This document shows positions 1-64,000 of a DNA stretch of 64,000 nt, one piece after another. The first letter of the stretch is position 1. Each line of letters begins with the position of its first letter. The stretch is from Candidatus Syntropharchaeum sp. (lineage in GTDB: Archaea > Halobacteriota > Syntropharchaeia > Syntropharchaeales > Syntropharchaeaceae). The stretch covers positions 16,166-80,165 of the forward strand of contig JAOQII010000003.1 in NCBI GenBank assembly GCA_026134025.1, in the 5' to 3' direction. A program made the position numbers and the translations under genes. The notes under the pieces were generated by a model that saw nothing but the letters and a program-made list of their open reading frames with translations, did no database searches and had not been told where the DNA came from.

Positions 1-20
1 AAAAATAAGGATGCTGACTT

Positions 21-986
21 TTAGAGAATTATATCAATGTTGAGTTCCTCTGCAAGCTCCTTGTATCTGTTTCTTATCGTAACCTCTGTAACACCTGCAA
101 CCTCTGCAACTTCACGCTGTGTCTTTCGCTCACCACAGATGATTGAAGCAATATAGATCGCGGCAGCAGAGACGCCGGTTGGACCTCTTCCCCCGGTCAG
201 CTCCTTATCACCAGCCTGCGTCAAAATCTCGATCGCCTTTGACTGTGCTTCCCCTGATATATTGAGGCTTGAGCAGAATCGTGGTACATAATCGATCGGC
301 GAGGTCGGCTGCAACTTCAGTCCAAGCTCCCTTGAAATGAACCGATATGTGCGCCCAATCTCCTTTCTATTGACTCTTGAGACCGCCCCAATCTCATCGA
401 GCGTTCTTGGAACATTACACTCCCTGCAGGAGACATACAGTGCAGCAGCGGCAACACCTTCGATGCTTCTACCCCTTATCAGGTTGTTCTCAACCGCATC
501 CCTGTATATCTTGGCGCCAGCTTCCCTGACATTCTTTGGAAGTCTTAACGCAGATGCCATCCGATCGAGTTCAGATAGCGCGAATGCAAGGTTTCTCTCG
601 GTTGCATTGCTTACTCTTATCCTTCGCTGCCATTTTCTAAGCCGATAGAGCTGCGCTCGGTGCTTGGAAGAGATAGATTTTCCATAAAAATCCCTGTTCC
701 TCCAGTCTATCATTGTACTCAGACCTTTGTCATGGATCGTCAGCGTCATCGGCGCTCCAACACGTACTCGCTTTGTACGCTGATCTGCATCAAAAGCTCG
801 CCATTCTGGTCCCAGATCAATGAGATCTTCATCGATCACGAGCCCGCAATCATCACAGACAAGCTCTGCACGCTCGTAATCATTAACAAGATTGTGACTG
901 CCACACTCAGGGCACTCGATCATCGCTTTATCAAAATCCCCAAGATTTTCTTTCTCAGGGGTATTATCTAAATTTTTCAGTTCCAA
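21..986 (-). CDS. tfb: Transcription initiation factor IIB (TFB)
   Basis: N-terminal zinc ribbon CPECGS...CDDCG followed by two cyclin-like repeats; typical length of 321 aa. Confidence 0.9.
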
Positions 987-1055
987 ATAAACACCCCATA
1001 ATAAATGAAATTACATAAAGCGACCTGACCTCCTGGTCTACTTACACCCCTGGTC

Positions 1056-1064
1056 TTATATAAA
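1056..1064. promoter_or_regulatory. TATA-box-like element (ttatataaa) in the divergent intergenic region between tfb and the CDP-alcohol phosphatidyltransferase gene
   Basis: AT-rich TATA consensus seen directly in the sequence; could serve either flanking gene. Confidence 0.3.
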
Positions 1065-1181
1065 CTTAACGCAAAGATTATATGTGAGAACTACATTTTG
1101 TGACGATGGGGATATGAACTGAATATAACAAGCTATCGTAGCAGATTTACCCATTTATTACGTCCAATCTCATCATTCGCT

Positions 1182-1715
1182 GTGCGATTAGGACTCACGC
1201 CGAACCAATTAAGTTTTATATCGCTCGTAGCTGGCGTGATCGCAGCGGTTTTTTATGCAACATCGCGTCCAGCAAGCGGTGCAGCTTCCCTGCTACTTTC
1301 ATCCATATTTGATCTCGTTGATGGTGAGGTTGCAAGAAAGACCGGTCGCTCATCTGCGTTTGGTGCTGCGATCGACTGGATCGTTGATAAGTATATAGAT
1401 GCATTTATCATAATCGGGATCGGTCTGGGTGGCGTTGATCTGAGAATTGCGCTATTTGCACTCTTTGGCTCATTTATCAATACCTTCATAAAACCCGTTG
1501 TCTACTCAGAACTTGGATACAGGGATCGGGTAAGTGGAAAGATCGACGATCCGATCGAGTCTGTTGGATTTTTTGGGAGACCCGAGACGATAATTACAAT
1601 CTTATTCTTCTCATTCCTCAGGCTCGATATAGGGCTTCTGATAATCGCGGTGATGACCCACCTCTCGGCACTCCAGCGGGTTATCTACCTCTACAGAAAT
1701 TGTCGAGGACCTTAG
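1182..1715 (+). CDS. CDP-alcohol phosphatidyltransferase family protein (archaeal polar-lipid headgroup transferase)
   Basis: Signature D-G-x2-A-R-x8-G-x3-G-x3-D (DLVDGEVARKTGRSSAFGAAIDWIVDK); multiple TM helices. The true start may lie upstream at a non-ATG codon. Confidence 0.7.
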   Translation: MRLGLTPNQLSFISLVAGVIAAVFYATSRPASGAASLLLSSIFDLVDGEVARKTGRSSAFGAAIDWIVDKYIDAFIIIGIGLGGVDLRIALFALFGSFINTFIKPVVYSELGYRDRVSGKIDDPIESVGFFGRPETIITILFFSFLRLDIGLLIIAVMTHLSALQRVIYLYRNCRGP

Positions 1716-2911
1716 AATGTGTTTAGCTTCCCTTCTGATACAAGCTTTGTGATATCCGTGATCCGCTCAAGCCATCCGTCAACGACATCCTCTATCGCTG
1801 GTTTGATCTTATCTATACTCACCCCTTTTTCTGGAATGATCTGGGCGTTCGCAACCAATGGGTTATCGATCGGCTGTCCTATCTGTGATAAGATCCTGAC
1901 CGATATCTCCTGAAGTCCATCAACCTTCTCAACGGCATCCCTCGCGATCTGAGTTGAGAGGAGGTTGTAGATCTTTCCAACATGATTTACAGGATTCTTA
2001 CCGGACGTTGCCTCAAGGCTCATCGATCTGTTCGGTGTTATTAGCCCATTTGCACGATTTCCCCTTCCAACCGATCCATCATCACCCATCTCTGCAGAAA
2101 GCCCTGTCACAGTAAGATAAACCGATTCTTTCTCGATATCATCACCGATATTGACAAATACCTCGACATCTCGCGTGGTATAATCTGCGGCGACATCTTT
2201 TGCAAATGCAGCGATCTCATCCCGTATTGTGAGATAATGTGCGATATCATCAACATATCTTGAAACAAATGCGTCCGCGATCGTAACCATAATTTTATCC
2301 CCAGTCCTTAACCCCATCACCTTTATATCCTCGCCGATTACCTTCTCTCGCTTACCAAGATCTGTTATCATCCGCCTCTCGATATTGTAAACAATATTTT
2401 CGGTCTCAGAGAAGGGGGCATGTCCCACGCCAAAGGATGTATCATTTGCACGTGGTATCTCACCCTTCGAACCGAATATCTCGATAAGGTCATATGAGCC
2501 TTGCCCGATCTTGGAATCGATCACCACGTCAGAATTGAGATCAATATTGTGAATATTATCTTCCAGATACGTTCTTGCAGCCTTCAATGCGATAACATCG
2601 ACGGGAACCTCGTCGTCTCCAACTCGCCTTGTTGCTCTCCCATTCAATAGGATGTATATAGGAGCAATGATCTCCCCCCCGCCAAATGCTGGTCTGGATC
2701 TGCCTGCGACGATGGCTACCTCATCTGTATTGTGGTGCAGGATCGTGCCGTACCGTTTATTGTACTCGCTGCACAATTCACGGCTCACAGCCTCAGCGAT
2801 TCCGTCACAGATCGAGTCAGGATGGCCAATGCCTTTTCTCTCAACAAGCTCAATCTCCTGACGTTCGATCGGAAGCTGTTTTATCCCCTCAACCCTTATA
2901 TTTCGTGCCAT
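1712..2911 (-). CDS. mat: Archaeal-type S-adenosylmethionine synthetase
   Basis: N-terminus MARNIRVE...[17 protein letters not shown]; 399 aa, typical of archaeal MAT. Confidence 0.9.
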
Positions 2912-2938
2912 AAAAACTCCTCTCTCATAAAAATCGGT

Positions 2939-3511
2939 CTAACTCCGATACTCATCTTCCAGCGGCTTTGGTGGTAGCGGAAACATGCTTCTGAAGGCCT
3001 CAGGGTTTTTAACCATATCTTTAAGCTGCTCTTTTGTCTCTTCCACAAGAACATCCACGTACATCATCTCAACAAAATTTTGTGCAGCGCCTGCGAGCTC
3101 AAGCAGACCTTTTACATCCTCCTCCACCTCTTCAAAATTGCAGGCAAAGGGACACATTCTTCTCAGGATGTTGAGTAGATCGAGATATCTCCACATCTCC
3201 TCCTTTCGATCTATCGATTCAAGCTGTCGCTGAAAGTGTGATTTGAGTTCTTCGGTGTTCAGTTGCGCTGAAAGTGACATCGGTTTTATCCCATCGACCG
3301 TCGCAAATATTAAGGGTATATTGATAAGATATTCGACATAAGCGTTGTCTATACTCTCTCTTGCGCCTATTGCACACGCAATTCGCTGATCCTCATTTTC
3401 TTCTCCATCCAGTTTCCTGCACATGCTGCAGTACTGCCAGAATCGGTCGATAGACTGGTAAAAAGATATGACACCTTCAAGAGGTAACTCCGCTCTAAGT
3501 TCCATATACAA
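2939..3511 (-). CDS. Hypothetical protein of 190 aa, acidic C-terminus
   Basis: Long ORF with coding-like composition in the operon position between mat and hisH; no recognisable motif. Confidence 0.4.
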   Translation of the reverse strand: MYMELRAELPLEGVISFYQSIDRFWQYCSMCRKLDGEENEDQRIACAIGARESIDNAYVEYLINIPLIFATVDGIKPMSLSAQLNTEELKSHFQRQLESIDRKEEMWRYLDLLNILRRMCPFACNFEEVEEDVKGLLELAGAAQNFVEMMYVDVLVEETKEQLKDMVKNPEAFRSMFPLPPKPLEDEYRS

Positions 3512-3517
3512 GAGGTC

Positions 3518-4189
3518 TCACCCCAGACTTTTAAAGTTTTTCGTGCTGGTGGAACACATCCTGAGAAAATTCTCAAGCATCTTGATCCCGATCTCACCGC
3601 TCTTTTCAGGATGGAACTGTGTGCCAACCACATTGCCATTGGAAGATGTAACAATTGCGGCAAAATCAACGCCATAACGAGACGTTGCGACGGTAAGCTC
3701 ATCCTTCGCTGTCACCGCATAGTAAGAGTGTACAAAATATACATAAGCGCCGTCCATGATCCCATCGAGTATCGGGTGGTCGTGTCGTACCTTAAGTGTA
3801 TTCCAACCCATGTGCGGTATCTTGAGACCCATGTCCTGTGGAAAGCGTACAACCCTACCTGGTATGTAACCAAGACCATCGATCAACCCCCCCTCTTCAC
3901 TGAGGGAGAGGAGCATCTGCATACCGAGACATATCCCGAGTACTGGCTTACCGGCGGCAACCGCATCAGAAAGAATCTCTCTCAAAGGTTCCAGGTTCTT
4001 CATACCCGATTTGAACGCACCAACACCTGGAAGAACGATTCCGTCAGCATCCCTGATAAAGAAAGGATCAGCTGTTATCCTGCAATCAGCACCAACACGC
4101 CGTAACCCTTTGAACGCGCTCTTAAGGTTTCCAACGCCATAATCAAGGATCGCTATTCTTTTAGATTGGCGTGAACTTTGTACCATAGT
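3518..4189 (-). CDS. hisH: Imidazole glycerol phosphate synthase, glutamine amidotransferase subunit HisH
   Basis: IAILDYGVGNLKS, GVGAF, LGICLGMQ (catalytic Cys), HMGWN, YFVHSY. The ORF extends to 4273, but an internal Met at 4189 gives the canonical N-terminus. Confidence 0.85.
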   Translation of the reverse strand, partial: TMVQSSRQSKRIAILDYGVGNLKSAFKGLRRVGADCRITADPFFIRDADGIVLPGVGAFKSGMKNLEPLREILSDAVAAGKPVLGICLGMQMLLSLSEEGGLIDGLGYIPGRVVRFPQDMGLKIPHMGWNTLKVRHDHPILDGIMDGAYVYFVHSYYAVTAKDELTVATSRYGVDFAAIVTSSNGNVVGTQFHPEKSGEIGIKMLENFLRMCSTSTKNFKSLG

Positions 4190-4550
4190 AGATGATGCCC
4201 TTATCCCCATCCTCACCGATTCTTCTGAAGATCGCCCGTACTCGCGTCCCGATATCGATCTCTTCTGGATCACAAACGATCTGGGATGTTAAAGAAGGTC
4301 CTTCATCGAGCTTTACGATCCCAATGATGTACGGTACCTCCCGTTCAAACTCTGTAGAGGTGACGTATACTTCTGTAAACGTCTCAATCTTTCCTTCACC
4401 GGCGAACGTGTACGAGGTCATCTCACTCCTGCGTCTGCAATGTGGGCAGACAACCCTTTTTGGGTAGTAATAATTACCACAGGAGGTACACCTTGAACCT
4501 ATGAGGTTATATCTATTCGGTATTGCCCTCCAGAATCTCGGAACTCCCAT
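4161..4550 (-). CDS. DUF35-type protein with a Zn-ribbon plus OB-fold (acyl-CoA-associated)
   Basis: CTSCGNYYYPKRVVCPHC zinc ribbon followed by an OB-fold segment; its start overlaps the meaB stop by 1 nt. Confidence 0.6.
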   Translation of the reverse strand: MGVPRFWRAIPNRYNLIGSRCTSCGNYYYPKRVVCPHCRRRSEMTSYTFAGEGKIETFTEVYVTSTEFEREVPYIIGIVKLDEGPSLTSQIVCDPEEIDIGTRVRAIFRRIGEDGDKGIIYYGTKFTPI

Positions 4551-5512
4551 TACCTATTCCTCACACGCTTTATCGCATCGACGGCTGCTGTATGAGGGTC
4601 AACTTCCCGTTTCACCATCTTATCGATCAGCGGTTCGTATTCTCCCGCTTCCTTCAGATTATTAAGAACGATATGGACACCTTCCTCACGGATCCAATCC
4701 TTCAGCCCGGCCCTAACTCGATCTCTGATGCGCTTATCAAGGCCTCCTGTTGAGGCAAGGTACTTCATGTGCTCTTCGATCGTATCCACAAGCTCTTTTA
4801 TACCCTCGTTCCTAACCGCCACGGTCTGGAGAATCGGCGGCACCCACTCATCCTCCCCATAGCCTGCAAGATCTATCATCATCTCAAGATCGACAAGAAC
4901 GCGCTCAACACCCTCTCGATCTGCTTTATTAACGACAAATATCGTTCCTATCTCGAGTATTCCAGCTTTTATAGCCTGTATCTCATCGCCCATGCCAGGA
5001 ACGAGAACAACAATAGGCGTATGTGACGAATTTACAATATCAACCTCTGACTGCCCTGCTCCAACTGTCTCAACGATGATAACATCTTTACCAGACGCGT
5101 CGAGGATCGTGATCGCATCGCTTGTAGCTCTTGAGAGACCTCCAAGACTTCCACGCGTGCCCATGCTTCTGATGAAGACTTCCTTATCGGTCGCATGGCT
5201 CTGCATCCTGATTCGATCCCCGAGAAGTGCTCCGCCTGTGAAAGGACTTGTTGGATCAACAGCGATCACACCCACACTTTTCCCACGTTTTCTGTACTCA
5301 CCTGTCATCTTGTTAACAAGCGATGACTTTCCAGAACCGGGTGCACCAGTTATCCCGATGACGTGCGCTTTGCCGGTGTGTGGATATAGCTCACGCATCA
5401 ACTCACGCACTTCGGGATGGTTATTCTCTACCATCGTAATAAGCCTCGCAACCGCCCGTCTATCTCCGTTTAAGACACGTTCTGCGATATCCATCTCTTT
5501 CACACCTGCCAA
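4550..5512 (-). CDS. meaB: Methylmalonyl-CoA mutase-associated GTPase MeaB/ArgK
   Basis: P-loop GITGAPGSGKSS, NKAD motif (VVNKADREG), 320 aa. Confidence 0.85.
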   Translation of the reverse strand: MAGVKEMDIAERVLNGDRRAVARLITMVENNHPEVRELMRELYPHTGKAHVIGITGAPGSGKSSLVNKMTGEYRKRGKSVGVIAVDPTSPFTGGALLGDRIRMQSHATDKEVFIRSMGTRGSLGGLSRATSDAITILDASGKDVIIVETVGAGQSEVDIVNSSHTPIVVLVPGMGDEIQAIKAGILEIGTIFVVNKADREGVERVLVDLEMMIDLAGYGEDEWVPPILQTVAVRNEGIKELVDTIEEHMKYLASTGGLDKRIRDRVRAGLKDWIREEGVHIVLNNLKEAGEYEPLIDKMVKREVDPHTAAVDAIKRVRNR

Positions 5513-5518
5513 TGCCGT

Positions 5519-5923
5519 TTAATCCTTTGGAGCATTATTTACGATGAATTCAACGATTTCTTCCGTGGTAGTTCCGGGTCCAAATATACCTTTAATCCCG
5601 ATCTTCTCAAGCTCAGGGATATCATCTTCAGGTATAATACCTCCAATCGTCACCAAGATATCTTTAGCACCCTCTTCTTTCAGAAGTTCAACAACTCGCG
5701 GGGCGAGTGCCATGTGTGCCCCCGAAAGGATGCTCAAACCTACAACAGAGACATCCTCCTGGATTGCCGCCTCCACGATCTGCTCCGGTGTCTGATGGAG
5801 ACCTGTGTATATCACTTCCATCCCAGCCTCTCTCAGCGACCTTGCAACAACCTTGATACCACGATCGTGACCATCTAATCCTGGTTTTGCGAGTAATACT
5901 CTGACGATTCTATCTGAAGCCAT
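5519..5923 (-). CDS. mcmA2: Methylmalonyl-CoA mutase, B12-binding (small) subunit
   Basis: Cobalamin-binding DxHxxG motif ([12 protein letters not shown]); 134-aa stand-alone B12 domain. Confidence 0.85.
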
Positions 5924-6005
5924 TCCTTCATCAACTCCTTTTTGTATAAAATCAAGACTTACTTTTTAATCTATCGGTTTTTGAGTATAAGTAAGTTTAT
6001 CTACA

Positions 6006-6299
6006 ATGACAGAATCATCTTGGTGGAGGAAGATAGTGGTGATAGTCAAGGTGAAACCCCTCGATATATTTCAGGCGATAATCGGGGAAACTGAGGTTAT
6101 ACTTGAGCTTGATGATGGCACAAACATACTCGATCTCCTTAAAGTCTTGAAGGCTAAGTATAAAATATATGAACGTATGTACTTGATGATCATGAAGAAC
6201 GGAAGGCATATCAGGTTTCTGGCTGGTGGAAAGACGCAGCTTGAGAACAATGATATTATAACGATTGCATCTCCATCCCTGGAGGTATATAAAACATGA
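6006..6299 (+). CDS. MoaD/ThiS-like beta-grasp protein lacking a C-terminal Gly-Gly (tentative)
   Basis: VKVK...LLKVL...NGRHIRFLAGGKTQLENNDIITIASP resembles the MoaD/ThiS C-terminal half but ends SLEVYKT; 4-nt overlap (ATGA) with the downstream U32 gene. Confidence 0.35.
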   Translation: MTESSWWRKIVVIVKVKPLDIFQAIIGETEVILELDDGTNILDLLKVLKAKYKIYERMYLMIMKNGRHIRFLAGGKTQLENNDIITIASPSLEVYKT

Positions 6300-7339
6300 G
6301 ATGGCTTTCTGTTGCACATCCAGGGCATATGGAAGCTTTGAAGGAGATCGTTGAGGCAGGAGGATCAAACATATACGAGGTTTACACAGGAGGGTCTCCG
6401 GATTGTATCGGGACTGCTCGAAGTGGGCTTGGAACACCAACAACAGAAGATATTAGAGAACAGGTTGATTACGCCCATGCAAATGGGATAAGAATGAACA
6501 TCGTCCTTAACAGCGCCTGTCTTGGGGGAAGACACCTGACACGGGATGGGCACAATCTCTACAGGTGGTATCTCAAGATCCTGAATGATGTCGGGGTTGA
6601 TGCTGTCACGGTAGCAGAGCCGTTCCTGGTTGAGATGATCGCAAAGGAGTTTCCAGATATCGCAATCACCGTATCATGTATCGCTTTTGTGGCCTCCCCA
6701 CAGAAGGCAATATACTATGAAGAACTTGGAGCAGATACGATCGCACTCGACATAAACATAAATAAGAACTTCCCTGTACTTGAAAATATTCGTGACGCGG
6801 TTGACTGCAAGCTGAAGCTGCTCGTGAATGAGGGTTGTATATTCGATTGTCCCTTCCGTTACGCCCATTTCAACTTATTATCCCATGCGAATGGACCTGA
6901 ACCCCGTCCTCTGCTCAATTATGAGTATTATCAGCAGCGGTGTGCATCGATGAGGGTCGAACACCCTGAACTTCTGATAAGCTCAGGATGGATTCGTCCA
7001 GAGGATGTGAAGGAATATGAGGCGATCGGAATCGACATCTTCAAGATCAGTGGCAGGATTCAGTCTGTAAACTGGATCACAAACTGTGTGAAGGCTTATA
7101 CATCCAGGGAGTATCATGGAAACCTCCTCGAGCTTCTTGACTCAACACGCGAACTCAGGCGTTTATTTTATCTACCAAATGATGCGCTCGAGGGTGCGAT
7201 AGAGAAGTGGAAGACGTGTGATAAAAACTGCTACAGGTGTGGATACTGTAAGAAGTTAAGCAGCGAGATACTCGTATATTCTGAAAGAAGAACGCCAGAT
7301 GAGACGTTGAAGCCCTTGAGTGATTATATGGTGGTTTGA
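6296..7339 (+). CDS. Peptidase U32 family protein (RlhA/TrhP/UbiU-like putative Fe-S enzyme)
   Basis: TIM-barrel-like U32 blocks (GVDAVTVAEP, GADTIALDIN, LKLLVNEGCIFDCPF) and four spaced Cys (VSC...VDC...GCIFDC...RC) that could ligate a 4Fe-4S cluster. Confidence 0.6.
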   Translation: MRWLSVAHPGHMEALKEIVEAGGSNIYEVYTGGSPDCIGTARSGLGTPTTEDIREQVDYAHANGIRMNIVLNSACLGGRHLTRDGHNLYRWYLKILNDVGVDAVTVAEPFLVEMIAKEFPDIAITVSCIAFVASPQKAIYYEELGADTIALDININKNFPVLENIRDAVDCKLKLLVNEGCIFDCPFRYAHFNLLSHANGPEPRPLLNYEYYQQRCASMRVEHPELLISSGWIRPEDVKEYEAIGIDIFKISGRIQSVNWITNCVKAYTSREYHGNLLELLDSTRELRRLFYLPNDALEGAIEKWKTCDKNCYRCGYCKKLSSEILVYSERRTPDETLKPLSDYMVV

Positions 7340-8097
7340 TGATCACCCAGGAACTTCTTGATGCTCGCAGTAAATTAGAGGAGCGGCTTCAGAAGCTTAC
7401 CGGTGGAGCAGGTGTGTTCGCATCTGAGTCTGATATATTTGCGATGTCCTGCGGGTGCATCGGGGCGATCTCGTATATTCAGGGTTTACAGCTCGAGGAT
7501 GTTGAGGTCTATCATGATGAACTCAAGAACCTGATCGAGGATTTTTCTCGTAATCTCGGGATATTCCCTTCGGTCTCTTACGCACAGATGAAGCCTGGAA
7601 AGTTTGATCTTGAGCGGCTTCAGGCGCATGACCTCTGTGATAGCTGTAAAAAGGAGTATGCGGGCTGTGGAGGAAAGCCATGGCCTGATATGATACTATT
7701 TAAGATGGATGAAGGGGGAGAAAGCGCCTTTACAGATATTCTTAGGTTTAGATCCGGCTTGGAGGAGCTTTTGAGAGTGATCTCAAAGCGTCCTGCTTAT
7801 GTGATGCAGTTCAATATCTTCGCGAGGATATGTGGATGTGTTGGGGTTACAGCGGTTGTGAGAGGGATCTTTGGTGACGAGATTCAGAGAAACGCAGAAG
7901 AAATCGTTGAACACCTCACCAGAACGTCAGAAGAAGTTGGAATCGAGCCAACTGTCGTCTACACAACGTTTGTTCATGGTACAGAGGCTGTTGCAGGAAT
8001 CTCAGCCCAAGCGACGTGTAAAGCTTGCAGAACAACGTATGAAGAGTATGAAGTTATACCAAGACCCGATCTTGACATACTCTACTTCGAGAAGTGA
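7336..8097 (+). CDS. Hypothetical protein made of two homologous Cys4 repeats (CGCxG...CxxC)
   Basis: Internal duplication seen directly: repeat 1 FAMSCGCIGA...LGIFPSVSYA...CDSCKKEY; repeat 2 FARICGCVGV...VGIEPTVVYT...CKACRTTYEEY. ATGA overlap with the U32 gene. Confidence 0.5.
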   Translation: MMITQELLDARSKLEERLQKLTGGAGVFASESDIFAMSCGCIGAISYIQGLQLEDVEVYHDELKNLIEDFSRNLGIFPSVSYAQMKPGKFDLERLQAHDLCDSCKKEYAGCGGKPWPDMILFKMDEGGESAFTDILRFRSGLEELLRVISKRPAYVMQFNIFARICGCVGVTAVVRGIFGDEIQRNAEEIVEHLTRTSEEVGIEPTVVYTTFVHGTEAVAGISAQATCKACRTTYEEYEVIPRPDLDILYFEK

Positions 8098-8148
8098 AAG
8101 AGAAAGGTATTTAGTTCATGGCAACAATGAAATACATAAAGAGGTAGT

Positions 8149-10059
8149 ATGACAGAAAAAATTGAAGAGGAACCTGTTATAGAAAATGATGATCTTCTTG
8201 GTGGATGTGAGCTTGAGAGCACCGATGATATAGAAGTGCCCAGGCTTCTCATTGAGCAGGTGATCGGGCAGGAGCATGCGGTAGAGATCATAAAGAAAGC
8301 AGCAATCCAGCGGCGACATGTGATGATGATCGGAACACCCGGTACAGGAAAGTCTATGCTGGCGCGCGCGATGTCTGAGCTTCTGCCAAAAGAGGAGCTC
8401 CAAGACGTGCTTGTCTATCATAACCTTGAGGATGCAAACAACCCAAAGATCAGGGTACTTCCTGCTGGAAAAGGTAAGGAGATCGTGACAATTCAGAAAG
8501 AGGAGGCAAGGCGGCGTGCCCAGGCGAGAAATACATTTCTGATACTCATTATATTCTCGATCGTGATCTATGCAACACTGGTCGGGCAGTTCATCTGGGG
8601 AATTATTGCAGCCGCGATGATCTTCATGGCGCTCAAGTATATCATGCCCCGTGAGGATATGCTCGTTCCAAAGCTGCTCGTATCAAATGCCGGTAAGGAG
8701 ATAGCACCGTTCAATGATGCAACCGGCGCGCATGCTGGAGCACTTCTTGGAGATGTCAGGCATGATCCGTTCCAGTCAGGTGGGCTTGAGACTCCTTCCC
8801 ATGACAGGGTTGAGGCTGGTGCAATCCACAAGTCACATAAGGGCGTACTTTTCATCGACGAGATAAATACACTGAGAATGGAATCCCAGCAGCAGCTTTT
8901 AACAGCTCTTCAGGAGAGGAAGTACGCGATAACAGGTCAATCTGAGCGAAGTTCCGGCGCGATGGTAAAGACAGATCCTGTGCCATGTGATTTTATCATG
9001 GTTGCAGCGGGCAACCTCGACGCGATGGCAGGGATGCACCCCGCACTCCGTTCAAGGATCAAGGGTTACGGGTATGAGATTTATATGCAGGATACGATGG
9101 ATGATACACCAGAGAACCGCCAGAAACTCGTGAGGTTTGTTGCCCAGGAGGTTAAGAAAGATGGTAAGATCCCACCCTTTGATAAAGGTGCTGTAACAGA
9201 GATCATACGGGAGGCAAAGCGCAGGACAGGTCGCAAGAACAAGCTCTCACTGATATTGAGGGATCTTGGTGGTCTTATCAGGGTTGCAGGTGATATCGCA
9301 AAGGCAGATAACGCTGAGATTACAACAGCCGACCACGTGATACGTGCAAAGTCGATGGCAAGATCTGTAGAGCAGCAGCTTGCAGATCAATACCTTGAGC
9401 ATCGGAAGGATTACAAGTACTTCAAGAACGAGGGTGAAGAGATTGGGCGGGTCAATGGTCTTGCTGTAATAGGTGATTCGGGGGTGATGCTCCCGATTCT
9501 CGCAGAGGTGACACCAACCCAGTCGAAGTCAGAAGGACATGTGATCGCAACTGGTCTGCTACAGGACATCGCGAAGGAGGCTGTCCAGAACGTCTCTGCG
9601 ATCATAAAGAAGGTCACAGGAAAGGATATATCAAACAAAGATGTCCATATCCAGTTCATCGGGACGTATGAAGGAGTTGAAGGTGATAGCGCCTCAATAT
9701 CGATCGCAACAGCGGTTGTATCCGCCCTTGAAGAGATACCTGTGGATCAGCGTGTTGCGATGACAGGATCGCTCTCTGTACGGGGTGATGTCCTGCCTGT
9801 TGGCGGGGTCACACACAAGATCGAGGCAGCGGCAAAGGCTGGTGTTTCGACCGTGATAATCCCGAAAGCAAATGCAGAGGATGTCATAATCGAGGAAAGG
9901 TACAGGGATATGGTTGAGATCGTTCCTGTTGCAACGATCAATGAGGTATTTGAGCACAGCCTGATCGGCGGGAAGAAGCAGCGATTCCTCGATAAGCTTA
10001 AAGATTTTGCAACTGTCGGCATCGGGATCATTGATATAGACAAACCGACCGTATCCTGA
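8149..10059 (+). CDS. lonB: Archaeal membrane-bound Lon protease (LonB)
   Basis: AAA+ Walker A GTPGTGKS, inserted TM hairpin ([30 protein letters not shown]), C-terminal Lon protease domain with catalytic Ser/Lys region (GDSAS...). Confidence 0.9.
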
Positions 10060-10065
10060 GTTTGA

Positions 10066-11250
10066 GTGCAAATGTACCTTGAGAAGGGCGAGGAACAAAT
10101 TTTAGCTGGTGAAAAAGGCAGAACTCTCCAGAAGATGATGGAGATCCTCGTAACACTTGGAAAGATCTATGATGCAGAGTACCTGATCCCGATAAAAAGT
10201 GTGCAGATTGCAGGTGTCTCGTACAAGACGATCGGGGATGCGGGGCTTGAATGGATCGAAGATATCGATGCACAGGTTGTTGTCCCATCGATACTCAATC
10301 CAATGGGCATGGATCGGGAAAGATGGCGAGAGATGGGCATAAGCGAGGATTTCTACAGGAAGCAGATCGAGATACTCGATGCGTACAGCAGGATGGGGAT
10401 TAGATTGGAATGCACCTGCACCCCTTACTACCTTGAAGATGGTAGGCCCTGCCTGGGCGACCATCTTGCATGGTCTGAGTCCTCTGCAATCTCGTTTGCA
10501 AATTCGGTGATTGGAGCAAGGACCAATCGAGAGAGTGGGATATCTGCCCTTGCATCGGCACTGCTCGGAAAGACGCCATATTATGGATATCACCTCGATG
10601 AGAACCGGGTTCCAGCAATTGGGATCGAGGTGCCTTTCACACTAACAGGCTCTGACTTCGGGGCGCTTGGATATGTGATTGGAAAGGTTATCGGTGATTG
10701 TGTCCCAATCTTTGAGTTTGCACCCTCGATAAAACCATCAGATGATAACCTCAAGAGCCTTGGTGCTGCACTTGCTGCGAGTGGTGCGGTTGCCCTGTAT
10801 CATGTGAAGGGTAGAACACCCGAAGCAGATCGTTTTGAGATGCCAGAAGAGACGATCATGGTTGAGGAAGGCGAGATTCGTTCTGTCTATGACGGATCGT
10901 CTGAACCCGATCTTGTAGCACTTGGGTGCCCTCATCTCTCGATAGAAGAGCTTGAGCTTGCAGCAGAACTCCTTCGTGGTAGAAAGGTCAAACGAGAGCT
11001 GTGGTTGTGTGTATCGAGGTATCTTAAAGGTAAGCGAGCAGATCTTGTCGGAATGATAGAATCATCCGGGGCAAAAGTCATCTCTGATACCTGCATGATT
11101 GTATCTCCTGCATGTGACAGGTTTGATTGCATTATGACCGACTCTGGGAAGGCGTTGAACTACATACCCACGATGTGTCAGGCAGAAGCGGTCTTTGGGA
11201 GTTTCAGAGATTGTATCGAGGTGGCACTTGGTGAGGCAAGGGACTGTTGA
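10066..11250 (+). CDS. Aconitase X family protein (DUF521), large catalytic subunit; putative phosphomevalonate dehydratase of the archaeal mevalonate pathway
   Basis: About 394 aa with a conserved Cys-rich aconitase-X core (LECTCTPYY, CMIVSPACDRFDC); no adjacent small subunit. Confidence 0.6.
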   Translation: MQMYLEKGEEQILAGEKGRTLQKMMEILVTLGKIYDAEYLIPIKSVQIAGVSYKTIGDAGLEWIEDIDAQVVVPSILNPMGMDRERWREMGISEDFYRKQIEILDAYSRMGIRLECTCTPYYLEDGRPCLGDHLAWSESSAISFANSVIGARTNRESGISALASALLGKTPYYGYHLDENRVPAIGIEVPFTLTGSDFGALGYVIGKVIGDCVPIFEFAPSIKPSDDNLKSLGAALAASGAVALYHVKGRTPEADRFEMPEETIMVEEGEIRSVYDGSSEPDLVALGCPHLSIEELELAAELLRGRKVKRELWLCVSRYLKGKRADLVGMIESSGAKVISDTCMIVSPACDRFDCIMTDSGKALNYIPTMCQAEAVFGSFRDCIEVALGEARDC

Positions 11251-11800
11251 GGATGCGATTTCCACCCTTAAATCAGGTGGGGTCATCGTCTATCCGACAG
11301 AGACAGTCTATGGTCTTGGCGCGAGTATATACAAAAAGGAGGGTATAGAGAGGATCTATGCGATCAAAGGGAGATTATTCTCAAAACCAGTATCCATTGC
11401 TGTTTCGAGTTATGATATGATCGATGAGGTGGCCTATCTCGATGAATCGATGCGTAAGATCATCGAGAAGATCCTGCCAGGACCTGTTACAGTGCTTCTT
11501 AAGAAGAGCCCGGTTGTACCAGATCGTTTGAGTGCAGGTTCAGATCTCATCGGTATCAGATTTCCAGATCACGAAAAAGCGCTTGCGATAATCGAATCCG
11601 TGGGTCCAATCACCTCAACGAGTGCGAATATCTCGGGTAAGAAAGATCCGATTGCTCCTGAGGAGGTTGAGATTGAAGCAGATATGATCGTATATGGTGG
11701 AAGATGCAGGATAGGAGTCTCCTCGACGGTTGTGGATCCTGTTTCAAAGAGAATCCTGCGAAAAGGAGCGGGGTATGAGAGGGTTGCTGATGTATTATAA
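11234..11800 (+). CDS. tsaC: L-threonylcarbamoyladenylate synthase (YrdC/Sua5-type, short form)
   Basis: VIVYPTETVYGLGA signature; probable GTG start at 11234 within the listed ORF 11195..11800; overlaps the acnX end. Confidence 0.75.
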   Translation, partial: RQGTVEDAISTLKSGGVIVYPTETVYGLGASIYKKEGIERIYAIKGRLFSKPVSIAVSSYDMIDEVAYLDESMRKIIEKILPGPVTVLLKKSPVVPDRLSAGSDLIGIRFPDHEKALAIIESVGPITSTSANISGKKDPIAPEEVEIEADMIVYGGRCRIGVSSTVVDPVSKRILRKGAGYERVADVL

Positions 11801-11877
11801 AAAAGTACCGAAACAGGGGATCTATTCCAATCACTTTACAAACGCTTTAATATATCCAGAACCATATTTTATTTAAC

Positions 11878-12753
11878 ATGATCGATGTGCGGGGTCTTCG
11901 TAAGGAGTATGGCACGTTCGTAGCAGTCGATGGTTTGAGTTTTACCGTCGATGAGGGCGAGATATTTGGGATCGTGGGTCCAAACGGGGCTGGAAAGACA
12001 ACGACCCTCAAGATGATTTCAACACTGATAAAGCCCACAGAAGGAAGGATACTCGTTGCAGGTTTTGATACCGGAGCGGATGAGGTTGAGGTTAAGAAAC
12101 GGCTTGGTTTTCTCCCGGAAGAGTCTCCGCTCTACGAGAACATGACGGTTGAAGATTATCTCAGCTTTTTCTCAGAGCTTTATGGGATAGAAAGTAATGA
12201 CGCACATTTAAGGATTGATAAACTCCTTTCAATGCTCAATTTGCCAGATAATGGAAATCGAATAGGTAATTTCTCAAAAGGAATGAAAAGAAAGGTTGTA
12301 ATTGCAAGATCACTCTTAAATGATCCTGAGGTTTTGATATACGATGAACCAACCTCTGGTCTTGATCCGATGACCTCCAAACAGATCATCGACTTTATTC
12401 ATGGTCTTAAGAAGGAGAGAAAGACGGTTATCTTCAGTGCACACAACCTCTATCAGGTCGAAAAGATCTGTGACAGGCTTATAATCATGAAGAACGGTAA
12501 GGCAGTTGCTATCGGAACGGTTGATGAGATCAGGGAAAGGTGGGGAGAGCAGAATTATTTTGTCGAGTTTAAATCCGATAAATTGCCAGAAGGGGTTGTA
12601 TGGGATGAGAACGGACATTTCAAGATAAAGTGCTCAGGAAATCGGGAGATGAATGACGTTACACGGTTTGTGATTGAGAATAGAGGAGAATTGATCAGGA
12701 TCACGCCGCATGAGTCCACGCTTGAGGAGATTTTTATCAGCGTTGTGGAGTGA
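11878..12753 (+). CDS. ABC transporter ATP-binding protein (orphan, with a C-terminal extension of about 70 aa)
   Basis: Walker A GPNGAGKTT, signature FSKGMKRK, Walker B LIYDEPTSGLD; no permease gene adjacent. Confidence 0.8.
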   Translation: MIDVRGLRKEYGTFVAVDGLSFTVDEGEIFGIVGPNGAGKTTTLKMISTLIKPTEGRILVAGFDTGADEVEVKKRLGFLPEESPLYENMTVEDYLSFFSELYGIESNDAHLRIDKLLSMLNLPDNGNRIGNFSKGMKRKVVIARSLLNDPEVLIYDEPTSGLDPMTSKQIIDFIHGLKKERKTVIFSAHNLYQVEKICDRLIIMKNGKAVAIGTVDEIRERWGEQNYFVEFKSDKLPEGVVWDENGHFKIKCSGNREMNDVTRFVIENRGELIRITPHESTLEEIFISVVE

Positions 12754-12831
12754 GAAAATATATTCTTCACGTAGTCAGGGAAGTATGAGCTAAACAAATA
12801 CCTCTTAATTTTTTATACATCCAGAGAAAGC

Positions 12832-12839
12832 ATTAAATA
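12832..12839 (+). promoter_or_regulatory. TATA box (attaaata) about 30 nt upstream of tRNA-Tyr
   Basis: Spacing is consistent with an archaeal promoter; a second AT-rich element (ttttatac) lies about 50 nt upstream. Confidence 0.45.
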
Positions 12840-12865
12840 GAAAATCGTAGATGTTTAGATCATAA

Positions 12866-12986
12866 CCCGCCTTAACTCAGTCTGGTTAGAGTGCGCGGCT
12901 GTAGTAAGATCATGTAACCGCGTGTTACACATTACCGCGACTTTGCAGATACCGCGATGCCCCCGGTTCGAATCCGGGAGGCGGGA
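12866..12986 (+). tRNA. tRNA-Tyr (anticodon GTA) with a 46-nt intron at the canonical 37/38 position (12905..12950)
   Basis: Folded by eye. Acceptor stem CCCGCCT/AGGCGGG with discriminator A. D arm ACTC-AGTCTGGTTA-GAGT. Anticodon stem CGCGG/CCGCG with loop CTGTAG(intron)A. T arm CCCGG-TTCGAAT-CCGGG. No encoded CCA. Confidence 0.85.
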
Positions 12987-12988
12987 TT

Positions 12989-13207
12989 TTAACTTATATT
13001 AGCTTCCTCGATCTCGGTTGCGATCTTGAGGTTGCTCAGATAATCATCGATCGCTTCGATCGCAGAACCTATCCTATCAAATGTAAAGGTGACTGAAATC
13101 TCATGGTCATCGGTTTTTCCTACAATATTTGGTGTATTATCAGGTTCAAGTGATTTTACAGCCGTGATGAACGCTTTATCGAGTATCAACCTCGCTTTTA
13201 GCTTCAT
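12989..13207 (-). CDS. pcc1: KEOPS complex subunit Pcc1-like small protein
   Basis: 72 aa; C-terminal helix AIEAIDDYLSNLKIATEI resembles the conserved Pcc1 helix; 3 nt downstream of the radical SAM gene on the same strand. Confidence 0.45.
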   Translation of the reverse strand: MKLKARLILDKAFITAVKSLEPDNTPNIVGKTDDHEISVTFTFDRIGSAIEAIDDYLSNLKIATEIEEANIS

Positions 13208-13210
13208 TCC

Positions 13211-14710
13211 TCATTCACCAGTATCTATCGCAAACTTCTTCTCAACCTTCTCGCGATGCAGTGTGTTGTAGGTGCAGAACGGGATCACCCTACCATCAGG
13301 GATAGCATAATGTATACCACAGCGCCTGACACGCTCAAGATCGATGTTATAAAGATCCTGGAAGTGCATTGCACCAAGAAAGAGCGTGTTGTCATGAAAC
13401 TCAGCCAGCGCCCTTGTATTTCCCTCTCTGATGACGTTTATAATGAGCTTTGCAACGTCCACCTTGATAGGCGAGCGTTCCTGATCTATAAAGTGTGGAA
13501 TTTTCGTGATAAGATTCTTAACCAGCTTCAGGCGATCACCAAAACCATGAATGGACGTTATTTCTTCCTCAAGTAACTCCATCAGCCCTTCGACATCGAT
13601 GAAGCGCGTGATCGGGATGTATTTACCGTCCTCGATAAAGACGTAGGTTGCGACCCCGCAGTGAGGATGCACCGTAAACTCAACCTGTGGTGTCTCTCTC
13701 CACCGCTCAATTATACGTGAGATCGGGAGAACAAAGGGAACCGGATAGAAATCGTCCTTCGCGATCGCACCAGCGGTCTGCTCCTCGACAAGCCGCATGA
13801 AGTCAGGTATTGTGATCCGCTTTGCATGAACTTCATTGATATCTGTTCTTCCAGCAAATGATATCGGCTGGACGTTTATTCCTCTTATAACATCATGGTT
13901 TTCTGCGGCAAAGTCGAGCATCGGACCGAGCTGATCATCGTTCAAGCCTTTTGCAAGCGTCTGAACGAGAACAACACTTGTGATCCGCGTCTTACGGCAG
14001 TTCTCGATCACCTTTAGCTTCAGAGGGAGTGCGTTATACCCACGAATTTCCTCATATATCTCCTCTTTGAGCCCATCGAACTGGAAATAAAGCGTGTTTA
14101 ATCCTGCATCGCGAATCTTTCTGCAGAACTCAAGATCCTTGGCGAGTTTGACACCGTTTGTTGCAACCTGAATCTGCGAGAAACCCATATCTTTTGCCAT
14201 GCGGATGATCTCTGGTAGCTCCTTTCTCACCGTCGGCTCCCCTCCTGCAAACTGGACAGCCGTACATCCAACCGGCTCCTCTTCCCGCAGCACTTTAAGC
14301 ATCTTCTCGATCTCTTCCATCGTGGGTTCAACGACATAGCCTGCCGCAGCAGCATTTGCGAAGCAGATCGGGCATCGCTGGTTACAGCGGTTTGTAAGAT
14401 CGATATTCGCAAGTATTGTGCCTGTTAGGTGTTCGGCACATAACCCGCAGTCATAGGGACATCCTTCACGCTCGCCAACCATCGGGTTTGATACACCCCT
14501 TCCATCCCGGCCAAAGCGCTTGAACTTATAAAATGAGGCAGGATCTGACCAGTAGACATCTTCAAAGTAGCCGTGTTCTGGACAGGTCTTTTTCATGAGG
14601 ATCTTTCCACCCTCCTCAAGAACGTCCGCTTCGATCACCATCTTACAGACCGGACAAATCGACTTTGTTTTGATACTATCACCAACGCTTCTCCTTCTAT
14701 TTCTACCCAA
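13211..14710 (-). CDS. Radical SAM protein, tetraether lipid synthase (Tes)-like
   Basis: Radical SAM CNQRCPIC (CxxxCxxC). N-terminal Cys cluster (CPVC...CPEHG...CPYDCGLC) could form a rubredoxin-like site. Further C-terminal Cys (CGVATY, CGIHY, FCTYN) could ligate auxiliary clusters. 499 aa. Confidence 0.5.
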   Translation of the reverse strand: MGRNRRRSVGDSIKTKSICPVCKMVIEADVLEEGGKILMKKTCPEHGYFEDVYWSDPASFYKFKRFGRDGRGVSNPMVGEREGCPYDCGLCAEHLTGTILANIDLTNRCNQRCPICFANAAAAGYVVEPTMEEIEKMLKVLREEEPVGCTAVQFAGGEPTVRKELPEIIRMAKDMGFSQIQVATNGVKLAKDLEFCRKIRDAGLNTLYFQFDGLKEEIYEEIRGYNALPLKLKVIENCRKTRITSVVLVQTLAKGLNDDQLGPMLDFAAENHDVIRGINVQPISFAGRTDINEVHAKRITIPDFMRLVEEQTAGAIAKDDFYPVPFVLPISRIIERWRETPQVEFTVHPHCGVATYVFIEDGKYIPITRFIDVEGLMELLEEEITSIHGFGDRLKLVKNLITKIPHFIDQERSPIKVDVAKLIINVIREGNTRALAEFHDNTLFLGAMHFQDLYNIDLERVRRCGIHYAIPDGRVIPFCTYNTLHREKVEKKFAIDTGE

Positions 14711-14794
14711 CCTTAATGGAAGAGGGGAAGATATATATATGTGTCGTTTGATAGGTATAGGTAGGAAGTAAAATTTGCATAGATAGGAACTTAA
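14711..14794. promoter_or_regulatory. Divergent promoter region with ATAGGT/ATAGATAGG direct repeats and atatatat TATA-like elements
   Basis: gATAGGTATAGGTAGGaagtaaaatttgcATAGATAGGaac lies between the radical SAM gene (minus strand) and the HTH-GT2-UbiA operon (plus strand). Confidence 0.35.
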
Positions 14795-15157
14795 ATGGTT
14801 GAGAAAGAGAATGTCCTGGATATTGTAAATAGGCTCTTTGAAAGGATTGGTTTTCCTGATACCGAGTCGAGGATCTACACGCTTCTTCTTGAGCGTAAGC
14901 GGCCATTCTCGATAAGAGAGATCTCCGAGGAACTTGGCCTATCGGTGAGAACAGTGAGGGAGCGGGTTAGAGCGTTATGTAAGAAGCAGCTTCTGAAGCG
15001 GGAGGTTGTGGAGAAGAAGTGGCTTGAGTATAGATACATGGCAAAATCGCCAAAAGAAGTCTGGGCAATAATCAAAAACAAGCTGGAGAATGCGATAGAC
15101 GAGGTTGAGAAGGAGTTCGATCTTGATCAAGATAGCGCGAAGAGGGATGTAAAATGA
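14795..15157 (+). CDS. Winged-helix transcriptional regulator (TrmB/ArsR-like)
   Basis: FSIREISEELGLSVRTVRERVRALCKKQLL helix-turn-helix; first gene of an ATGA-overlapped operon. Confidence 0.6.
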   Translation: MVEKENVLDIVNRLFERIGFPDTESRIYTLLLERKRPFSIREISEELGLSVRTVRERVRALCKKQLLKREVVEKKWLEYRYMAKSPKEVWAIIKNKLENAIDEVEKEFDLDQDSAKRDVK

Positions 15158-16482
15158 GAAAGATCGATTATGCCATGGTTTTTAGTGTTGACAGGATTGC
15201 TTATGGTGTTTCCACGCTAATACTACTCTCATCGGGTGTTCTTGCAGGGAAGATGGTCTATGACATCGAGCTATCGAGTGTCGGTTTAAGTTCAAACTAC
15301 AGCTACGTGGGGGCTGTTATTGTTGCTCTATCACTATACTTTGTTTACAGCTTCTTTAAAGTGGAAGACCCGCCAGCGATTGAGGCGTATGAGCCTGTAA
15401 CGATCGTTGTTCCAGCATATAATGAAGAAGATGTTCTTGAAGGATGTATCGAACATCTTCTAAAAATTGACTATCCAGAAGGTCTTTTCGAGATTTTGAT
15501 CGTGTATGAGCCTGATTGCAGCGACAGGACAGGTGAGATAGCTCTCGATCTTGCCAGTAAGTATGAGAATGTCTATGCGATCAAGAATCATGACAAATAT
15601 CAGGGTACAAAAGCAGGGGCACTCAACCTTGCGCGAAAATATGCAAGGGGCACGATCATCGGCGTTTATGATGCTGATCATCATGTTGAGAAGGACGTTG
15701 TCAGGCGGGCAGTCGCATGGCTTGGTTCTGATGATAAGATCGGTGCGGTGGATGGAAGCTGTTCTGTGCGGAATAGAGGTTATGATCTTGGTACGAGGTT
15801 TATAGGGGGGGAGATCGCGACAGGAATCGATCTTATAAGATTCATCGAAGATCGAGTCGTTGATAGCCACTTCATATATGGCTCAAACTTTTTCATACGA
15901 GCCAAGGTACTTGATGCGGTCGGTGGCTTTGATGATCGTGTTGTTGGCGAGGATAAAGAGATGGGTATGCGACTCATCGATCACGGCTACAGGATAAAAC
16001 TTGATCTCGGTATGCGAAGCTGGGAGCAGGTTACAACAGGATTCAGGTCCTGGTGGAATCAGCGTAAGCGATGGGATCGGGGGAGATTCCAGATACTGAG
16101 CAAGTACCTTCCGAATATACTCGATAGAGAGATAAAGATAAGTAATATAAGGCGTGCATATCCGTTTTTATTTGTTCAGGTATTATCCTATCCGCTCGGT
16201 CTTGTAGGAGTTGGATTTATTGTATTCACGCTGTACGTGGCATTCACAAATCCACTTCTATTCATCTACTTCTTCATGCCGTTTGTCCTGCTCTTTCTTG
16301 GAAGGAGCATTCAGGATATGAGATCTGGGATGGCTGACTGGAAAGATCTCTTAATCTCTGTTATAATGCCATTTTACATCTATTCACGGGCTTTCATTGG
16401 ATTTAAAGCGATGTGGGAAGAGATATTTGATATTGAACCACGCTGGGTAAAAGTGAGACGCACAAAGGACGATGTTCTATGA
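15154..16482 (+). CDS. Membrane-embedded processive family-2 glycosyltransferase (cellulose/chitin-synthase-like)
   Basis: VVPAYNEE, DAD (YDADHH), and a QxxRW motif (QRKRWDRG), flanked by N- and C-terminal TM helices. Confidence 0.75.
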   Translation: MRKIDYAMVFSVDRIAYGVSTLILLSSGVLAGKMVYDIELSSVGLSSNYSYVGAVIVALSLYFVYSFFKVEDPPAIEAYEPVTIVVPAYNEEDVLEGCIEHLLKIDYPEGLFEILIVYEPDCSDRTGEIALDLASKYENVYAIKNHDKYQGTKAGALNLARKYARGTIIGVYDADHHVEKDVVRRAVAWLGSDDKIGAVDGSCSVRNRGYDLGTRFIGGEIATGIDLIRFIEDRVVDSHFIYGSNFFIRAKVLDAVGGFDDRVVGEDKEMGMRLIDHGYRIKLDLGMRSWEQVTTGFRSWWNQRKRWDRGRFQILSKYLPNILDREIKISNIRRAYPFLFVQVLSYPLGLVGVGFIVFTLYVAFTNPLLFIYFFMPFVLLFLGRSIQDMRSGMADWKDLLISVIMPFYIYSRAFIGFKAMWEEIFDIEPRWVKVRRTKDDVL

Positions 16483-17324
16483 GTGTAGAAGTATTAACAC
16501 GTGTTAAAGGGCATTATCAGAACCTGCGGATCATAGACTGGCGAGCTTATGTGGCGATGGTACTCTTCGGGTATCTTCTTGCAGGGGGATTGGGCATTTT
16601 TTACCATCAAACAACACTTTATCTTATGATCACGACATCTTGCTACCTTGCATTCGCGTTCTCTGTGAACAACTGTTTTGACCTTAAAGAAGATATAAAA
16701 TCAGGTAAGACGAACAACCCGATTGCGGGCGGTCTTATCAGTTTTAAGGAGGCGCTGATGATCTCCATGGGCACGGCAATTCTCGGTGGGGTTTTATCAT
16801 ACATCTGGTTCGGTGGGGTACCATCTCTTCTATTCATGCTCCTCCTCCTTCTCGCATTTGCATACTCAGTACCGCCTTTGAGGTTCAAGTCACGTCCACC
16901 ATTTGATACTTTATCGCATGGTTTATTCTTCGGTGCGCTACTCTTTCTATTTGGTTTCGCAGTTATCAGTGAACCGTCTCCCACGATACTCCTCATCGCG
17001 CTATCGATCTTCGTCTACTCGATCACAATTGAACTAAAGAACCACATAAAGGATTATTACTCAGATCTTAGCGCAGGAACGATTACAACTGCGTGCTGGA
17101 TTGGAATTGATAAAACAAGAAAATTATTCAGAGTTCTCGTATATCTGCACTTTTTCATATTGGTTGCACTTCTATACACATTCTCAAGGCCTATTCTTTT
17201 AATTATACTTTTAATAATGCTTCTAATTCTTATAATATCCCCTAAAATAGATGAACGGATTCCTTCAACCGATGTAGCATCCCTTTTTGCCTATTTATCG
17301 CTCCTACCTCTTTATATTTTCTAA
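16479..17324 (+). CDS. UbiA-family prenyltransferase (DGGGP-synthase-like paralog)
   Basis: Multi-TM protein with an Asp-rich motif-1 variant, NNCFDLKEDIKSGK; overlaps the GT2 stop. Confidence 0.65.
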   Translation: MSVEVLTRVKGHYQNLRIIDWRAYVAMVLFGYLLAGGLGIFYHQTTLYLMITTSCYLAFAFSVNNCFDLKEDIKSGKTNNPIAGGLISFKEALMISMGTAILGGVLSYIWFGGVPSLLFMLLLLLAFAYSVPPLRFKSRPPFDTLSHGLFFGALLFLFGFAVISEPSPTILLIALSIFVYSITIELKNHIKDYYSDLSAGTITTACWIGIDKTRKLFRVLVYLHFFILVALLYTFSRPILLIILLIMLLILIISPKIDERIPSTDVASLFAYLSLLPLYIF

Positions 17325-17360
17325 AGTTGTTTCTGCAATCTCATACCCCTTTCCACAAAC

Positions 17361-17368
17361 TATTTATA
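17361..17368 (+). promoter_or_regulatory. TATA box (tatttata) upstream of the acd-like gene
   Basis: 44-51 nt upstream of the ATG at 17412. Confidence 0.4.
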
Positions 17369-17376
17369 CTTGTAAC

Positions 17377-17402
17377 CGAAATTATCGTTAACGAATATTT
17401 CG
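17377..17402. promoter_or_regulatory. 26-nt near-perfect palindrome (candidate operator) overlapping the predicted transcription start
   Basis: CGAAATTATCGTTAACGAATATTTCG; its reverse complement differs only by TA/AT swaps; the core CGTTAACG is perfectly palindromic. Confidence 0.45.
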
Positions 17403-17411
17403 TTAAAGGTC

Positions 17412-18773
17412 GTGTGTGGTATGAGCATGGATCTCAGAGCATTCTTAAACCCGGAGTCTGTCGCGGTTGTGGGCGCATCCCGAAATCCCAGGAGCTTTGG
17501 CTATCGCATCGTTAAAAATATGATAGATCTGGGATTTAAAGGATCAATCTATCCGATAAACCCAAAGGCAGCAAGAATCGCTGGTATCAGGGTTTACCAA
17601 TCCCTTTCCGATCTCCCAGAAATCCCTGAGCTTGTTGTTATCGCGTTACCGGGCGATCATGTGATCGATGCTCTTAAAGAATGCGAAGATGCAGGTGTCC
17701 AGAATGCGATCATAACAGCACCTGATGTTGCCGATAAACGAGAGATTACAATCTTTGCCAGAAAAGCGGGGATAAGAATACTTGGACCCAGTACAATCGG
17801 TCTTATAAACCTCAAAGATCACTTTGCAGCATCTGTTCTTCCTGTGCGAGACCTCAAGGTCAGTGGCATATCTTTCCTCGCCCAGAGTGGCGGTCTTTCA
17901 GGTGGTCTTGGCTGGTGGAGAGCTGATGGAATCGGATTTAACAAGATAATCTGTCTTGGTGATGGGTGTGATATCGACGAGATTGAAACACTAAAGGCAC
18001 TCGCTTCAGATCCCGCGACAGACGTGATCCTTGTATACCTCGATCCAAGAGAACCTGAATTCTTTAGAGAGCTTGAGAAAGTAGCCCTGAAGAAGCCTGT
18101 TGTATTCCTCGACCCCACCAAAAAAGTGGATCTTGAGGGCGTTATCGTTGTTAATAGATACTATGAGTTATTTGAGTTTGGAAAGATATTTGAGAGCGGT
18201 TTGAAGATGAATGGCAATCGAATAGGGGTTGTGAGTGTCTCTTCTGGAAGTATATCCGTTGTTCTTGAGTCGATGAAGCGAAACAACCTCGTACTTGCAA
18301 ACCTCTGCGAGGGTACTGTTAATCGGCTTCGAGAGGTTGCAAACCCATGGATAACTTCATTCAATCCGATGGATATCTGGCCACCTATCGAGTTATCTGG
18401 AGACGACGTTGGTCGCAGATACACGGAGTCTGCTGCGGCTTTGATGGATGATCCAGGGGTCGATGGGGTATTTGTAATACTTGAACTGATGGAGGAGATT
18501 GAGTTCGACCTTGAAGATATGTTTAAACCAATCGTAGAAAAACACCCGGATAAACCATTGATTCTTATATGCTGGCAGATCGAAGCTCCTGTACTTGAGA
18601 GGGTGAGACGTGAGCTTCTCGCGCTTGACATACCCTTCTACATAGATGAACTTGAACGACCCGCCGAGGTTTATGCCGCTGGATTGAAATACAGGAGGTG
18701 GAACGAAGAAATCATCTCGCAACCGCGATCTTTATCCCTGAAACCTCCAGTAGATCAACCCGTTCTCCCTTAG
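17412..18773 (+). CDS. Acyl-CoA synthetase (NDP-forming) alpha-subunit-like protein, apparently lacking the phospho-histidine loop
   Basis: CoA-binding Rossmann segment VAVVGASRNPRSFGY plus ligase-CoA domains; no HTGSM-type catalytic His motif, unlike the acdA at 50624. Confidence 0.65.
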   Translation: MCGMSMDLRAFLNPESVAVVGASRNPRSFGYRIVKNMIDLGFKGSIYPINPKAARIAGIRVYQSLSDLPEIPELVVIALPGDHVIDALKECEDAGVQNAIITAPDVADKREITIFARKAGIRILGPSTIGLINLKDHFAASVLPVRDLKVSGISFLAQSGGLSGGLGWWRADGIGFNKIICLGDGCDIDEIETLKALASDPATDVILVYLDPREPEFFRELEKVALKKPVVFLDPTKKVDLEGVIVVNRYYELFEFGKIFESGLKMNGNRIGVVSVSSGSISVVLESMKRNNLVLANLCEGTVNRLREVANPWITSFNPMDIWPPIELSGDDVGRRYTESAAALMDDPGVDGVFVILELMEEIEFDLEDMFKPIVEKHPDKPLILICWQIEAPVLERVRRELLALDIPFYIDELERPAEVYAAGLKYRRWNEEIISQPRSLSLKPPVDQPVLP

Positions 18774-21354
18774 ATTCAAAGGCGTATTCAATCTCGAACA
18801 TCGAATCGTCTATATGCATCCGATTCCCAGCAAGTTCGATCTCGACTTTACTCCCCTCTTCTACGAGTTTTTCAACCTCCACCGGGTCAAGTTCACGCAG
18901 TCGCTTTGAGATCTCACCAGCCTGTTTCTTGTAGATTGGACCGATTGCGTTCATCTTTGGTTTGATCGCAACCGCCTTCATGTTAAGTCTTGTTACAGAA
19001 CTTACAAGTTCAACCTCGCTCTTCAACGTACCTTTTATATCTTCAAGATCCAGAAGAAGATTTGTGTAGATCTCAATCTTTTTGAGAGGTGCATTCAGCG
19101 CGATCTTGTTATCCGACTTGTACCTCCTGACAGCCTCAACGATCTTTCTTATCACCTCTCCTTCCTCAAGTGATGCGTCATCGATCAGATCGTAATCAAC
19201 CTGGGGCCACGCTTTTGCATGCACGCTCCCCTTCTGCAGGTATGAGTGCATCTCCTCTGCAAAAAAAGGCATAAACGGTGCGATAAGCCTTGAGATTGTT
19301 TCCATAGTTGTATAGAGTGTATACAACGCAGAATTATGACCTTCAGATATATCTGAGTACAATCGTGACTTTACAAGTTCGATGTAGTCATCTGCAAGCG
19401 TATTCCAGGCAAAGGATCGTATATCTTTGATCGCTTCATCGAAGCTGTACGCATCCATCTTCGTTGTCACAGATCTGACAAGTGCGTTGAGTTTTGCAAG
19501 AAGCCATCTGTCGATTGCGAAAAGTTGTTGAGGTTTTTCGTATGGTGCCGCTTCTTTATCGATATGAATCAACGAAAATCGAAGGATACTCCAGAGCTTC
19601 TGGAGGAAACGGGAGGCTGCAACGACGTCCTTCCATCTAAACATCACATCAGACCCGGTCGATCCGCCGATTGCAGCCCACTGCCTGAACGCATCTGCAC
19701 CATATTTATCCAGCACTTCCTCAGGGGCTGTAATGTTATCTCGAGATTTACTCATCTTATGCCCATCCTCACCGAGCACCATCCCGTTTATAACGATCGT
19801 CTCCCATGGAATCGTATCTGTGAGTGCGATCGATCTCAAAATCGTATAAAACGCCCACGTACGGATAATATCGTGTCCCTGTGGCCTTAGTTGCGTTGGA
19901 AATATGAACTTATCCCCAAGCCAGCCCCCAACAGCAAGCGCAGAGATCGAACTATCCATCCAGGTATCAAGAACATCTGTCTCAGCTTCAAACTCAGTGG
20001 AACCACATGGACACGGTTCTTTTGGCAAATCAATCGTTGGATCAAGTGGTAACTCATCCTCCTTTGCTACAAGGGTCTTACCGCATTTTTTGCAGTACCA
20101 GACAGGGATCGGTGTCGAGAATAGACGTTGCCTTGAGATGCACCAGTCCCATTCCATCGACTCAACCCAGTTTTTGAGCCTTACAATCATGTAATCGGGA
20201 TGCCAGTCGATCTTCTCTGCCGCATCAAGGATCTTGTCATGCTCGATCTTGACAAACCACTGTCTTTCTGAGAGTATCTCAATCGGCGTCTTGCACCGCC
20301 AGCACAGTCCAACGTTCTGCTCAATCTCCTCTTCGCTGTATATCAGATCAAGTTCCTTGAGATCCCGTATTATAGCCCCTTTCATCTCGGCAATCCCCAA
20401 TCCAGCGTACCTGTCAGCGATCTCGGTCATCATACCATCCCGATCGATCGCTTTTCTAAGCGGCAGTGAGTGCTCCTTCCACCATCTAACATCCTGCTTA
20501 TCACCAAACGTACAGATCATAACAATTCCTGTACCAAATTCGGGATCAACCTCAGAATCGGCGATAACAGGGACATTGTAATTGAATATGGGTACTCCAA
20601 CTTCCTTGCCCACAAGATTCTTGAACCTCTCATCTTCAGGGTTGACAGCAACAGCGACACATGCAGGGATTAGCTCGGGTCGCGTGGTTGCGATATCAAT
20701 GCCTTCGAAGTGAATGTAGTTTAAAGAGGTTTTTCTTGCGTCATATTCAACTTCTGCGAATGCGATGGCGGTCTTGCACCTTGGACACCAGTTCACAGGA
20801 TGCTCTTCACGATATATCATGTCCTTTTCATACATACGAACGAACGAGATCTGTGTCTTTTTGTAGTAGTCTGGATCCATCGTGATGTACTCATTTGACC
20901 AGTCGATCGAGAGCCCCAGTGCTTTCATCGTCTCTCGCATGCGTTCGATATTCGATGATGTCAAGTTGCAGCATAAATCTCTAAACTTACCCCTATCAAG
21001 TTCACTTTTTGTGATTCCATGCGTCTCCTCTACTTTAACCTCTGTGGGAAGTCCATGGCAGTCCCAACCTTGCGGAAACATAACATTATAACCCTGCATG
21101 CGTTTATATCTCGCTATAAAATCGATATAACACCAGTTGAGTGCGTTTCCTATATGAAAACTTCCTGTTGGGTATGGTGGCGGTGTATCAATGATATAAG
21201 GAAGTTTATCAGATTCCCAATTAAAGTAATAAAGACTATCATCCCATTTATCAATCAAATTCGCCTCTACACGCTTATGATCGTACTCTTTGGCTATCTC
21301 CTGCACAGAACCACTCCTATAAATGATCATTGAGCAATTATTAAGGATATTCAT
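18712..21354 (-). CDS. valS: Valyl-tRNA synthetase (class I)
   Basis: HIGN (HIGH variant), KMSKS (HKMSKSRDN), DWCISRQR editing/CP1 block; 880 aa is typical of archaeal ValRS. Confidence 0.7.
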   Translation of the reverse strand: MNILNNCSMIIYRSGSVQEIAKEYDHKRVEANLIDKWDDSLYYFNWESDKLPYIIDTPPPYPTGSFHIGNALNWCYIDFIARYKRMQGYNVMFPQGWDCHGLPTEVKVEETHGITKSELDRGKFRDLCCNLTSSNIERMRETMKALGLSIDWSNEYITMDPDYYKKTQISFVRMYEKDMIYREEHPVNWCPRCKTAIAFAEVEYDARKTSLNYIHFEGIDIATTRPELIPACVAVAVNPEDERFKNLVGKEVGVPIFNYNVPVIADSEVDPEFGTGIVMICTFGDKQDVRWWKEHSLPLRKAIDRDGMMTEIADRYAGLGIAEMKGAIIRDLKELDLIYSEEEIEQNVGLCWRCKTPIEILSERQWFVKIEHDKILDAAEKIDWHPDYMIVRLKNWVESMEWDWCISRQRLFSTPIPVWYCKKCGKTLVAKEDELPLDPTIDLPKEPCPCGSTEFEAETDVLDTWMDSSISALAVGGWLGDKFIFPTQLRPQGHDIIRTWAFYTILRSIALTDTIPWETIVINGMVLGEDGHKMSKSRDNITAPEEVLDKYGADAFRQWAAIGGSTGSDVMFRWKDVVAASRFLQKLWSILRFSLIHIDKEAAPYEKPQQLFAIDRWLLAKLNALVRSVTTKMDAYSFDEAIKDIRSFAWNTLADDYIELVKSRLYSDISEGHNSALYTLYTTMETISRLIAPFMPFFAEEMHSYLQKGSVHAKAWPQVDYDLIDDASLEEGEVIRKIVEAVRRYKSDNKIALNAPLKKIEIYTNLLLDLEDIKGTLKSEVELVSSVTRLNMKAVAIKPKMNAIGPIYKKQAGEISKRLRELDPVEVEKLVEEGSKVEIELAGNRMHIDDSMFEIEYAFESKGERVDLLEVSGIKIAVAR

Positions 21355-21431
21355 CTTTGGTGGTATATAAAGAATTCCAATAAGATCGTACCAAAGGTTT
21401 GAACTTGGTTCTTGAAATTTCTCCTTAAAAC

Positions 21432-21863
21432 CTAAGGGTTCGCACCTGCTGGAGGATTAAACTCATCTATACACGCTTTAATAAGACGTACCGCTTCTTT
21501 TATGTCCTCCTCTTTTGTATGAGTTATTTTGTTTGCTACTTCCTCTCTATCAGCCAGGCGGAATATAATCTCCCGATCTGGCTCTATCTGGAGGAATCTC
21601 CTGATAAATTCCCTTGCGCACTGGTACTGGCACCCATCGATCGTTACAACCTTCTGCTTACCAAGCTTCTTCTTGAATCCCTGGGCATTTCCATCGATGA
21701 ACGCCCTTGTAAGCTCGACGATCCCCATGGTCTCACTGATATCAGGGTAGATCTCTTCAGAGATGATACCAGATGCCATCCTTACCGCCTCTCCCGGAAT
21801 ATTAAAGCCTGAACAGGGAAAGAGGCAGATCGGTTTGACCTTCTTGCTTCTACGTTCAGCCAT
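21432..21863 (-). CDS. DGC-domain-like Cys-containing small protein
   Basis: TIDGCQYQCA contains the name-giving DGC motif; likely start at MAERR (21863) inside the longer ORF. Confidence 0.4.
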   Translation of the reverse strand: MAERRSKKVKPICLFPCSGFNIPGEAVRMASGIISEEIYPDISETMGIVELTRAFIDGNAQGFKKKLGKQKVVTIDGCQYQCAREFIRRFLQIEPDREIIFRLADREEVANKITHTKEEDIKEAVRLIKACIDEFNPPAGANP

Positions 21864-21982
21864 AGATATCCTCCTTGCTTTGCACTTCACCCCGTGATCG
21901 CAATGTATAAGACTTTTGCTAAACAGATAGTTAAATATATATTCAAGCAGGAGATAAGAGGGACTGCTATTGGAGGCAAGAG

Positions 21983-22417
21983 ATGACGACAGTCTATGAT
22001 GTACCACCAGATGCACTAATCAAAAAGCTCGTAGGGAAGCTGAAAAAGAACAAAGCCATCACCGTACCCACATGGGGAAAATATGTGAAGACAGGTGTTA
22101 ACCGTGAGATGCCGCCCGTGGATGACGACTGGTGGTTTGTCAGGTGCTCATCAATCCTGAGGCGGGTCTATATCGATGGACCTGTTGGCACAGCACGTCT
22201 TGGAACTTTCTATGGAGGGAGGCACAGACGGGGTCTAAAAACGGAACACTTCAAGAAAGGGAGCGGATCAGTCATAAGAAAAGCACTTCAGCAGCTTGAA
22301 AATGCAGGATACGTTAAAAAAATGAACAAAGGTAGGATAATAACTTCCAGAGGTAGATCCTTACTTGATAACACTGCATTTGAGGTTGAAAAAGAGCTTG
22401 AAACATCTGAATCCTGA
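21983..22417 (+). CDS. rps19e: 30S ribosomal protein S19e
   Basis: VYDVPPDALIKKLV...VPTWGKYVKTG...WWFVRCSSILRRVY signature. Confidence 0.9.
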   Translation: MTTVYDVPPDALIKKLVGKLKKNKAITVPTWGKYVKTGVNREMPPVDDDWWFVRCSSILRRVYIDGPVGTARLGTFYGGRHRRGLKTEHFKKGSGSVIRKALQQLENAGYVKKMNKGRIITSRGRSLLDNTAFEVEKELETSES

Positions 22418-22431
22418 TTGGAGGTTGTAAA

Positions 22432-22761
22432 ATGGCTGATGATGAACTGGAACTTCTCAGGCAGAAACGGATGCAGGAGCTTGCACAGCAGCAGGCTGCG
22501 GTGACACAGGAAGAAGAGGCAAAAAAAGAGTTTGAATCGAAGAAACAGGCGATATTGAGGCAAATTTTAACCCCAGAAGCACGTGAACGATTGAATAGCT
22601 TGAGGATGGCAAAACCTGAGTTTGTAGAACAGGTTGAGTTACAACTGATCGCACTTGCGCAATCAGGGAGGTTAAAATCTTCTATATCCGATGAACAGCT
22701 CAAATCAATTCTTTTGCAGCTCACACCAAAGAAGCGAGAGATTAACATAACGCGAAGATGA
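22432..22761 (+). CDS. PDCD5/TFAR19-like dsDNA-binding protein
   Basis: ELLRQKRMQELAQQQ...EARERLNSL...LSQLIALAQSGRL pattern typical of the archaeal PDCD5 homolog. Confidence 0.7.
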   Translation: MADDELELLRQKRMQELAQQQAAVTQEEEAKKEFESKKQAILRQILTPEARERLNSLRMAKPEFVEQVELQLIALAQSGRLKSSISDEQLKSILLQLTPKKREINITRR

Positions 22762-22780
22762 ATATAAATGATGATAGAAG

Positions 22781-24031
22781 ATGGTTGAAGAATTTGATCG
22801 GTATGAGTTCAAGAAGAAACTCGAAGAACTGAGAGAGAAATCAGGAAGAGGAACAGAGCTTGTAACCGTATATATTCCTCCCGAGAAGCAGATCTCGGAT
22901 GTTACCTCACAGTTGAGGGATGAACACGGGCAGGCATCAAATATAAAGAGCAAATCAACACGTACAAACGTCCAGAGCGCTCTCGATTCGATACTCTCGC
23001 GCCTTAGATACATCAAGCGCCCACCGGAGAATGGTATCGCTATATTTTGTGGTGCAATTGATATCGGCGGCGACAAGACCAACCTCGATACAACAATAAT
23101 CATTCCACCTGAACCGATACGATCCTATCGCTATCACTGCGATTCTAGTTTTCTTTTAGAGCCACTGGAAGAGATCCTGGAAGATAAAAAAACTTATGGA
23201 CTCATTGTTTTAGATAAAAGAGAAGCTACGATCGGAGTTCTCAAAGGAAAGACGATAAGTGCCCTGAAACATACAACATCGACCGTTCCTGGTAAGACCA
23301 GACGGGGGGGGCAGTCTGCACAGCGTTTCAGCCGTTTGAGAGAGATCGCAATCCATGAATTTTATACGAGGATAGGTGAACATGCGAACGAGGTTTTTCT
23401 TGCGATACCAAGGGAGGAACTTATTGGGATCCTGATCGGCGGACCAAGCCCCACGAAAGAGGAATTTATCAAGGGGGAGTTTCTACATCACGAGCTGAGG
23501 CGAAAGGTTCTTGATATCTTCGATGTTTCCTACACAGACGAGTCTGGACTCTATGAGCTTCTTGACGCGGCGAAAGGGACGCTTGAGGGGATTGAGTTGA
23601 TGAAGGAGAAGAAGGTGATGGATCGTTTCATGAAGCTACTCGTCAACGATGAAAAACTGACAGCTTATGGAGAAGATGAGGTCAGAACCGCGCTTGACGC
23701 AGGCGCATGCGAGGTGCTGATACTCTCAGAGGAGTTGAATAAGGTCAGAGCGACGTTTGAATGCGAAGCTTGTGGATATAACTTTGAGAAGAGTTACAAT
23801 CTTATTCCTGGCATGAGTACAGATGAGATAGGAAAGGGTTTAACCTGCCCGAATTGTAAGAGCAATTTAAAAGTGACAGATCTTGTGGATGTCGTCTTTG
23901 AGCTATCTGGGATTGCAAAGGATCGGGGAACAGAGGTTGCGATCATTTCGACAGACTTTGAGGAGGGTGGACAGCTTTTTAGGGCGTTTGGCGGGGTTGC
24001 TGCAATATTAAGATATAGAAGTGGGTTTTAA
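22781..24031 (+). CDS. prf1: Peptide chain release factor aRF1
   Basis: NIKS motif (ASNIKSKSTR), GGQ motif (RGGQSAQRF), C-terminal Zn-knuckle insert. Confidence 0.9.
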   Translation: MVEEFDRYEFKKKLEELREKSGRGTELVTVYIPPEKQISDVTSQLRDEHGQASNIKSKSTRTNVQSALDSILSRLRYIKRPPENGIAIFCGAIDIGGDKTNLDTTIIIPPEPIRSYRYHCDSSFLLEPLEEILEDKKTYGLIVLDKREATIGVLKGKTISALKHTTSTVPGKTRRGGQSAQRFSRLREIAIHEFYTRIGEHANEVFLAIPREELIGILIGGPSPTKEEFIKGEFLHHELRRKVLDIFDVSYTDESGLYELLDAAKGTLEGIELMKEKKVMDRFMKLLVNDEKLTAYGEDEVRTALDAGACEVLILSEELNKVRATFECEACGYNFEKSYNLIPGMSTDEIGKGLTCPNCKSNLKVTDLVDVVFELSGIAKDRGTEVAIISTDFEEGGQLFRAFGGVAAILRYRSGF

Positions 24032-24602
24032 CGTGAGAACTCTTCTTTTCATAACCCGAAATGAAGGAAAGGTGCGCGAACTCGAAGAACTTGGAAGAGC
24101 CCATGATATCGTAATAAAGCAGGTGGGATATGACTACCCTGAAGTGCAGGCAGATACGCTCGAAGAGGTTGCACGATGGGGCGCGCTTCACGCGATCGAG
24201 ATCTTCAAGCGGACATTTATCATCGAGGATTCTGGGCTCTTTGTCGAGAGTCTGGATGGATTTCCAGGTCCCTATTCGGCTTACGTCTATAAAACACTGG
24301 GAAATAAAGGTATATTGAAGCTTATGTCCCGTATTAAAAATAGGAGAGCCATATTCAAATCTGTAATTGCATTATGCGAACCTTCCCATGAACCTGTGAT
24401 ATTTACAGGATCTGTGGAGGGTGAGATCGCAAAGAAAGCGATGGGAAAGGAAGGATTCGGATTTGATCCGATCTTTCTTTACGACGATAAAACCTTTGGC
24501 GAGATGAGAAGGGATGAAAAGAACATGGTATCACACAGAAGAGCAGCAATGCTTAAGCTGATCAGGTGGATCGTGGAGCATAAGGATGTTTATACAATTT
24601 AA
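24021..24602 (+). CDS. Non-canonical purine NTP pyrophosphatase (Ham1/RdgB family)
   Basis: FITRNEGKVRE, EDSGLFV, GFGFDPIF motifs. Confidence 0.85.
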   Translation: MGFNVRTLLFITRNEGKVRELEELGRAHDIVIKQVGYDYPEVQADTLEEVARWGALHAIEIFKRTFIIEDSGLFVESLDGFPGPYSAYVYKTLGNKGILKLMSRIKNRRAIFKSVIALCEPSHEPVIFTGSVEGEIAKKAMGKEGFGFDPIFLYDDKTFGEMRRDEKNMVSHRRAAMLKLIRWIVEHKDVYTI

Positions 24603-26280
24603 GCGCGAAGTTGAGGCGACACTCAAAAAAGCGATAGAAGATGCGGGTTTCACGGTAGATGATCTCGAGCTTGGAATTTCTCCGTTTGCAGATTTAGCTT
24701 CAACCGTCTGCTACAGGATCGCCTCCGCCTATAAGATCGCACCAGGTAAGGCAGCAACAGAGATCGTTGAAAGAATAAATCTTGCCAGAGAGAAGTTTAT
24801 AGCGGCTGTCAAGGCTTCAGGTCCATACATAAATTTTTACGCATCCAATCATTTCCTCACAACAACGCTTCGTTCCATCCTCGAAGGTAATCTCGGATTT
24901 GATACAAAAGAAGGGCTTGTAATCCTTGAACACACATCTGCAAACCCTGACGGACCACTTCACATCGGACACATCAGAAATACGGTGATCGGGGATACAC
25001 TTGCGAGAATCCTGCGCCGTGCAGGCTGGCAGGTCGAGGTGGAGTATTATGTGAATGATATGGGGCGGCAGGCCGCGATGGTCGTTTTTGGTCTGAATCA
25101 CTTCGAGCTTGATAGGTCAAAGAAACTCGATCATGCGATCGCAGATGTTTATATAAAGGCTAACCGGCTGATAGAAGAGGAGCCTCAGCTTAAATCAGAA
25201 GTCGACGAGCTTATAAAACTCAACGAGGCGGGTGATGAAGCGGTTGTATCCAGGTTCAGGGAAGCTGTGAGCTTATCCCTTGAGGGAACCAGGCGTTCAC
25301 TCGCAAGGCTTGGCGTTGATCACGATCTATTCGTCTGGGAGAGCGATTTTGTAAGATCGGGCGAGGTTTTAAGGGTTATATCTGAGATAAAGGCGTGTGA
25401 ATCGATCAGCGTCTTTGAGAAGGAGGGCGCACTCATGATCGATCTTAAGGGTGCAGGGTTTGATAAGGAGTTTGTCATCTCCAGATCTGATGGAACATCG
25501 ATCTACGCGACAAGGGATCTTGCATACCATCGCTGGAAGGCGGAACGTGGAGATCGAGTTGTTGATATCTTTGGTGCGGATCATAAACTTATATCAAGCC
25601 AGCTGTCATTTATTCTTGGATCTTTAGGGGTTAAGAAGCCTGAAATTGTCATCTTTGAGTTTGTATCACTTCCTGAAGGTTCGATGAGCACAAGAGAGGG
25701 TAAGTTCATAAGTGCCGATGAACTGATCGATGAGGTTGAGAAACGGGCGCTGGCTGAGGTTGAGAAACGTCGGGATGACCTATCAGCCGAAAAACGCGCC
25801 GAAATCGCGCGTGCCGTTGCAAGGGGTGCTATAAGATATGATATCGTCAAGGTTGCAGCAGAGAAGCCCACGATCTTTGATTGGGGGAGTGCGCTCGACT
25901 TTGAGAAGCAGAGCGCCCCATACATCCAGTACGCACATGCCCGCTGCTGTAGTATCCTGAGGCGGGCTGATCTAACAGAAGGTACCATTGATCTGACCTC
26001 GATCGATCTACTAAAAGCTGATCAGGAGGTCAAGCTCATAAAGATGCTATCAAAGTTCTCGTACCTGATCGAGGATGCCGCCAGTTCGCTCAAGCCAAAC
26101 CTGCTTGCGACTTATGCAAAAGACCTTGTTGAGAGCTTCAATATGTTCTACCGGGATTGTTCTGTGCTTAATGCTGAACCCAAACTCAGAAGTGCGAGAC
26201 TTGCACTGGTCGAGGCAACCAGGATCATTTTATCTGAAACACTTGAAACACTTGGTATTGATGCGTTAGAGGAGATGTAA
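24586..26280 (+). CDS. argS: Arginyl-tRNA synthetase
   Basis: HTSANPDGPLHIGHIRN (HIGH); anticodon-binding DALR C-terminal domain. Confidence 0.9.
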   Translation: MFIQFKREVEATLKKAIEDAGFTVDDLELGISPFADLASTVCYRIASAYKIAPGKAATEIVERINLAREKFIAAVKASGPYINFYASNHFLTTTLRSILEGNLGFDTKEGLVILEHTSANPDGPLHIGHIRNTVIGDTLARILRRAGWQVEVEYYVNDMGRQAAMVVFGLNHFELDRSKKLDHAIADVYIKANRLIEEEPQLKSEVDELIKLNEAGDEAVVSRFREAVSLSLEGTRRSLARLGVDHDLFVWESDFVRSGEVLRVISEIKACESISVFEKEGALMIDLKGAGFDKEFVISRSDGTSIYATRDLAYHRWKAERGDRVVDIFGADHKLISSQLSFILGSLGVKKPEIVIFEFVSLPEGSMSTREGKFISADELIDEVEKRALAEVEKRRDDLSAEKRAEIARAVARGAIRYDIVKVAAEKPTIFDWGSALDFEKQSAPYIQYAHARCCSILRRADLTEGTIDLTSIDLLKADQEVKLIKMLSKFSYLIEDAASSLKPNLLATYAKDLVESFNMFYRDCSVLNAEPKLRSARLALVEATRIILSETLETLGIDALEEM

Positions 26281-26294
26281 AGGAGGAAAAGTCT

Positions 26295-27194
26295 GTGATT
26301 GAAGAGATAGTTGAGGAGATAAAACTTAAGCTTGAAAGAAACGGGATTGAGGTAGAAGCGTTCGAGATCGAGAGCCGATTGCGGTTATTGATGGATGATT
26401 ACGGCGTTTCAGCGGATGAAGCCAAGAGAAGCGTTGCAAACTACTTTATGAAGGATATTCAGGATAATAAGCGAGATAAAACATCCGAACTGGTACGTAT
26501 AAAAGATATAAAACAGGAAAATCAGTGGGTCACGATCAAAGGGAAGGTATTGACGCTGTGGGAGAGTCGACACGAGGCTATTTCACAGATAGGACTGATA
26601 GGGGATGAGGGAGGCGTAATAAAATTCACAAAGTGGAAGAGCTCTAACCTGCCAGATCTGGATATCGATAAGGTCTACACGATCGAAAATGCGGTGACCG
26701 ATGTCTGGCAGGGCAGGTACAACATAAAACTCAACCGTAACACAACGATCATTGAGATGGACGAAGATCTCGAGGTGATGTCAGAAATTGTAAGCTACAG
26801 GGGGATATTTGTCAAGATACACGATGGAAGTGGCGTTATTTATCGCTGTGTCAAATGCAACCGTAGCGTCGTCGACGGCGAATGCCAGGAGCACGGATTT
26901 GTTGAAACCAAGCCCGATCTTCGGATAAAATCTGTGATGGACGATGGACGGTCTGTACAGGATGTCCTGATCCGCCGTGAGATGACAGAGAAGCTTGTAG
27001 GTGCAGATCTTAATCAGATATTAAGCGAGGATATCGACGTGCTTCACAGGGTCGAGGATGTTTTGATTGGGAGATATTTCGTTGCAGAGGGGCGAGAGGT
27101 TGGGCGATATCTCCTGGTGGACGGGCTTGAACCGATCAAAGAGGTCCCCTATGATGAGGTTGAGCAGTTGATCTATGAGGCAGAAGGGGTTTGA
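26295..27194 (+). CDS. Replication protein A-like ssDNA-binding protein (OB-fold plus zinc ribbon)
   Basis: OB-fold pattern VTIKGKVLTLWE...IGLIGDEGGVIKFTKW, a CVKCNRS...C Zn ribbon, and a second OB-like segment. Confidence 0.5.
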   Translation: MIEEIVEEIKLKLERNGIEVEAFEIESRLRLLMDDYGVSADEAKRSVANYFMKDIQDNKRDKTSELVRIKDIKQENQWVTIKGKVLTLWESRHEAISQIGLIGDEGGVIKFTKWKSSNLPDLDIDKVYTIENAVTDVWQGRYNIKLNRNTTIIEMDEDLEVMSEIVSYRGIFVKIHDGSGVIYRCVKCNRSVVDGECQEHGFVETKPDLRIKSVMDDGRSVQDVLIRREMTEKLVGADLNQILSEDIDVLHRVEDVLIGRYFVAEGREVGRYLLVDGLEPIKEVPYDEVEQLIYEAEGV

Positions 27195-27784
27195 AAGATA
27201 TAACTGAGATCAACGGGATCAAAGCAGATATTTACGGAGAAGTAGCAGAAGATCTTCCTGCAGTCGTTCTCTGCCCGCCCCATCCGCTTTATGGTGGATC
27301 AAGACGTGATTACAGGCTCTGTGAGATTGCAGATACGCTCTCATCACGTGGGATTACCGCAATATCGATCGACTACAGCAGATATGATCGAGGTATGAGG
27401 GAGATTGAGGATGTTGTAGGCGTCATCGAATATTTAGATGGGAAAACAGGGTGGATAGGGCTTCTTGGATACTCTTATGGGGCTGTTGTCGCGTCAAACG
27501 CGGCATCCAGAACGGACGTCCCACTCAGGGGCTTTGTTGCACTCTCGATACTCGATTCAATAGACGATATAAGAGCTGATTTTAACTTTGATGCTCCAAA
27601 ATTCTTTATACACGGGAGATATGATGATGTGGCGCCTTTCTCAAATTTTGAGATACTGTACAGGAAGATTGATGGTGAAAAATCTTTGCTGATACTTGAT
27701 ACCGATCACTTCTACACTGGCATGGGCGTGGTCGAAGAAATCTCTCGCGCTGTCGCTGCGTTTTTTAAGGGTTTGTGTGAATAG
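27191..27784 (+). CDS. Alpha/beta hydrolase (dienelactone-hydrolase-like)
   Basis: Nucleophile elbow GYSYG; His near the C-terminus (DTDHFY). Confidence 0.6.
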   Translation: MKDITEINGIKADIYGEVAEDLPAVVLCPPHPLYGGSRRDYRLCEIADTLSSRGITAISIDYSRYDRGMREIEDVVGVIEYLDGKTGWIGLLGYSYGAVVASNAASRTDVPLRGFVALSILDSIDDIRADFNFDAPKFFIHGRYDDVAPFSNFEILYRKIDGEKSLLILDTDHFYTGMGVVEEISRAVAAFFKGLCE

Positions 27785-27904
27785 GTTGTATCATTTTTCT
27801 CAAGAGAATTTTGAAAAACCTCTGTTCGAAGAGATTTATATCGCCTCTTCTCTTATATCAGAATCTTCGCCAGAATCGCCTATTTGCCCATCCTGGGTGT
27901 TAAG

Positions 27905-28552
27905 TTAATTGGATGATAGCTTACCAACCACCATCAGATGATCCCTATACCCAGGCGAGAGATCAAACGTCTCTTCAATCTCAAATCGCATGGAGAACTT
28001 CTCAAGCTCGGATCTGAATATATCTTCTGAGGATCTTGCGAGATCGATGCTTCTTGCTTTTATCGCGATAATAACCCACCCGCTCTTTTTGAGAAGATGA
28101 TCCGCATTCTTTATCAGTATCTCTACCTGGTTGGGCTGTGAAATATCCTGGTAGATCAGATCAACCTCTCCCACAATCCCGAGGTATCGCTCAGGGTGAT
28201 TTGCATCCTCAAAGATCGGTATCATATTATACCTCGCTTCACAGAGGCTAACAAGCTTTTCCATCGGCTTTTTTGCGAACTCAACGAGATAAAGGATACC
28301 ATCTGAGAGAATATCCGAGAGATGGCTCGCGGTTGTCCCGGTTGACGCACCGAGGTAGAGCACGCTCGAATCTGCACTCAACGGAAGCTTCAGACCTTTG
28401 AGCAGGGCAGATGCAAGCTTACTCCTTCTCGGACTCCATGATCTGTAATCTCCAAGAAGCCGCTCACCATAAACCGAGCTTCCAGGGACGAGATTTAGTG
28501 TCGCAAGCTGGCCATCGATGAATGTGATTTTTGCCCCCAGATCCATCTTCAT
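27905..28552 (-). CDS. flpA: Fibrillarin-like rRNA/tRNA 2'-O-methyltransferase
   Basis: SKLASALLKGL, VLYLGASTGTTASHLSDI (SAM-binding) motifs. Confidence 0.9.
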   Translation of the reverse strand: MKMDLGAKITFIDGQLATLNLVPGSSVYGERLLGDYRSWSPRRSKLASALLKGLKLPLSADSSVLYLGASTGTTASHLSDILSDGILYLVEFAKKPMEKLVSLCEARYNMIPIFEDANHPERYLGIVGEVDLIYQDISQPNQVEILIKNADHLLKKSGWVIIAIKARSIDLARSSEDIFRSELEKFSMRFEIEETFDLSPGYRDHLMVVGKLSSN

Positions 28553-29706
28553 CCTCTAAAACTCCCTGTGCACCATAAGAAGTAAAGACTTCCCAGACAT
28601 GAGATCGTGCCAGCCAGTATAAAGACCTGATCGAGATCCCAGGCATCCATTATAAGGCCTGAGATGATCGGGCCTGTTGCCATACCAGCACTCATCGCGC
28701 TATTGTATACCCCCATAACTGAACCCATGCCTGCATCGCGTCCCACGTCCGTCATCATCGCAAGCGAGGCTGGGACAGCAATCGCACCGAATGCACCCAT
28801 CACGATGTTTAATAGAAGAAGATGATTGAAAGTTCCAGCAAAGGGGATCAGCAATAAGGTGATTGAGGAGATGATGCTTCCTGAAAAGACGAGCCAGACC
28901 CTGTTTATTCGATCTGCAAATGCCCCGAAGTAGGGTTGAAAAATTCCTGCAAGCATGATATTCACAGAAAGAAGTATCCCAATGCCAGTAGGTGTTATCT
29001 CAAGCCCCGTGGCATAAATCGGGAGGAAAGACATTATTGCACCGATCGCAAACGAGTTGACAAACCTGAAACTGGATACACCCTTGACCACGTCATAACC
29101 AAGGATCTTTTTGAAACTATAGCCACCAGATCCACGTCTTCGTACCTCATGGTGCTCACCTGGAAAGAGCCATATAACGAGTATCAGCGTGAACGCCGAA
29201 AGTGCACCCATCGTGTAGAACGGAACAGCCATTCCGAAGTGATCAGATAGCGCACCTCCTAAAAGGACGCCGACGCCGATACCAACAGAGAGTGCCATCC
29301 CGACCTCACCAAGAACCTTGCCTTCACCCCTCTCAGGTGCGATCTCTGCAGCATAAGCGAATGCTATAGGGGTTACCATCGCAGATCCAAGCCCGCTTAT
29401 AATCCTAACCCCGGCAAGTTCATAGACGTCTGTTGAATAGACATAACCGAGCGATATTAAACTATAGAGTAGAAGCCCAAGCGTTATGAAGATCTTTCTT
29501 CCCCTTGTATCCGAGAGCTTCCCGATCAGGGGCATGAAGATCGCACGGGATATCGCAAAACCTGCATATATGAACCCTATCCAGAACCCTGTCGCACCAA
29601 GGCTGTCTGCATAGAGTGGAATGATCGGTGCAATTATTCCCACACCCACCATCACGATGAAGACAGTGAGAGCAAGAAGATGTACCATCCCGTCCTTTGA
29701 TCTCAC
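28549..29706 (-). CDS. MFS transporter
   Basis: 12 predicted TM helices; MFS motif A-like GKLSDTRGRK. Confidence 0.7.
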   Translation of the reverse strand: MRSKDGMVHLLALTVFIVMVGVGIIAPIIPLYADSLGATGFWIGFIYAGFAISRAIFMPLIGKLSDTRGRKIFITLGLLLYSLISLGYVYSTDVYELAGVRIISGLGSAMVTPIAFAYAAEIAPERGEGKVLGEVGMALSVGIGVGVLLGGALSDHFGMAVPFYTMGALSAFTLILVIWLFPGEHHEVRRRGSGGYSFKKILGYDVVKGVSSFRFVNSFAIGAIMSFLPIYATGLEITPTGIGILLSVNIMLAGIFQPYFGAFADRINRVWLVFSGSIISSITLLLIPFAGTFNHLLLLNIVMGAFGAIAVPASLAMMTDVGRDAGMGSVMGVYNSAMSAGMATGPIISGLIMDAWDLDQVFILAGTISCLGSLYFLWCTGSFRG

Positions 29707-29707
29707 C

Positions 29708-31120
29708 TTAGAACGTCCTCGCGAGATAACTCACCCTGGAATTACCTTTTGAACAGACTATACACGATCCATGATCATCAGTTTCTTCGCTTATTCCGAG
29801 AAGGCTCAGATCAAGCTGATCCTCGATTCTCTGGCCACAGTCAGGATTCCCACACCAGTAGATCCTTGCAACACCGCTCTTTGTCGCATCTTTTATCTCA
29901 TCAAACGTTCTACAATCCTTGATTTTTGATTTGAATGCCTCCTCGGCGTTTTTCTGGATGTTTGCGTGAATATCTTCAAACGTCGTTTTAATGCGATCAA
30001 AGATCTCATCGAACCTGACCTTAGATTTTGGATTGCCATCTCTTCTTGCAAGTGTGTACACACCTTCATCAAGGTCTTTTGGCCCAATTTCAACCCTGAG
30101 AGGCACTCCTTTCTGCTCCCATCGGTAATATTTTGCCCCAGGTCGCTCGTCACGATCATCGAGTACGACCCGTACCCCTTCCTCCTTCAAACGCAGAAGA
30201 AGTGATCCCGCAGCATCGAGGATCTCAGCTTTTCGCTCATCTGAGAATACGATCGGGACGATCACGACCTGGTAAGGTGCAACCTCAGGCGGAAGAACAA
30301 GCCCCTTTTTATCACCGTGTACCGAGATGAGGGCAGCTATGCACCGTTCCGAGATCCCGTAACAGGTCTGATTGGCGTATTGCTGCTCCCCTTCAGCGTC
30401 TTCATAACGGATATCGAAGGTGCGGGCAAAATTATCCCCAAGGTTATGGATCGTCCCGATCTGGAGCGTCCTACCATCAGGCATGATCGTATCAAATGCG
30501 ATCGTGTACGCTGCCCCCGGGAACTTGTCCCACTCAGGCCGTCGGGTTATAAGATGCGGGATTGCAAGCTGGGTGAAAAAGTCCTTGTAGAGTTTGACCG
30601 CGTCTTTTACCTGATTCTCGGCATCATCCCAGGTTGTGTGTGCTGTATGAGCCTCTTTAAACGATGTAATCTCTCTGAGGCGGATGAGTGGGCGTGTGTG
30701 TTTTGTCTCATGGCGGAAGGTGTTTACGATCTGGTAGACCTTTATCGGCAGATCTCGGTGAGAACGAATCCAGAGCTTGAAGATCGGGTATATCGCGGTC
30801 TCAGAGGTCGGCCTGAGGACAAGTGGTACATCAAGTTCGTTTTGACCGCCTCTTGTAACCCAGTAGACCTCATTCTCAAAGCCTTTTATGTGTTCTGCCT
30901 CCTTCATAAACTCCTGTTCAGGTACGAGCAGTGGGAAGAGAACCTCCTCGTGATCTCGATCAAGCAACGATCGTAGAAGATCATAGACGTACCTTCGCAT
31001 CGCAAAACCGAATGGAAACCAGACATAAAGCCCTTTCACCGGGTATCTGACATCCATGATCTCGGCTGTCTGGAGTATCTCGTTGTACCATTCACTGAAG
31101 TTCTCTTCCTTCCCTGGCAT
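29708..31120 (-). CDS. proS: Prolyl-tRNA synthetase (archaeal/eukaryotic type)
   Basis: Class II motifs; N-terminus [14 protein letters not shown]; C-terminal Zn-binding CGNPDC...C with the conserved terminal Tyr region. Confidence 0.9.
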
Positions 31121-31155
31121 GATTCTTTATATGTTACAAAGGATTATAAAGGATT

Positions 31156-31428
31156 TTGATTGAGATAGATACAATGAAGGAAGAAAAAGAAGATATGGCA
31201 GAAGATCTCACGTTTGAGGAGGCTATGAAACAGCTTGAGGAGATCGCAAAGCTTCTTGAGGATGGAGATCTACCATTGGAGGAGTCCCTGAAAGTCTTTG
31301 AGGAAGGTGTCAGGCTATCAAAGATCTGCAACCTGAAGCTTGATGTAATCGAGAAACGGCTTGAAGTTCTGGTGCGGGGGAAGGATGGAGAGCTTGAAGA
31401 GCGGGAGATGACACTTGATGAAGAATAA
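31156..31428 (+). CDS. xseB: Exodeoxyribonuclease VII small subunit
   Basis: LTFEEAMKQLEEIAKLLEDGDLPLEESLKVFEEGVRLSKIC matches the XseB helical hairpin consensus. Confidence 0.75.
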   Translation: MIEIDTMKEEKEDMAEDLTFEEAMKQLEEIAKLLEDGDLPLEESLKVFEEGVRLSKICNLKLDVIEKRLEVLVRGKDGELEEREMTLDEE

Positions 31429-31798
31429 GCTTGATCGGGTCATTATACCACTTGCAGCCTCGATAGGACTCGCAGTTATTATCGTCATGATAGCATTCGG
31501 AATAAATGAGATCGCCGTAGATGGATTGCCCATTCCACGACACTACCTTCTTCTGATACTGGCACTCACATTTGTCACAGGCTCCGTGATACTGAACCAG
31601 GAGGACGATCTCAAAACGATCACAAGAGGGGGGATTTTCGCAATCCTCGCATCTTTCGTCGTTGTGACACTGATCGGAGGGGTTGTAAGCTTTTTTGAAG
31701 AGGTGCCCACATTCAGCCTGTTTCTCTCCTCCCTATCGATCTGCATAATCGTATCAGCGATAATGCTAAAGGTTTTTTTTGGTCTTACTTCCGCCTGA
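31415..31798 (+). CDS. Small integral membrane protein (3-4 TM)
   Basis: Hydrophobic helices; overlaps the xseB end. Confidence 0.45.
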   Translation: MMKNKLDRVIIPLAASIGLAVIIVMIAFGINEIAVDGLPIPRHYLLLILALTFVTGSVILNQEDDLKTITRGGIFAILASFVVVTLIGGVVSFFEEVPTFSLFLSSLSICIIVSAIMLKVFFGLTSA

Positions 31799-32258
31799 GG
31801 TTAACGATATCTCCGAGTGTCAGTGTTCCCCCACTTTTTATTCTGCCAGGATTCGCCTCTTCGATACCTTCAGTTAGTTTGATCGAAAGCACAGACTCGA
31901 GCTTCTTTACGAGCGCATCATCGGGCGTTATATCTTCCCGCTCAACCTTCTTTATGAGTGATTCTTTCTCGTTGATACGTTTTGCCAGATCCTCGGATGA
32001 CCACTGTCGTTTCTGTCTCGCCTCCCTGATCTTTGCGCCATAGTTAGAAATAAGCTCATCCACGATATTATCGAAGATACTGCGTTTGGGCCTCCTTCTC
32101 TCCCTTAAACCAGGCGGGGAGACCCTTCCTTTATCCATGTTATCCTCAATCTCTTTCCCGTATCGCAGGCACGTGCCACATACGATAAGCTCAGACCCCT
32201 CTATCAGGATACGGTTGGGCTTTCCGATGATCTCGGATCCACACATCTCACATTGCAT
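31785..32258 (-). CDS. mbf1: Archaeal multiprotein bridging factor 1 (Zn-ribbon plus Cro/C1 HTH)
   Basis: N-terminal CEMCGS...CGTC zinc ribbon; C-terminal HTH (RQKRQWSSEDLAKRINEKESLIKKVE). Confidence 0.8.
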   Translation of the reverse strand: MQCEMCGSEIIGKPNRILIEGSELIVCGTCLRYGKEIEDNMDKGRVSPPGLRERRRPKRSIFDNIVDELISNYGAKIREARQKRQWSSEDLAKRINEKESLIKKVEREDITPDDALVKKLESVLSIKLTEGIEEANPGRIKSGGTLTLGDIVNLRRK

Positions 32259-32351
32259 ATCATCAACCTGTTATCAACCTCTTCTCGCAACTGTTTAACT
32301 TTGCTCACCCAATGCTAAAAAAGTTATTTATATTTTCGGATCTAATATATA

Positions 32352-33182
32352 TTGATGTTAGGGGGGGATGATGCGTACTTTGAGGATTTGAAGACAAAGG
32401 TTAAGAGGGACGTCACATTCGATTGTAGCCAGTACAAAGATTCATTTCTTAAACGACGATTCGCGATACGGATGCGAGCAACGCGGGTAACGACCTTCAG
32501 AGACTACATAAAACTCCTCGATTCTGATCAGCAGGAATATGAGAAATTGCTGGATACGCTCACCGTCAACGTCACGGAGTTTATGAGAGATCCCCCGGTC
32601 TATGAGGCATTTACTGCTGTTCTAAGAGATCTGGTAGCTGCAAAGGTTAAGAGAGGAGATAAAACGCTGAGGATCTGGAGTGCAGGGTGTTCAAGCGGCG
32701 AAGAAGCATACTCGCTCGCCATTCTTCTTAGAAAGACACTGGGGGTCATGCACCGTGATCTAAGCACCCAGATCATCGCGTCAGATATTGATCCTGGCTC
32801 GTTGAATAAGGCGCGAGAGGGGGTGTATAAGAAAGATGCGCTTAAGAACATGATGGATAAGGAGATTCAGATTTACTTTACCAGGGAAAAAGATCTTTAC
32901 CGAGTAAACGACGATTTAAAGCGGATGATTCGATTCAAAAAGCACGATCTGATCCGCGAAAAAGAGATCGGTTATTGTGATGTGATCTTCTGTAGAAACG
33001 TCATAATTTACTTCTCAAGGGAACAGCAGAAGGATCTCTACATGAAGTTCTACAGAGGACTCAAGGATTATGGGTACCTTGTAACAGGTAAGAGCGAGAC
33101 ACTCGTTGGTAAAGCAGCGAATCTATTTAAAACGATCAACCATAGGGAGAAGATCTATCAGAAGATACCAAGAGCGACTTGA
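32352..33182 (+). CDS. cheR: Chemotaxis protein methyltransferase CheR
   Basis: FMRDPPVYEAF and SAM-binding IWSAGCSSGEEAYSLAILL motifs; the start is possibly upstream at a non-ATG codon. Confidence 0.8.
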   Translation: MMLGGDDAYFEDLKTKVKRDVTFDCSQYKDSFLKRRFAIRMRATRVTTFRDYIKLLDSDQQEYEKLLDTLTVNVTEFMRDPPVYEAFTAVLRDLVAAKVKRGDKTLRIWSAGCSSGEEAYSLAILLRKTLGVMHRDLSTQIIASDIDPGSLNKAREGVYKKDALKNMMDKEIQIYFTREKDLYRVNDDLKRMIRFKKHDLIREKEIGYCDVIFCRNVIIYFSREQQKDLYMKFYRGLKDYGYLVTGKSETLVGKAANLFKTINHREKIYQKIPRAT

Positions 33183-33618
33183 TCCAGTCGATAAGTTCCT
33201 CGAAGTTTCCGTCATACCTGAACGCGTCATCCACGTTTAAATCACCAACCACTATCTTAGGAATCCTCCTTTCTTTCTTTTTTCCTTCAAGAAGGATGAG
33301 ATCTGGCTCTATAACCTCATTCAGGATCTCAAGAACGCGCTCAAGTTTCATCCCACGTTTAAGGATGAGCGCGGTCTCGTTTTCTGATAGTGCGACAACA
33401 GCATCTGCACCAGCATCACCATGTTTCCAGGTATCTTTGCCTTTTTTGTCGATTGAAAACTCTCTTGGGATACTTTTTATTGTTGCAACTTTGTATCCAT
33501 CTTTTTTCAGCCGTTTAATAACCTCAACGATGAGTGTGGTCTTACCGCTGTTATGAGAGCCGCAAACACCGATTACATTCTGAATCTCCATGAGTATAGT
33601 GATAGTGATCCCCTTCAT
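33136..33618 (-). CDS. mobB: Molybdopterin-guanine dinucleotide biosynthesis adapter MobB
   Basis: P-loop GVCGSHNSGKTTL; about 160 aa. Confidence 0.8.
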   Translation of the reverse strand: MKGITITILMEIQNVIGVCGSHNSGKTTLIVEVIKRLKKDGYKVATIKSIPREFSIDKKGKDTWKHGDAGADAVVALSENETALILKRGMKLERVLEILNEVIEPDLILLEGKKKERRIPKIVVGDLNVDDAFRYDGNFEELIDWIKSLLVSSDRSSPYG

Positions 33619-33672
33619 AAGTTATTTCTTAGATGAAAAAACTTTTATAAACCGCTGACAGAGATAATAATC

Positions 33673-34950
33673 ATGGGGACAACAGGGGCATCTCCAAAAA
33701 CAGGTAAGGATGGAGCGGATGATCTCGATCTTAAAAAAATTGATAAAGATCCCGATGAGTTCTCCCAGTACCTGCTCGATCGAATGCACCAGCTCGAGGA
33801 GCACAACATAAAGTTGAAAGAGGAGACTCGAAAGGTAGAGTCAGAGAAGAAGTTTGCCGAGAGCCAGAAGGTGAAATATGAACGTGAGGTGAGGCGACTT
33901 AGAAGCGAGATTGAACGCATGAAAGCCCCACCTCTTCTCGTAGGGACCGTTATTGAAACGCTTGACGACGATAGGGTCCTGATCAAGAGCAGTGCAGGAC
34001 CGAACTTTGTTGTAAATGTTAGCACATTCATTGGTGAGGGCGAGATTTATCCCGGCTCTCAGGTTGCTCTGAATCAGCAATCGTTGGCGGTTGTGAAGGT
34101 ACTTCCATCACCGAAAGATCCGCTCGTTCATGGGATGGAGATAATTGATACCCCAACGATCAGTTATGAGGATATCGGGGGACTGGAAGTCCAGATAGAA
34201 GAGCTTAGAGAGACGGTTGAGCTTCCACTTACCGATCCAGAGCGATTTGAACGGATTGGTGTTGAACCGCCAAAAGGGGTTCTTCTCATAGGGCCGCCTG
34301 GAACAGGTAAGACGATGCTCGCCAAGGCTGTTGCAAAGGAGACGAACGCTACCTTTATCAGGATCGTGGGATCTGAACTTGTACAGAAGTACATTGGGGA
34401 AGGAGCGCGTCTTGTGCGTGAGATATTCTTGCTCGCAAAAGAAAAAGCCCCAAGTATAATCTTCATCGATGAACTCGATGCGGTCGGTGCAAGGAGGATC
34501 GATACTGGAACCTCTGGAGACAGAGAGGTTCAGAGAACGTTGATGCAGCTTCTCGCCGAGATGGATGGGTTCAACCCAAGAGGCGATGTCAAGTTGATGG
34601 CAGCCACAAACAGGCATGATATACTTGACCCAGCACTTCTTCGACCTGGTAGGTTTGATCGGATCGTTACAGTTCCTCTCCCGACTTATGAGGCCAGGAT
34701 TGAGATCTTAAAGATCCATTCAAAGAAGATGAAGATCGCAGATGATATCAGCTTTGATCAACTGGCAGCGCTCACATCAGATGCCACAGGTGCAGATCTG
34801 AAGGCGATCGTGATGGAAGCAGGAATGTTTGCGGTCAAGAACGACCGTGCAATGGTTGAGTGGAGTGATTTCGAGCGTGCGGTTGAGAAGGTCATGACCT
34901 CTACGAAACCATCAATAGAATCAGAGGTCTCCAGTGTGATGTTTGCCTGA
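33673..34950 (+). CDS. pan: Proteasome-activating nucleotidase PAN
   Basis: N-terminal coiled coil, OB domain, AAA module GPPGTGKT, C-terminal HbYX-like end. Confidence 0.9.
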
Positions 34951-34965
34951 ACTGGACTGTCCAAG

Positions 34966-36870
34966 ATGGATTCAGATCTTGATTACGAAAAACTTGGGTT
35001 TATGGCAGGATTGGAGATACATCAGCAGCTTGATACACGTTGTAAACTCTTCTGCCACTGCCCCACAAGTTTAAGAGATGTTGAATCGTCCAATTTTGAA
35101 TTTTTCAGGTTCCTGAGACCCTCAAAGAGCGAGATCGGTACAGTGGATCGTGCAGCAGAGGAGGAATCGACATACAATCGGATTTTTGTTTACAAAGCCT
35201 ACGATACGACGTGTCTTGTTGAAAACGACGAAGAGCCTCCGAGAAAGCTCAATTCAGAAGCTTTACGGGTCGCACTCATGATCGGATTGATGTTGAAGAC
35301 AGATCTTGTGGATGAAGTTCATACGATGCGGAAGATCGTGATCGATGGTTCGAACACAACAGGCTTCCAGAGGACCGCACTCATAGGACTTGATGGAATG
35401 ATCGAGGTCAAGGGCGGCGATGTCGGTGTGAGTGTTCTCTGCCTTGAGGAGGAGGCATGCCAGAAGGTTGGAGAAGATGGCAGCAAGACAATCTACTCGC
35501 TCGATAGGCTTGGGATACCGCTTCTCGAGATCGGAACAGATCCAGATATAAAGAGTCCCGAACATGCAAGAAAGGTTGCAGAAGAGATCGGAATGATCCT
35601 GAGATCCACGGGAATGGTCAAGCGGGGGATTGGAACGATCAGGCAGGATATAAACGTCTCAATCGCCGAGGGGGCAAGGGTTGAGATCAAAGGTGTACAG
35701 GAGCTAAAGTCAATCGAGGGAATCGTTAAAAACGAGGTTTTAAGGCAGGTGAACCTGCTAAAGCTCAGGGACGATCTTAAAATGCGGGGTGCTTCTGTAA
35801 ATGATGAGATCTTTGATGTGACACAGGTCTTCGAAGGTACGGGATCAAAGATTATAAAGCAGGGACTTAAATCGCGTGACGGTGCTGTTCTTGCGATATG
35901 TCTTCAAGGTTTTGCGGATCTTCTTGGGCGTGAGATACAGCAAGATAGAAGGCTTGGAAGTGAGTTCTCAGATCGAGCTCAACGCTTCGGGCTTGGAGGG
36001 ATCTTCCACACAGACGAGATGCCCGCCTATGGGATCAGTGAGGCTGAGGTCAGCGAACTCAAGAGAGAGGTTGGAGCATCACGTGAGGATGCAGTTGTAT
36101 TTGTTGCAGGTGAACGAGAGATCCTGAAGCGGGCACTTGAGGCGGTAATCCATCGAGCAAAGGAGGCGCTTGTTGGCGTTCCAGAAGAGACCCGTCGAGT
36201 GCTTCCTGGTGGTAGTACTACAGCCTATCTGAGGCCACTTCCTGGGGCGGATCGGATGTATCCTGAGACAGATATTCCACCTGTTGTGATAGGTGAGGAG
36301 CTTCTAAAGGGTATCGAGATCCCTGAGCTTATAACCGATAAGAAAAATCGCTATCTTACCGAGTATGGGTTAAATGAGGAGATCGCAGCCGAGATTGCAA
36401 GATCGCCTTTTGCAAATCTATTTGAGGAAGTTTTGAGGATTACAAATTTATCTGCGCCTCTGATCGCAACCACGTTGACCTCAACGCTCGTTGAGATCAG
36501 AAGAGAAGGCGTTGATCCGGGTAATATTCGGGATGAGGACTTTATTACTGTATTCAAACTTTTAGATAGTGGTAAGTTTGCAAAAGAGGCTATTGGACCG
36601 ATATTAAAGGAAGTTGCATCCAATCCTGGGATTGAGATCACGTCAGCCGTTGAGAAAATTGGTCTTGGTGCGGTCGATGAAATTGAGATTGAGGGAATCA
36701 TCAATGAGATCGTAGAATCCAGGAGAGCGTTTGTGCTTGAGAAAGGCGAGCGTGCTGTTGGGCCGCTCATGGGTCCGGTGATGGAGCGTCTTCGTGGTAA
36801 GATCGATGGAAAGCGGGTTAATGAGATCCTGCGGGCGAAGATCGGTGAGGTGCTTGAATCTGGTCGCTGA
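34966..36870 (+). CDS. gatE: Glutamyl-tRNA(Gln) amidotransferase subunit E
   Basis: N-terminus GLEIHQQLDT...KLFCHCP characteristic of archaeal GatE; 634 aa. Confidence 0.9.
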   Translation: MDSDLDYEKLGFMAGLEIHQQLDTRCKLFCHCPTSLRDVESSNFEFFRFLRPSKSEIGTVDRAAEEESTYNRIFVYKAYDTTCLVENDEEPPRKLNSEALRVALMIGLMLKTDLVDEVHTMRKIVIDGSNTTGFQRTALIGLDGMIEVKGGDVGVSVLCLEEEACQKVGEDGSKTIYSLDRLGIPLLEIGTDPDIKSPEHARKVAEEIGMILRSTGMVKRGIGTIRQDINVSIAEGARVEIKGVQELKSIEGIVKNEVLRQVNLLKLRDDLKMRGASVNDEIFDVTQVFEGTGSKIIKQGLKSRDGAVLAICLQGFADLLGREIQQDRRLGSEFSDRAQRFGLGGIFHTDEMPAYGISEAEVSELKREVGASREDAVVFVAGEREILKRALEAVIHRAKEALVGVPEETRRVLPGGSTTAYLRPLPGADRMYPETDIPPVVIGEELLKGIEIPELITDKKNRYLTEYGLNEEIAAEIARSPFANLFEEVLRITNLSAPLIATTLTSTLVEIRREGVDPGNIRDEDFITVFKLLDSGKFAKEAIGPILKEVASNPGIEITSAVEKIGLGAVDEIEIEGIINEIVESRRAFVLEKGERAVGPLMGPVMERLRGKIDGKRVNEILRAKIGEVLESGR

Positions 36871-36892
36871 TTCTTCTATCTATTTAGTCTCC

Positions 36893-37483
36893 TTATTTGC
36901 CCATCAGTATCCGTCTCGAATCGATGACAAGCGAGATTATAAGAAATATAAGTATGAAACCCCTCAGATACTGCCTGAGATCGGGATCAAGCTCGAGCAG
37001 CGTATGTGGCAGGACCCCGATCTTCGGGATCATTAGGGGATGTCCAAAAAATTCCGGTACAACTCCGTAGATATCCTCACATTTTACGATATCCATCCCG
37101 AGTTCCTGATCAGGTCTTTCGATATTATCTCCTTTTGTAATATACCCATCATTTTCTCCTAAAACATCAAATACTCGATGCATCACCATGTATTCTGTTT
37201 TATCGCTCTTAAAAACGATGATTTCACCAACATCTGGCTCACCCATAAGATCGGGTAAATACGGAATAACCACCACGATGTCTTTTTCGGTTATCAATGG
37301 CTCCATAGAGGTTCCGTGTATTGCATCAAGCCCCCATGGGACGCCAAATGCATGTGAAGCCACCGAAAGGATTGCGAAGATCGTGACGATCCACGAAATC
37401 ACGTATATTGTTCTCACCTTCTCACCACCTCTATACCACCAGATCGTACTATCTATGCACAACATTTTAAGTTTGATCCACAC
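36893..37483 (-). CDS. Signal peptidase I (archaeal Sec11/S26 type)
   Basis: N-terminal TM anchor; catalytic Ser box GTSMEP; His box VMHRV. Confidence 0.7.
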   Translation of the reverse strand: MWIKLKMLCIDSTIWWYRGGEKVRTIYVISWIVTIFAILSVASHAFGVPWGLDAIHGTSMEPLITEKDIVVVIPYLPDLMGEPDVGEIIVFKSDKTEYMVMHRVFDVLGENDGYITKGDNIERPDQELGMDIVKCEDIYGVVPEFFGHPLMIPKIGVLPHTLLELDPDLRQYLRGFILIFLIISLVIDSRRILMGK

Positions 37484-37522
37484 AGAAAACTGGTAATGTG
37501 CTCAAATATTTAAAGCTCCGAT

Positions 37523-38317
37523 TCAATCTACCTCGGTATGCTTGAAGAGGTATGAGCCGAATGCAAGCATTATGAGGGAGCTTACAATGAGTGCAAGAAG
37601 ATCAATAAATATCGAAAGCTCCGATTCTCCAATGAGGCATCCTCTAAGGCCATCAACACCATACGTGAGAGGATCAAGAAACGCGAGAAACCTGACAGAA
37701 GATGGCAGGTTATCTATCGGAAAGAGGGCGCCAGATAGGAAGAATAATGGAAATATTACGAAGTTCATGACGAGGGAGTAGCCTTCCATATCTTCCATGA
37801 GGGATGCGAATGATACGCCCAGCGAGATGAATGTTGTCGCGATAAGCACCATCAAAATGAATGCTAAAATCACGCCAGAAACCATGCCTTTGACGCTCGA
37901 ATCGCCATAGATGCCACGAAGGTTGAAACCTATCACAACCGCTGCAAAGAGAATAATCAGTGCCTCCATGATCGCTGTCGTTGCTCCCCCTGCGATTCGT
38001 CCAAGCAGGATCGAGATACGGCTGACAGGCGTTACCATGATCTCCTTCAAGAAGCCAAACTCCTTATCCCATAGAACCGAGATTCCGGTGAAGGTCGATG
38101 AGAATAGAAGTGTCATACCAATGATCCCCGGGGTTAGAAAACTTGTATAGTCAATACTGGTCGTAGAAAAGCTTGTATTACGAAATCCAACGCTCAAAAA
38201 TGCGAGAAAGAAAAAGGGCATACCCAGAGCTCCGATGACACGGCTCTTCATCCTGAGGAATCTCAGCATCTCTCTGAGCCAGAGCGTGTAGATCGCCTGT
38301 GGATTGATTAGATTCAT
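37523..38317 (-). CDS. ABC-2 type transporter permease
   Basis: 6 TM helices; adjacent (1-nt gap) to the ABC ATPase. Confidence 0.75.
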   Translation of the reverse strand: MNLINPQAIYTLWLREMLRFLRMKSRVIGALGMPFFFLAFLSVGFRNTSFSTTSIDYTSFLTPGIIGMTLLFSSTFTGISVLWDKEFGFLKEIMVTPVSRISILLGRIAGGATTAIMEALIILFAAVVIGFNLRGIYGDSSVKGMVSGVILAFILMVLIATTFISLGVSFASLMEDMEGYSLVMNFVIFPLFFLSGALFPIDNLPSSVRFLAFLDPLTYGVDGLRGCLIGESELSIFIDLLALIVSSLIMLAFGSYLFKHTEVD

Positions 38318-38318
38318 C

Positions 38319-39140
38319 TTATCGCCTCTTCATCCTCCAGTGTCGCATGATCTTTCTTGCATGCTGCCCTTCATTCCCCTCTTCATCCCGTATCTCTCTA
38401 CCTGTGAAGTGGAGAAAGACATCCTCAAGCGATGGATCTGGAAGTTCTTCGGATCTTACCATACTTTTAAGTACACCTGGATGGTCACATACGATGATCC
38501 TTCCATGATCGATTATCGCCACCCGATCACATAGAAAATCTGCTTCCTCCATGTAGTGCGTTGTAAGAATAATTGTAACGTGCTCGGATTCGTTCATCTC
38601 TTTTATGTAACTCCAGATGTGCCTGCGCGTCTGTGCATCAAGTCCCAATGTCGGTTCATCGAGGAATAGAACATTTGGATGGTGCATAAGTCCCCTTGCA
38701 ATCTCAAGCCTCCGCTGCATCCCACCTGAATACTTTCCGAGAAGTATATCGGCTTTATCACTCAATTCCACAAGCTTAAGCACCTCCTCGACCCGCCGCT
38801 CCCGGGTGGCACGATCGAGCCCATACATCCTCGCATGAAAGTCGAGATTCTCTCTTCCTGTAAGCTTGTTATCCACGCTTGGATCCTGAAATACGACCCC
38901 TATATGTGCCCTTATCATGTCCTGATCCTTAAGTATGTCATATCCCCAGACCGTCGCAGATCCAGCGGTTGGTTTGATGAGCGTGGTAAGTATCTTGACT
39001 ATCGTCGTCTTTCCAGCTCCATTTGGACCTAAAAGTCCGAATAGCTCGCCTTTTTGAATTTTAAGACTCACATGATCGACAGCGGTAAGATCATCAAACC
39101 GCCTGACGAGGTCATGGGTCACGATCGCGGGGGCTTCCAT
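38319..39140 (-). CDS. ABC transporter ATP-binding protein (ABC-2/DrrA-like)
   Basis: Walker A GPNGAGKTT, signature YSGGMQRR, Walker B LFLDEPTLGLD. Confidence 0.85.
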   Translation of the reverse strand: MEAPAIVTHDLVRRFDDLTAVDHVSLKIQKGELFGLLGPNGAGKTTIVKILTTLIKPTAGSATVWGYDILKDQDMIRAHIGVVFQDPSVDNKLTGRENLDFHARMYGLDRATRERRVEEVLKLVELSDKADILLGKYSGGMQRRLEIARGLMHHPNVLFLDEPTLGLDAQTRRHIWSYIKEMNESEHVTIILTTHYMEEADFLCDRVAIIDHGRIIVCDHPGVLKSMVRSEELPDPSLEDVFLHFTGREIRDEEGNEGQHARKIMRHWRMKRR

Positions 39141-39218
39141 AGTAATCGAAGATCGCTGGTGTGTTATGAAGGTTTCTCCATCAAAAGATAAATATCAGAT
39201 AGAAGCGAAGTTACCATC

Positions 39219-39752
39219 ATGGATATGGATAGAAGAAGACCGTTGATCATGATCGCAGTACTGACATTGATAACAGCTGGAGCACTCATAATTGAATTCT
39301 CAAATGATGAGGTGGAAGATGTTTCAGCCACCCCTGGAGCAACACCAGCATCATCTTCTCAGGAAGTGAGTGGCAGGATTGTCTCGATCGAGTTCGATAA
39401 GCCAAGTTACAACGCTGGAGATAAAGTAAAGGTCAGCCTCAATTTTGAGAATACCGGGGAAGCGGATCTCACCAGTGAAGAGGTTGTGATCAGGGCATAC
39501 TGTGAGAATCTTGATAGTATGCTTGGAAAAATGGCTTTGAAGACCCTGAGCGACGAAGAGCGATCGAAGACAATCAGACTGAAATATACCGTTAACGTAA
39601 AGCCAGGTGAAACTGGAACGCTCAGCGCGAGTTTTCAGACAGATGCAGAGATGGAAGGTGTGAGTCTTGCAGGCGATTACGAGGTTACAGTGACATTGAA
39701 GGGCAACGGTGTAACCTTAGCCGAGAAAAAGCTTAATCTCAGGCTCAATTAA
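39219..39752 (+). CDS. Exported/membrane-anchored hypothetical protein with a beta-sandwich-like domain
   Basis: N-terminal TM/signal anchor IMIAVLTLITAGALII followed by a Ser/Thr linker and a beta-rich domain. Confidence 0.45.
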   Translation: MDMDRRRPLIMIAVLTLITAGALIIEFSNDEVEDVSATPGATPASSSQEVSGRIVSIEFDKPSYNAGDKVKVSLNFENTGEADLTSEEVVIRAYCENLDSMLGKMALKTLSDEERSKTIRLKYTVNVKPGETGTLSASFQTDAEMEGVSLAGDYEVTVTLKGNGVTLAEKKLNLRLN

Positions 39753-39768
39753 ATCTGAGAACTCAGTA

Positions 39769-40359
39769 ATGCCTATATTCACCGATCTTGTCGACTGGAC
39801 GATCGCGATCCTCGAACCTTATGGATCTGCAGGGCTGTTTCTGCTTGCATTCATCGAATCATCGTTCTTCCCGGTCCCACCAGATATGCTTCTCATTGGT
39901 CTCGCTCTCCTGGCCCCGGCGGATGCGATCCTTTACGGCGTTATCGCAACGGTCGGATCGGTCCTGGGTGGTATATTCGGATACTGGATTGGATTTAAGG
40001 TTGGTGAGCCAGTACTTGAGCGTTTTGTTAAGAAGGAGCATATCGAGAATGTCCATGACTATTTTAACCGATATGAGGCGTGGGCTGTTGGTATAGCAGG
40101 TCTTACGCCGATACCCTACAAGGTCTTCACGATCGCAGCAGGGATATTCTATCTAAATCCTGGTAGATTTATCATCGCATCCCTGATCGGTAGAGGACTG
40201 AGATTCATGACAGAGGGTGTTGTACTCTACCTCTATGGAGAGCAGATCGTTGATTTTCTTAAGCTTTATTTTGGATGGATCACGATCCTCGTTACGATCA
40301 TCGCCATTCTTATTGTAGTCGCATATTACAGGTTGAGAGGGGATTGGGGTATAAAATGA
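39769..40359 (+). CDS. DedA/SNARE-associated (TVP38) family membrane protein
   Basis: Motif FIESSFFPVPPD and multiple TM helices. Confidence 0.7.
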   Translation: MPIFTDLVDWTIAILEPYGSAGLFLLAFIESSFFPVPPDMLLIGLALLAPADAILYGVIATVGSVLGGIFGYWIGFKVGEPVLERFVKKEHIENVHDYFNRYEAWAVGIAGLTPIPYKVFTIAAGIFYLNPGRFIIASLIGRGLRFMTEGVVLYLYGEQIVDFLKLYFGWITILVTIIAILIVVAYYRLRGDWGIK

Positions 40360-41252
40360 GTTCTGATAAAAAAATTACGCGAGCATGGGCGCCATCGCAC
40401 ATCACAGGTTTCTTTGTGATCCACCGGGAACCCGATCCACTTAGAAGCGGATCATGCGGGTGTGGGATCGTGCTTGAGGCAGGGTGTGAGGTCACCGCAT
40501 CCTTCGCTGATGAGTATGAGATCCTTGTGAACGGCTCAAAGATCGAGGCAAGAACAACGATGCGGGTTGTGAAGAAGCTCGCAGACCGACCTGTCAGGAT
40601 TGAATGCTTACATCAAACACCTGTTGGTGGTGGTTTTGGTGCATCTGCTGCATCCGCTCTTGCAACGGCGTATGCCCTCAATGAACTCTTTTCTCTCGGA
40701 AAGACGGGTATGGAACTTGGACAGATCGCACATATTGCAGAGGTTGAGGAGGTTACAGGTCTTGGAGATGTTATCGCAGCAGACCGCGGGGGGGTTGTCC
40801 TTAGAAAGAAGGCGGGAGGGCCTGGTTTTGGGATTCTTGATTCGATTCCCTCCTGCGAGCATGAAATATTTTATGTCGTGCTTGGAAAATGCTCAACAAA
40901 AGCGATTTTAACAGATGAGGATGCGGCGCGTGCGATAAATCGTGCTGGAAGTTATGCTTTGAAAGAGATCCTCAAGAAGCCAACCTTTTCTCGGTTCATG
41001 CAACTCTCAAAGGAGTTCAGTGAAAAAACAGGACTTTTAAGTTCCAGGACAGCGGATGCGATTGAAGCTGTTGAATTCGCAGGTGGTATGGCATCAATGG
41101 CGATGCTCGGCGATGCTGTATTTGCTGTTGGGGATCGTAAAGTGAGATCAACGCTTGAGGCGTTTGGTGAGGTGGGGGTAACAAGGATTACGCATTCGAG
41201 GGTCAGATTGGAGAAGGATTCAAATAGCGATAATACGCCCAGAACGGCATGA
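40356..41252 (+). CDS. GHMP-family kinase, probably pantoate kinase of archaeal CoA biosynthesis
   Basis: GHMP ATP-binding loop PVGGGFGASAAS; N-terminus AWAPSHITGFF; start inferred at the internal Met (ATGA overlap with dedA). Shikimate kinase is an alternative assignment. Confidence 0.55.
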   Translation: MSSDKKITRAWAPSHITGFFVIHREPDPLRSGSCGCGIVLEAGCEVTASFADEYEILVNGSKIEARTTMRVVKKLADRPVRIECLHQTPVGGGFGASAASALATAYALNELFSLGKTGMELGQIAHIAEVEEVTGLGDVIAADRGGVVLRKKAGGPGFGILDSIPSCEHEIFYVVLGKCSTKAILTDEDAARAINRAGSYALKEILKKPTFSRFMQLSKEFSEKTGLLSSRTADAIEAVEFAGGMASMAMLGDAVFAVGDRKVRSTLEAFGEVGVTRITHSRVRLEKDSNSDNTPRTA

Positions 41253-41484
41253 TGCACTCGTTTCTTTTCATTGGGTACTCACTTGCATTTGGTCAGGAAA
41301 TGCATCCCTCGCTCGAGAGAAGTTCGAGTTATTCCTGTCTATGAGTTTCAGGGCGCTTTTCGTAATGAATTACTACCTCCTTAAGGACGGTTGATAAAGA
41401 TAGGATTGTGGCGTGTTTTGGGCATAAGTAAGCGGGGCTGGTTTAATCTCTTCTGGCATAACTTTAATAATTACAAGGGCGGTA

Positions 41485-41673
41485 ATGAACGTTATGAAGC
41501 GTGAGCTTATGGAGATTCTTGCGTGCCCTGTCTGCAAAGGCGATCTTGAACTTGAGGTTACGATCGAGGGTGATGAGATCGAGGCAGGGTACTTACGATG
41601 TTTGGTTTGCGGCATAACGTATCCGATCGAGGATGGGATCCCAAATATGCTACCACCAGAATTAAGGGCATAA
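41485..41673 (+). CDS. trm112: Trm112-like zinc-finger protein (methyltransferase activator)
   Basis: 62 aa; CPVCKG...CLVCGITYPIEDGIPNMLP is the canonical Trm112/DUF343 pattern. Confidence 0.75.
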   Translation: MNVMKRELMEILACPVCKGDLELEVTIEGDEIEAGYLRCLVCGITYPIEDGIPNMLPPELRA

Positions 41674-41674
41674 G

Positions 41675-42322
41675 ATGCTGGATATGGAACAGAAAGTACA
41701 TATAGGGAGAAAAGGCCCAGACTCAATTGAGTTCGATCATGGAGAGATGAGGCTACCCATGCACCCAGGCGATGAGGTCAGCTTCACGATCACGATCATA
41801 AACTACACGATCCCAACCCACGTCCACCTCGCCGTGAGCAGGGAACTTAAAGGATATCTATCGATCATAAATGACAACCCATACGTCCGAACCGAGGAGA
41901 AAGTCCCGGTTCTTGCGAGGCTTCCAAAAGATAGTGGCGATGGTGTATATACCGGCAAGATTCATATTATAAGCGGATACGGCTCTGCAAAGGGCGGCTT
42001 CACGATCACGTTGGGAGGGGAGGATAGGAAGAGTGAGCGAAAAAGTACTTTCATCGAGAAGGATCCGATAAAGGTTGAGATGCTACCCAAACGCATCCGT
42101 GGGATCAAGATCAGGGAGAAAACCCCTCTCAAAGGTAGAAGAAAATCGGTCAAATTGCCGGAAGATCTGAAAATCTTAATCGGCATAACTTCAACGATCT
42201 TGATCCTGCTTCTCTACGTCTTCCTCCTCAATCCGGCATCGTTCTGGGCTTCTCTTCTCGCTTCGATTGGAGTTATGCTTCTAATATTCTACATCTTTAA
42301 TATCTACAGGAGTCAGGGATGA
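41675..42322 (+). CDS. Hypothetical protein with a beta-sandwich domain and a C-terminal TM anchor
   Basis: Starts 2 nt after the trm112 stop; C-terminal hydrophobic segments. Confidence 0.4.
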
Positions 42323-43899
42323 AATATATTATCGTGACAGGCGGTGTGATGAGCGGGCTTGGAAAAGGGATTACAGCAGCCTCTATCGGACGTCTGCTCA
42401 AGAACAAAGGATTCAGGGTGACTGCGATCAAGATAGACCCCTACCTCAACTGCGATGCAGGGACGATGAACCCGTTTCAGCACGGCGAGGTCTACATATT
42501 GAAAGACGGTGGTGAGGTCGATCTTGATCTTGGACATTATGAGCGGTTTATGAATGTGGAGTTTGAGAAGGATCACAACATTACAACAGGAAAGATCTAC
42601 CGCGCTGTCATCGAGAAGGAGCGACGAGGCGAGTATCTCGGATCGACCGTCCAGATCATACCGCACATAACAAATGAGATCAAGGATACAATCAGGAAGG
42701 TTGCAGAAAAGAGCGGTGCTGAGATTTGTATTGTAGAGGTTGGTGGTACGGTCGGTGATATCGAGTCGATGCCATTTTTAGAGGCTGTCAGGCAGATGCA
42801 CAGAGAAAACCCCGATGATTGTATATTCATCCATGTTACGCTCGTTCCAACCGACTCGATGGGTGATCAGAAGACAAAACCGTCACAGCACTCAGTAAAG
42901 GAGTTGAGGGAAGTTGGAATCCACCCCGATATCATCGTTGTGAGATCAAAAGATCGGTTGAACCCTTCTGCCCGTGATAAACTCGCTCTTTTCTGTGATG
43001 TCCCACTTGCGGCTGTTATCAGTGCGTATGATGCTAAAGAGATCTATGAGGTGCCGCTTATCCTTGAAGAAGAGGGTATCTCTGATTATCTGCTCGATCG
43101 TTTCAAGCTCACATCCGAGGTAGATGATACGAGATGGAATGATATGGTTGCAAAGATGCGATCGCTTGATAAACGTGTCAGGATTGCTGTCGTTGGAAAG
43201 TACACGGAGATAGAGGATGCGTACCTCTCGATAAAGGAGGCGCTTAAACATGCAGGCGTTGATGCGGGCTGCCTGGTTGATATAAACTGGGTTGAAGCAG
43301 AGGAACTTGAAACTATGGATGATCTGGATGAGGTATTCGGTGACGTCGGCGGCATCCTTGTTCCAGGTGGATTTGGGATCAGGGGCTCTGAAGGCAAGAT
43401 AAAAGCGATTGAGTATGCGAGGGAGAATCGAATACCCTTTTTGGGTCTCTGCTTTGGATTCCAGCTTGCGGTCGTTGAGTTTGCCAGGAATGTTCTCGGC
43501 CTGGAAGGAGCATCGAGTGCTGAGATCACAGATACGCCATTTCCTGTGATCGAGATACTACCTGAGCAGCGAGATATCGAGAATATGGGTGGTACGATGC
43601 GGCTCGGAAATTCTGAGATCACGGTCTTGAAGGGTACGCGCGCTTACGAAATCTACGGGGAAGAACAGATCGTTGAGCGACACAGACACAGATATGAGGT
43701 GAATCCAGCGTACATAACTGCCATAGAAGATAAAGGCATGATATTTTCAGGAAAGAACGGTAACAGAATGGAAATTGTAGAGATCCCATCACACCCGTTC
43801 TTCATTGGAACGCAGTTTCACCCTGAGTTTAAGTCAAAGCCTGATAACCCGGCACCGGTATTCAGGGCGTTTGTGAGGGCGGTCAGAGGAGATGACTGA
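42319..43899 (+). CDS. pyrG: CTP synthase
   Basis: N-terminus [17 protein letters not shown]; glutamine amidotransferase domain with GLCFGFQ and HPEF. Confidence 0.95.
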
Positions 43900-44824
43900 G
43901 ATCTCAGTTCAGCGGAAGATCATCGAGATTTTGAGGATCTTAAGCGAGAGTGGGGTGCCAGTGGGCGCGAGACGGATCGGAGACCTCCTGAGTGAGCGGG
44001 GCTACAACATTGGCGAGCGTGCTGTGCGATACCATCTAAGCCTCCTCGATGAGCGGGGATTCACGAAGAAACACGGCTATCTCGGGCGAACGATCACGGA
44101 TCTTGGCAGAAAGGAGCTTGAAGAGGCACTTGTAACAGACCGACTCAATTTCGTAATGACAGGGGTTGAGTCGATGATCTATCAAACCTCATTCGATCTC
44201 GAGCAGGGTGATGGCGACGTTGTTGTCAACCTCTCTGTGATCGATAAAGATCGTTCGGATGATGCGTTAAGGTTGCTTGGGGAGGTTGCATCTTCAGGGC
44301 TTGCATCACCATATATCAAGCTCGTAGATGAGGGAGAAATGATATGCACAGAGGTCGTGGCAGAAGGGAAGTCTGTTATCGCAACATTCTGCAGTATAAC
44401 GGTCGATGGAGTTCTTCTCAAAGCTGGAATTCCTGCAGAACTAAAATTTGGCGGTCTTGTAAGGCTAAAAGATCGTGAGTTTGAGGGATTTGTGGAGTAC
44501 ATCGGCTATAAAGGTACGACAATCAATCCAATAAAGATTTTTCTCTCAAAACAGATGACAGATGTATCTGGTGCCATGAAGGCAGATGGAGATGGATTGA
44601 TCCTTGCAAACTTCCGTGAGATCCCTGAGATTGCAGAAGAGAAAGTGAGAAAGGTCTTAACTGAACTGAAGGATATTGGGATCGCTGAATGGATATACGA
44701 GCAGGGGGGGCTTGTCCTGTATGCGGGCGTAAATGGGATTGCATACCTTGAGGAGAAAGGGATTAAGACAGATACAAGACCGAACGCGGCGTTGATGCCG
44801 TTTAGTGAGATGGTGGAGGTTTGA
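43892..44824 (+). CDS. nrpR: NrpR-family nitrogen regulatory repressor (short form: wHTH plus one NrpR/DUF128 domain)
   Basis: N-terminal winged HTH ([40 protein letters not shown]) followed by a DUF128-like domain; overlaps pyrG and aroA. Confidence 0.55.
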
Positions 44825-44825
44825 G

Positions 44826-46097
44826 ATGGATCTGATCGTCAGGCCATCGGGTCTATCAGGTGAGATAACAGTTCCAGGATCGAAATCACACACGATAAGG
44901 GCGCTTGTTATAGCCTCTCTTGCAGATGGCAGATCACTGATCGATGCCCCGCTTCTTTCTGAGGATACATCAGCATGTATGGGTGCGTGCAGAGCTCTGG
45001 GTGCAAATGTCGAGCTAAAAGAGAATCGCGTTCTGGTTGATGGGTTTGGTGGGAAACCAGAGCCTCAGGTCGATCTGATCAATATCGGAAACTCCGGTAC
45101 ATCGCTTAGGTTTTTGACGTCTGTTGCAGCACTGGGCGAGCGGTCTGTGATCTTCGATGGTGATGCCTCGATAAGGAAGCGGCCGATGCGGTCGTTGCTC
45201 GATGCACTATCACGTCTTGGTGCCGTGACTTCATCGCTTGAAGGTGACGGCTACTGCCCGATCGAGGTTAAAGGCCCATTGAAAGGCGGAGAAGCTACGG
45301 TTGATGGAATCACATCGCAGTATATCTCATCCCTCCTTATAGCGACACCGCTTGCAGCAGAAGACTCAACGCTCTGGGTTGATAACCTGCGTGAGATCCC
45401 ATACGTTGAGATGACACTTTACTGGCTCAAAAAGCAGGGAATAGTCTATGAACAGGAAAAAATGCGCCTTTTTAAGGTTGAAGGATCTCAGCGCTATAAG
45501 CCGTTTGATTGCAGGATTCCAGGGGACTTCTCATCAGCCACATTCCCGCTCTGTGCTGCTGCGATAACAGACGCTGATATTACGGTAAGAGGGCTTGATA
45601 TCAACGATACGCAGGGTGATAAGGGCGTTATCGATCTTTTGAGGAGGATGGGTAGTAAGATAACGTTTCTCGATGACGGCGTGAGGGTTAGCGGTAGAAG
45701 AGGGGATCTTGAGGGGATTGAGATCGATCTATCAGACATGCCTGATGCACTTCCAGCTCTGGCGGTCGTTGGTGCTGTTTCAAAGGGCACGACGGTCATA
45801 AAGAACGCATACCAGGCAAGGATCAAGGAGAGTGACAGGATCGCTGTTATGGCTCGCGAACTCTCCAGGATGGGAGCAGATGTTAAAGAGCTTGAGGATG
45901 GGCTCATTCTTCGTGGCAGACGGCTCAAAGGCGCGAAGGTTGAGGGACATCGTGATCATCGGGTTGTTATGGCGCTCGCCATTGCAGGGCTTGTTGCAGA
46001 GGGGGAGACCGTGATCGATGGGCTTGAATTTGTGAATATAACATTTCCAGGGTTTGTTGAATCGATGAAGAAAATTGGAGCTGATATACGTCTTTAA
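44826..46097 (+). CDS. aroA: 3-phosphoshikimate 1-carboxyvinyltransferase (EPSP synthase)
   Basis: GSKSHTIRAL, NSGTSLRFL, two-domain enolpyruvyl transferase. Confidence 0.9.
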   Translation: MDLIVRPSGLSGEITVPGSKSHTIRALVIASLADGRSLIDAPLLSEDTSACMGACRALGANVELKENRVLVDGFGGKPEPQVDLINIGNSGTSLRFLTSVAALGERSVIFDGDASIRKRPMRSLLDALSRLGAVTSSLEGDGYCPIEVKGPLKGGEATVDGITSQYISSLLIATPLAAEDSTLWVDNLREIPYVEMTLYWLKKQGIVYEQEKMRLFKVEGSQRYKPFDCRIPGDFSSATFPLCAAAITDADITVRGLDINDTQGDKGVIDLLRRMGSKITFLDDGVRVSGRRGDLEGIEIDLSDMPDALPALAVVGAVSKGTTVIKNAYQARIKESDRIAVMARELSRMGADVKELEDGLILRGRRLKGAKVEGHRDHRVVMALAIAGLVAEGETVIDGLEFVNITFPGFVESMKKIGADIRL

Positions 46098-46111
46098 TCT
46101 CAAAATGTTAA

Positions 46112-46185
46112 TGGGGCCGCTGAGATTCGAACTCAAGTCCGAGGACCCCCAGTCCCCGAGGATGACCAGGCTACCCTACGGCCCC
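46112..46185 (-). tRNA. tRNA-Pro (anticodon GGG), no intron
   Basis: Reverse complement folds as acceptor GGGGCCG/CGGCCCC plus A73, anticodon stem GGGGA/TCCTC with loop CTGGGGG, T arm TTGAG-TTCGAAT-CTCAG; 74 nt. Confidence 0.8.
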
Positions 46186-46260
46186 AAAGGCAGCTATCCC
46201 TGTATAACTCAATCGGGACATCCTTATAATACTTTGGTTATATGATAGACGCCTGATACC

Positions 46261-47190
46261 ATGACAAAACTCAAGCCACTCAAAGACCCCTGGGGTCGAG
46301 AAATAAGGAGTCTCAGGATCTCCCTGACGCAGCGGTGCAACCTCAACTGTATCTACTGCCACCATGAGGGCGAAAAGCATCAGAAGAAGCAAAATCAGGA
46401 GATACCGCTTGAGATGGTTGTGAGAATCGTTGAGGTTCTGAAAGGTGCTGCCGGCATCGAGCGGGTCAAGTTCTCAGGTGGTGAGCCACTTCTTCGGGAG
46501 GATCTTCCAGATATTCTTGCAAGATTACCAGACCTCAGAGATCTCTCGCTCACAACAAATGGCGTTCTGCTTGAGGAGATCGCACCGCTCCTTCATCATC
46601 AGCGACTTCGGATAAATGTGAGCCTCGATACATTGAAAGAAGATCGATACACGCGAATTACAGGCGCACCCCCAAAAATGCTTTCTCGTATACGTTCAGG
46701 GATAGATAAGGCATGCGAACTTGGGTTTTTACCGCTCAAGCTCAACTTCGTCCTGCTCAAAGGTGTGAATGATGACGAGATCTGGGACATGGTCTCATAC
46801 ATCCGTGAACTCAATGAAAAATGGGGGGAGGGGTCAGTGATACTTCAGCTCATAGAACTGCTCGACTTCGGCGGGATTGAGGGGCTCAGGGCAGATCTTA
46901 AGGTTATTGAAGAGGAACTTAAAGCGATCTCCGATGCGATGAGGTGCAGGGAGATGCACCACAGACGAAAGTATTTAATAGATGGAGTGGAGGTAGAAGT
47001 TGTGCGTCCGATGGATAACTCGGAGTTCTGTGCGAATTGCAACCGTTTGAGGGTGACATCAGACGGGAAGTTCAAGCCATGCCTTCTGAGGGATGATAAC
47101 CTCGTTGAGATCAGGGATCTGACCGATGAAGGTATCATGGACGCATTCGTGAGATCACTGGCTCTCAGAGAGCCGTTCTTTAAAGGATGA
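46261..47190 (+). CDS. moaA: GTP 3',8-cyclase MoaA (radical SAM)
   Basis: CNLNCIYC radical SAM motif plus a C-terminal second Cys cluster (CANCNRLRVTSDGKFKPC). Confidence 0.9.
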   Translation: MTKLKPLKDPWGREIRSLRISLTQRCNLNCIYCHHEGEKHQKKQNQEIPLEMVVRIVEVLKGAAGIERVKFSGGEPLLREDLPDILARLPDLRDLSLTTNGVLLEEIAPLLHHQRLRINVSLDTLKEDRYTRITGAPPKMLSRIRSGIDKACELGFLPLKLNFVLLKGVNDDEIWDMVSYIRELNEKWGEGSVILQLIELLDFGGIEGLRADLKVIEEELKAISDAMRCREMHHRRKYLIDGVEVEVVRPMDNSEFCANCNRLRVTSDGKFKPCLLRDDNLVEIRDLTDEGIMDAFVRSLALREPFFKG

Positions 47191-47209
47191 GATTGATAGG
47201 GGAATTGGT

Positions 47210-47374
47210 ATGGATGATGAAAATCTTGACGTTAAGATAGTTGTTGATGAAAATGAGATTGATACAAACCCATTCGTTAGAAGGATCGTTATTGGTGTTG
47301 TTGGAGGGTTTGCAGAGCAGTTAAATGGCGTTGATAAGAATTGGAAGCAGATCGAAATAGTTATAAAGCGATAA
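47210..47374 (+). CDS. Small hypothetical protein of 54 aa, below the ORF-track cutoff
   Basis: MDDENLDVKIVVDENEIDTNPFVRRIVIGVVGGFAEQLNGVDKNWKQIEIVIKR; coding-like composition in an otherwise empty 200-nt gap upstream of cdc48. Confidence 0.25.
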   Translation: MDDENLDVKIVVDENEIDTNPFVRRIVIGVVGGFAEQLNGVDKNWKQIEIVIKR

Positions 47375-47404
47375 TACCTAATACTATACTTGATACTGTG
47401 GGGG

Positions 47405-49618
47405 ATGGACAGGATGGATGATGAGATATATCTTACGGTAGCAAAGGCATATCCGAGGGATTTTGAGCGTGGACGCGCAGGTGTATCCCCAGAGATTGTG
47501 ACCAATTTAAAGCTCTCATACGGAGACGTAATTGAGATCGAAGGGGGAAAACAGACGGTTGCGCGGCTTTCACGGCTTAGCAAGGCAGACTGGGAGAAAG
47601 GAATTATCAGGATTGATCGATACACCAGGGAGAATGCAGAAGCCGCGATCGGAGAGCGGGTTACAGTTAGAAGGGTGGATGCTGATGCCGCTCTCGCGAT
47701 TAAGCTTGCACCGCTTGAGGGAAAAGGGGTCACTTTTGGCGGAAAGCATGTGGAGGATCTTGTGCGTTCCCAGATCATGAAACGTCCAGTCATTAAAGGT
47801 GATATTGTCCCCATAATGAGTAATACGATGCTTGGTGAGTCGCTGCCGTTTCTTGTTCTTGATGTTGAGCCCGAGATGTGTGTTATCATCACGCCAGATA
47901 CAAAAGTTGAACTTCTCGCTGATGCGGTTGAGGCTAAGGTAGACCATAACCTCTGCGGGATTACTTATGAGGATATTGGTGGATTGAAAAGAGAGATACA
48001 GCGTGTCAGAGAGATGATAGAGCTTCCTTTAAAGCACCCAGAGGTCTTCAATCGTCTTGGGGTAAAACCTCCAAAAGGTCTTCTTCTCCATGGCCCTCCG
48101 GGGTGTGGTAAGACACTGATCGCAAAGGCTGTTGCGAACGAATCAGGTGCCAGGTTCTTTGATATCGCAGGACCTGAGATCATATCAAAGTATTACGGAG
48201 AGTCAGAGAAGCATCTCAGGGAGATATTTGAGAGGGCGCGGGAAGAGGGGCCAGCTATAATATTCATTGATGAGATCGATTCAATAGCTCCAAGAAGAGA
48301 AGATGTGACCGGAGAAGTTGAGAGGAGGGTCGTGGCACAGCTTCTTACAATGATGGATGGGATCGATGATCGTGGCGAGATCGTTATAATCGGTGCGACA
48401 AACAGGGTAAATGCGATAGATCCTGCACTCAGAAGACCGGGGAGGTTTGACAGGGAGATAGAGATCAAGGTGCCGGGTTATGAGGATCGGCTTGAGATAC
48501 TCCAGGTTCACACAGCCTCGATGCCACTCGGGAATGATGTTGAGATCGAGAAGCTATCTCGTCGCATGCATGGGTATGTAGGGGCTGACATAGAGGCGGT
48601 ATGCAAGGAGGCTGCGATGATCGCATTGAGAAGGTATCTGCCCAATATAGATCTTGATAGTGACCTGATCCCTGAAGAACGCCTTGGAGAACTAATTATA
48701 ACAGCCGACGATTTTAAGCTGGCTTTAAAGGAGGTTGAGCCATCGATGATAAGAGATGTCCTGATCGAGACGCCAAATATCGGATGGAAAGATCTTGGCG
48801 GGCTTGGTGAGGTCAAAAGTAAGCTCATCGAGATGATTGAATGGCCGATAAGATCTCCAGAGCGTCTTGAAAAGCTGGGGATCACGCCACCAAGTGGAGT
48901 TCTCCTGATTGGTCCTCCTGGATGCGGGAAGACGCTTGTGGCAAAAGCCATCGCAAATGAGTCTTCTGCGAATTTTATCGCCGTTAATGGACCTGAAATC
49001 CTCTCAAAGTGGCTTGGAGAGTCAGAGCGAGGCATAAGAGATATTTTTAGAAAGGCGAGACAGGCTGCGCCATCGATCATCTTCTTTGACGAGATCGACT
49101 CGATCGCACCTGTGCGGGGCATGGGCGATTCCAGGGCATCAGAGAGGATCGTAAACCAGCTTCTGACAGAGATGGACGGTGTGCAAGGGCTTGAAGGGGT
49201 TGTAGTGCTTGGCGCAACGAACCGTCCTGAGATGGTCGACGGTGCACTCTTAAGACCAGGGAGGTTTGAAAGGATCGTGTTCATACCACCCCCATCCAGC
49301 GAGGGGCGAGACCAGATATTCAGGATTCACACAGCCTCGATGCCACTTTCTGATGATGTGAACCTTGCTGAGCTTGTTGATCTGACAGATGGTTATGTGG
49401 GGGCTGATATCAAAGCCCTGTGTACAGAAGCCGGGCACATAGCACTCAGAGAGGACTTTGATACAAAAACTGTGGGGATGAAGCATTTTATAGAAGCCCT
49501 CTCGATCATCAGGCCAACGATAGATGAGAGGACTCATGAGTTCTATGGAGAGATGGAAGCGATGTTTAAAGGTGGCAGAAGGTCTTTTGAAGCCAATGCT
49601 TATATAGGATACCGTTAA
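47405..49618 (+). CDS. cdc48: CDC48/VCP-like AAA+ ATPase (two AAA domains)
   Basis: N-domain; D1 GPPGCGKT...DEID; D2 GPPGCGKT...DEID; SRH regions. Confidence 0.9.
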
Positions 49619-49638
49619 TCAAACTATGGGGTGATTGG

Positions 49639-49920
49639 ATGTCAGTGGTCTATACACGGGGTCTCTACGGAAAAAATGTCGTTGCAACTGATGGAACCGA
49701 GGTGGGTGAACTTGTAAATATCCTCGCAGATATGCGAACAGGTGAACTCATCAGCATTGTTGTAAAGCCAGATATAAGCTTCGATACAGGCGGATATGAG
49801 ATGGATGATGGCTTCATTCTTATTCCATTCAGGGCTGTGAAAGCTGCAAAGGATGTTATAACTGTTGACAAGAGTCAGATTGGATATCCTTCGGAAGATA
49901 TAGCCAGTATAGAGGTCTAA
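49639..49920 (+). CDS. PRC-barrel domain protein
   Basis: LYGKNVVATDGTEVGELVNILADMRTGELISIVV is the classic PRC-barrel pattern. Confidence 0.5.
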   Translation: MSVVYTRGLYGKNVVATDGTEVGELVNILADMRTGELISIVVKPDISFDTGGYEMDDGFILIPFRAVKAAKDVITVDKSQIGYPSEDIASIEV

Positions 49921-49937
49921 GGTTCCTTCTGGTTTAA

Positions 49938-50627
49938 ATGAGATCGAGAGAGGTGGATGCGTTACTTGGAGAGGCAGCATCAGGTAACCGTAGTGTTTTA
50001 ACAGAGTACGAGTCAAAGAAGATCTTTGCTGCGGCAGGAATACCTGTTACAAAAGAGATTCTCACAGATTCGATCGAGGATGCGATTGCAGCAGGGAATA
50101 AGATCGGGTATCCGGTTGTTTTGAAGATCTCATCCCCTGAAGTGAGCCATAAATCAGATTTTGGGGGCGTATATCTCGGTATCAGCGATGAAGAGGCGCT
50201 TAGAGTGGCGTGTGAAGATCTTAAAAAGCGAGCAGAAGATGCGTCGATCGAGTTCTCATTCCTCCTGCAGGAGATGGTAGATGCAGGTCAGGAACTTCTT
50301 GTAGGAGCAAAGAGGGACGCAACCTTTGGTCCTGCAATCCTGTTCGGTCTTGGAGGGATATTCACAGAGATCCTCGACGATGTAGCAATCCGAATTTCCC
50401 CGATCGAGCGTGAAGAAGCCCGGAGAATGGTACGTGAGATTAAAGGTGCGCCGGTACTGGATGGATATCGCGGGATGCCACCTGTCGATCTTGAGGCGGT
50501 TGTTGACGTCATACTCAGGGTCTCAGAACTCATGGAGACGTATGAAGAGATATCTGAACTTGATATAAACCCGCTCTTTGGATATGAGAAGAGCGTACTT
50601 GCAGTTGACGGGCTTGTTCTACTATGA
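49938..50627 (+). CDS. acdB: Acetyl-CoA synthetase (ADP-forming) beta subunit (ATP-grasp)
   Basis: ATP-grasp segment LTEYESKKIFAAAGIPV...GYPVVLKI...KSDFGGV. Confidence 0.8.
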   Translation: MRSREVDALLGEAASGNRSVLTEYESKKIFAAAGIPVTKEILTDSIEDAIAAGNKIGYPVVLKISSPEVSHKSDFGGVYLGISDEEALRVACEDLKKRAEDASIEFSFLLQEMVDAGQELLVGAKRDATFGPAILFGLGGIFTEILDDVAIRISPIEREEARRMVREIKGAPVLDGYRGMPPVDLEAVVDVILRVSELMETYEEISELDINPLFGYEKSVLAVDGLVLL

Positions 50628-52006
50628 ATCGCTTTTTTGAACCACAGAGCATCGCTGTTATCGGTGCATCGAAGAATAGATCAAAAGGTGGATACAGAAT
50701 CCTTGAGAACTTAATAGAATGGGGCTACACCGGTAGGATTTATCCGGTAAACCCACAGGCAGATGAGATACTCGGGTTGAAGGTTTTCCCCTCGGTCAGC
50801 TCACTACCTGAGATCCCGGATCTTGCGGTTCTCGTTGTACCCCGTGAGATGGTGCTTGATGTGGTTGAAGAGGCAGGCAAGTTCGGGATCGATCGTATGA
50901 TAATCGTTGCAAACCGATTCTCAGATGGTGACGCTGAAGGGCAAAAGCTGGAGGAGAGTCTCGTTGAGCTCACAGAAAGTATGGGTATCAGGGTGCTTGG
51001 TCCAAACTCGATCGGTGTTGTGAATACAAAGATTGGGCTTGTAACCTCGATCCTACCGCTTGAAGCGTATAAGAAAGGAGGTGTATCTTTTATCGGACAA
51101 ACCGGAATGTTTCTTGGTGGGTTTGCAAGGTGGATCACCTCATCACAGTACTTCGGGATCGACAAGGTCGCCATCCTCGGAAATAAGTGCGATCTCGATG
51201 AGGCAGATATGATCGAGTACTTTGGGTCAGAGAAATCCTGTAATGTGATAGCTCTTTACCTCGAGGGCGTGAAGGATGGTAGAAAGTTCCTGAAAAAAGC
51301 AGCAAATGTTGCAGGCAAAAAACCACTTCTGATCCTCAAAAGCGGAAGAACCAGGATAGGTGCACGTGCAACTGCATCCCATACAGGCTCGATGAGCGGG
51401 GAGGATAGGGTATTTGATGCTGCAATGAAGCAGGTTCATGCGATCCGTGTCTATGACTTCGATGAACTCTTCGATCTTGCAAAAGCCCTCTCATACTTCG
51501 CAGATTGGCCGTCTGTAAAGGGTGAGCGTGTTGGGGTTGTATCGGTATCCGGGGCGGGATGTGTGCTCTCGGCCGATGCTATTTCAGATTGTGGGCTTAT
51601 GCTCTCAGATCTATCAGAAGATACGATCAAGCGAGTAATCTCGACATATCCGCCTGGATGGATGGTACAGAACCCGATCGATATGTGGTCCGCGATCGAA
51701 GAGGTTGGGGCTGATGAAGCGTATCTAAAGATCACCCAGGCCGTTATGGAAGATCCCGAGGTTGACGGTGTCTCTATCATCTTTATGGTCATCCCAACCG
51801 TGACCGAGATGGATATCAGACGATTTGTCCAGGCAATCAAGGTCTACGAAAAACCGTTTGCAATCTGCTTCATGGGCGGAGATATGCGGGTAGTTGATGA
51901 TTGGGAACGAATTATTGAAGAAGAAAAAGTGCCGGTATATCATTCGCCTGAACGTGCGATAAGGGCTATTGGCACGGTTCTGAGGTGGAAAAACGGCAAG
52001 GTGTGA
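50624..52006 (+). CDS. acdA: Acetyl-CoA synthetase (ADP-forming) alpha subunit
   Basis: CoA-binding IAVIGASKNRSKGGY plus a phospho-histidine loop ATASHTGSMSG; ATGA overlap with acdB. Confidence 0.85.
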   Translation: MNRFFEPQSIAVIGASKNRSKGGYRILENLIEWGYTGRIYPVNPQADEILGLKVFPSVSSLPEIPDLAVLVVPREMVLDVVEEAGKFGIDRMIIVANRFSDGDAEGQKLEESLVELTESMGIRVLGPNSIGVVNTKIGLVTSILPLEAYKKGGVSFIGQTGMFLGGFARWITSSQYFGIDKVAILGNKCDLDEADMIEYFGSEKSCNVIALYLEGVKDGRKFLKKAANVAGKKPLLILKSGRTRIGARATASHTGSMSGEDRVFDAAMKQVHAIRVYDFDELFDLAKALSYFADWPSVKGERVGVVSVSGAGCVLSADAISDCGLMLSDLSEDTIKRVISTYPPGWMVQNPIDMWSAIEEVGADEAYLKITQAVMEDPEVDGVSIIFMVIPTVTEMDIRRFVQAIKVYEKPFAICFMGGDMRVVDDWERIIEEEKVPVYHSPERAIRAIGTVLRWKNGKV

Positions 52007-52011
52007 TTTGA

Positions 52012-52626
52012 ATGGGAATACTGAAGAGACTTTCAAAGGATGAAGAGACCAGGAGGATTAATAAGCGGCTCGATCTTGAGGATGAGATCATATTTCGGCT
52101 GTCGAAGTACGAGGATCAAGATCCTGAGGTACTCTACGCTTGCCTGCGCAAGTACATGGCTGTCCGGTATCCATATCTCGATGACAGGGGGTATATCGGA
52201 GTTGCAGATGATACCCACCCGGGTCTTTACTATACTGGTGACATACTCATTCATACAACGAGATTTGAGTTAAAACCCGGGAGTATCGTCCACTTCCGCC
52301 AGTATGGCCCGGATGAGATGTACGTTCTTCACGGAAAGATTAACTCGATCGATGATCATGGGTATGCAAAGGTTGAGGGTCCAACAGGCGGGGAGGGGCT
52401 CATCAATCTTGAGGCGGTAATGGGCGTTCTTATCGAGGTTATACCATTCAGAGAAGGCGCCTGGGAGCGATTATTTGTGGGTCTTATGGGGACAGACTAT
52501 GAGATACTCGAGACGATGATATCGGACGCGATCGCGGGGTACAGATCAGAGGAGATTGTACCAGAAAAGCAGAAGAATGATATCCTCTCAGAGCTTGAGA
52601 GGCGGCTCGATGCGTTGAGGGGATAG
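52012..52626 (+). CDS. Hypothetical protein of 204 aa, co-directional directly after acdA
   Basis: Starts 6 nt after the acdA stop; coding-like composition; no recognisable motif. Confidence 0.4.
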   Translation: MGILKRLSKDEETRRINKRLDLEDEIIFRLSKYEDQDPEVLYACLRKYMAVRYPYLDDRGYIGVADDTHPGLYYTGDILIHTTRFELKPGSIVHFRQYGPDEMYVLHGKINSIDDHGYAKVEGPTGGEGLINLEAVMGVLIEVIPFREGAWERLFVGLMGTDYEILETMISDAIAGYRSEEIVPEKQKNDILSELERRLDALRG

Positions 52627-53003
52627 GATTATAAAAGTTCAACTTCTGCATTACCACTGATGCCCGAAAACGCTCGCATCGTCCTGGAGATATATCATGA
52701 AGACGGGGAGAAGCTCCCTGAAGAAATACTCAGCGAATCGGAGATCAAGGCTATGGCGAGTGTGTATGTCCACTTGAGCGGTCGTGATATCGATAACGCC
52801 CTTCTTGCGTTCCATCATCAGGTATCCACTCAAACGGCTTAACACTTGCAAGAAAGGTCGTGAAGGATGCAGGATATTCATACACCGATCCATTCCCGAA
52901 AGATCCATCAAAGACGATTGGAGGGGAGTTTTTAATCCTTACAAGGATCAGGGCTTATGAAGCGGCACCCTCCCATTTTTTTCTGTAATTTATCTCTACC
53001 CTG

Positions 53004-53219
53004 TCACCCACTCCTCATTGATGTCCATCCTCTCTCGTCATCCGCAAGCGATTGATTGATATGAGCTTTGTTCACATATCGCACACCCTCACGCACCTTG
53101 AAGTATGCTGCATCGATGAAGAGATAGTGAATTTCGCATTCGATCGGTCTCTTGAGAAACTGTTTCACACTATCGTCAAGTTTCTTCGCAATTAATTGAG
53201 GTTTCTCATACCCTCTTCG
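53004..53219 (-). pseudogene. IS256 (Mutator) family transposase fragment of about 70 codons, with no start and truncated at both ends
   Basis: Minus-strand frame reads RRGYEKPQLIAKKLDDSVKQFLKRPIECEIHYLFIDAAYFKVREGVRYVNKAHINQSLADDERGWTSMRSG. This matches the conserved IS256 block (...W..RPL...YP.LF.DA.HFKVRE.GRVV...). It is bounded by stops and has no ATG. Confidence 0.55.
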
Positions 53220-53432
53220 TCATCGATAAGAAAATCTTCTATGAATTCTTTTACAGAAAATTCGTTACGCTACCTTGAAAGGACGAAGTTTCCTGAGGGT
53301 GTTCTGAAGTTTGATGGCTGGAGTGGGTGCGAGGTGGTCTTTAAGAATGAAGGGGTTACAATCTATGAGCTTCTGGATGAAAACGCTTAATATATATACT
53401 GCTGCTTTAATTTAATATCTGGAGGATCGTCC

Positions 53433-54305
53433 TTGAATCCATGTGAATGGGAAGAGAAGCAGTTAATCGAGAATCGACTGTATCGCATTCTTGATGAGAT
53501 CGATGACTGGCCCCACAACAGGGAAATCATGCAGTATATAATTCGTTCAGGTGGTAAACGAACCCGTTCAATCATCGTTCTCCTCACATGCGAGCTTACT
53601 GGTGGCGATGCACGTGATGCGGTCGATGCCGCGGTCGCGGTTGAGTTCTCGCATATCGCATCACTCATTCATGATGACATCCTCGATGCAGGCAAGATGC
53701 GGCATGGAATCCCAACGATTTACGAGAAGTACGGGCTTGATCAGGCGATATTGATCGGTGATTTTCTTATATCAAACTCAATCTTTCTTGGATCAACGTA
53801 TGACGAGGCTGTGATAAAAGATCTTGCTCTGGCTACGATGAATATGGCAGAAGGAGAGATCCTCGATACAGCAAGCAGAACCGATCCATATTTCGACGAG
53901 GATAAATACTATGACCTGATAGAAAAAAAGACAGCCTCGCTCTTCTCAGCTGCTGCCTCTATCGGTGGCAGAATCGGGGGTGCATCAGAGAAGGAGGTTT
54001 TAATGCTTAAGGAGATTGGCACAAAGGCAGGAATCGCATACCAGATCCTTGATGACCTTCTTGAATTTTTAAACCTTGAGATAGACAAGCACTCAAGCGA
54101 TGCATCCGTTACACTACCCCTAATTCTAAACAAAACGATGGAAGAGGAAAAGGTTAAATTTGAATGTATCGAGCGGATCGGGACGCTTGTTGGTGGCTGC
54201 ATGGATCTTATAAACGCGTTTCCAGAATCACCTGCTCGCAAACGCCTGATTCAGGTGATTGAGTACATGACCCTCGAACAGCTCAAAGATGAATGCTATC
54301 TCTGA
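53433..54305 (+). CDS. idsA: Short-chain trans-prenyl diphosphate synthase (GGPP synthase-like)
   Basis: First Asp-rich motif LIHDDILD, second motif QILDDLLEF; 290 aa. Confidence 0.8.
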   Translation: MNPCEWEEKQLIENRLYRILDEIDDWPHNREIMQYIIRSGGKRTRSIIVLLTCELTGGDARDAVDAAVAVEFSHIASLIHDDILDAGKMRHGIPTIYEKYGLDQAILIGDFLISNSIFLGSTYDEAVIKDLALATMNMAEGEILDTASRTDPYFDEDKYYDLIEKKTASLFSAAASIGGRIGGASEKEVLMLKEIGTKAGIAYQILDDLLEFLNLEIDKHSSDASVTLPLILNKTMEEEKVKFECIERIGTLVGGCMDLINAFPESPARKRLIQVIEYMTLEQLKDECYL

Positions 54306-54924
54306 TCTTATCAACCGTCTTCCATGAGTGTCTGATAACGCGCAACATAGACTCGTCCTGACGCTTCAGTGCTTCAGCCACAAACGCGCGACTTTCAGGA
54401 TCCGCGGGGTATCCACTCCCGATCGTGCATCCAAGCTCTTCTTCGAGTTTCATCATCAGGTTATCTCTTGTGACCTTTGCAACGATCGATGCCGCAGATA
54501 CGATCAGGTATTTTACATCGGCGTTGTGCTCTGATGTGATCTTTGCAGGAGAAGCGAGAAGCTTTTTGAGATTCAGTCCAAAACGCTGGGCATTTACATC
54601 TGCAGCATCAACATATACTTCATCGGGCATGATCCTGTTGATCACCTGTGCATGTGCTTTTAAAACAATCTCATTCATCGTCATAACTTTTCTCAGTTCA
54701 TCGATCATCTGAGCACCAACCTCAAGCACGTGCCATGATGTGATCTCTTTGATCTCAACGGCAAGCGCTTCACGCTTCTTCTTTGAGATCTTCTTTGAAT
54801 CTTTAATACCAAGCGTTTCAAGACTGTGTAGATCTGTTTTCTCGAGTGCAACACACGCAACACACATCGGTCCAACAACAGGTCCCTTTCCTGCCTCATC
54901 AACGCCCGCAACAACTACCATCAA
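54283..54924 (-). CDS. rnhB: Ribonuclease HII
   Basis: VAGVDEAGKGPVVGPM catalytic DEAGRG-type motif; 213 aa. Confidence 0.85.
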   Translation of the reverse strand: MMVVVAGVDEAGKGPVVGPMCVACVALEKTDLHSLETLGIKDSKKISKKKREALAVEIKEITSWHVLEVGAQMIDELRKVMTMNEIVLKAHAQVINRIMPDEVYVDAADVNAQRFGLNLKKLLASPAKITSEHNADVKYLIVSAASIVAKVTRDNLMMKLEEELGCTIGSGYPADPESRAFVAEALKRQDESMLRVIRHSWKTVDKIRDSIHL

Positions 54925-54963
54925 TCAGAAACTACTTATCTTACCACGACTATTAAAGTTATC

Positions 54964-56001
54964 ATGCAGGAGAAATCTAACCATGATCGTATCTTTTATA
55001 TTATTTGCGGGATTGTCCTGCTTCTTGCATTTCTACTTTTACTGAGGGCTATCTTCCCGCTCTTTGATGGGATTATCCTGGGAGTCGTCTTTGCCTATGT
55101 TGCAAGACCGATAAAGAGAAAGCTTGCGGTTCTTGGCGAGGTGCTTTCATCAGCGATCGCAACACTGTGTATCATCATCCCGATCGTATTAATCGTTATA
55201 CTGGGGATTGGTGAGGCGATACGGCAACTTATCTGGCTAAGTTCGAAGCAGGAAGAGATCCTGAGTAAAACGTTGGGACTTCTGGGTTCAGATTTAGTTC
55301 CAGCGGATATTACAAATATGATCTATCAACGGCTACCAGAGATCCTGGATTACGTCACACCCATCCTTCACTCGATAATATCCATCGAGACGACGATAAA
55401 CATGGGTATCCTCCTCCTTAATGTCTTTGTACTCATCGTTGTTGCCTACTACCTCCTTGCAGATGGTTCAAAGATCGTCACCGCCATCCTCAAGCTTGTA
55501 CCTCTCGGAAAAGAGGATGTGGCATTGCAATACATACGTGAGGTCGATGATATAATTGCAGGGATATATGTTGGAAACTTCTTTGTCGCACTCCTGATCG
55601 GTCTTTTATCTGTTCCTTTCCTCTTTGCCTTCAAAGTGCCGATGGTTGCGCTGATTGCAAGCCTCGTATTTCTTGCGGCTCTGGTACCACTTCTTGCAAA
55701 GTGGATGATCTGGGTTCCAATCTCAATCTATCTCTTCTACACATCCGGGATATATCCTGCAATCGCTTTCTTCATTCTGGTTCTGATTTTCATCGACGTC
55801 GCACCTGAGTTTTTTATACGACCAAAGCTCATAGGCTTGACGTCAAAGATACACCCGCTCCTGCTGCTTCTTGCTTTCATCGGTGGCGGCATTACAGGTG
55901 GTATCGCAGGATTCTTTGGGGCGCCTGTACTTGTTGGAATCCTCGTAGGATCGTATAACGTCTATACCATGAGTGAGAAAGAGGAAGAAACGGAGGTATG
56001 A
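54964..56001 (+). CDS. AI-2E/PerM (UPF0118) family membrane transporter
   Basis: 8 TM helices with the characteristic long loop; about 345 aa. Confidence 0.5.
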   Translation: MQEKSNHDRIFYIICGIVLLLAFLLLLRAIFPLFDGIILGVVFAYVARPIKRKLAVLGEVLSSAIATLCIIIPIVLIVILGIGEAIRQLIWLSSKQEEILSKTLGLLGSDLVPADITNMIYQRLPEILDYVTPILHSIISIETTINMGILLLNVFVLIVVAYYLLADGSKIVTAILKLVPLGKEDVALQYIREVDDIIAGIYVGNFFVALLIGLLSVPFLFAFKVPMVALIASLVFLAALVPLLAKWMIWVPISIYLFYTSGIYPAIAFFILVLIFIDVAPEFFIRPKLIGLTSKIHPLLLLLAFIGGGITGGIAGFFGAPVLVGILVGSYNVYTMSEKEEETEV

Positions 56002-56004
56002 CCA

Positions 56005-56931
56005 ATGGGCTCCAGACACTTCGAAGGTGGACTTACTGGACTCGCTATCGGTGACGCACTCGGAATGCAGGTTGAAGGTTTAAGCTCCTATGAGTTTATC
56101 AGTGATTATGGTGATGCAAGGGTTGATTCTGTGAATTACCCACTCAAAGCAGGCCAGTACACCGATGATACGCTTCAGATGCTCATCCTTACCGATTCAA
56201 TCCTTGAGGCAGGTGGGTTTGATATTTCATCCTTCACAACAGCACTTAAATCATGGGGCAGGGAGATCATGAATGATCTGACCCTATCCCGTGGGATTGG
56301 ACCAACCAGTATCGATGCGATCCAGAAACTACTTGATGGTGTACACTGGGAAGAATCAGGGGGTATGAATCCAACGTGTGGTTCTGCAATGAGGGTTGCA
56401 CCGATAGGACTGCTTTATTCTCATGATCTTGATCTGACAGCCGAAATGGCGGCAAAATCGAGTATTCCAACGCATAGAAGTGATGAATCAATTGCAGGAG
56501 CTGTTGCAGTGGCTGTTATTGTTGCAGGGGTAGCTTCAGGGATTGATATATTAAATGCAGCAAAAAAAGCAGTAGATTATGCAGATGCACACTCAAAAAA
56601 GTTTTCTGATAAGATTCGACTTGCAATCTCGCTCAGAGATGATCCACCAGAGACTGTACTGAAGACTATCGGGACGTCGATTCTCGCCATCGAGAGCGTT
56701 CCAGCCGCGATATTTGCTGCACTTCATGGAGGAAACTTCGAGGATGCGCTGCTCATTGCGGTTAATCATGGCGGTGATACCGATTCAATCGGGGCAATGA
56801 CAGGTGCGATCAGAGGTACGATGCATGGTCTTGATGGCATACCACAGAGATGGCTCGATGGACTTGAGGATTGTGCCAGGATCATCAGCTATGCAAAAAG
56901 ATTATATGCCTTGCATGAAATGATCATCTGA
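56005..56931 (+). CDS. ADP-ribosylglycohydrolase family protein
   Basis: GLAIGDALG...YTDDTLQ N-terminal motif; C-terminal GGDTDSIGAM motif. Confidence 0.8.
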   Translation: MGSRHFEGGLTGLAIGDALGMQVEGLSSYEFISDYGDARVDSVNYPLKAGQYTDDTLQMLILTDSILEAGGFDISSFTTALKSWGREIMNDLTLSRGIGPTSIDAIQKLLDGVHWEESGGMNPTCGSAMRVAPIGLLYSHDLDLTAEMAAKSSIPTHRSDESIAGAVAVAVIVAGVASGIDILNAAKKAVDYADAHSKKFSDKIRLAISLRDDPPETVLKTIGTSILAIESVPAAIFAALHGGNFEDALLIAVNHGGDTDSIGAMTGAIRGTMHGLDGIPQRWLDGLEDCARIISYAKRLYALHEMII

Positions 56932-57443
56932 TGAGCACGCCAGAAGAGCACAGGAAAGGAGCAAAAGAGCGGTTTGACCTATCTCTGATCACGATATCAA
57001 CTTCCAAGTACTTTGATCGTGAGCGTGATGACCTGTCAGGTAAACTTGCAAGAGCGATACTCGAGAAAGCTGGGCACACGGTTTCATCAATGATTATTCT
57101 GCCTGATCAGAAAGATATGATCAGACGTGAGCTGCTCCGACTTATATTATCTGATACAGATGCGATCATAACAAGCGGAGGCACAGGACTTACCCCCGAT
57201 GATCTCACGATCGAGACGATCGCACCACTCTTCAAGAAAGAGATCACTGGTTTTGGTGAGCTATTCAGGAGATTGAGCTATGACAAAATCGGTACAGCCT
57301 CAATGCTTTCGCGTGCTGCTGCTGGTGTGATCGAAGGGAAGCTGATCATCTGCCTGCCTGGTTCACCAGATGCGGTAAAACTCGCGCTCGAAGAGATAAT
57401 CCTGCCAGAGCTTCCTCACCTAATGCGCCACATAGCCGGGTAG
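56931..57443 (+). CDS. moaB: Molybdenum cofactor biosynthesis protein MoaB/MogA
   Basis: ITSGGTGLTPDD motif; 170 aa. Confidence 0.8.
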   Translation: MSTPEEHRKGAKERFDLSLITISTSKYFDRERDDLSGKLARAILEKAGHTVSSMIILPDQKDMIRRELLRLILSDTDAIITSGGTGLTPDDLTIETIAPLFKKEITGFGELFRRLSYDKIGTASMLSRAAAGVIEGKLIICLPGSPDAVKLALEEIILPELPHLMRHIAG

Positions 57444-58047
57444 AATAACTTTAGAGTATTTTGATTTACCCCTCCCCACACCAGTCAAAACTTAAAACGA
57501 ACTCCCCCTCATGAATAAGTGCCGTTAACACCAGATTCTCCATCAATATTCATTCATCACCCCTATTTCCCCCCTCTAATCCTTAATTTGACGACAGCTT
57601 ACGCTAAGCTGCCTCCCGGTGACTGATCGTACGAAGCTGATAAAGATCAAAGGCGAATGCAGTGAAGATCATTTTCACACCAGTTCTTGCCACGGTCGTT
57701 ACAGTTAATCAGGGGATCTATTTGTGCAAGCCTACACCTGGACGTTTGACCTTTGCATACTCTTCATTCAAAAAATAATCGATTAGGGACTTTATAATTA
57801 TTATATTAGGAAAAGAGATCAATAATGCTTTCGGTTTTGGTTAAAAAGATTTTTTAGTGGTTTGTTGTGTTTGGTAGGGTTGAGGGTGGGGGGGTTTTCA
57901 AAGTTCCATATAGAAGTAGTAGGGCTCTGTACCTGTTGCCTCGTTCTCAGGGACGATCATCTGGAAGTCTTTTGTTGTCCCATCATACGCCTGGTATATT
58001 TGCCTGAACGTTGTATCGGGGGAAAATACATCGCCAGTATACCCAAT

Positions 58048-59238
58048 CTAAAACCACCTGTGAAAGGCATCATGCATAACCGCCTCAATATCAATCCCTG
58101 TAACACCGATTACAATATACGCGCCCAGGAATGTTCCGATAATGCTCCCGATATTTGCAAGGGCTGCGACAAGAAGAATCTTGAAGACCGGGTTTTTCAG
58201 GAGTTCAGAAATGGTCTCAACATCGACCAGACCCTTCAAATCCGATGTAGCAGGCGATCTAACCCATGCTTCAACGAGACCTGCAAACCATCCTGCTGCG
58301 ATCATCGGGTTCAGGGATGTGAGCCATGCAACAGCAAACGCCGTGAGAACCGAGAGTGGATGCCCCCGTGCGATTATAACACCACACGCTGAGAGAATGC
58401 CGTTTATGATGATCCAGTAAAAAAGTGCAAGAAGAAGACGATCCATCGAAACCCCTGAGGTAAGTATGACAAAGAGCGTCACCATCAAGAAGAGAAAGAT
58501 CATGATCCCGAAAACCTTCCCAAGATTGAATCGCTTCTTCGGGACTGATCTGAGATCTCCTTTCCGGGTGATCAGGGATGGGTCCTTGAGGTGTCTATCA
58601 ATCCCCTCAAGATGCCCCGCTCCGACAACAGCAACGATCCTGCCCTTAAGGTGCAGTAGCTGATTGGCGATGTATGCATCCCGTTCATCGATTAAGACCT
58701 CTGCAGCAGATGGTGAAAACCTCCTCAGTTCTTCGATTAGCTGTGATACTATATCGGCGTCTGTGATATTATCGATCTCGATCTCCTCTTCACCAAAGCC
58801 GATGAGAGATGCGATTATCGCAAATAACATCCTGAACTTCTCCCTGAGTTTCATCTTGCCCCAGAACCGCTGCATCGTAATCGCGATGTCTCGATCAATG
58901 AGTGCGATCCTTATCCCCTGCTCTTCTGCCGCTTCGATTGCTGCAAGCATCTCCGCTCCTGGTTCGACCCCCATCTCGCGCCCAATCTTTCGTTGAACGT
59001 ATGCCATGAGATACTGCATTAAGAGGAGGTAGACGTTTCCGCTTTTTATCACATCTTTTATCGGTACCTCTTCAACCTCTCCTTTTAAAGCCATATATCG
59101 TCTCTGGCAGAGTTCGACAGCCACAATATCTGGTTTTATCTGATCAATCGCCTCACGAACCTCTCTCACACTCTTTTCAGATACGTGAGCTGTTCCGATG
59201 AGTGTTACTTCCTTTTCTGATTCGTTCATTCCTTTCAT
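58048..59238 (-). CDS. TraB/PrgY/Tiki-superfamily protein with C-terminal TM domain
   Basis: GTxH motif LIGTAHVSEKS at the N-terminus and a second GxxH motif VVGAGHLEGI; 4 predicted C-terminal TM helices. Confidence 0.7.
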   Translation of the reverse strand: MKGMNESEKEVTLIGTAHVSEKSVREVREAIDQIKPDIVAVELCQRRYMALKGEVEEVPIKDVIKSGNVYLLLMQYLMAYVQRKIGREMGVEPGAEMLAAIEAAEEQGIRIALIDRDIAITMQRFWGKMKLREKFRMLFAIIASLIGFGEEEIEIDNITDADIVSQLIEELRRFSPSAAEVLIDERDAYIANQLLHLKGRIVAVVGAGHLEGIDRHLKDPSLITRKGDLRSVPKKRFNLGKVFGIMIFLFLMVTLFVILTSGVSMDRLLLALFYWIIINGILSACGVIIARGHPLSVLTAFAVAWLTSLNPMIAAGWFAGLVEAWVRSPATSDLKGLVDVETISELLKNPVFKILLVAALANIGSIIGTFLGAYIVIGVTGIDIEAVMHDAFHRWF

Positions 59239-59239
59239 C

Positions 59240-60340
59240 TCACATTCTTAAGATCTCTATCGAACGTATAAGATCTGTCTTTGAGAGGATGCCGACAAGT
59301 ACCCCGTCTCTTACCACAAGAATTCGTCCGACATTGTGTTGACTGATGAGCCTCAGAACCTCGGCAGCAGATTCATCTTCTGTAACCGCAATAGGATCCG
59401 TTGACATTATATCACGAACCAAAACCTCATCAAGCTTATCCTTTGGCACATTCTTGACATCCGTGAGGCTCACAATTCCAATAGGGGATCCATCGGCATC
59501 AAGAACCGGATAACCTTTGTGCCGGTCGGTCAGCATAAAATCAAGAAGTTCCCGCACAGTGATATCCGGGTTGACGGTCACAACATCTCTTGATATGAGA
59601 TCTCTTATCTCTACCCCTTCAAGGAAGGTTTGAATGTTTGTTGCAGTCTCCTCCTCCGATGCTGCAATGTAAATGAAGAACGCGATCAGGATCAGCATCC
59701 ACCCGCCGTAGATCAACCCGAAGACTCCCATTAAGATCGCAAAGATCTTTCCAATCTGGACAGCCATCCTTGTGGCAGCTATATAAGATGATTCCCGCTT
59801 TGCGAGATATGCCCGCAGTATCCTTCCCCCATCCATCGGAAAGGCAGGCAGGAGGTTGAAGACCGCGAGAATTATATTGATATATCCCATCGCAAATGCA
59901 AGAATGCCGAAACCTTCCCACCAGATGTTTCCGGGGATTGTACTGAAGGGTACATGGAGTATGAGAAACGTCGAACCGATAAGGATACTTGCAAGTGGTC
60001 CTGCGACAGCGATCCTTGACTCAACCTTTGGATCCCTTGGTATCTCTTTCATCGATGCGATCCCACCGAAGATGAAGAGCGTGATCGACTCGATCGCAAC
60101 GCCATGGCGCATCGCAATATAAGAGTGTGAGAGTTCATGTGCGATAACACATGCAAACAGGATGATTGTTGTGAGCGTTGCAAGTATAAATCTCGCGTAA
60201 AACGGCTCAATCTCAGCGAAACCAAAAGGAGCTGGTTGATTCATAAATATCAGGATGAATGGTGGCAGGATCAGAAGAAATGTGATGTGAAGTTTTATCG
60301 GTATCCCAAGTGCCTTACCGATCTCGATCGATGTTCGCAT
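59240..60340 (-). CDS. Site-2 protease (M50 family) with tandem CBS domains
   Basis: HELSH zinc motif within a TM helix, LDG motif FPMDGGRI, two C-terminal CBS domains; 1-nt gap to traB. Confidence 0.8.
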   Translation of the reverse strand: MRTSIEIGKALGIPIKLHITFLLILPPFILIFMNQPAPFGFAEIEPFYARFILATLTTIILFACVIAHELSHSYIAMRHGVAIESITLFIFGGIASMKEIPRDPKVESRIAVAGPLASILIGSTFLILHVPFSTIPGNIWWEGFGILAFAMGYINIILAVFNLLPAFPMDGGRILRAYLAKRESSYIAATRMAVQIGKIFAILMGVFGLIYGGWMLILIAFFIYIAASEEETATNIQTFLEGVEIRDLISRDVVTVNPDITVRELLDFMLTDRHKGYPVLDADGSPIGIVSLTDVKNVPKDKLDEVLVRDIMSTDPIAVTEDESAAEVLRLISQHNVGRILVVRDGVLVGILSKTDLIRSIEILRM

Positions 60341-60395
60341 GCACCTTATATAATAGATCTATCTATTTAGCTTTAGCGACCATGAGAGGTAAAAA

Positions 60396-61388
60396 ATGGA
60401 TGAACGTATAATCTCTCCTGCAAAGAAAGATGATGAGACCTGTGAGTTTGATCTCAGGCCACGCAGCCTCTCAAACTTCATTGGACAGGAGAAGGTGAAG
60501 GAACAGCTAAAGATCTTCATCGAGGCTGCAAAGGGGCGAAAAAGCGTACTTGATCATATCCTCTTCCACGGGCCACCTGGACTTGGAAAGACGACACTTG
60601 CCAGGATCATAGCTGAGGAGATGGGGGTTAATATCCTCTCAACGAGCGGTCCTATCCTTGAGAAAGCTGGTGATCTCGCCGCGATCATAACAAACCTATC
60701 CGAAGGGGATATTCTCTTCATCGATGAGATTCACAGGCTCAATACAGCGGTCGAGGAGATCCTCTATCCTGCGATGGAGGAGTTCAAACTTGATATCATA
60801 ATCGGAAAAGGACCTGGTGCTCGCTCGATAAAGCTCAACACACCCCATTTTACACTTATAGGTGCAACCACAAAGACCGGGCTTCTCTCTTCACCCTTAA
60901 GGGATAGATTTGGGGTAATATCAAGGATGGAATTTTACACGCCCCACGAGCTTCAGAGGATTGTGGAGAACGCATCAGATATGCTTGGAATCAGGATTGA
61001 ATCCGATGGCGCAGGAGAGATCGCGAAGCGCTCGAGGGGTACGCCAAGAATTGCTTTGAGGCTCTTGAGACGGGTTCGTGACTTCGCAGAGGTCAGGGGG
61101 GATGGCACCATCGATCAAAGAATTGCTGATATGGCACTCAAGATGCTCGGGGTTGATGCGGTGGGGTTTGATGAGATGGATCGGCTCATCATATCGACGA
61201 TCATCGATAAGTTTAACGGGGGTCCTGTCGGACTTGATACGATCGCATCAGCGATAGGGGAGGATTCAAACACGATTGAGGATGTCTATGAGCCCTATCT
61301 ACTCCAGCAGGGTTTCATAAACAGAACGCCACGTGGTAGAGTTGCAACCCCGATCGCGAAGGGGTGGTGGAAGGCGCATCCTGAGTGA
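60396..61388 (+). CDS. ruvB: Holliday junction branch-migration ATPase RuvB (bacterial type)
   Basis: Near-collinear match to bacterial RuvB: [66 protein letters not shown]-terminal winged helix. Confidence 0.85.
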
Positions 61389-61402
61389 GTTATAGGTATA
61401 TG

Positions 61403-62575
61403 CTAAAAACTTTTCATAAGCGAGAATAACAATCCTGCAACCTTCGCCTTTGGAAGTGAAATGAGTTCTCTGAAAAGGATTGAGGGCTTATCCATATCAC
61501 CGAAATTCTCTATCACCCTGATAATCTCGGGGTCATTGAGCGATTCGATGAGTTGATCGAGCTTACGATCATCAAGACCTGAAAACCACCTGTGGATCTT
61601 AAACCCGATTGAGAGTTCCTTTCCAATGAGTCTTCTCCACTTTTTTTCGTACTCAAGAAGGCGCATCCTGGTTGTATCACCATCCAGGACCGCTTCTGCT
61701 GCCACCCTGCCAGCGATCCTGGCGCAGACCGCACCGGTATATATCCCACCTCCTGTCGTTGGCTTAACCTGCCCTGCTGCATCTCCAACCGCTATAAAAC
61801 CATCTGAAACCGTCTTCTTAGCCATACCGATCGGTATTCCGCCGAGCACAAAATCTGTGGTTGATCCTCTAACCAAAGGATGATCGCTTATGAGCCTCTC
61901 AAGGTAACTGAGCGCAGACGCTTTAATCCCATCGCTTGCGATACCGAGACCAACACGCCCAAAACCATCTTCTGTAGGTATCATCCATCCAAAAAACCCT
62001 GGCGCAACCTTTTTACCAAGAAAAACCTCCACAAAGTCGGAATCCTCAAAATCACATCTGACCTCTGTCTGAATGGCTGGTATGATCCTGGGAAGGTTGG
62101 TGTCACCAAGATAGAGCCTTGAAATCCTTCTTTTAACTCCCTCTGCCGCAATGAGAACTCCTGCCTCGATAATCTCTCGCTCACCATTTACACGAACCTC
62201 CAGTCGCCCTTGCCCTCCTTCAACCACCTTTGCCTTGAGCAGGATCTCACATCCCGCATCAAGAGCACGTGATGCAAGTTCTCGATCAAAGATCTTCCTA
62301 TCGATGATCCATGCCTTCTCTTCATGTCCATCGATCCGCAGACGGTGGTTTGGCGAGTTTATGAACGCGCCCTGTGCAGTCCTGATCAGAAAGTCACCCC
62401 GTTTGACCTCACATGCGGATGCCGCCCGTCTGCTTATGATCCCTGCACACTGTATCGGCTCACCGATTGCGGGGTGCTCCTCGATAATAATCGTCTTTGC
62501 ACCGCTTGCTGCTGCATACTTGCCAGCGATACTACCAGCAGGTCCCCCACCTATAATCGCGACATCAACCTTCAT
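61403..62575 (-). CDS. Geranylgeranyl reductase family FAD-dependent oxidoreductase (archaeal lipid saturase-like)
   Basis: VAIIGGGPAGS FAD fold; GEPIQCAGIIS motif; about 390 aa. Confidence 0.8.
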   Translation of the reverse strand: MKVDVAIIGGGPAGSIAGKYAAASGAKTIIIEEHPAIGEPIQCAGIISRRAASACEVKRGDFLIRTAQGAFINSPNHRLRIDGHEEKAWIIDRKIFDRELASRALDAGCEILLKAKVVEGGQGRLEVRVNGEREIIEAGVLIAAEGVKRRISRLYLGDTNLPRIIPAIQTEVRCDFEDSDFVEVFLGKKVAPGFFGWMIPTEDGFGRVGLGIASDGIKASALSYLERLISDHPLVRGSTTDFVLGGIPIGMAKKTVSDGFIAVGDAAGQVKPTTGGGIYTGAVCARIAGRVAAEAVLDGDTTRMRLLEYEKKWRRLIGKELSIGFKIHRWFSGLDDRKLDQLIESLNDPEIIRVIENFGDMDKPSILFRELISLPKAKVAGLLFSLMKSF

Positions 62576-63299
62576 CCCAGCTGGATATCGGTTTTGTTAC
62601 TATAGAAAAGGTTCCATCCCTGTAGACGAGTGGAAAGTACCGTCTCCCGATGTTTGTGCACCGCATCTTGACGATACCGATCTTTAGAGCAAGTGTGTGG
62701 GTCGTACTATCGCGGTCGAGGTCGAGGTGGATGATACCGTCCGCGAGAAAATCTTCCACACCGCAGTTGCTGAACTGTGAATGGGATGCCATCTCTGATA
62801 TGAGAAGTGTTGTGAGCCCCATCTCTCTCAACGATTTGAAGAACATAAATATCTCCCGTCTCGGCGTCTCAACCTTTGTGAGTGAATATAGTCCATTGAG
62901 TGAGTCTATTACAAGCAGTGAATTCTCCTCGTCACTCTTGCACAGATTCTCCAGGTAATTCAGGATTCGTCTGATCCAGTTCTGTTCAAGGCGGTGATCA
63001 AGCCGTGATCGCTCAAGCTCACTATCTATATCATTGTATGAGATCATCGTGATCTTCTCATGGGCTGACATCTGGAGCGATTCCATCTGTTCCATCATAC
63101 TCTCTGGTGTCTGCTCGAGCGTGATGTATATCCCTTTCCCCCCATCTTCATCATTGATCGCGTTCTTATAGAGGATACTATATGCAAGCGAGCTCTTCAT
63201 GGAACCTGGTCTTCCGCAGATGAGTGTGGCAAATCCACTTGGAATACCGCCTTCAAGATATTCATCCATCCCTGCAATGTATGTCCTGACACGATCCAT
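62565..63299 (-). CDS. KaiC/RadA-like RecA-superfamily ATPase (single domain)
   Basis: Walker A GRPGSMKSS; KaiC-like domain of 244 aa; overlaps the downstream GGR gene by 11 nt. Confidence 0.6.
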   Translation of the reverse strand: MDRVRTYIAGMDEYLEGGIPSGFATLICGRPGSMKSSLAYSILYKNAINDEDGGKGIYITLEQTPESMMEQMESLQMSAHEKITMISYNDIDSELERSRLDHRLEQNWIRRILNYLENLCKSDEENSLLVIDSLNGLYSLTKVETPRREIFMFFKSLREMGLTTLLISEMASHSQFSNCGVEDFLADGIIHLDLDRDSTTHTLALKIGIVKMRCTNIGRRYFPLVYRDGTFSIVTKPISSWDEG

Positions 63300-63344
63300 T
63301 ACATACCACCATATACCTCCACTCTAAGAAGTGATGTACTTTAT

Positions 63345-63383
63345 GCTATATAATATTTTCTATAAAATTGTTCATTATATAGC
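63345..63383. promoter_or_regulatory. Inverted pair of TATA-like elements (gctatataat ... attatatagc) in a divergent promoter region
   Basis: 10-bp perfect inverted repeat separated by 19 nt, lying between the minus-strand kaiC-like gene and plus-strand small membrane genes. Confidence 0.35.
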
Positions 63384-63476
63384 AGATTCATATCAGGAAT
63401 GTGCATGAAAAATTTTATCGGGTTTCAACCACAAGGTTTATATCTGCACAGGATGATTGTTGCTCTGTGAGGTTTT

Positions 63477-63650
63477 ATGTCGGGTATAATATCAATTCTA
63501 ATCTTTGCACTATTCCTCATCACATTTATCATATCGATCATCGCAGGCATCTACTATGCGGACCGTGAAGAGGTGCCATGCTGGATCTTTGCCGCAGCGT
63601 TTTTATGCATTGCATCGATCATTTTTTATGGGATACTTGAGTTTTCTTGA
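63477..63650 (+). CDS. Small hydrophobic protein of 57 aa (2 TM), below the ORF-track cutoff
   Basis: MSGIISILIFALFLITFIISIIAGIYY...; its stop abuts the next start (tga atg). Confidence 0.35.
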   Translation: MSGIISILIFALFLITFIISIIAGIYYADREEVPCWIFAAAFLCIASIIFYGILEFS

Positions 63651-64000
63651 ATGATGGGCTGGGAAAAGAAGAAGCGGTATCTCAAACATTCCCTTGCCAT
63701 CGCAATCGTTGTCAGTATACTGTCTATATTTCTTATATTTGAATTAACATCCACAAAAGAGACGATCGAAGCGATCACTCAGATATCACCGTGCTATTTT
63801 CTCCTGGCAGTCTGCTTTCATCTTCTTGGATGGATCGTATGGGGAACAAGGATAAGAGTCTTAAGTGGTACAATCAGCGGGCTGCTCACATTGAGAGATG
63901 CGATAAAGATCGTGGTTGCAAGTCTCTTTACCGCGGCGATAACCCCCTCACATGCCGGAGGTGAGCCTGTCAGAGTTTATCTGATCGCAAAAGAGGGAGG
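63651..64000 (+). CDS. Membrane protein, partial (runs off the window end); flippase-like/UPF0104-type TM protein (tentative)
   Basis: Open frame from ATG 63651 to the window end; hydrophobic helices. Confidence 0.4.
   Translation, partial: MMGWEKKKRYLKHSLAIAIVVSILSIFLIFELTSTKETIEAITQISPCYFLLAVCFHLLGWIVWGTRIRVLSGTISGLLTLRDAIKIVVASLFTAAITPSHAGGEPVRVYLIAKEG

Follow-up and report, generated by a model that had tools for sequence, protein, structure and literature searches.

The protein encoded at 7336..8097 on the plus strand of the window (the whole 64-kb stretch of Candidatus Syntropharchaeum DNA analyzed here) consists of two diverged copies of a small four-cysteine domain, DUF5402, fused in tandem and encoded directly downstream of a U32-family gene. 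Based on sequence comparison, gene neighborhoods, and a structural model, it is proposed, at a probability of roughly 0.55, that this fused pseudo-dimer is a metal-binding subunit of the U32 enzyme, that the substrate of this enzyme would be the alpha subunit of methyl- or alkyl-coenzyme M reductase (MCR/ACR), and that the reaction would be tryptophan hydroxylation.

Two diverged DUF5402 domains in one protein

The 253-aa open reading frame, which overlaps the stop codon of the U32 gene, opens with TTG at 7336; the next codon, ATG at 7339, is the probable true start and the one used by P0001, a 252-aa database entry with 99% identity. An earlier note on this DNA had claimed an internal tandem duplication of a cysteine module, and this was borne out by a self-alignment test and by family assignment. 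Smith-Waterman comparison of residues 1-125 with residues 126-253 gave a score of 123, versus 25.9 ± 4.6 (maximum, 57) over 2000 shuffles, none of which reached the half-versus-half score (z = 21). A Pfam search placed PF17393 (DUF5402) in two stretches of the protein (E = 3.8e-50, 169.4 bits versus a cutoff of 25); the module, which had gone unrecognized in the first reading, therefore belongs to an existing family. No mention of DUF5402 was found in the literature library searched, and no function has been described for it. The three pairs of matching blocks quoted for the repeat (FAMSCGCIGA/FARICGCVGV, GIFPSVSYA/GIEPTVVYT, and CDSCKKEY/CKACRTTY) are all present in the translation. Two units do exist, as had been proposed, but the bounds of residues 30-113 and 150-235 were too narrow, the real units being full domains of about 120 aa.

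Using a family HMM built for this analysis, domain 1 (N-type) was located at residues 2-124 (7339..7707, plus strand; E = 9.2e-43) and domain 2 (C-type) at residues 132-251 (7729..8088, plus strand; E = 5.2e-41). The CxC and CxxC motifs of domain 1 are C39/C41 (nt 7450-7458) and C101/C104 (nt 7636-7647), and those of domain 2 are C166/C168 (nt 7831-7839) and C228/C231 (nt 8017-8028), all on the plus strand. These eight residues are conserved, in agreement with the four cysteines per half originally counted; the N half also has a nonconserved fifth cysteine, C111. With only about 24% identity between its halves, the protein reflects an old rather than a recent duplication.

DUF5402 is a small family in which single-repeat homologs not only exist but are the majority form, most relatives being single-domain proteins, mostly about 122-128 aa long within a range of 113-147 aa. 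A word-indexed protein search recovered 3 relatives with the full-length query and 6 with a mixed alignment, and the wider set was obtained by an exhaustive representative search with a single-domain alignment. Members assigned to PF17393 in Methanocaldococcus jannaschii (MJ1658) and Methanopyrus kandleri share these CxC…CxxC cysteines and the position directly downstream of a U32 gene; unlike the typical member, with its one domain of about 120 aa, the window protein is a fusion of two diverged paralogous domains. Such two-domain forms were found only among Syntropharchaeia-type sequences, including one homolog (L014) without an adjacent U32 gene, and in L010/L011 two single-domain genes lie side by side. 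In a neighbor-joining tree, the N-halves are all in one clade and the C-halves all in another, with one L010 gene in each; domain 2 of the window protein groups with the remaining C-halves and the second L010 gene. Identities are 34% among N-type halves, 33% among C-type halves, and 27% between the two types. The separation of the two types in the tree indicates that the domain was duplicated once, long ago, and that the copies later fused or split.

Pairing with a distinct archaeal U32 subfamily

The upstream gene (6296..7339, plus strand) encodes a 347-aa U32-family protein (PF01136, 54.7 bits versus a cutoff of 22.4) belonging to a distinct archaeal subfamily, its scores against the models of the characterized subfamilies UbiU (NF047963, 32.3 bits versus 440) and TrhP (NF011996, 25.1 versus 534) being far under cutoff. 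In a subfamily alignment including MJ1657 and the M. kandleri protein, C171 is nearly invariant and C75, C181, C185, and C216 fully so. Together with the C-terminal motif CX3CX2CX2C (C308, C312, C315, and C318), this gives the U32 subunit two conserved sets of four cysteines. The spacing C171-x9-C181-x3-C185-x30-C216 is UbiV-like without being identical to the published U32 [4Fe-4S] motifs, which are CX6CX15CX3/4C or the UbiV-type CXnCX12CX3C. The U32 enzymes UbiU/UbiV, TrhP, and RlhA are O2-independent, prephenate-dependent hydroxylases (PMC10990095, PMC6747719).

The partnership with the upstream U32 gene, already noted for the window, recurs widely. Both the window and Ca. S. butanivorans have DUF5402 directly downstream of U32, and so do about 60 of the 80 metagenome loci retrieved by U32 alignment alone; M. 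kandleri, Methanothermobacter, and M. jannaschii (MJ1657/MJ1658) show the pairing as well. The two genes overlap at 63 of 75 junctions (median, -7 nt), the window junction being a TGATG/TTGA overlap. Judged from this gene order, DUF5402 would be the obligate small partner of one archaeal U32 subfamily; the two genes are translationally coupled, and the two proteins probably form a complex.

This arrangement resembles the UbiU-UbiV-UbiT system of ubiquinone synthesis in Proteobacteria, where U32 proteins, there Fe-S enzymes, likewise have conserved cysteine sets and a small co-encoded accessory protein, and ANME-1 loci have two tandem U32 paralogs, as do UbiU and UbiV. In contrast, UbiT is an SCP2 lipid binder, whereas the DUF5402 accessory is a four-cysteine alpha/beta domain; compared to UbiU, the window U32 protein has the additional C-terminal CX3CX2CX2C motif, and its archaeal hosts make no ubiquinone. 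TrhP and RlhA also contain a U32 domain and hydroxylate an aromatic ring within a macromolecule by prephenate-linked, O2-independent chemistry, but they have no DUF5402 partner, and the gene context of the archaeal pair is often MCR-related rather than translational.

In the window, the U32 and DUF5402 genes are preceded by the first gene of what is a three-gene cassette (6006..6299, plus strand), encoding a 97-aa ThiS/MoaD-like beta-grasp protein (PF02597, 29.7 bits versus a cutoff of 22.5; TIGR01687, 31.7 versus 49.5, below cutoff); this gene is joined to the U32 start by an ATGA overlap. The protein contains no cysteine and lacks a C-terminal Gly-Gly, ending in ...ITIASPSLEVYKT; its S. butanivorans ortholog ends in …ITIASPSPEVYKT, also without Gly-Gly. 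The homologs detected came solely from the window, L015, L001, and L016. Since the beta-grasp protein lacks Gly-Gly and is confined to one clade, ThiS-dependent sulfur transfer was set aside as a function for the cassette.

Predicted fold and the cysteine sites

An AlphaFold2 model of one DUF5402 domain was confident (pLDDT, 93.1), and a full-length AlphaFold model built with four close sequences (pLDDT, 39.6) was discarded. The single-domain model predicts an alpha-beta-beta-alpha-beta-beta-alpha-beta topology, in which CxC lies in the loop of the beta1-beta2 hairpin and CxxC at the N-terminus of helix 3. A Foldseek search of the PDB with this model gave no match at E <= 0.001, and a PDB sequence search with DUF5402 gave none either. 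Only the four cysteines are invariant columns in 58 aligned DUF5402 units; considered together with the predicted placement of CxC in a hairpin loop and CxxC at a helix N-terminus, this makes it plausible that each half holds a metal or Fe-S site.

As modeled, each DUF5402 domain of about 120 aa has a compact alpha/beta fold with one four-cysteine CxC…CxxC site, which an Fe-S or Fe/Zn center would occupy. Such centers could extend the electron-transfer path that takes two electrons from the substrate, or they could anchor the U32 subunit to the substrate. DUF5402 probably works as a dimer, which would be a homodimer where a single one-domain gene is present, a heterodimer where there are two genes, as in L010, and a covalent pseudo-dimer in the window.

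A narrower role, in which DUF5402 is a structural zinc adaptor that stabilizes U32 or docks it onto a macromolecular substrate and takes no part in redox chemistry, is a minority reading of appreciable weight. Four-cysteine sites that combine a hairpin loop with a helix N-terminus, as modeled here, are typical of zinc; the M. kandleri member carries the UniProt name 'Predicted metal-binding protein'; further redox centers are not obviously necessary in view of the two four-cysteine sets of U32 itself; and UbiUV likewise works with a non-redox accessory protein, UbiT. However, the CxC spacing is unusual, since rubredoxins and zinc ribbons have two CxxC knuckles on a ribbon, whereas DUF5402 combines CxC with CxxC on an alpha/beta domain, and no zinc-finger fold was matched by Foldseek.

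Linkage to methyl-coenzyme M reductase genes and the candidate substrate

Among the 23 non-redundant loci that span at least 6 kb, 13 have MCR-related neighbors (mcrABG, mcrC, atwA, mgmA-type, or mtrH genes), arranged in several gene orders: mcrB-G-…-A-205aa-U32-DUF5402x2; mcrBDCGA-U32-DUF5402-MgmA (TIGR04014, 632 bits); U32-DUF5402-mcrB-mcrG, with a MgmA gene; U32-U32-DUF5402-atwA-mcrC in ANME-1; and U32-DUF5402…mcrBDG in a Methanoperedens-type locus. MgmA immediately adjoins the pair in two loci. This linkage to mcr and MCR-maturation genes, the main genomic context of the pair, had been missed in the first reading. An A2-like ABC ATPase near MJ1658 was not counted as linkage evidence, its score of 309 bits falling below the cutoff of 517. 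Other MCR-modifying proteins (MgmA, Mmp10, McmA, and YcaO-TfuA) are also encoded next to or near mcr operons with a patchy, lineage-dependent distribution, but they are unrelated in sequence to U32-DUF5402, and none of them hydroxylates.

The named hosts of the pair are ANME-1, ANME-2, Methanoperedens, Syntrophoarchaeum, Methanocaldococcus, Methanopyrus, and some Methanothermobacter; it also occurs in Methanothermobacter tenebrarum and Methanolobus zinderi. All credible host names are methanogens, ANME, or Syntropharchaeia, and the few entries labeled as bacteria or Nanoarchaeia are probably mis-binned. Because the named hosts bear MCR or ACR, and because the pair is often encoded within or next to mcr/acr, mcrC, atwA, or mgmA, the alpha subunit of MCR/ACR would be the likeliest substrate, with tryptophan hydroxylation as the likeliest reaction.

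The opposing view, that the pair is unrelated to MCR, hydroxylates RNA or a small-molecule cofactor, and came to lie near mcr through operon shuffling among methanogenesis genes, is considered unlikely. It would agree with the U32 substrates described so far, which are only tRNA, rRNA, and ubiquinone precursors, and with the loci in which linkage is absent: no mcr genes were detected by tblastn in the window, the orthologous Ca. S. butanivorans cassette has none next to it, and the cultured methanogens examined (M. jannaschii, Methanothermobacter, and M. kandleri, in which the pair comes after the hcg cofactor genes) do not have the pair adjacent to mcr. On the other hand, by a rough, uncomputed estimate only a few percent of random 16-kb stretches would be MCR-linked, compared to the 13 of 23 loci, and the linkage recurs across lineages and gene orders. 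Furthermore, Syntropharchaeia MAGs with several acr sets hold several paralogous U32-DUF5402 pairs, and a general RNA modification would not be expected in so patchy a set of MCR-bearing taxa. A cofactor substrate in the form of an F430 variant fits badly, given that ANME-2 uses classic F430 and yet has the pair; methylthio-F430 synthesis was set aside on the same grounds. Formation of didehydroaspartate was likewise set aside, since ANME-1 has the pair and its MCR is not reported with that modification.

Very improbable, in turn, is a role for DUF5402 as a nickel-binding or cofactor-handling protein for F430 or MCR assembly. The Cys-Gly-Cys of acetyl-CoA synthase binds Ni, C-G-C-x-G is near-invariant in DUF5402, and mcrC and atwA, to which the pair is linked, are genes of MCR activation. 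However, Gly does not always occupy the middle position (MJ1658 has Ser there, and two N-halves have Asn or Arg), the strict partner of DUF5402 is a U32 enzyme rather than a cfb or mcrD gene, and no similarity to known Ni chaperones was found.

Tryptophan hydroxylation of MCR, the preferred reading, corresponds to a modification for which no installing enzyme is known (PMC7581889). Hydroxy-tryptophan has been seen in the MCR structures of ANME-1, ANME-2c, and ANME-2d (PMC12413448). The modification is also known in Methanotorris formicicus, which is related to the pair-bearing Methanocaldococcus species. The MCRs of M. marburgensis, M. barkeri, and M. shengliensis lack it. The modified residue (W429 of 5N28) lies in a GWY stretch; because this tryptophan is conserved in all three McrA sequences aligned, its conservation does not discriminate. 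To our knowledge, hydroxy-tryptophan has not been reported in the MCRs of M. kandleri, Methanothermobacter tenebrarum, or Methanolobus zinderi. A more specific version of the proposal, put forward tentatively and with less confidence than the general reading, is that the U32-DUF5402 pair is the missing prephenate-type hydroxylase for the 6- or 7-hydroxy-tryptophan of MCR and the first U32 enzyme to act on a protein, with DUF5402 as a metal-binding subunit of new fold and each paralogous pair of Syntropharchaeia, including the fused form, serving one alkyl-CoM reductase.

MCR is responsible for nearly all biological production and consumption of methane. Several modifications of its active site, including hydroxy-tryptophan, are without a known enzyme, which limits heterologous production of ANME- and alkane-type enzymes. 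The coupled U32 and DUF5402 genes provide a concrete candidate, the hosts of which include groups with hydroxy-tryptophan-containing MCR structures as well as cultured Methanocaldococcus and Methanolobus zinderi. Should the MCR link prove wrong, the pair would still represent a U32 subfamily with an obligate four-cysteine partner of unmatched fold, whose fused form would record a transition from heterodimer to fusion. If the proposal is true, prephenate-dependent anaerobic hydroxylation would extend from RNA and quinones to proteins, and the DUF5402 family would gain a function.

Tandem DUF5402 domains

An earlier note had claimed an internal tandem duplication of a CGC…CxxC module in the protein encoded at 7336–8097 (+; 253 aa counted from a TTG start), and self-alignment bears this out. 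Local alignment of residues 1–125 against 126–253 (BLOSUM62, gap penalties 11/1) scored 123, compared to 25.9 ± 4.6 (maximum 57) for 2000 shuffles (z = 21), and the three block pairs quoted in support of the claim all fall inside this alignment. Pfam matches PF17393 (DUF5402) in two stretches of the protein (E = 3.8e-50), which a family HMM built in this analysis bounds at residues 2–124 and 132–251. The domain duplication is real, but its repeat units are whole domains, larger than the proposed module, of a Pfam family already known and uncharacterized. The conserved cysteines are C39, C41, C101, and C104 in the N half and C166, C168, C228, and C231 in the C half; C111 is not conserved. An ATG at 7339 directly follows the TTG and is probably the true start, since a 99%-identical 252-aa protein from a Candidatus Syntropharchaeales MAG begins at the equivalent ATG.

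DUF5402 is not mentioned in any paper of the literature searched, and no PDB sequence matches the two-domain protein or the family profile. When 1.84 billion representative sequences (50% identity clusters) were searched exhaustively with HMMER, only 30 family members were recovered: about 10 with two domains (230–255 aa), the remainder being fragments or one-domain proteins of ~113–133 aa, the single-repeat homologs whose existence had been left as a question. The single-domain profile retrieved 259 clusters at 90% identity. By source name, the hosts include ANME-1/Methanophagales, ANME-2 and Methanosarcinales MAGs, Ca. Methanoperedens, Ca. Syntrophoarchaeum/Syntropharchaeia, Methanolobus zinderi, Methanocaldococcus (MJ1658), Methanopyrus kandleri, and some Methanothermobacter. 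Several entries bear the names of Desulfobacteria, Desulfuromonadales, Dehalococcoidia, or Nanoarchaeia MAGs, probably because ANME contigs were mis-binned with those of their syntrophic partners.

Across 58 aligned DUF5402 units, the four cysteines are the sole invariant columns, with R11, E15, G40, G43, and G50 near-invariant. The AlphaFold2 model of the N-domain (48-sequence alignment; pLDDT 93.1, pTM 0.86) has the order α1 (3–22), β1 (28–36), β2 (42–49), α2 (53–73), β3 (80–85), β4 (91–99), α3 (102–109), and β5 (119–124). The CxC is predicted in the β1-β2 hairpin loop and the CxxC at the N-terminus of α3; that the two motifs of one domain form a single metal site is plausible from this model.

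The U32 partner and origin of the fusion

Directly upstream lies a U32-family gene (6296–7339; PF01136, 54.7 bits), far under the UbiU and TrhP equivalog cut-offs; its stop codon and the start of DUF5402 overlap. A metagenome search based only on the aligned U32 partners retrieved at least 525 relatives; among the best 80 of these loci, about 60 have a DUF5402 ORF, nearly always single-domain, directly downstream. The pairing also occurs in Methanocaldococcus jannaschii (MJ1657/MJ1658), M. kandleri, and Methanothermobacter, and coding regions overlap at 63 of 75 junctions (median −7 nt). That the window protein is a tandem DUF5402 fusion and an obligate partner of the U32 protein is assigned a probability of roughly 0.9. 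Within the U32 subfamily, C75, C181, C185, and C216 are invariant, and C171 nearly so. A C-terminal CX3CX2CX2C motif (residues 308–318; window 7217–7249), conserved subfamily-wide including MJ1657 and M. kandleri, suggests a second metal centre, undescribed for UbiU, UbiV, or TrhP. Because the core and C-terminal cysteine sets of U32 add to those of DUF5402, the complex encoded in the window would hold up to four four-cysteine sites.

The cassette begins with a ThiS/MoaD-like beta-grasp gene (6006–6299, +), whose stop overlaps the U32 start via ATGA and whose product has no cysteine and no C-terminal Gly-Gly (ending …SPSLEVYKT). The same trio occurs in Ca. S. butanivorans. The ThiS-like gene was found only in this clade (the window and related loci L001, L015, and L016) and is therefore outside the general U32-DUF5402 system. 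Upstream, on the opposite strand (3518–5923), are genes for a class-I glutamine amidotransferase, a ChsH2-type zinc-ribbon/OB-fold protein, MeaB, and a stand-alone B12-binding domain of the methylmalonyl-CoA-mutase small-subunit type; archaeal LonB (8149–10059, +) and aconitase X (10066–11250, +) lie downstream.

All two-domain DUF5402 proteins with a source name are from Syntropharchaeia. In loci L010 and L011, from one Syntropharchaeia MAG, U32 is followed by two adjacent single-domain genes (119 and 113 aa), the counterpart of the fused protein. In a neighbour-joining tree, the N-halves group in one clade with the first L010 gene and with single-domain proteins of Syntropharchaeia, and the C-halves in a separate clade with the second L010 gene; mean identities are 34% (N-N), 33% (C-C), and 27% (N-C). 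The two clades and the split genes point to a single old duplication that gave rise to two types of paralog, which later fused (or, in L010, were separated by fission); this implies that the domains act as a pair. The family motif G-x3-(E/D)D-V-E-V is kept in the N-type and absent from the C-type, suggesting that the two halves have different tasks.

L010 (6048–12893) carries U32, the two DUF5402 genes, a URO-D-family gene, cdhA (CODH/ACS alpha, TIGR00314), and mcrA in a row. In L014, a two-domain gene (6494–7207; database protein P0005) has no adjacent U32 gene, and is flanked by a small 2x[4Fe-4S] ferredoxin gene (opposite strand) and eIF5A.

Linkage to methyl-coenzyme M reductase genes

Relatives of the pair lie directly 3′ of an mcrB-mcrG-x-x-mcrA-x set in loci L002–L005. 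In L009, the pair closes an mcrBDCGA operon and precedes a bona fide MgmA gene (TIGR04014, 632 bits); in L012, it precedes mcrB-mcrG, and a second pair is convergent on an MgmA gene. Elsewhere, the pair is three genes from mcrA (L010), near mcrBDG (the Methanoperedens-type L024), or immediately 3′ of mtrH (some loci). In ANME-1, U32-U32-DUF5402 is followed by component A2 (TIGR03269, 634 bits), McrC (TIGR03264), a 188-aa protein, and a class-I methyltransferase, which looks like an MCR maturation/activation cluster. MCR-related neighbours occur in 13 of the 23 de-replicated loci of at least 6 kb; as a rough, uncomputed guess, they would be expected in a few percent of random 16-kb methanogen stretches. 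Individual MAGs of Syntropharchaeia contain several paralogs of the pair, which fits their possession of several alkyl-CoM reductases.

Three conserved genes without a family match occur in the divergent mcr/acr set of L002 (2861–4450 and 6338–6955; Syntropharchaeia MAG), encoding 141 and 383 aa between mcrG and mcrA and 205 aa between mcrA and U32, and recur in L086. In the ANME-1-type loci L040, L045, L056, and L058 (~8000–15000), two U32 paralogs in tandem precede one DUF5402 gene, and after it come component A2 once or twice, McrC, the conserved 188-aa protein (no family match), and a 306-aa SAM methyltransferase. In M. kandleri (L096, 1–8360; AE009439), the pair directly follows, on the same strand, a hmd/hcg set (HcgF, Hmd, HcgC, NIF3-family PF01784, radical-SAM, Fibrillarin_2-family PF10113, and HcgB); this proximity may be coincidence, since the ANME-1 and Syntrophoarchaeum loci have no hmd/hcg genes near the pair.

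A candidate role in MCR modification

The U32 proteins UbiU/UbiV, TrhP, and RlhA are Fe-S proteins needed for O2-independent hydroxylation. For UbiU/UbiV, the oxygen has been demonstrated to come from prephenate, which is also implicated in the cases of TrhP and RlhA; a proposed task of the clusters in these proteins is to pass the substrate's two electrons on to an acceptor (PMC10990095, PMC6747719). The proposal here is that DUF5402 serves an archaeal U32 enzyme as an accessory subunit that binds metal, and that it would either lengthen the electron path of the enzyme or dock the enzyme on its substrate. That substrate would most likely be McrA/AcrA, given the linkage to MCR genes, the apparent confinement of the pair to MCR-bearing archaea, and the hydroxy-tryptophan of MCR, which has no known installing enzyme (PMC7581889) and whose hosts, or close relatives, have the pair. 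This residue is 7-OH in ANME-1 and 6-OH in ANME-2c and ANME-2d (PMC12413448) and also occurs in Methanotorris formicicus (PMC7581889). The pair is present in those ANME groups or their close relatives, and in Methanocaldococcus species, relatives of M. formicicus. Didehydroaspartate formation and methylthio-F430 synthesis, considered as alternative products, fit the distribution less well than hydroxy-tryptophan.

Against this proposal, no mcr gene lies within the 64-kb window or at the S. butanivorans cassette, and those cultured methanogens that were checked do not have the pair linked to mcr genes. A further point against it is that M. kandleri has the pair and, to our knowledge, the residue has never been reported in its MCR. 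On balance, an MCR/ACR-related role is slightly favored, and a tryptophan hydroxylase specifically is a tentative proposal. The duplication alone is of moderate interest; seen in its U32/MCR setting, it becomes a useful lead on a problem that methane biochemistry has yet to solve.

Follow-up and report, generated by a model that had tools for sequence, protein, structure and literature searches.

A tetraether lipid synthase gene and a divergent regulator-glycosyltransferase-prenyltransferase operon form two separable units in Candidatus Syntropharchaeales

Gene content of the locus

The window, i.e. the whole 64-kb stretch of DNA that was analysed, comes from a genome of Candidatus Syntropharchaeales, an archaeal relative of the butane-oxidiser. 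All five ORFs of the initial annotation were found at exactly the positions it had given, and the features of the locus are as follows.

12866..12986, plus strand: tRNA gene with a 49-nt intron (Rfam RF00005, 50.6 bits, E=3.8e-10, full model)
12989..13207, minus strand: pcc1-like gene, 72 aa (NCBIfam NF011470)
13211..14710, minus strand: tes, tetraether lipid synthase, 499 aa (NCBIfam NF045702; alignment to MJ0619)
14711..14794, no strand: divergent intergenic region (repeats and conservation upstream of the HTH gene)
14795..15157, plus strand: small winged-HTH regulator, 120 aa (Pfam TrmB; likeness to AF2008)
15154..16482, plus strand: membrane GT2 glycosyltransferase, 442 aa (Pfam Glyco_trans_2_3, motifs, AF2 model)
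16479..17324, plus strand: UbiA-superfamily prenyltransferase, 281 aa (Pfam PF01040, subfamily profile, AF2 model)

On the minus strand, 3 nt separate the tes stop codon from the pcc1 start codon; on the plus strand, the ATGA overlaps that had been claimed can be read in the sequence at 15154-15157 (HTH/GT2) and 16479-16482 (GT2/UbiA). The five-gene layout is shared by Ca. Syntrophoarchaeum caldarius (L001) and a Ca. S. butanivorans-like contig (L183), and thus this set of ORFs is not due to chance. The tes-pcc1 transcription unit ends at the convergent tRNA gene, which was not detected by ARAGORN in bacterial mode.

The radical SAM protein and Pcc1

The Tes-like architecture that had been proposed for the radical SAM protein was borne out: the protein scores 702.8 bits against the NCBIfam Tes equivalog NF045702 (cut-off 450), has the Pfam domains Zn_ribbon_HMPTM and Radical_SAM, and aligns to MJ0619 (7TOL) with 574 bits and 54% identity over 478 residues. 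All metal ligands are retained in the alignment to MJ0619, namely those of the rubredoxin-like site (C19x2C22x20C43x2H46) as well as C84/C88/C91/H94, C109x3C113x2C116 and C351/C464/C479 plus M448, and this motif set agrees with the published description (PMC9433317). Judged by its sequence, the protein is truly orthologous to Tes/GDGT-MAS and carries one rubredoxin-like and three [4Fe-4S] sites. A PqqE- or anSME-type identity is ruled out by the equivalog score together with the match to MJ0619. The identity of Tes is already known biology, and the new information lies in the divergent operon.

The 72-aa ORF was confirmed as Pcc1-like through NCBIfam only (39 bits against NF011470, cut-off 27); searches of Pfam and PDB gave no match. 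In L001 and L183, a pcc1 homologue directly follows tes; none was found beside 79 other Tes genes. Pcc1 is a subunit of KEOPS, which acts in tRNA t6A modification. No connection of Pcc1 to lipids was found, and the gene most likely encodes this tRNA-modification subunit, simply co-transcribed with tes.

The divergent operon

The first gene of the operon encodes a winged-HTH regulator, as annotated (Pfam TrmB, 34.3 bits, cut-off 25.6). Its closest solved relative is AF2008 (1SFX, 67 bits), and it is of the AF2008 or TrmB-Lrs14-like type, with the effector domain absent; in both Archaeoglobi and Thermococci, homologues scoring 50-66 bits adjoin UbiA genes of the same subfamily. Two elements stand out in the intergenic region: a TATA-like palindrome at 14730-14741 and, at 14757-14774 and 14779-14796, the copies of an 18-nt direct repeat with TAGGAA, the second of which enters the HTH start codon by 2 nt. 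The region 5' of the HTH gene is conserved in four Syntrophoarchaeum genomes, including that of Ca. Syntrophoarchaeum sp. GoM_oil, where tes is not found at this place, and the elements appear to represent a putative promoter or operator.

The glycosyltransferase exceeds the cut-offs of three Pfam GT2 families (Glyco_trans_2_3, 95.7 bits), and its GT-A domain is flanked by two N-terminal and about four C-terminal helices. Across 32 homologues, D124, D173-A-D175, E266-D267 and Q303-R-K-R306-W307 are invariant and align to the motifs of BcsA; in the AF2 model (pLDDT 87.7), the top Foldseek matches are BcsA, PcManGT (6YV7) and hyaluronan synthases. Fold and motifs of the cellulose-synthase type are in accord with the membrane GT2 with QxxRW described initially. 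That it is processive is a prediction from fold and motifs, and PcManGT shares the fold. The best NCBIfam match is PgaC/IcaA, with PgaC at 111 bits against a cut-off of 422. The closest orthologues beyond Syntropharchaeia, in Archaeoglobi (L085), where the gene stands alone, and in Methanocella (L086), where it lies near a GtrA-like gene, have no adjoining UbiA; thus, GT2 can work without UbiA.

The prenyltransferase scores 101.7 bits against PF01040; among 32 aligned homologues, N64/D68/D72 are invariant and at least 90% retain N188/D192/D196. It scores 292.5 bits on the profile of its own subfamily and 40.6 bits on the profile of canonical DGGGPS; it passes no NCBIfam model, with no DGGGPS model among the matches listed, and the subfamily members tested reach 38-76 bits on the NCBIfam DGGGPS models, compared to cut-offs of 278-353. 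On the subfamily profile, AfUbiA scores 109-115 bits, MjDGGGPS 62, ChlG 42 and Rv3806c 22. The AF2 model (pLDDT 90.2) matches AfUbiA and MjDGGGPS at TM about 0.7, and the structural search also returns the PRTase Rv3806c (TM 0.74). By sequence profile and fold, AfUbiA is the nearest relative of the subfamily, followed by DGGGPS; as far as sequence comparison goes, the protein belongs to a distinct uncharacterised UbiA subfamily that is sister to both. The enzyme is predicted to be catalytically intact and, by its model and profile scores, is not a canonical DGGGPS orthologue.

Gene neighbourhoods of the UbiA subfamily

Synteny was analysed for 83 UbiA-subfamily loci from about a dozen archaeal lineages, Nitrososphaerota among them, and Patescibacteria. 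A GT4 gene is found next to UbiA in 43 of the 83 loci, mostly as the adjoining downstream gene in the same orientation; a membrane GT2 in 14, a flippase-like LPG_synthase_TM gene in 13-14, and a small AF2008-like HTH homologue in 11-16. The gene order is UbiA-GT4-HTH-GT2 in Archaeoglobi, UbiA-GT4-GT2-Hbs-like on one strand in Aenigmatarchaeota (L047, L067) and B12-rSAM-UbiA-GT4 in Bathyarchaeota (L006, L014, L015). Hbs-like and B12-rSAM genes both adjoin UbiA in L026, and an Hbs-like gene does so in L033 and L083; the Hbs-like and Grs/Hgm identities of these neighbours are tentative assignments by architecture.

In bacteria, the subfamily fills the DGGGPS slot in operons for archaeal-type ether lipids, usually without a glycosyltransferase: L060 reads IDI-GGR-UbiA-polyprenyl synthase-PcrB (GGGPS)-HMGR, and L032, L050 and L052 have CarS-like and CDP-alcohol transferase genes in addition. 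The partner glycosyltransferase thus varies (GT4, GT2 or, in bacteria, usually none), which makes a single uniform pathway less likely.

Relation between the two units

HTH-GT2-UbiA is retained in all five Syntropharchaeia genomes (the window, L001, L182, L183 and L084), and tes adjoins it in three of the five. In GoM_oil, the gene upstream of HTH-GT2-UbiA encodes methylmalonyl-CoA mutase rather than Tes; in a more distant Syntropharchaeia genome, a B12-radical SAM gene occupies the position of tes; and this UbiA was found beside none of the other Tes genes (0/79 loci). HTH-GT2-UbiA is a stable unit, and its adjacency to tes is lineage-specific. For these reasons, the proposal of a membrane-lipid 'island' co-regulated with tetraether formation was not upheld.

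It is conceivable, if somewhat improbable, that tes-pcc1 and HTH-GT2-UbiA are functionally unconnected, neighbours only by lineage-specific gene order. The replacement of tes in GoM_oil and the 79 Tes loci agree with such a coincidence, as do the conservation of the putative operon promoter region independently of tes and the fact that Pcc1, co-transcribed with tes, is itself not lipid-related. However, the B12-radical SAM gene at the tes position belongs to the neighbour family seen beside the Hbs-like gene in L026, and a Tes, Hbs-like or B12-rSAM gene occurs no more than 5 kb from UbiA at about 13 of 85 subfamily loci, representing at least 6 lineages, which appears to exceed chance for single-copy genes. 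Anaerobic archaea commonly carry radical SAM genes.

Proposed function of the operon

The reading we favour, with roughly even confidence, is that of two adjacent but separable units, tes-pcc1 and HTH-GT2-UbiA, the latter being an operon for ether lipids or glycolipids. The operon is probably a membrane glycolipid module that occurs in many archaea and some bacteria, and an ether-lipid/glycolipid branch is its most likely function. In this reading, the translationally coupled HTH-GT2-UbiA would represent in Syntropharchaeia a widespread, as yet uncharacterised type of module that combines this one UbiA subfamily with lipid-type glycosyltransferases. The glycolipid role suggested initially for the glycosyltransferase and UbiA fits the wide synteny of the subfamily with GT4, GT2 and the flippase-like gene.

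UbiA might instead be a divergent isofunctional form of DGGGP synthase, possibly the only one of the host, with GT2 an unrelated neighbour. The neighbours of UbiA in Patescibacteria and other bacteria (GGPP synthase, GGGPS (PcrB), GGR, IDI and CarS-like genes) are compatible with this, the 64-kb window has no second UbiA gene, and the searches made did not find a canonical DGGGPS from Syntropharchaeales. Thaumarchaeota are reported to be without canonical DGGGPS and to have their nearest homologue in another UbiA subfamily (Coleman et al., PMC6431249); the present subfamily includes Nitrososphaerota loci. Nevertheless, the DGGGPS model and profile scores given above, motif 2 (YSxPPxRxK rather than Yx5K) and Asn188 in place of D180 all make this an unlikely assignment, and the tight coupling to glycosyltransferases, spanning phyla, would be unexpected for a housekeeping enzyme. 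The subfamily is, furthermore, present in Thermococci and Archaeoglobi, orders that have canonical DGGGPS.

In a further reading, HTH-GT2-UbiA would have no role in core membrane lipids and would serve to produce a polysaccharide, secreted or lipid-primed, or else an envelope glycan linked to polyprenyl phosphate; GT2 would act as a processive synthase, and UbiA would make or modify the polyprenyl primer or carrier, as in the mycobacterial Rv3806c/GlfT2 neighbourhood. This would suit the full motif set and fold that GT2 shares with BcsA and hyaluronan-synthase-type enzymes, its top NCBIfam match (PgaC/IcaA), its UbiA-free orthologues and the structural match to Rv3806c, but appears very unlikely given that GT2 falls far under the PgaC cut-off, the sequence likeness to Rv3806c is marginal (22 bits vs. 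109 for AfUbiA and 62 for DGGGPS), AfUbiA takes prenyl diphosphates as donor, bacterial loci place UbiA in isoprenoid/ether-lipid operons, and the recurrent neighbours are lipid-tailoring radical SAM and lipid-flippase-like genes, not genes for export or polymer modification.

Under the favoured ether-lipid/glycolipid reading, Tes, with an activity assumed by analogy to MJ0619, would couple two saturated phytanyl chains at their methyl ends in a radical SAM reaction, yielding GDGT or macrocyclic archaeol. With a prenyl diphosphate (probably GGPP) as donor, UbiA would link the prenyl group to a glycerol-based acceptor through an ether bond in a DGGGPS-like reaction. GT2 would then take at least one hexose from a nucleotide sugar and attach it in beta linkage to the free hydroxyl of this diether or of a tetraether core, the product being a glycolipid. 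The small HTH protein may control the operon via the conserved TATA/TAGGAA region. The head-group pocket of Tes is non-specific (PMC9433317); since Tes is indifferent to the lipid head group, it could take such glycolipids as substrates.

Comparison with known systems

The window Tes and GDGT-MAS/Tes (MJ0619, PDB 7TOL; Lloyd et al. 2022, Zeng et al. 2022) have in common the four-domain layout and the ligands of the rubredoxin-like iron and three [4Fe-4S] clusters, including the labile Met. Nothing notable differs, except that use of the TTG start would lengthen the N-terminus by about 13 residues, and that pcc1 lies 3' of tes in the window and is absent from the other Tes loci examined.

The regulator equals AF2008 (PDB 1SFX), a small archaeal winged-helix protein, in size and matches it over the whole length, and it scores under the Lrs14 and Sta1 NCBIfam cut-offs. 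It is without the sugar-binding domain of TrmB; the 247-aa TrmB occupying its place in L084 has this domain.

GT2 shares with BcsA, hyaluronan synthase, PcManGT and PgaC/IcaA the D, DxD, ED and QxxRW motifs of the GT-A domain, an FxxGS-like acceptor motif and transmembrane helices on either side of the catalytic domain. Unlike these enzymes, it has only 442 aa and no PilZ, BcsB-type or gating accessory parts, and it is encoded together with a prenyltransferase, as none of these four enzymes is.

The architectures of the hbs-grs-hgm clusters (Garcia et al. 2023 preprint; Gms, Li et al. 2024) recur beside the UbiA subfamily elsewhere, as an AhbD-like radical SAM/SPASM protein with an N-terminal extension of ~120 aa (Hbs/Gms architecture; Hbs is described as AhbD-like with an extension of about 100 aa) and as a B12-binding radical SAM protein (Grs/Hgm architecture). 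In the window, by contrast, the radical SAM neighbour of UbiA is Tes itself; Garcia et al. 2023 and Li et al. 2024 make no mention of a UbiA or glycosyltransferase partner.

The best solved relative of UbiA, AfUbiA of Archaeoglobus fulgidus (PDB 4TQ3-4TQ6), which binds prenyl diphosphates as donor and is an orphan as to its prenyl acceptor (PMC4106721), shares the YSxPPxRxK-type motif 2. However, its motif 3 is without the conserved Asn, its identity to those subfamily members that lie outside the window is ~30%, and its profile score is under the 146-354 bits of nearly all loci-derived members; low identity and score together point to a neighbouring clade, not an orthologue. MjDGGGPS (PDB 6M31) has the same nine-helix UbiA fold (TM 0.72) and motif 1 (NxxxDxxxD). 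The comparison of active-site residues with DGGGPS that had been proposed places the deviations in motif 2, which is extended, and in motif 3, where the opening Asn occupies the position of the D180 needed for MjDGGGPS activity; unlike DGGGPS, the subfamily is tightly linked to glycosyltransferases in archaea.

Gene layout of the region

All five reading frames proposed in the initial annotation were recovered with identical boundaries, and both of the ATGA overlaps that it described are readable in the sequence (HTH/GT2 at 15154-15157 and GT2/UbiA at 16479-16482). A gap of 3 nt separates the stop codon of tes, the radical SAM gene, from the start codon of the 72-aa frame. At 99% identity, both the UbiA and the GT2 protein of the window match entries that NCBI attributes to Candidatus Syntropharchaeales MAGs. 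The features considered here are as follows.

10066-11250, plus strand: AcnX-family gene (Pfam, 502 bits), directly upstream of the Sua5/TsaC gene
11195-11800, plus strand: Sua5/TsaC gene, of the t6A pathway as is pcc1, 1.2 kb from pcc1
12866-12986, plus strand: tRNA gene with a 49-nt intron (Rfam, 50.6 bits; missed by ARAGORN in bacterial mode), convergent with pcc1 and 2 nt from its end
12989-13207, minus strand: pcc1, 72 aa, predicted KEOPS subunit
13211-14710, minus strand: tes, radical SAM protein of 499 aa
14795-15157, plus strand: small HTH gene
15154-16482, plus strand: GT2 gene
16479-17324, plus strand: UbiA-family prenyltransferase gene
17412-18773, plus strand: gene similar to ADP-forming acetyl-CoA synthetase, alpha subunit (CoA_binding_2 and Succ_CoA_lig), on the same strand after UbiA
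53433-54305, plus strand: prenyl diphosphate synthase; nearest model Methanosarcina geranylfarnesyl diphosphate synthase (236 bits vs. a cut-off of 600)
60396-61388, plus strand: RuvB-like frame (bacterial RuvB equivalog: 511 bits vs. a cut-off of 282)
61403-62575, minus strand: geranylgeranyl reductase family protein (TIGR02032, 210 bits, cut-off 159)

The RuvB match is unexpected for an archaeal genome and may reflect horizontal transfer or a binning or assembly chimera. The acetyl-CoA synthetase alpha-like gene has an equivalent after UbiA in the GoM_oil genome (L182:6929-8251) and is absent at that position in S. caldarius. The AcnX family includes the archaeal phosphomevalonate dehydratase; lying 3 kb from tes, the AcnX gene is thus an isoprenoid-pathway candidate in its vicinity.

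The radical SAM protein and Pcc1

The radical SAM protein, initially described as Tes-like, scored 702.8 bits on the NF045702 equivalog (cut-off 450), with residues 14-496 of 499 covered. The next non-Tes families (TrsS, MoaA and PqqE) each remained far under their own cut-offs, and a PqqE, anSME or MoaA-like identity was rejected, given that those models reached at most 97 bits vs. 703 for Tes. Alignment to the characterised enzyme MJ0619 (GDGT-MAS of Methanocaldococcus jannaschii, PDB 7TOL; 574 bits, 54% identity over 478 aligned residues) bore out the assignment, in that every metal ligand described for the solved structure (PMC9433317) is retained. Specifically, the rubredoxin-like Cx2Cx20Cx2H motif is present as C19, C22, C43 and H46, with spacing identical to that of MJ0619, and the ligands of the N-terminal auxiliary [4Fe-4S] cluster (C84, C88, C91, H94), the radical SAM Cx3Cx2C motif (C109, C113, C116) and the C-terminal cluster cysteines (C351, C464, C479) together with the labile Met (M448) all align with their MJ0619 counterparts. 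The protein is a Tes orthologue, predicted to join saturated archaeal lipid chains through biphytanyl C-C bonds, which is already known biology.

The Pcc1-like assignment of the 72-aa frame was upheld by the NCBIfam model NF011470 (39 bits, cut-off 27); there was no Pfam family at E<=0.01 and no PDB sequence match at E<=10, both weak negatives for so short a protein. Homologues directly follow tes in Ca. S. caldarius and in the S. butanivorans-like contig. By phmmer, no Pcc1 homologue was found beside 79 other (metagenomic) Tes genes, where the small downstream frames belong to other families. We read pcc1 as a co-transcribed passenger rather than a lipid gene.

Among these 79 loci, tes is divergent from a TrmB-like regulator of ~250 aa in nine and from a CDP-archaeol synthase-like gene of ~188 aa in nine, the latter identity coming from reading the sequence and from weak phmmer matches (Tes loci concerned: L093, L099, L102, L104, L113, L115, L120, L132, L151 and L097, L107-L112, L153). 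In a Tes lineage at ~40% identity, a conserved 95-aa frame lies directly downstream of tes in 12 loci.

Association of tes with the HTH-GT2-UbiA operon

The HTH-GT2-UbiA arrangement was present in all five Syntropharchaeia genomes considered, namely, the window, S. caldarius (L001), GoM_oil (L182), the S. butanivorans-like genome (L183) and a more distant one (L084). The upstream neighbour varies: tes-pcc1 in the window, L001 and L183; methylmalonyl-CoA mutase in GoM_oil; and, in L084, a B12-radical SAM gene, with a 247-aa TrmB replacing the small HTH and an archaetidylinositol-phosphate synthase-like gene nearby. The divergent 501-aa radical SAM protein of L084 was considered as a Tes and rejected; it is a B12-binding radical SAM protein of a family that also lies beside UbiA in Bathyarchaeota. 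In 4 of 4 Syntrophoarchaeum genomes, the 100 nt that precede the HTH gene are conserved and hold a TATATATA element and a twice-repeated motif containing TAGGAA. Because one of the four has no tes there, this putative promoter/operator region belongs to the operon.

It is possible, if on balance doubtful, that the position of tes next to HTH-GT2-UbiA is a neighbourhood devoid of functional meaning. The subfamily of prenyltransferases to which the window UbiA belongs was found at none of the 79 other Tes loci. On the other side, radical SAM genes of tetraether-tailoring type recur near members of the subfamily in unrelated lineages. Tes itself is the neighbour in Syntrophoarchaeum and at one frameshifted Aenigmatarchaeota locus, L080. 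AhbD-like SPASM proteins whose N-terminus is extended by ~120 aa, as described for Hbs/Gms, the H-GDGT bridge synthase (Garcia et al. 2023 preprint; Li et al. 2024), lie beside UbiA at five loci (L026, L033, L047, L067, L083), and two Aenigmatarchaeota carry UbiA-GT4-GT2-Hbs-like on one strand, Hbs-like being assigned by architecture. B12-binding radical SAM proteins, the class to which the GDGT ring synthases and the H-GDGT methylase belong (Garcia et al. 2023 preprint), were found near UbiA at seven (L002, L006, L014, L015, L026, L077, L084). This recurring gene context suggests a link with tetraether lipids, and the non-specific head-group pocket of Tes (PMC9433317) makes such a connection chemically plausible.

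At the Aenigmatarchaeota locus (L080:2665-8640), Tes, GT2 and UbiA are each broken into two frames, which points either to assembly-error frameshifts or to a cluster of Tes, GT and UbiA genes of which this copy is decaying.

The UbiA protein represents a distinct subfamily

The window UbiA passed the general UbiA model alone (PF01040, 101.7 bits, cut-off 34.2); it stayed under the cut-off of every NCBIfam prenyltransferase model, and NF009521, NF009522 and NF009512, the DGGGPS models, were not among its listed matches. Subfamily members from Thermococcus, Archaeoglobus, Bathyarchaeota, Hadesarchaea and Patescibacteria scored 38-76 bits on the DGGGPS models, with cut-offs of 278-353. The word-indexed database yielded 37 homologous proteins, and a pattern scan of species-representative genomes yielded 84 relatives, distributed over Hadesarchaea, Bathyarchaeota, Thermofilaceae, Thermoplasmata, Brockarchaeota, Asgard archaea, Thermococci, Archaeoglobi, Aenigmatarchaeota, Woesearchaeota, Nitrososphaerota, Altiarchaeota and Patescibacteria.

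In the family alignment, N64, D68, D72, Y129-S130, P132-P133, R135, K137, D143, S146-H147 and E185 are invariant and N188, H189, D192 and D196 nearly so (N188, D192 and D196 in at least 90% of the family). The best matches of the family profile were AfUbiA (109 bits), followed by MjDGGGPS, a solved DGGGPS (PDB 6M31; 62 bits), and chlorophyll synthase (42 bits). The AlphaFold (AF2) model of the window protein (pLDDT 90.2) has a nine-helix fold that matches AfUbiA and MjDGGGPS about equally (TM ~0.7).

We compared a subfamily profile built without the Syntropharchaeales rows with a profile of 119 canonical DGGGPS sequences. The window UbiA scored 292.5 bits on the former and 40.6 on the latter; canonical DGGGPS scored 43-67 and 318-410 bits, respectively, and AfUbiA 115 and 57. 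At the level of sequence, the subfamily and canonical DGGGPS are cleanly separated. Comparison of the active sites showed that motif 1 is shared, whereas motif 2, Yx5K in canonical enzymes, is extended in the window protein to Y129-S-x-P-P-x-R-x-K137 (YSxPPxRxK), and N188 occupies the place of Asp180 (MjDGGGPS numbering), the residue that opens motif 3 and is needed for activity (PMC9385802). [quoted passage not shown]

A related but different proposal, that this protein is the sole DGGGPS of the organism, appears unlikely to us on these differences. It has in its favour the reported absence of canonical DGGGPS from Thaumarchaeota (PMC6431249); the 64-kb window holds no second UbiA gene, and in a search with MjDGGGPS none of the best 120 of 370 matches was named Syntrophoarchaeum.

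The GT2 and HTH proteins

Across 32 homologues, the D, DxD, ED and QxxRW motifs of the GT2 are invariant (D124, D173-A-D175, E266-D267, Q303xxR306W307), and the window protein aligns with the motifs of BcsA. Its AlphaFold model (pLDDT 87.7) comprises a GT-A domain with two N-terminal and about four C-terminal helices, for which Foldseek ranked BcsA, the Pyrobaculum mannosyltransferase PcManGT and hyaluronan synthases ahead of GtrB-type enzymes. Motifs, helix layout and ranking thus support a cellulose-synthase-like GT2, with the QxxRW described earlier. The protein stays under the equivalog cut-offs of PgaC_IcaA (111 bits vs. 422) and CelA (67 vs. 699), and its fold and motifs are common also to PcManGT, which is non-polymerising; we treat it as a membrane GT2 that is at most putatively processive. 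The closest orthologues outside Syntropharchaeia, in Archaeoglobi (42-44% identity) and Methanocella (35-37%), have no adjacent UbiA gene.

The window HTH (120 aa, without an effector domain) matches the TrmB-type winged-HTH family of Pfam (34.3 bits, cut-off 25.6) and falls under the equivalog cut-offs of Lrs14 (34 bits vs. 90) and Sta1 (32 vs. 80).

Genomic neighbours of the UbiA subfamily

Frames within 5 kb of the UbiA gene were clustered for 83 loci. The commonest neighbour is a GT4 glycosyltransferase (43/83 loci), which as a rule follows directly on the same strand, with relatives among enzymes of the MshA, BshA, PIG-A and MGlcDAG-synthase type. A membrane GT2 was found at 14 of the 83 loci, an LPG_synthase_TM / TIGR00374 flippase-like protein at 13-14, and a small HTH homologous to that of the window at 11 loci by clustering and 16 by phmmer. 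The typical order is UbiA-GT4-HTH-GT2 in Archaeoglobi, UbiA-GT4 in many TACK lineages, UbiA-GT4-GT2 in DPANN, and, in Thermococci, an HTH divergent from UbiA-flippase-GT4-creatininase. Given such lipid-type neighbours, the idea that the operon makes a polysaccharide or polyprenyl-linked glycan, to which the resemblance of the GT2 to BcsA and hyaluronan synthases lends some colour, seems quite improbable.

Creatininase-family genes (metal amidohydrolases) occur at 11 of the 83 loci, in Bathyarchaeota (L018, L019, L024, L037, L049, L065) and Thermococci (L043, L048, L057, L059, L079), at times in tandem and at times without any GT4; one possibility is that they encode a deacetylase for a GlcNAc-lipid.

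Bacterial loci, among them L060, L032, L050 and L052 of Patescibacteria / Humimicrobiaceae, usually lack a glycosyltransferase, the surrounding genes being those for SDR, GGR, polyprenyl synthase, IDI and the mevalonate pathway. At L060:791-6358 the order is IDI-GGR-UbiA-polyprenyl synthase-PcrB (GGGPS)-HMGR, and L032, L050 and L052 carry CarS-like and CDP-alcohol transferase genes a few kb upstream. In these archaeal-type lipid operons the UbiA subfamily holds the DGGGPS slot, and the gene sets suggest possible synthesis of isoprenoid glycerol ethers in some bacteria of candidate phyla.

Discussion

The best-supported reading of the region is that of two units, a standard tes gene and the local representative of a lipid module that is widespread and uncharacterised. 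Its nearest relatives, together with the place of the subfamily in the bacterial operons, suggest that the UbiA protein would most likely catalyse DGGGPS-like ether formation on a glycerol-based acceptor, and the associated glycosyltransferases (GT2 here, GT4 elsewhere) would most probably glycosylate the lipid so formed, as suggested by synteny with lipid-type GT4s and the flippase-like protein.

In sediments and seeps, glycosidic diethers and GDGTs rank with the most abundant intact lipids of archaea; to our knowledge, most of the genes behind their glycolipid cores and head groups have still to be assigned. A literature search on characterised archaeol glycosyltransferases and on lipids of Syntrophoarchaeum gave no usable result. 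A more specific proposal, which we regard as speculative and rather unlikely as a whole, is that the UbiA subfamily, the GT4 or GT2 that nearly always adjoins it and the flippase-like protein constitute a route to archaeal neutral glycolipids, which could supply glycosyl-archaeol and the glycosidic side of GDGTs. The subfamily could then be a second, dedicated ether-forming prenyltransferase, the glycolipid diether of which could be converted to glycosidic tetraethers via Tes, Hbs and Grs. As a further, similarly speculative possibility, the subfamily could be the 'missing' DGGGPS where the canonical enzyme is absent, and could let some Patescibacteria make archaeal-type ether lipids.

The tes gene itself adds nothing new: it is a further orthologue, and tetraethers have been reported before from this lineage. 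What is of value is the divergent operon, whose enzymes are variants of familiar kinds; it would interest specialists in archaeal lipids moderately, and it led to the definition of a coherent, phylogenetically wide UbiA subfamily. Lipid-type glycosyltransferases, a small regulator and a flippase-like protein consistently accompany this subfamily, tetraether-tailoring radical SAM genes repeatedly lie next to it, and in bacterial archaeal-type lipid operons it takes the place of DGGGPS. The Thermococcus and Archaeoglobus modules are genetically tractable candidates for how archaeal glycolipids are made, and bear also on the question of whether some Patescibacteria make ether lipids.

AfUbiA, the nearest solved relative of the subfamily, has had no known substrate since 2014, when the authors of its structure could not identify the prenyl acceptor (PMC4106721); at ~30% identity, it was ruled out as an orthologue of the Archaeoglobi members. 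The closest solved relative of the window HTH is AF2008 of A. fulgidus (1SFX, 67 bits), a structural-genomics protein of unknown function. In other Archaeoglobi, an AF2008-like HTH lies between GT4 and GT2, downstream of the UbiA subfamily gene, and this gene order hints at what AF2008 may regulate.

Follow-up and report, generated by a model that had tools for sequence, protein, structure and literature searches.

Why should a site-2 protease (S2P) and a TraB/PrgY protein be encoded back to back in an archaeon? The question was raised by two minus-strand genes in the window, by which we mean the whole 64,000-nucleotide stretch of a Candidatus Syntropharchaeum sp. contig that was analyzed. Both partners are long-standing orphans. 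The TraB/PrgY family was already known in the 1990s, and we found no enzyme assay or demonstrated activity for its prokaryotic members in the literature searched; for archaeal CBS-type S2Ps (MJ0392 and AfS2P), the search returned no reported physiological substrate. A sequence-only reading of the locus had known of no account of the pairing, and our search likewise found no paper on an S2P-TraB pair. Since the genes lie back to back here and in most relatives, the two proteins probably work jointly on peptides that are cleaved within the membrane. Several archaeal classes support a hard-wired operon, as does a second, independent S2P linkage, and such an operon makes the relationship between the enterococcal proteins Eep and PrgY testable without the plasmid pheromone circuit.

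Organization of the gene pair

The S2P gene (positions 59240 to 60340, minus strand) encodes a protein of 366 residues, which its open reading frame (ORF), Pfam, and a match to PDB entry 3b4r identify as a group III S2P with a Peptidase M50 core and tandem CBS domains. The TraB gene (58048 to 59238, minus strand) encodes 396 residues, and its ORF and profile matches identify a full-length member of the TraB/PrgY family (TIGR00261, arCOG02142-type). The two ORFs bear out the minus-strand pair 1 nt apart that had been read from the sequence; a single nucleotide (59239, minus strand) separates the S2P stop codon TGA from the first TraB ATG, and the junction reads ...AGA ATG TGA g ATG AAA GGA ATG.... 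A public protein of 393 residues (P0001) is 100% identical to the window TraB and fits a start at the second ATG (59229), with which the spacer becomes 10 nt instead of 1 nt. The two genes are tightly coupled under either start, and a spacer of 1 or 10 nt leaves no space for a promoter between them.

Upstream, the S2P gene is separated from the divergent ruvB by an intergenic region of 55 bp (60341 to 60395), read by eye. The sole candidate promoter for the pair, also picked out by eye, is an A/T-rich box (CTAAATAG) lying ~24 to 31 nt upstream of the S2P ATG; its assignment is an inference from the letters. The one item in the window that points to co-transcription of S2P and TraB is the 1-nt spacer, from which we infer it. 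Pfam assigned the genes near the pair to RuvB, MoaB, ADP-ribosylglycohydrolase, and an AI-2E-family transporter. Rfam detected no noncoding RNA in or around the operon or elsewhere in the window, and a 604-bp ORF-free stretch 3' of TraB matched only itself when compared with the window and all of the fetched loci.

The S2P is of the CBS type

The S2P scored 76.1 bits against Peptidase_M50 (PF02163; cutoff, 27.2 bits) and 99.1 bits, in two stretches, against CBS (PF00571). Regular-expression searches of the translation located the HELSH zinc-binding/catalytic motif at residues 68 to 72 (60125 to 60139, minus strand), aligned to HELGH of MJ0392, and the NLLPAFPMDG motif, with the Asp that serves as third zinc ligand, at residues 162 to 171 (59828 to 59857, minus strand), aligned to NLIPAFPMDGG of MJ0392. 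The HELSH motif named in the sequence-only reading therefore stands, whereas the "LDG" named beside it is actually MDG within the canonical NxxPxxxxDG. The tandem CBS sensor domains of that reading were recovered both by Pfam and by a match to PDB 5g5r, a site-2 protease CBS domain (E value of 4.6e-19); the pair occupies residues ~243 to 361 (59258 to 59614, minus strand) and is annotated as a cytoplasmic nucleotide-sensing module.

The protein matched PDB 3b4r (MJ0392) over residues 2 to 247 with an E value of 1.1e-41 and 8vjl (SpoIVFB) with an E value of 1.3e-8. Judged from its HExxH and NxxPxxxxDG motifs, profile match, and tandem CBS domains, it belongs to group III, the CBS type as defined in PMC10202637, and its sequence makes it an orthologue of MJ0392 from M. 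jannaschii. An assignment to the Eep/RseP type failed; Pfam found no PDZ domain in the window S2P, which has CBS domains instead, and the RseP equivalog profile gave 21 bits against a cutoff of 147. MJ0392 (mjS2P, 3b4r) and the Archaeoglobus fulgidus S2P (AfS2P, 5g5r) share the architecture of the window protein, a six-transmembrane (TM) M50 core followed by tandem CBS domains, as well as its motifs. In the literature searched, both appear as structural models with no partner gene mentioned, and the linkage to TraB adds to these reports.

TraB combines a TIKI-fold domain with a conserved membrane domain

TraB scored 114.6 bits against Pfam PF01963 (cutoff, 26.8) and 415.5 bits against TIGR00261, "traB" (cutoff, 178.35), the latter match spanning residues 8 to 379 of 396. 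By tblastn it is 33% identical to the Enterococcus plasmid TraB (E value of 3e-38) over residues 8 to 372, a full-length alignment that includes the membrane domain. Invariant columns, AlphaFold2, and Foldseek delimit an N-terminal TIKI-fold catalytic domain at residues 8 to 217 (58588 to 59217, minus strand), whose model has the parallel β-sheet core of an α/β TIKI fold; the best Foldseek matches were to a TraB-family chain in Tetrahymena complex IV, and ChaN (2g5g) was also matched. The domain carries a GTAH motif (G15-T16-A17-H18, residues 15 to 18; 59185 to 59196), the invariant E42 (59113 to 59115), and a GAGH motif (G206-A207-G208-H209, residues 206 to 209; 58612 to 58623), all on the minus strand. 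Together with R47, R116, R124, and R186, these residues are invariant across 52 homologues and also in a 13-sequence set drawn from archaea, Leptospira, Cytobacillus, and Enterococcus, so the GTxH and GxxH motifs claimed at the outset are conserved down to the enterococcal TraB.

Tiki1 (a Wnt N-terminal protease), RRSP, and the TIKI/EreA/ChaN superfamily have the fold and the His/Glu catalytic constellation in common with the window TraB. Their settings differ: Tiki is extracellular and single pass with a signal peptide, and RRSP is a soluble, metal-independent toxin domain (PMC6254334), whereas the window TraB is membrane anchored through a multihelix domain specific to TIGR00261 and has no signal peptide. 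The label "metalloprotease" for TraB is an assumption; some enzymes of the TIKI superfamily are metal independent (PMC6254334).

The C-terminal membrane domain (residues 239 to 380; 58099 to 58524, minus strand) is outlined by hydropathy, AlphaFold2, and invariant columns. Hydropathy and AlphaFold2 place four long hydrophobic helices in it, at residues ~239 to 260, 265 to 289, 294 to 309 (plus 315 to 327), and 350 to 380, in agreement with the C-terminal four-TM domain of the sequence-only reading. Polar motifs within it are invariant, namely, GHP (292 to 294), NPxxAAGWFAGxVE (310 to 323), R327, P329, D333, and N349; residues kept down to the enterococcal TraB are W275, G280, H293-P294, P311, G316, P329, D333, and N349.

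None of the 52 homologues has a signal peptide or TM segment ahead of the catalytic domain, and the family carries a K/R-rich segment before TM1, with a mean of 4.5 K+R residues versus 0.2 in loop 1. Because of these features, and because human TRABD has its N terminus directed toward the cytoplasm (PMC12329661), the TraB catalytic domain is predicted to lie on the cytoplasmic side of the membrane, where the CBS pair of the S2P also lies. This topology conflicts with the PrgY literature, which assumes an extracellular active domain (PMC7117660).

The S2P-CBS/TraB adjacency is conserved in a restricted set of lineages

Adjacency in related genomes had been set as the test on which the pairing should stand or fall, and it was found in Archaeoglobus, Syntrophoarchaeum, Methanocellales, Methanosarcinaceae, and Methanotrichaceae. 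With TraB as the query, 80 species-level loci were fetched and all of their ORFs were clustered. In 53 of the 80, an S2P-CBS gene lies directly upstream of TraB on the same strand; these loci span Syntrophoarchaeum, Methanocellales, Methanosarcinaceae, and Methanotrichaceae, with identities to the window proteins of 49 to 72% for TraB and 41 to 70% for S2P (3 of the 27 other loci lack upstream sequence). In 39 of the 53 positive loci, no more than 60 nt separate the S2P gene from the first possible TraB start codon. The spacer reaches 400 to 1,300 nt in Methanosarcina, which makes co-transcription there doubtful. The next most common neighboring gene family occurs in 25 of the 80 loci, and the flanking genes vary while the pair stays; recurrence in 53 loci despite these changing flanks places the adjacency far beyond chance. 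On an Archaeoglobus contig the order is again S2P and then TraB, the two genes overlapping by 25 nt, and this S2P is the orthologue of the protein whose CBS domain was crystallized (AfS2P). With same-strand order, operon-range spacing, presence in distant lineages, and varying flanks, the pair has the hallmarks of a conserved operon.

The link is nevertheless lineage restricted. ANME-1 loci have aRF1 upstream of TraB in place of the S2P, and no M50 neighbor of TraB was found in some ANME-2 loci, Altiarchaeota, Methanofastidiosia, two other archaeal contigs, or any of the bacterial loci examined. Long TraB representatives included no S2P-TraB fusion, their additional length being due to HAD domains or low-complexity extensions, and ORF clustering of the 80 loci yielded no third conserved gene that could encode a substrate or regulator.

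TraB has a further link, to a second M50 subfamily. On two Thermoplasmata contigs, the two from which this arrangement is known, TraB is followed downstream by a short M50 gene that lacks CBS domains; between these contigs, TraB is 58% identical and the M50 protein is 38% identical. Two further relatives of the Thermoplasmata TraB (~50% identical) do not show this order. Two Methanocellales/Methanosarcinales genomes (loci L002 and L004) carry all three genes, in the order S2P-CBS, TraB, and short M50. The linkage of TraB to the CBS-less subfamily is independent of that to S2P-CBS.

A candidate module for membrane peptides

The closest known system is formed by Eep and PrgY/TraB of Enterococcus faecalis (plasmids pCF10 and pAD1). 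It draws on the same pair of protein families, and the plasmid TraB shares the membrane domain and all of the catalytic motifs with the window protein. The enterococcal S2P cleaves the signal peptides of lipoproteins, and PrgY/TraB reduces the amount of peptide that this yields (PMC7117660), so the precedent invoked in the sequence-only reading, in which Eep generates pheromones that PrgY suppresses, is correct. Both proteins thus act on the same lipoprotein-signal-peptide-derived peptides (PMC7117660; PMC10202637). The systems differ in several respects. Eep is a chromosomally encoded group I (PDZ) enzyme, whereas the window S2P is of group III (CBS); the enterococcal PrgY/TraB is plasmid borne and sits beside traC/prgZ and prgX (traC-traB-prgX in locus L093), whereas the archaeal pair forms one chromosomal operon without signaling genes.

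A role in removing leftover signal peptides has precedents among S2Ps, which are documented signal-peptide hydrolases in several bacteria; according to PMC10202637 and the references in it, these include RseP in E. coli and Lsp/Eep acting on Streptococcus lipoprotein signal peptides, although neither of these systems has a TraB partner. We suggest, giving the reading about as much belief as doubt, that the conserved two-gene operon is a module for the clearance or processing of membrane peptides and a chromosomal counterpart of Eep and PrgY-TraB. In such a module the S2P, a CBS-regulated intramembrane zinc protease, would cleave a transmembrane segment within the bilayer. Its most plausible substrates would be leftover signal peptides, possibly those of lipoproteins, with a membrane-tethered protein as the alternative, and the CBS pair may tune cleavage to the nucleotide status of the cell. 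The hydrophobic product would exit toward the cytoplasmic face, where the TraB membrane domain might take it up and the cytoplasm-facing TIKI-fold hydrolase domain could trim or degrade it. The cooperation might be physical or sequential, and the order of action would be the one given here. If the link is true, leftover signal peptides become candidate substrates, a candidate pathway is at hand, and simple predictions follow for peptidomics; if it is false, a clean conserved gene pair is left all the same, one to which annotation pipelines currently pay no attention.

A more specific extension concerns archaeal lipoproteins, for which the signal peptidase is still unknown (PMC12462473). The same 2025 study ranks archaeal TraB (arCOG02142) with the genes showing the best co-occurrence with lipoproteins, a phyletic correlation from one paper that the operon fits. 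The S2P-TraB pair might accordingly be part of the missing downstream half of archaeal lipoprotein biogenesis, which we regard as unlikely. In the strong form, TraB would be the signal peptidase analogue that releases the peptide then cut by the S2P; in the weak form, the pair would remove and destroy lipoprotein signal peptides after the action of another peptidase. If this were true, it would give TraB/PrgY their first biochemical role outside the enterococcal plasmids and archaeal S2Ps their first substrates. Some carriers of the genes are genetically tractable, namely, Methanosarcina and, for unlinked copies, Haloferax; the CBS-type S2P of Haloferax volcanii (HVO_0285) is flanked on one side by a cupin gene (HVO_0284), and an adjacent TraB is not reported.

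Alternative explanations for the pairing

TraB could be a regulator rather than a downstream hydrolase, with its membrane domain docking on the S2P and controlling substrate access as BofA and SpoIVFA do on SpoIVFB. The window S2P falls in the same group as SpoIVFB (III, CBS; match to 8vjl as given above; PMC10202637), and SpoIVFB is inhibited by membrane proteins that fill its active-site cleft (PMC9042235). The Bacillus subtilis system resembles the archaeal pair further in that SpoIVFA is encoded in the spoIVF operon, so that a membrane protein of the operon controls a CBS-type S2P; the translational coupling of the window genes suggests a 1:1 stoichiometry, and the invariant polar motifs of the TraB membrane domain have no assigned function. 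However, SpoIVFA and BofA are inhibitors unrelated to TraB, and archaea have neither the pro-sigma-K substrate nor the sporulation context. The GTxH, E42, and GxxH residues and the arginines have also stayed invariant over hundreds of millions of years, including in lineages without an adjacent S2P, which argues for retained enzymatic activity, and TraB is widespread without a neighboring S2P. A gatekeeper role is rather unlikely on this balance.

Classical regulated intramembrane proteolysis needs a substrate regulator and a site-1 step. TraB could provide the latter as a priming protease that shortens a membrane-tethered regulator before the S2P releases the effector; Tiki processes its targets at specific sites rather than degrading them, and the CBS pair suggests regulated, not constitutive, activity. 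S2Ps typically require such an earlier cut, as stated in PMC10202637, but site-1 cuts are normally extracytoplasmic, whereas the TraB catalytic domain is predicted to be cytoplasmic, and PrgY in Enterococcus acts after the S2P, not before it (PMC7117660). The 80 loci, moreover, contain no candidate substrate or regulator gene conserved with the pair. We therefore consider a site-1 role quite unlikely. The sequence-only reading had offered a regulated intramembrane proteolysis or peptide-signal processing module; its tightly coupled pair, intact motifs, and conserved adjacency hold, and the second M50 link is added to them, but the pair is accompanied by no conserved gene for a receptor, regulator, peptide precursor, or transporter, and no site-1 step is identifiable.

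The two genes might also be unrelated housekeeping membrane proteins kept together by inherited synteny without functional coupling. All 53 S2P-CBS/TraB loci do fall within one large clade (Halobacteriota), and ANME-1 and some ANME-2 have lost the adjacency with no apparent replacement. The pairwise identities of S2P and TraB correlate (mirror-tree r = 0.92), as expected from vertical co-inheritance, and we rejected this value as evidence of coupling because the common phylogeny would give the same. What makes simple synteny improbable is that the flanks are unconserved while the pair persists, at operon-distance spacing in most loci; that TraB in Thermoplasmata independently stands beside a different M50 subfamily and in another order, and in L002 and L004 has one M50 type on each side; and that a functional link between these two families exists in Enterococcus (PMC7117660). 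A secreted peptide signal, i.e., a pheromone or quorum-sensing system of archaea on the model of cCF10/cAD1, is highly improbable and finds no support, for although both components are homologous to the enterococcal S2P and TraB/PrgY, neither the window nor the 80 loci link the pair to a PrgX/TraA-like receptor, a PrgZ/TraC-like binding protein, a peptide precursor, or a dedicated exporter, the archaeal S2P is of the CBS and not the PDZ/Eep type, and the distribution resembles that of a chromosomal housekeeping pair.

Two other peptidase genes occur in parts of the sample. An archaemetzincin (M54) gene follows TraB in Archaeoglobus and was found in none of the other fetched loci or the window; being confined to Archaeoglobus, it was rejected as a core member. 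A signal peptidase I gene, recognized by eye from its motifs, lies ~3.5 kb upstream in 14 loci and is taken as local synteny.

The TraB and site-2 protease (S2P) families are both known and routinely annotated; what is new is the conserved operon that joins them, together with a double S2P linkage of TraB. The sequence-only reading knew of no description of this pairing, and a full-text literature search likewise found none, with several key subscription papers beyond reach. The link would be visible in neighbourhood databases.

The S2P and TraB genes and their products

The S2P gene, which encodes CBS domains (59240 to 60340, minus strand, a 366-amino-acid [aa] ORF), is followed on the same strand by the TraB gene (58048 to 59238, 396 aa). 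Both ORFs lie exactly where they had been placed from sequence alone, and the junction (AGA ATG TGA g ATG AAA GGA ATG) has the reported single nucleotide between the S2P stop and the first TraB ATG. An identical TraB on a public contig has 393 aa, consistent with translation from the second ATG, which would widen the spacer to 10 nt; neither spacer leaves room for a promoter. The nearest relatives of both proteins are in Candidatus Syntrophoarchaeum butanivorans (72% and 70% identity), and the window is accordingly assigned to a Syntropharchaeia-like archaeon.

Profile searches of the S2P matched Peptidase_M50 (76 bits) and two CBS domains (99 bits), as the sequence-only reading had proposed; of its two motifs, HELSH stands (residues 68 to 72), but "LDG" actually reads MDG, within NLLPAFPMDG (residues 162 to 171). 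The core aligns with crystallised Methanocaldococcus jannaschii MJ0392 (3b4r; E value, 1e-41), and the CBS pair matches the CBS domain in 5g5r, whose chain bears the name "site-2 protease" (E value, 5e-19). CBS-bearing S2Ps, SpoIVFB included, constitute group III (PMC10202637), to which the window protein is assigned by its sequence.

The TraB protein scores 115 bits with PF01963 and 415 bits (cut-off, 178) with the full-length model TIGR00261, and by these matches it is a complete TraB/PrgY-family member. It aligns over residues 8 to 372 with the TraB of Enterococcus pheromone plasmids (33% identity; E value, 3e-38), and a tblastn search of plasmids returned 422 Enterococcus records; in the one inspected, traB sits between traC and prgX. 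An AlphaFold2 model (pLDDT 76) contains an alpha/beta domain with a parallel sheet, after which come long helices, and Foldseek retrieved with it a TraB-family chain of Tetrahymena complex IV and then ChaN, both of the TIKI/EreA/ChaN superfamily. GTAH (15 to 18), E42, GAGH (206 to 209), and several arginines are invariant across 52 homologues, so that both GTxH/GxxH motifs are indeed kept, and these columns remain invariant once Leptospira, Cytobacillus, and Enterococcus proteins join the alignment. The label "metalloprotease" is not established for TraB; the proven TIKI-family endopeptidase RRSP is metal independent (PMC6254334). TraB could control the S2P as a gatekeeper, much as BofA and SpoIVFA do; its catalytic residues, however, are strictly conserved even where no S2P is adjacent, which counts against a purely regulatory role.

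Among long TraB representatives, one of 603 aa (P0234) has an N-terminal HAD-family hydrolase domain fused to a full TraB, and others have extensions lacking any domain assignment. Methanosarcina and relatives (seven loci: L017, L037, L040, L061, L064, L070, and L074) have a long N-terminal extension, the largest proteins reaching about 513 aa; in the single sequence inspected (P0017), the extension is acidic and of low complexity.

Membrane domain and predicted topology of TraB

In the membrane domain of TraB (residues 239 to 380; 58099 to 58524), a set of polar and aromatic residues is fully or almost fully conserved between Enterococcus and archaea (W275, H293-P294, P311, G316-W317, E323, R327, P329, D333, and N349). 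None of the 52 homologues has a signal peptide or an N-terminal transmembrane segment, and the segment before the first membrane helix averages 4.5 Lys plus Arg residues, whereas the first loop averages 0.2. Following the positive-inside rule, the catalytic domain is predicted to face the cytoplasm, and the same Lys/Arg distribution suggests that helices 294 to 309 and 315 to 327 may form a re-entrant hairpin instead of full spans. The predicted catalytic side is also that of the S2P CBS pair and, according to published work on MJ0392, the one toward which the S2P active site opens. The N terminus of human TRABD is exposed to the cytoplasm (PMC12329661), as predicted for archaeal TraB. TraB could alternatively be the priming protease of a classical cascade, but its predicted topology does not suit a site-1 cut and no substrate gene is linked.

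Conservation of the pair and a second M50 linkage

The window S2P was used to search the neighbourhoods of TraB homologues in GTDB genomes (80 species-representative loci). In 53 of them, TraB directly follows an S2P-CBS gene on the same strand; these 53 come from S. butanivorans, Methanocellales, Methanolobus, Methanococcoides, Methanohalophilus, Methanomethylovorans, Methanosarcina, and Methanothrix/Methanotrichaceae, with identities to the window proteins of 49 to 72% (TraB) and 41 to 70% (S2P); upstream sequence was too short for a call in 3 of the 27 negatives. In 39/53 loci, no more than 60 nt separate the S2P stop from the earliest codon at which TraB could start, the main exception being Methanosarcina (400 to 1300 nt), where the pair may be transcriptionally uncoupled; in the seven loci with extended TraB proteins, this spacer has no ORF of at least 70 aa. 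When the ORFs of all 80 loci were clustered, S2P was the only family widely kept beside TraB (runners-up, 25 loci); the pair thus persists while its surroundings are reshuffled. In an Archaeoglobus sp. contig (L094), S2P again precedes TraB, the two genes overlap, and the S2P matches the 5g5r chain with an E value of 4e-65. Three protease genes with overlapping ends stand in a row there (2937 to 5673), the third encoding an archaemetzincin (Peptidase_M54, 161 aa; 4-nt overlap with the TraB stop); M54 was found near TraB neither in the other fetched loci nor in the window.

The association is real but limited to certain lineages: aRF1 lies upstream of TraB in ANME-1 loci, and no S2P neighbour was found in some ANME-2 loci, in Altiarchaeota, Methanofastidiosia, and other archaeal contigs examined, or in any bacterial locus examined. 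No S2P-TraB fusion occurred among 150 diverse TraB representatives.

In two Thermoplasmata contigs, the order is reversed, with TraB followed after 38 nt by a short CBS-less M50 gene (L083, 4001 to 5919; L095, 4001 to 5930; TraB 58% and M50 38% identical between them). In its catalytic core, this M50 is only 28% identical to the window S2P and so belongs to a different subfamily. The TraB-M50 pair of these contigs comes straight after the ribosomal protein S2 gene, where a cluster of ribosomal and RNA polymerase genes ends, a position that suggests constitutive, housekeeping-level expression. A Methanocellales MAG (L002, 4906 to 7778) and the complete 987-kb "Methanosarcinales archaeon Met33H" genome (L004, 4837 to 7796) have M50 genes on both sides of TraB, the CBS type upstream and the short type (about 210 aa) 8 nt downstream. 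By sequence, TraB-short M50 is a second linkage, independent of the first. The S2P-TraB adjacency could be plain synteny, but the shuffled flanks and this independent linkage speak against it.

A proposed two-step proteolytic module

In Enterococcus, a lipoprotein precursor is lipidated and cut by signal peptidase II, the S2P Eep then cuts the signal peptide inside the membrane to yield pheromone, and plasmid-encoded PrgY/TraB specifically reduces the level of endogenously made pheromone (PMC7117660); for several bacteria, hydrolysis of signal peptides by S2Ps is documented (PMC10202637). Given these precedents and the predicted shared cytoplasmic side, we propose that the S2P would cleave a transmembrane segment, the hydrophobic product would be taken up by the conserved membrane domain of TraB, and its TIKI domain would trim or destroy it. 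The pair could instead form a peptide-signalling system, as the sequence-only reading had also considered, but the loci have no receptor, binding-protein, or precursor genes. For the two-step module, leftover lipoprotein signal peptides would be an attractive substrate class, in light of a study that lists archaeal TraB among the best lipoprotein co-occurring genes and notes that no lipoprotein signal peptidase has yet been identified in archaea (PMC12462473). For the orphan proteins of both families, the linkage provides a definite partner that can be tested and a candidate class of substrates.

Genes flanking the pair

An ORF resembling an archaeal signal peptidase I (motifs judged by eye) occurs in 14 loci (e.g., L003, 707 to 1261), about 3.5 kb upstream of the pair and with a Cdc6/Orc1-like ORF among those between; it is noteworthy given the signal-peptide hypothesis and is treated here as local synteny. 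In the window, the upstream neighbour of the S2P gene, 55 bp away and divergent, is a bacterial-type ruvB for a Holliday-junction helicase (60396 to 61388, plus strand; NCBIfam equivalog, 510.9 bits; cut-off, 282). It is followed by a geranylgeranyl reductase gene and hence not by ruvA. A bacterial-type RuvB is unusual among archaea and in this otherwise archaeal window, and it may have been acquired horizontally. On the other side, 604 bp between TraB and a convergent moaB (57444 to 58047) hold A/T-rich, promoter-like runs; they lack a real-looking ORF of at least 50 aa, give no Rfam match at E values up to 1, and resemble neither the remaining window nor any fetched locus. The genes for an AI-2E-family transporter, an ADP-ribosylglycohydrolase, and MoaB (54964 to 57443, plus strand) lie head to tail, their junctions being either 3 nt long or overlapping (56001/56005; 56931/56931), and appear to form a second operon that converges on TraB.

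Follow-up and report, generated by a model that had tools for sequence, protein, structure and literature searches.

RESULTS

A bacterial-type RuvB is encoded in an archaeal contig

The window, the whole 64-kb stretch of DNA that was analysed, carries a ruvB gene between a divergent gene for an M50 metalloprotease with CBS domains (M50-CBS) and a convergent gene of the geranylgeranyl reductase (GGR) family (Table 1). As an earlier note on this DNA had described, ruvB has its own upstream gap and a convergent GGR gene downstream; the gap, to the M50-CBS gene, measured 55 nt, and the spacer between the two stop codons, given in the note as 15 nt, measured 14 nt (61389-61402). The GGR gene next to ruvB was specific to the species of the window, with other downstream contexts in the sister species, and the KaiC-domain ATPase gene was not linked to ruvB in other species. 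Scattered substitutions aside, the 55-nt intergenic region was conserved in two other species with the same arrangement. It contains the element TTATATAA, which is the same in the window, in L087 and in S. caldarius, resembles an archaeal TATA box and may serve as a promoter element. The Shine-Dalgarno-like motif recurs in variants (GAGGT, GTGGT or GTGGG) at much the same place in each of the four species.

Table 1. Features at the ruvB locus (window coordinates; product domains in residues)
Feature	Position	Strand	Basis
TraB-family protein gene, partner of M50-CBS	58048..59238	-	
M50 metalloprotease gene, two CBS domains, divergent neighbour (start at 60340)	59240..60340	-	
Divergent intergenic region M50-CBS/ruvB, 55 nt	60341..60395	.	
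TATA-box-like element TTATATAA, about 46 nt before ATG (presumed)	60346..60353	+	
Shine-Dalgarno-like motif GAGAGGT, 5 nt before ATG (putative)	60384..60390	+	inferred
ruvB coding sequence, 330 aa, ATG start	60396..61388	+	ORF list, profile and structure-database matches
ruvB product: large ATPase domain with presensor-1 beta-hairpin	about residues 20-180		
ruvB product: lid domain	residues 181-254		
ruvB product: winged-helix head	residues 255-321		
Spacer, ruvB stop to stop of convergent GGR gene, 14 nt	61389..61402	.	
GGR family gene, convergent downstream neighbour	61403..62575	-	
KaiC-domain ATPase gene, upstream of GGR, 11-nt overlap	62565..63299	-	

The DNA of the window is clearly archaeal and comes from Ca. 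Syntrophoarchaeum (Syntropharchaeales). Among its products are TFB, archaeal S-adenosylmethionine synthetase, aRF1, fibrillarin, PAN and GatE, together with the tetraether lipid synthase Tes, archaeal LonB, CDC48, NrpR and GGR; marker genes such as TFB, aRF1, fibrillarin, Tes and GatE bear out the archaeal host assumed in the earlier note.

The open reading frame encodes a genuine full-length bacterial-type RuvB. Each of the three Pfam domains of the family was matched from end to end: PF05496 (RuvB_N) at residues 20-178 (E value of 5e-79, profile positions 1-159 of 159), PF17864 (RuvB AAA lid) at residues 181-254 (E value of 2e-31, positions 1-74 of 74) and PF05491 (RuvB C-terminal winged helix) at residues 256-321 (E value of 1e-24, positions 2-67 of 72). 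The protein scored 510.9 bits against the NCBIfam RuvB equivalog NF000868 (cutoff, 282) and 468.4 bits against TIGR00635 (cutoff, 299), and solved bacterial RuvB structures matched residues 9-321 with E values of 1e-110 to 1e-131. With all three domains and the functional motifs matched and both equivalog cutoffs exceeded by far, the near collinearity with bacterial RuvB claimed from the sequence was confirmed, and the existing public annotation as RuvB is correct. Two other identities were rejected. A TIP49 (RuvB-like) profile, PF06068, covered only residues 26-80 (positions 24-78 of 347, 25.5 bits), and PADLOC gave only short P-loop matches to defense-system ATPases (IetA and DolB, at most 26 bits over about 30-60 residues). 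PADLOC also found no match in four of the five genes neighbouring ruvB.

Orthologs of ruvB are confined to one archaeal clade

Presence in sister genomes, a check proposed in the earlier note, was found: orthologs with 82-93% identity lie in archaeal contexts in S. caldarius, S. butanivorans and other metagenome-assembled genomes (MAGs). About 14 member sequences fell into five clusters, and every named one was from the Syntropharchaeales. A metagenome scan for further archaeal orthologs yielded two, both from one JGI sample.

The ruvB gene adjoins M50-CBS in three species, namely, the species of the window, the P0002 species and S. caldarius, in which it lies with both TraB and M50-CBS on a 492-kb contig; the L087 ortholog is likewise in an archaeal context. 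In S. butanivorans, ruvB is found between SufBD-SufC and ABCE1, with a full UvrC two genes away, and the L089 ortholog lies with SufBD-SufC-NifU. The ruvB gene is monocistronic in three different contexts, and no conserved operon partner was found across the species. The recurring neighbours are either the divergent M50-CBS gene (three species) or SufBD-SufC(-NifU) (the S. butanivorans lineage), neither of which is a DNA-processing gene.

The TraB/M50-CBS pairing itself is conserved across Syntropharchaeia and Methanoperedens. The M50-CBS/TraB locus was found without ruvB in a Syntropharchaeia MAG, in another archaeal MAG, in Methanoperedens and in Syntrophoarchaeum sp. WYZ-LMO15; for the last, the absence refers to one 11-kb contig and to the lack of a 70-83% match among the matches listed.

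Catalytic residues are retained and the RuvA-docking hairpin is re-charged

The roles of the RuvB ATPase residues, including cis Arg21 and trans Glu128, were assigned after PMC9477746. Walker A (GPPGLGKTT), Walker B (DEIH), sensor 1 (ATT), the arginine finger R171, sensor 2 R218, cis Arg21 and trans Glu128 all follow the bacterial consensus and are fixed in the six archaeal RuvB sequences. In Pseudomonas aeruginosa RuvB, mutations of E40, R52, D233, R238, R175, R314, R317 and R319 abolish activity (PMC10071043). Every one of these residues is present in the window protein, as E36, R48, D229 and R234 in the inter-subunit salt bridge, as R171, and as R310, R313 and R315 among the DNA-contacting residues of the C-terminal beta-hairpin. 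Among the columns at least 90% conserved in bacteria, 161 of 180 were kept in archaeal RuvB, and so were all 71 columns (71/71) that reach 97% conservation or more in a taxonomically broad set. The archaeal RuvB is thus predicted to be active, with DNA translocation, ATPase activity and a hexameric ring.

The presensor-1 beta-hairpin is of full length and retains L132, I134, I136, I145, L147, F152 and L154 together with the alpha3 motif GDLAA; the hydrophobic docking residues of alpha3 and the hairpin are fixed in all six archaeal sequences. A relaxed RuvA-binding surface, which could have served as indirect proof of RuvA loss, was rejected, since conservation of the docking surface (23 of 26 highly conserved columns kept) matched that of the remaining ATPase domain (72 of 81).

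On the other hand, the RuvA-binding hairpin carries five clade-fixed polar or charge changes (Q131K, Q138K, S141G, D148N and L149T), a combination found in none of 144 bacterial sequences, and its net charge is +1 to +3 in the archaeal clade compared with a bacterial mode of 0. A pocket formed by Thr193, Ile196, Phe197 and Asn221 holds Leu20 and so positions Arg21 on ADP (PMC9477746). Three of these four pocket residues are changed in the clade (S193A, I196 to K, R, M or T, and N221L), and N221L also occurs in a bacterium (L011). Further clade-specific changes from bacterial RuvB are R192N and, in the C-terminal tail, Y322K/R and H324W.

The hairpin and pocket substitutions were spotted post hoc. 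We rate them as suggestive only, because the total deviation of the archaeal RuvBs from the bacterial consensus was no greater than that of sequences from Lachnospiraceae, Thermotogae and Patescibacteria; an overall functional divergence was rejected on this ground. The archaeal RuvBs also showed no overall rate acceleration relative to bacterial RuvBs, of the kind that would be expected from a radical change of function, which lends no support to the new function that the earlier note had considered for an orphan RuvB.

No RuvA or RuvC was found around ruvB

The search for partners, by tblastn and with a RuvA HMM trained on 70 bacterial RuvAs together with the query, covered the window, L001, L081 and L083-L087. 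This archaeal DNA comes from four species and sums to about 130 kb, or about 120 kb once redundancy is removed; for two of the species it takes in 21 kb around ruvB. Neither RuvA nor RuvC was found in the 64-kb window or in the rest of this DNA, in agreement with the earlier note's statement that none lies nearby. The sole weak match in the RuvA search was the helix-hairpin-helix (HhH) motif of UvrC. Hjc and Hjm/Hel308 are not encoded in the window either.

Non-adjacency is no proof of absence, because, of 79 bacterial ruvB loci whose flanking DNA was long enough, 70 had a ruvA within 10 kb and 6 had none. Since, in addition, the docking surface is conserved but re-charged, we regard the status of ruvB as an orphan as about a coin-flip: that the lineage is without any RuvA, as it is in the about 120 kb searched, seems to us evenly balanced.

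It may be that ruvB is no orphan and that an unlinked bacterial-type ruvA, perhaps with ruvC, is encoded elsewhere in the genome, in which case the archaeon would operate an ordinary transplanted RuvAB machine. We give this explanation slightly under an even chance. The conserved docking surface and the lack of rate acceleration fit equally well with a RuvA encoded elsewhere, and the bacterial loci without a nearby ruvA, the likely donor type, which had ruvC, ruvA and ruvB together, and bacterium L011, which keeps both ruvA and ruvC despite N221L, point the same way. However, the empty partner search, the monocistronic arrangement in all three contexts and the hairpin combination unseen in bacteria argue against it.

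Alternatively, RuvB may have been repurposed in the archaeon, either as a RuvA-free double-stranded DNA translocase or helicase or, joined to an archaeal protein new to it (such as Hjc, Hef or PCNA-associated factors), as part of a hybrid junction system. The lack of ruvA and ruvC nearby, the positive charge of the hairpin and the altered Leu20 pocket are consistent with such a change, and the RuvA-independent helicase activity of Mycoplasma pneumoniae RuvB-FH provides a precedent (PMC3364216). The post hoc nature of the substitution pattern, a deviation from the bacterial consensus no greater than that of divergent bacterial phyla and the lack of a partner gene kept beside ruvB across species weigh against it, and we lean towards the view that it did not happen. 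More specifically, marine Syntrophoarchaeum might do without RuvA altogether, with a RuvB ring that has a re-charged hairpin and a rebuilt Leu20/Arg21 nucleotide-release latch and is recruited and regulated by an archaeal junction-binding protein such as Hjc or by another host factor; we consider this version doubtful.

ruvB is an old acquisition under purifying selection

In a neighbour-joining phylogeny, a check that the earlier note had called for, the six archaeal RuvBs formed one clade with 100% bootstrap support among bacterial RuvBs. Identity between archaeal and bacterial RuvBs was 54-70%, compared with a median of 64% between bacteria. This monophyly, a divergence that falls in the range seen among bacteria, and the restriction to a single narrow lineage uphold the horizontal acquisition proposed in the note. 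The best BLAST-type matches were to the Gram-negative lineage P0006 (70%) and to Desulfuromonadales/Geobacter, and the nearest bacterial relative has a yebC-ruvC-ruvA-ruvB operon. However, we claim neither as a donor, because the bootstrap support of the sister group, nominally Firmicutes in the neighbour-joining tree, was below 25%.

The GC content (0.498), GC3 (0.535) and codon usage of ruvB were in the range found for 14 further genes of the window. Since this comparison, also proposed in the earlier note, showed ruvB to match its neighbours in all three measures, a recent transfer was rejected. The dN/dS ratio of ruvB was 0.06-0.11 at a dS of 0.7-1.4, which indicates strong purifying selection, and no frameshifts or stop codons were found in ruvB in four species. 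The dS values were close to those of the M50-CBS and TraB genes; this and the single clade indicate vertical inheritance within the lineage, a point that the note had raised. Taken together, the composition, the dN/dS and dS values, the intact residues and the syntenic relatives without ruvB indicate one old horizontal acquisition, with vertical inheritance and use since then.

Other accounts of the gene's presence fared poorly. A decaying, functionless remnant of a transferred ruvCAB operon would explain why ruvA and ruvC are missing locally, as partial operon decay would leave them, but is very unlikely given the low dN/dS, the intact reading frames in four species and the fixed catalytic residues. 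A chimeric contig, which the earlier note had named as a possibility, would be a bacterial fragment misjoined to archaeal DNA during assembly or binning, as can occur in metagenome-assembled genomes; this is practically excluded, because the identical gene with identical junctions on both sides recurs in four independent assemblies (two MAGs from NCBI, a Logan assembly and a contig from JGI), archaeal genes surround the orthologs of two other species on contigs of 492 kb and 106 kb, and composition, codon usage and dS all follow the neighbouring genes. Just as improbable is ancient vertical inheritance from the last universal common ancestor with loss in almost all other archaea, which has nothing specific in its favour, since the gene is confined to one genus-level clade, the syntenic site is without ruvB in close and distant relatives, and the identity of up to 70% to bacteria equals that between bacterial phyla, with no long stem branch.

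DISCUSSION

Ca. Syntrophoarchaeum is a butane-oxidising archaeal lineage that lives in tight syntrophy with bacteria. RuvB is an AAA+ hexameric ring around double-stranded DNA, and its ATP-driven pumping brings about branch migration of Holliday junctions and reversed forks. It is normally taken as strictly bacterial and as requiring RuvA to find junctions and to trigger the ATPase cycle. Our literature search found nothing joining Syntrophoarchaeum with RuvB or the Holliday junction.

As a whole, the locus is probably best explained by a RuvB, predicted to be active, that came from bacteria in a single transfer and became a vertically inherited stand-alone gene under purifying selection. A bacterial donor would have passed the gene once to the ancestor shared by the marine Ca. 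Syntrophoarchaeum group, which comprises S. butanivorans, S. caldarius, the species of the window and two or more other metagenomic variants. From then on, ruvB would have been kept as a stand-alone gene with archaeal-style expression signals, inherited vertically under strong purifying selection. RuvB probably still translocates DNA at branched recombination and repair intermediates, and the junctions would be cleaved by a host archaeal resolvase rather than by RuvC.

In the bacterial systems studied, RuvA places RuvB on junctions and boosts its ATPase activity (PMC9477746), so that the targeting of RuvB to junctions would be unexplained if RuvA were absent. Targeting could be provided by an unlinked RuvA or by a host junction-binding protein, and such a host protein would dock on the conserved hydrophobic surface of the beta-hairpin and alpha3, which is positively re-charged in the clade.

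The case is a real but modest curiosity, and the main question is the partner of RuvB. An archaeal genome that retains RuvB under strong selection amounts to a clean natural experiment on the portability of one subunit of a multi-protein machine. If there is no RuvA, one could tell from the archaeal protein which features of RuvB are enough for function independent of RuvA, and the case would point to an archaeal adaptor; the hybrid reading, if true, would make it the first natural case of a RuvB motor that has left RuvA behind and works within archaeal recombination. If RuvA is encoded elsewhere, ruvB would be one more bacterial repair gene that moved into syntrophic archaea, alongside the bacterial-type UvrC of S. 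butanivorans. Either way, the contig is free of contamination and the RuvB annotation is right.

The archaeal protein shares its three-domain architecture, length and motifs with the bacterial RuvBs of E. coli, P. aeruginosa, T. thermophilus, T. maritima and S. thermophilus (PDB entries 7x7q, 9dx3, 1hqc, 1in4 and 7pbl), while its gene differs from theirs in being monocistronic, in its archaeal-type upstream elements and in having no adjacent ruvA or ruvC. The RuvB-like TIP49 (RUVBL1-2) of eukaryotes and archaea shows only a weak AAA+ P-loop similarity (PDB RuvB-like 1, E value of 3e-14, residues 18-80): about 60 residues match, the domain II insertion is absent from the window protein, and the RuvB lid and winged helix are present. 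The bacterial-type UvrABC proteins of archaea are a precedent for bacterial repair genes becoming fixed in archaea. UvrABC has generally come into archaea as a full functional set and is found widely across several archaeal orders, whereas here only one subunit of RuvABC is observed in one narrow clade. Mycoplasma genomes still encode RuvA. The M. pneumoniae member of the RuvB family, RuvB-FH, is reported to need no stimulation from RuvA and showed helicase activity but no branch migration in vitro (PMC3364216). The archaeal Hjc resolvase and Hjm/Hel308 helicase (PMC10956419, PMC2636818) belong to folds and families unrelated to RuvB (a nuclease and an SF2 helicase, respectively) and would be expected to act as its co-workers or to form a redundant pathway.

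RuvB in the archaeal window and its conserved residues

The ruvB open reading frame of the earlier note was recovered exactly, and its product contains three full-length RuvB Pfam domains: RuvB_N (residues 20-178, E 4.8e-79), the AAA lid (residues 181-254, E 2.3e-31) and the C-terminal winged helix (residues 256-321, E 1.2e-24). The protein scored 510.9 bits against the NCBIfam RuvB equivalog NF000868 (cutoff 282) and 468.4 bits against TIGR00635 (cutoff 299). Residues 9-321 matched solved RuvB structures (P. aeruginosa, E. coli-type, T. thermophilus, S. thermophilus, C. jejuni-type and T. maritima entries) with E values of 1e-110 to 1e-131. Every RuvB-family test applied at the sequence level was positive, and public databases already annotate the protein as RuvB. 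Similarity to the eukaryotic RuvB-like/TIP49 proteins was limited to about 60 residues at the P-loop. A role in a defence system was not supported, since the PADLOC matches covered the generic P-loop only. Our literature search found no papers discussing the archaeal Syntrophoarchaeum RuvB.

The archaeal RuvB clade was then aligned with 144 bacterial RuvBs. Of the 180 columns with at least 90% conservation in bacteria, the clade kept 161, and it kept every one of the 71 columns with at least 97% conservation in a taxonomically spread subset. Walker A, Walker B, sensor 1, the arginine finger R171, sensor 2 R218, the cis Arg21 and the trans Glu128 were fixed in the clade and identical to the consensus (residue roles from Wald et al. 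2022, PMC9477746). In P. aeruginosa RuvB, mutation of the inter-subunit residues E40, R52, D233 and R238 abolished branch migration, for which the finger R175 and the DNA-contact residues R314, R317 and R319 were also essential (PMC10071043). The equivalents in the window protein (E36, R48, D229, R234, R171, R310, R313 and R315, respectively) are all present. Judged by its sequence, the window RuvB has all that is needed for ring formation, ATP hydrolysis and DNA grip.

Table. Features of the window and of related loci
Feature	Position	Strand	Details
ruvB	60396..61388	+	330 aa, ATG start; ORF listing
TATA-like TTATATAA	60346-60353		about 46 nt before ruvB ATG; predicted
Shine-Dalgarno-like GAGAGGT	60384-60390		5 nt before ruvB ATG; predicted
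M50-CBS + TraB pair	58048-60340	-	
CheR-type chemotaxis methyltransferase	32352-33182	+	CheR_N + CheR, E 6e-56
tRNA-Pro(GGG)	46111-46186	-	ARAGORN
ADP-forming acetyl-CoA synthetase-like loci	17412-18773, 49938-52006	+ (both)	
ORFs without Pfam match	2939-3511, 21432-22016, 31785-32258, 36893-37483	-	
ORFs without Pfam match	26295-27784, 39219-39752, 52012-52626	+	
L087 ruvB			93% ortholog; adjoins TraB + M50-CBS
L081 ruvB, S. caldarius			86% (BLAST), 85% (alignment); 492-kb contig; adjoins TraB + M50-CBS
L001 ruvB, S. butanivorans			83% ortholog; between SufBD-SufC and archaeal/eukaryotic marker ABCE1/RLI
L001 UvrC, S. butanivorans	6369-8123	-	bacterial-type, full-length; two genes upstream of ruvB
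L089 ruvB, metagenomic relative of S. butanivorans			SufBD-SufC-NifU directly upstream

Search for RuvA and RuvC

RuvA and RuvC were searched for in the window and in the fetched archaeal loci L001, L081 and L083-L087, together about 130 kb, of which about 120 kb is non-redundant since L083-L086 are for the most part copies of window sequence. In this DNA, neither tblastn with the nearest bacterial relative's RuvA and RuvC nor HMMs of RuvA (70 sequences) and RuvC (45 sequences) built from genes beside bacterial ruvB gave a match; the single weak RuvA-search match was the helix-hairpin-helix motif of UvrC. The proposal that no ruvA or ruvC lies nearby held throughout, and a complete RuvABC set was missing locally around the archaeal ruvB.

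Among bacterial ruvB loci, 70 of 79 had ruvA within 10 kb. Of the remaining nine, three end early upstream, and six have ample flanks yet no ruvA. Since those six also lack an adjacent ruvA, non-adjacency alone does not prove that RuvA is absent. Even by HMM, ruvA was not found in the fetched flanks of the six loci (L002, L036, L039, L055, L067 and L070), which come from Eubacterium and Eubacteriales, Acetothermia, Patescibacteria and Thermodesulfobacteriota; separation of ruvA from ruvB may be less unusual among bacteria than is generally supposed.

Indirect evidence on the use of RuvA points both ways. The RuvA-docking surface, formed by the presensor-1 beta-hairpin and alpha3, kept 23 of 26 highly conserved columns in the archaeal clade, compared with 72 of 81 elsewhere in the ATPase domain. 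Such retention is expected under continued use of RuvA, although these residues also stabilise the hairpin itself. The hairpin carries five clade-specific changes at polar positions (Q131K, Q138K, S141G, D148N and L149T), of which any of the 144 bacterial sequences has at most two, and its net charge is +1 to +3 in the clade versus a bacterial mode of 0. The Leu20 pocket belongs to a nucleotide-exchange relay that is modulated by RuvA binding. Its residues Thr193, Ile196, Phe197 and Asn221 hold Leu20 and thereby position Arg21 on the ADP alpha-phosphate (Wald et al., PMC9477746). Three of these four residues are changed in the archaeal clade (S193A, I196 to K/R/M/T, and N221L). Because the hairpin and pocket substitutions were spotted post hoc, one bacterium carrying L221 (L011) retains both ruvA and ruvC, and the overall departure of archaeal RuvB from the bacterial consensus does not exceed that of divergent bacterial phyla, the substitutions are suggestive only as evidence on RuvA loss. 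We consider the chances about even that the Syntrophoarchaeum RuvB lineage is without RuvA.

Origin and inheritance of the archaeal ruvB

The archaeal RuvB matches formed five clusters at 83-100% identity, followed by a drop to about 70%, in bacteria. The best bacterial match belongs to a yebC-ruvC-ruvA-ruvB operon, and LpxC is encoded on the same contig. A neighbour-joining tree built from 77 sequences recovered the six archaeal RuvBs as one clade in all 200 bootstraps and gave no supported sister group (<25%). Among the sampled sequences, archaeal-to-bacterial identity was 0.54-0.70 (median 0.65), and the bacterial-to-bacterial median was 0.64. Given the monophyly and the equal identities, the clade behaves like a further lineage of bacterial RuvB, derived from a single transfer and with no long stem; the suspected horizontal acquisition was borne out. 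The GC content (0.498), GC3 (0.535) and codon usage of ruvB fell inside the range of 14 other window genes, so the transfer was old enough for full amelioration.

Orthologs of ruvB were found in S. caldarius, S. butanivorans, L087 and L089 (Table). In S. caldarius, a SufBD-SufC-NifU cluster lies 6 kb further upstream, and the recurrence of the Suf/NifU and TraB/M50-CBS landmarks is consistent with one ancestral insertion and later local rearrangement. In pairwise comparisons of four species, the Nei-Gojobori dN/dS of ruvB was 0.06-0.11 at dS of 0.7-1.4; for the same species pairs, M50-CBS (an M50 metalloprotease with two CBS domains) gave 0.08-0.10 and TraB 0.07-0.12, with dS similar to that of ruvB. 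The matching dS, as expected of co-inherited genes, supports vertical inheritance within the lineage. The S. butanivorans UvrC (GIY-YIG, UVR, both UvrC RNase H domains and HhH) is a second bacterial-type DNA-repair gene of the lineage.

The M50-CBS and TraB pair is kept well outside the archaeal RuvB clade, with no adjacent ruvB. Upstream of M50-CBS, Syntrophoarchaeum sp. WYZ-LMO15 (M50-CBS 71% identical) has a phosphatase gene at 33 nt, a Syntropharchaeia MAG has a thiolase gene at the ruvB-equivalent place, and an archaeal MAG and Methanoperedens have LonB there; no RuvB-like sequence was found at these four M50-CBS/TraB loci. None of the 120 best protein-database matches was a RuvB of 70-83% identity, the range expected of WYZ-LMO15. 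A one-genome-per-species scan gave a single archaeal ruvB locus among the best 80, and a metagenome scan gave two archaeal-type copies only, in the same single sample. Given these ruvB-free loci and few archaeal matches, ruvB is therefore confined to a narrow, rare archaeal lineage.

The pair itself (window, L168, L170 and L171) extends from Syntrophoarchaeum to Methanoperedens at 50-72% identity. In L170 and L171, from two different archaeal MAGs, an archaeal LonB gene is divergent upstream of M50-CBS, in the place of ruvB, and HEPN and nucleotidyltransferase pairs (MNT-type toxin-antitoxin; L170 1-1042, L171 1753-2557) share a relative position near PmbA/TldD-LonB.

The window is an ordinary archaeal chromosome segment, encoding TFB, archaeal-type SAM synthetase, aRF1, fibrillarin, PAN, GatE, the tetraether lipid synthase Tes, archaeal LonB, CDC48 and NrpR, and additionally RNase HII, aconitase X and geranylgeranyl reductase (GGR). 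The host lineage is Archaea; Halobacteriota; Ca. Syntropharchaeia; Syntropharchaeales. GenBank proteins 100% identical to the window RuvB belong to 'Candidatus Syntropharchaeales archaeon' and 'Candidatus Syntrophoarchaeum sp.', the latter also having a protein identical to a ruvB neighbour. A cluster look-up gave about 14 members in five 90% clusters, all named members being Syntropharchaeales. The chimeric contig considered in the earlier note was ruled out by orthologs in archaeal contexts and by four independent assemblies (two NCBI MAGs, the Logan assembly of SRR21418560 and one JGI contig) which encode the same RuvB and whose flanks agree as far as their contigs extend, with M50-CBS divergent upstream and GGR-KaiC convergent downstream.

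Upstream expression signals

The upstream gap of ruvB described in the earlier note measures 55 nt, to the divergent M50-CBS gene, and the spacer to the convergent GGR stop is 14 nt instead of 15. The TATA-like box and its interval to the ruvB start are conserved in two other species with the same arrangement, and GAGGT, GTGGT or GTGGG precedes the ATG in all four species. The region is compatible with a putative archaeal TATA promoter followed by a short leader carrying a Shine-Dalgarno motif, and ruvB is predicted to be its own expression unit, not the tail of a ruvAB operon.

Other features of the window

The neighbours of cheR are MobB, PAN and an unannotated ORF, with no other chemotaxis genes among them, and CheR may be an orphan. 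The tRNA-Pro(GGG) was missed by the whole-window Rfam gathering scan, which, like the tandem-repeat search, gave no match anywhere in the window. Because it scored 45.8 bits in a local scan (gathering score 29), the miss is a speed-filter artefact, not a sign of an odd tRNA. The acetyl-CoA synthetase-like loci, one alpha-like gene and one ATP-grasp and alpha pair, may matter for the way an alkane oxidiser handles acyl-CoA. Eight ORFs of 157-299 aa had no Pfam match at E<=1e-8, and several stretches of 600-800 nt (e.g. 22017-22780 and 52627-53432) had no ORF of at least 150 aa.

Predicted function and comparison with known systems

The best-supported reading of these sequence data is that archaeal RuvB would work as bacterial RuvB does. 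It would form a hexameric AAA+ ring around duplex DNA, and the winged-helix arginines would pump the DNA and thereby move the branch point of Holliday junctions or reversed forks (branch migration). Because no RuvC was seen, junctions would presumably be resolved by the host's own resolvase. Either an unlinked RuvA or a host protein using the conserved hairpin surface could provide the targeting.

Bacterial repair genes are common in archaea; a lone RuvABC subunit under strong selection there is unusual and directly testable. If RuvA is absent genome-wide, the protein would be an orphan RuvB served by an archaeal adaptor. M. pneumoniae RuvB-FH (PMC3364216) is a precedent for activity independent of RuvA, and the archaeal RuvB is a member of a known protein family in an unusual host.
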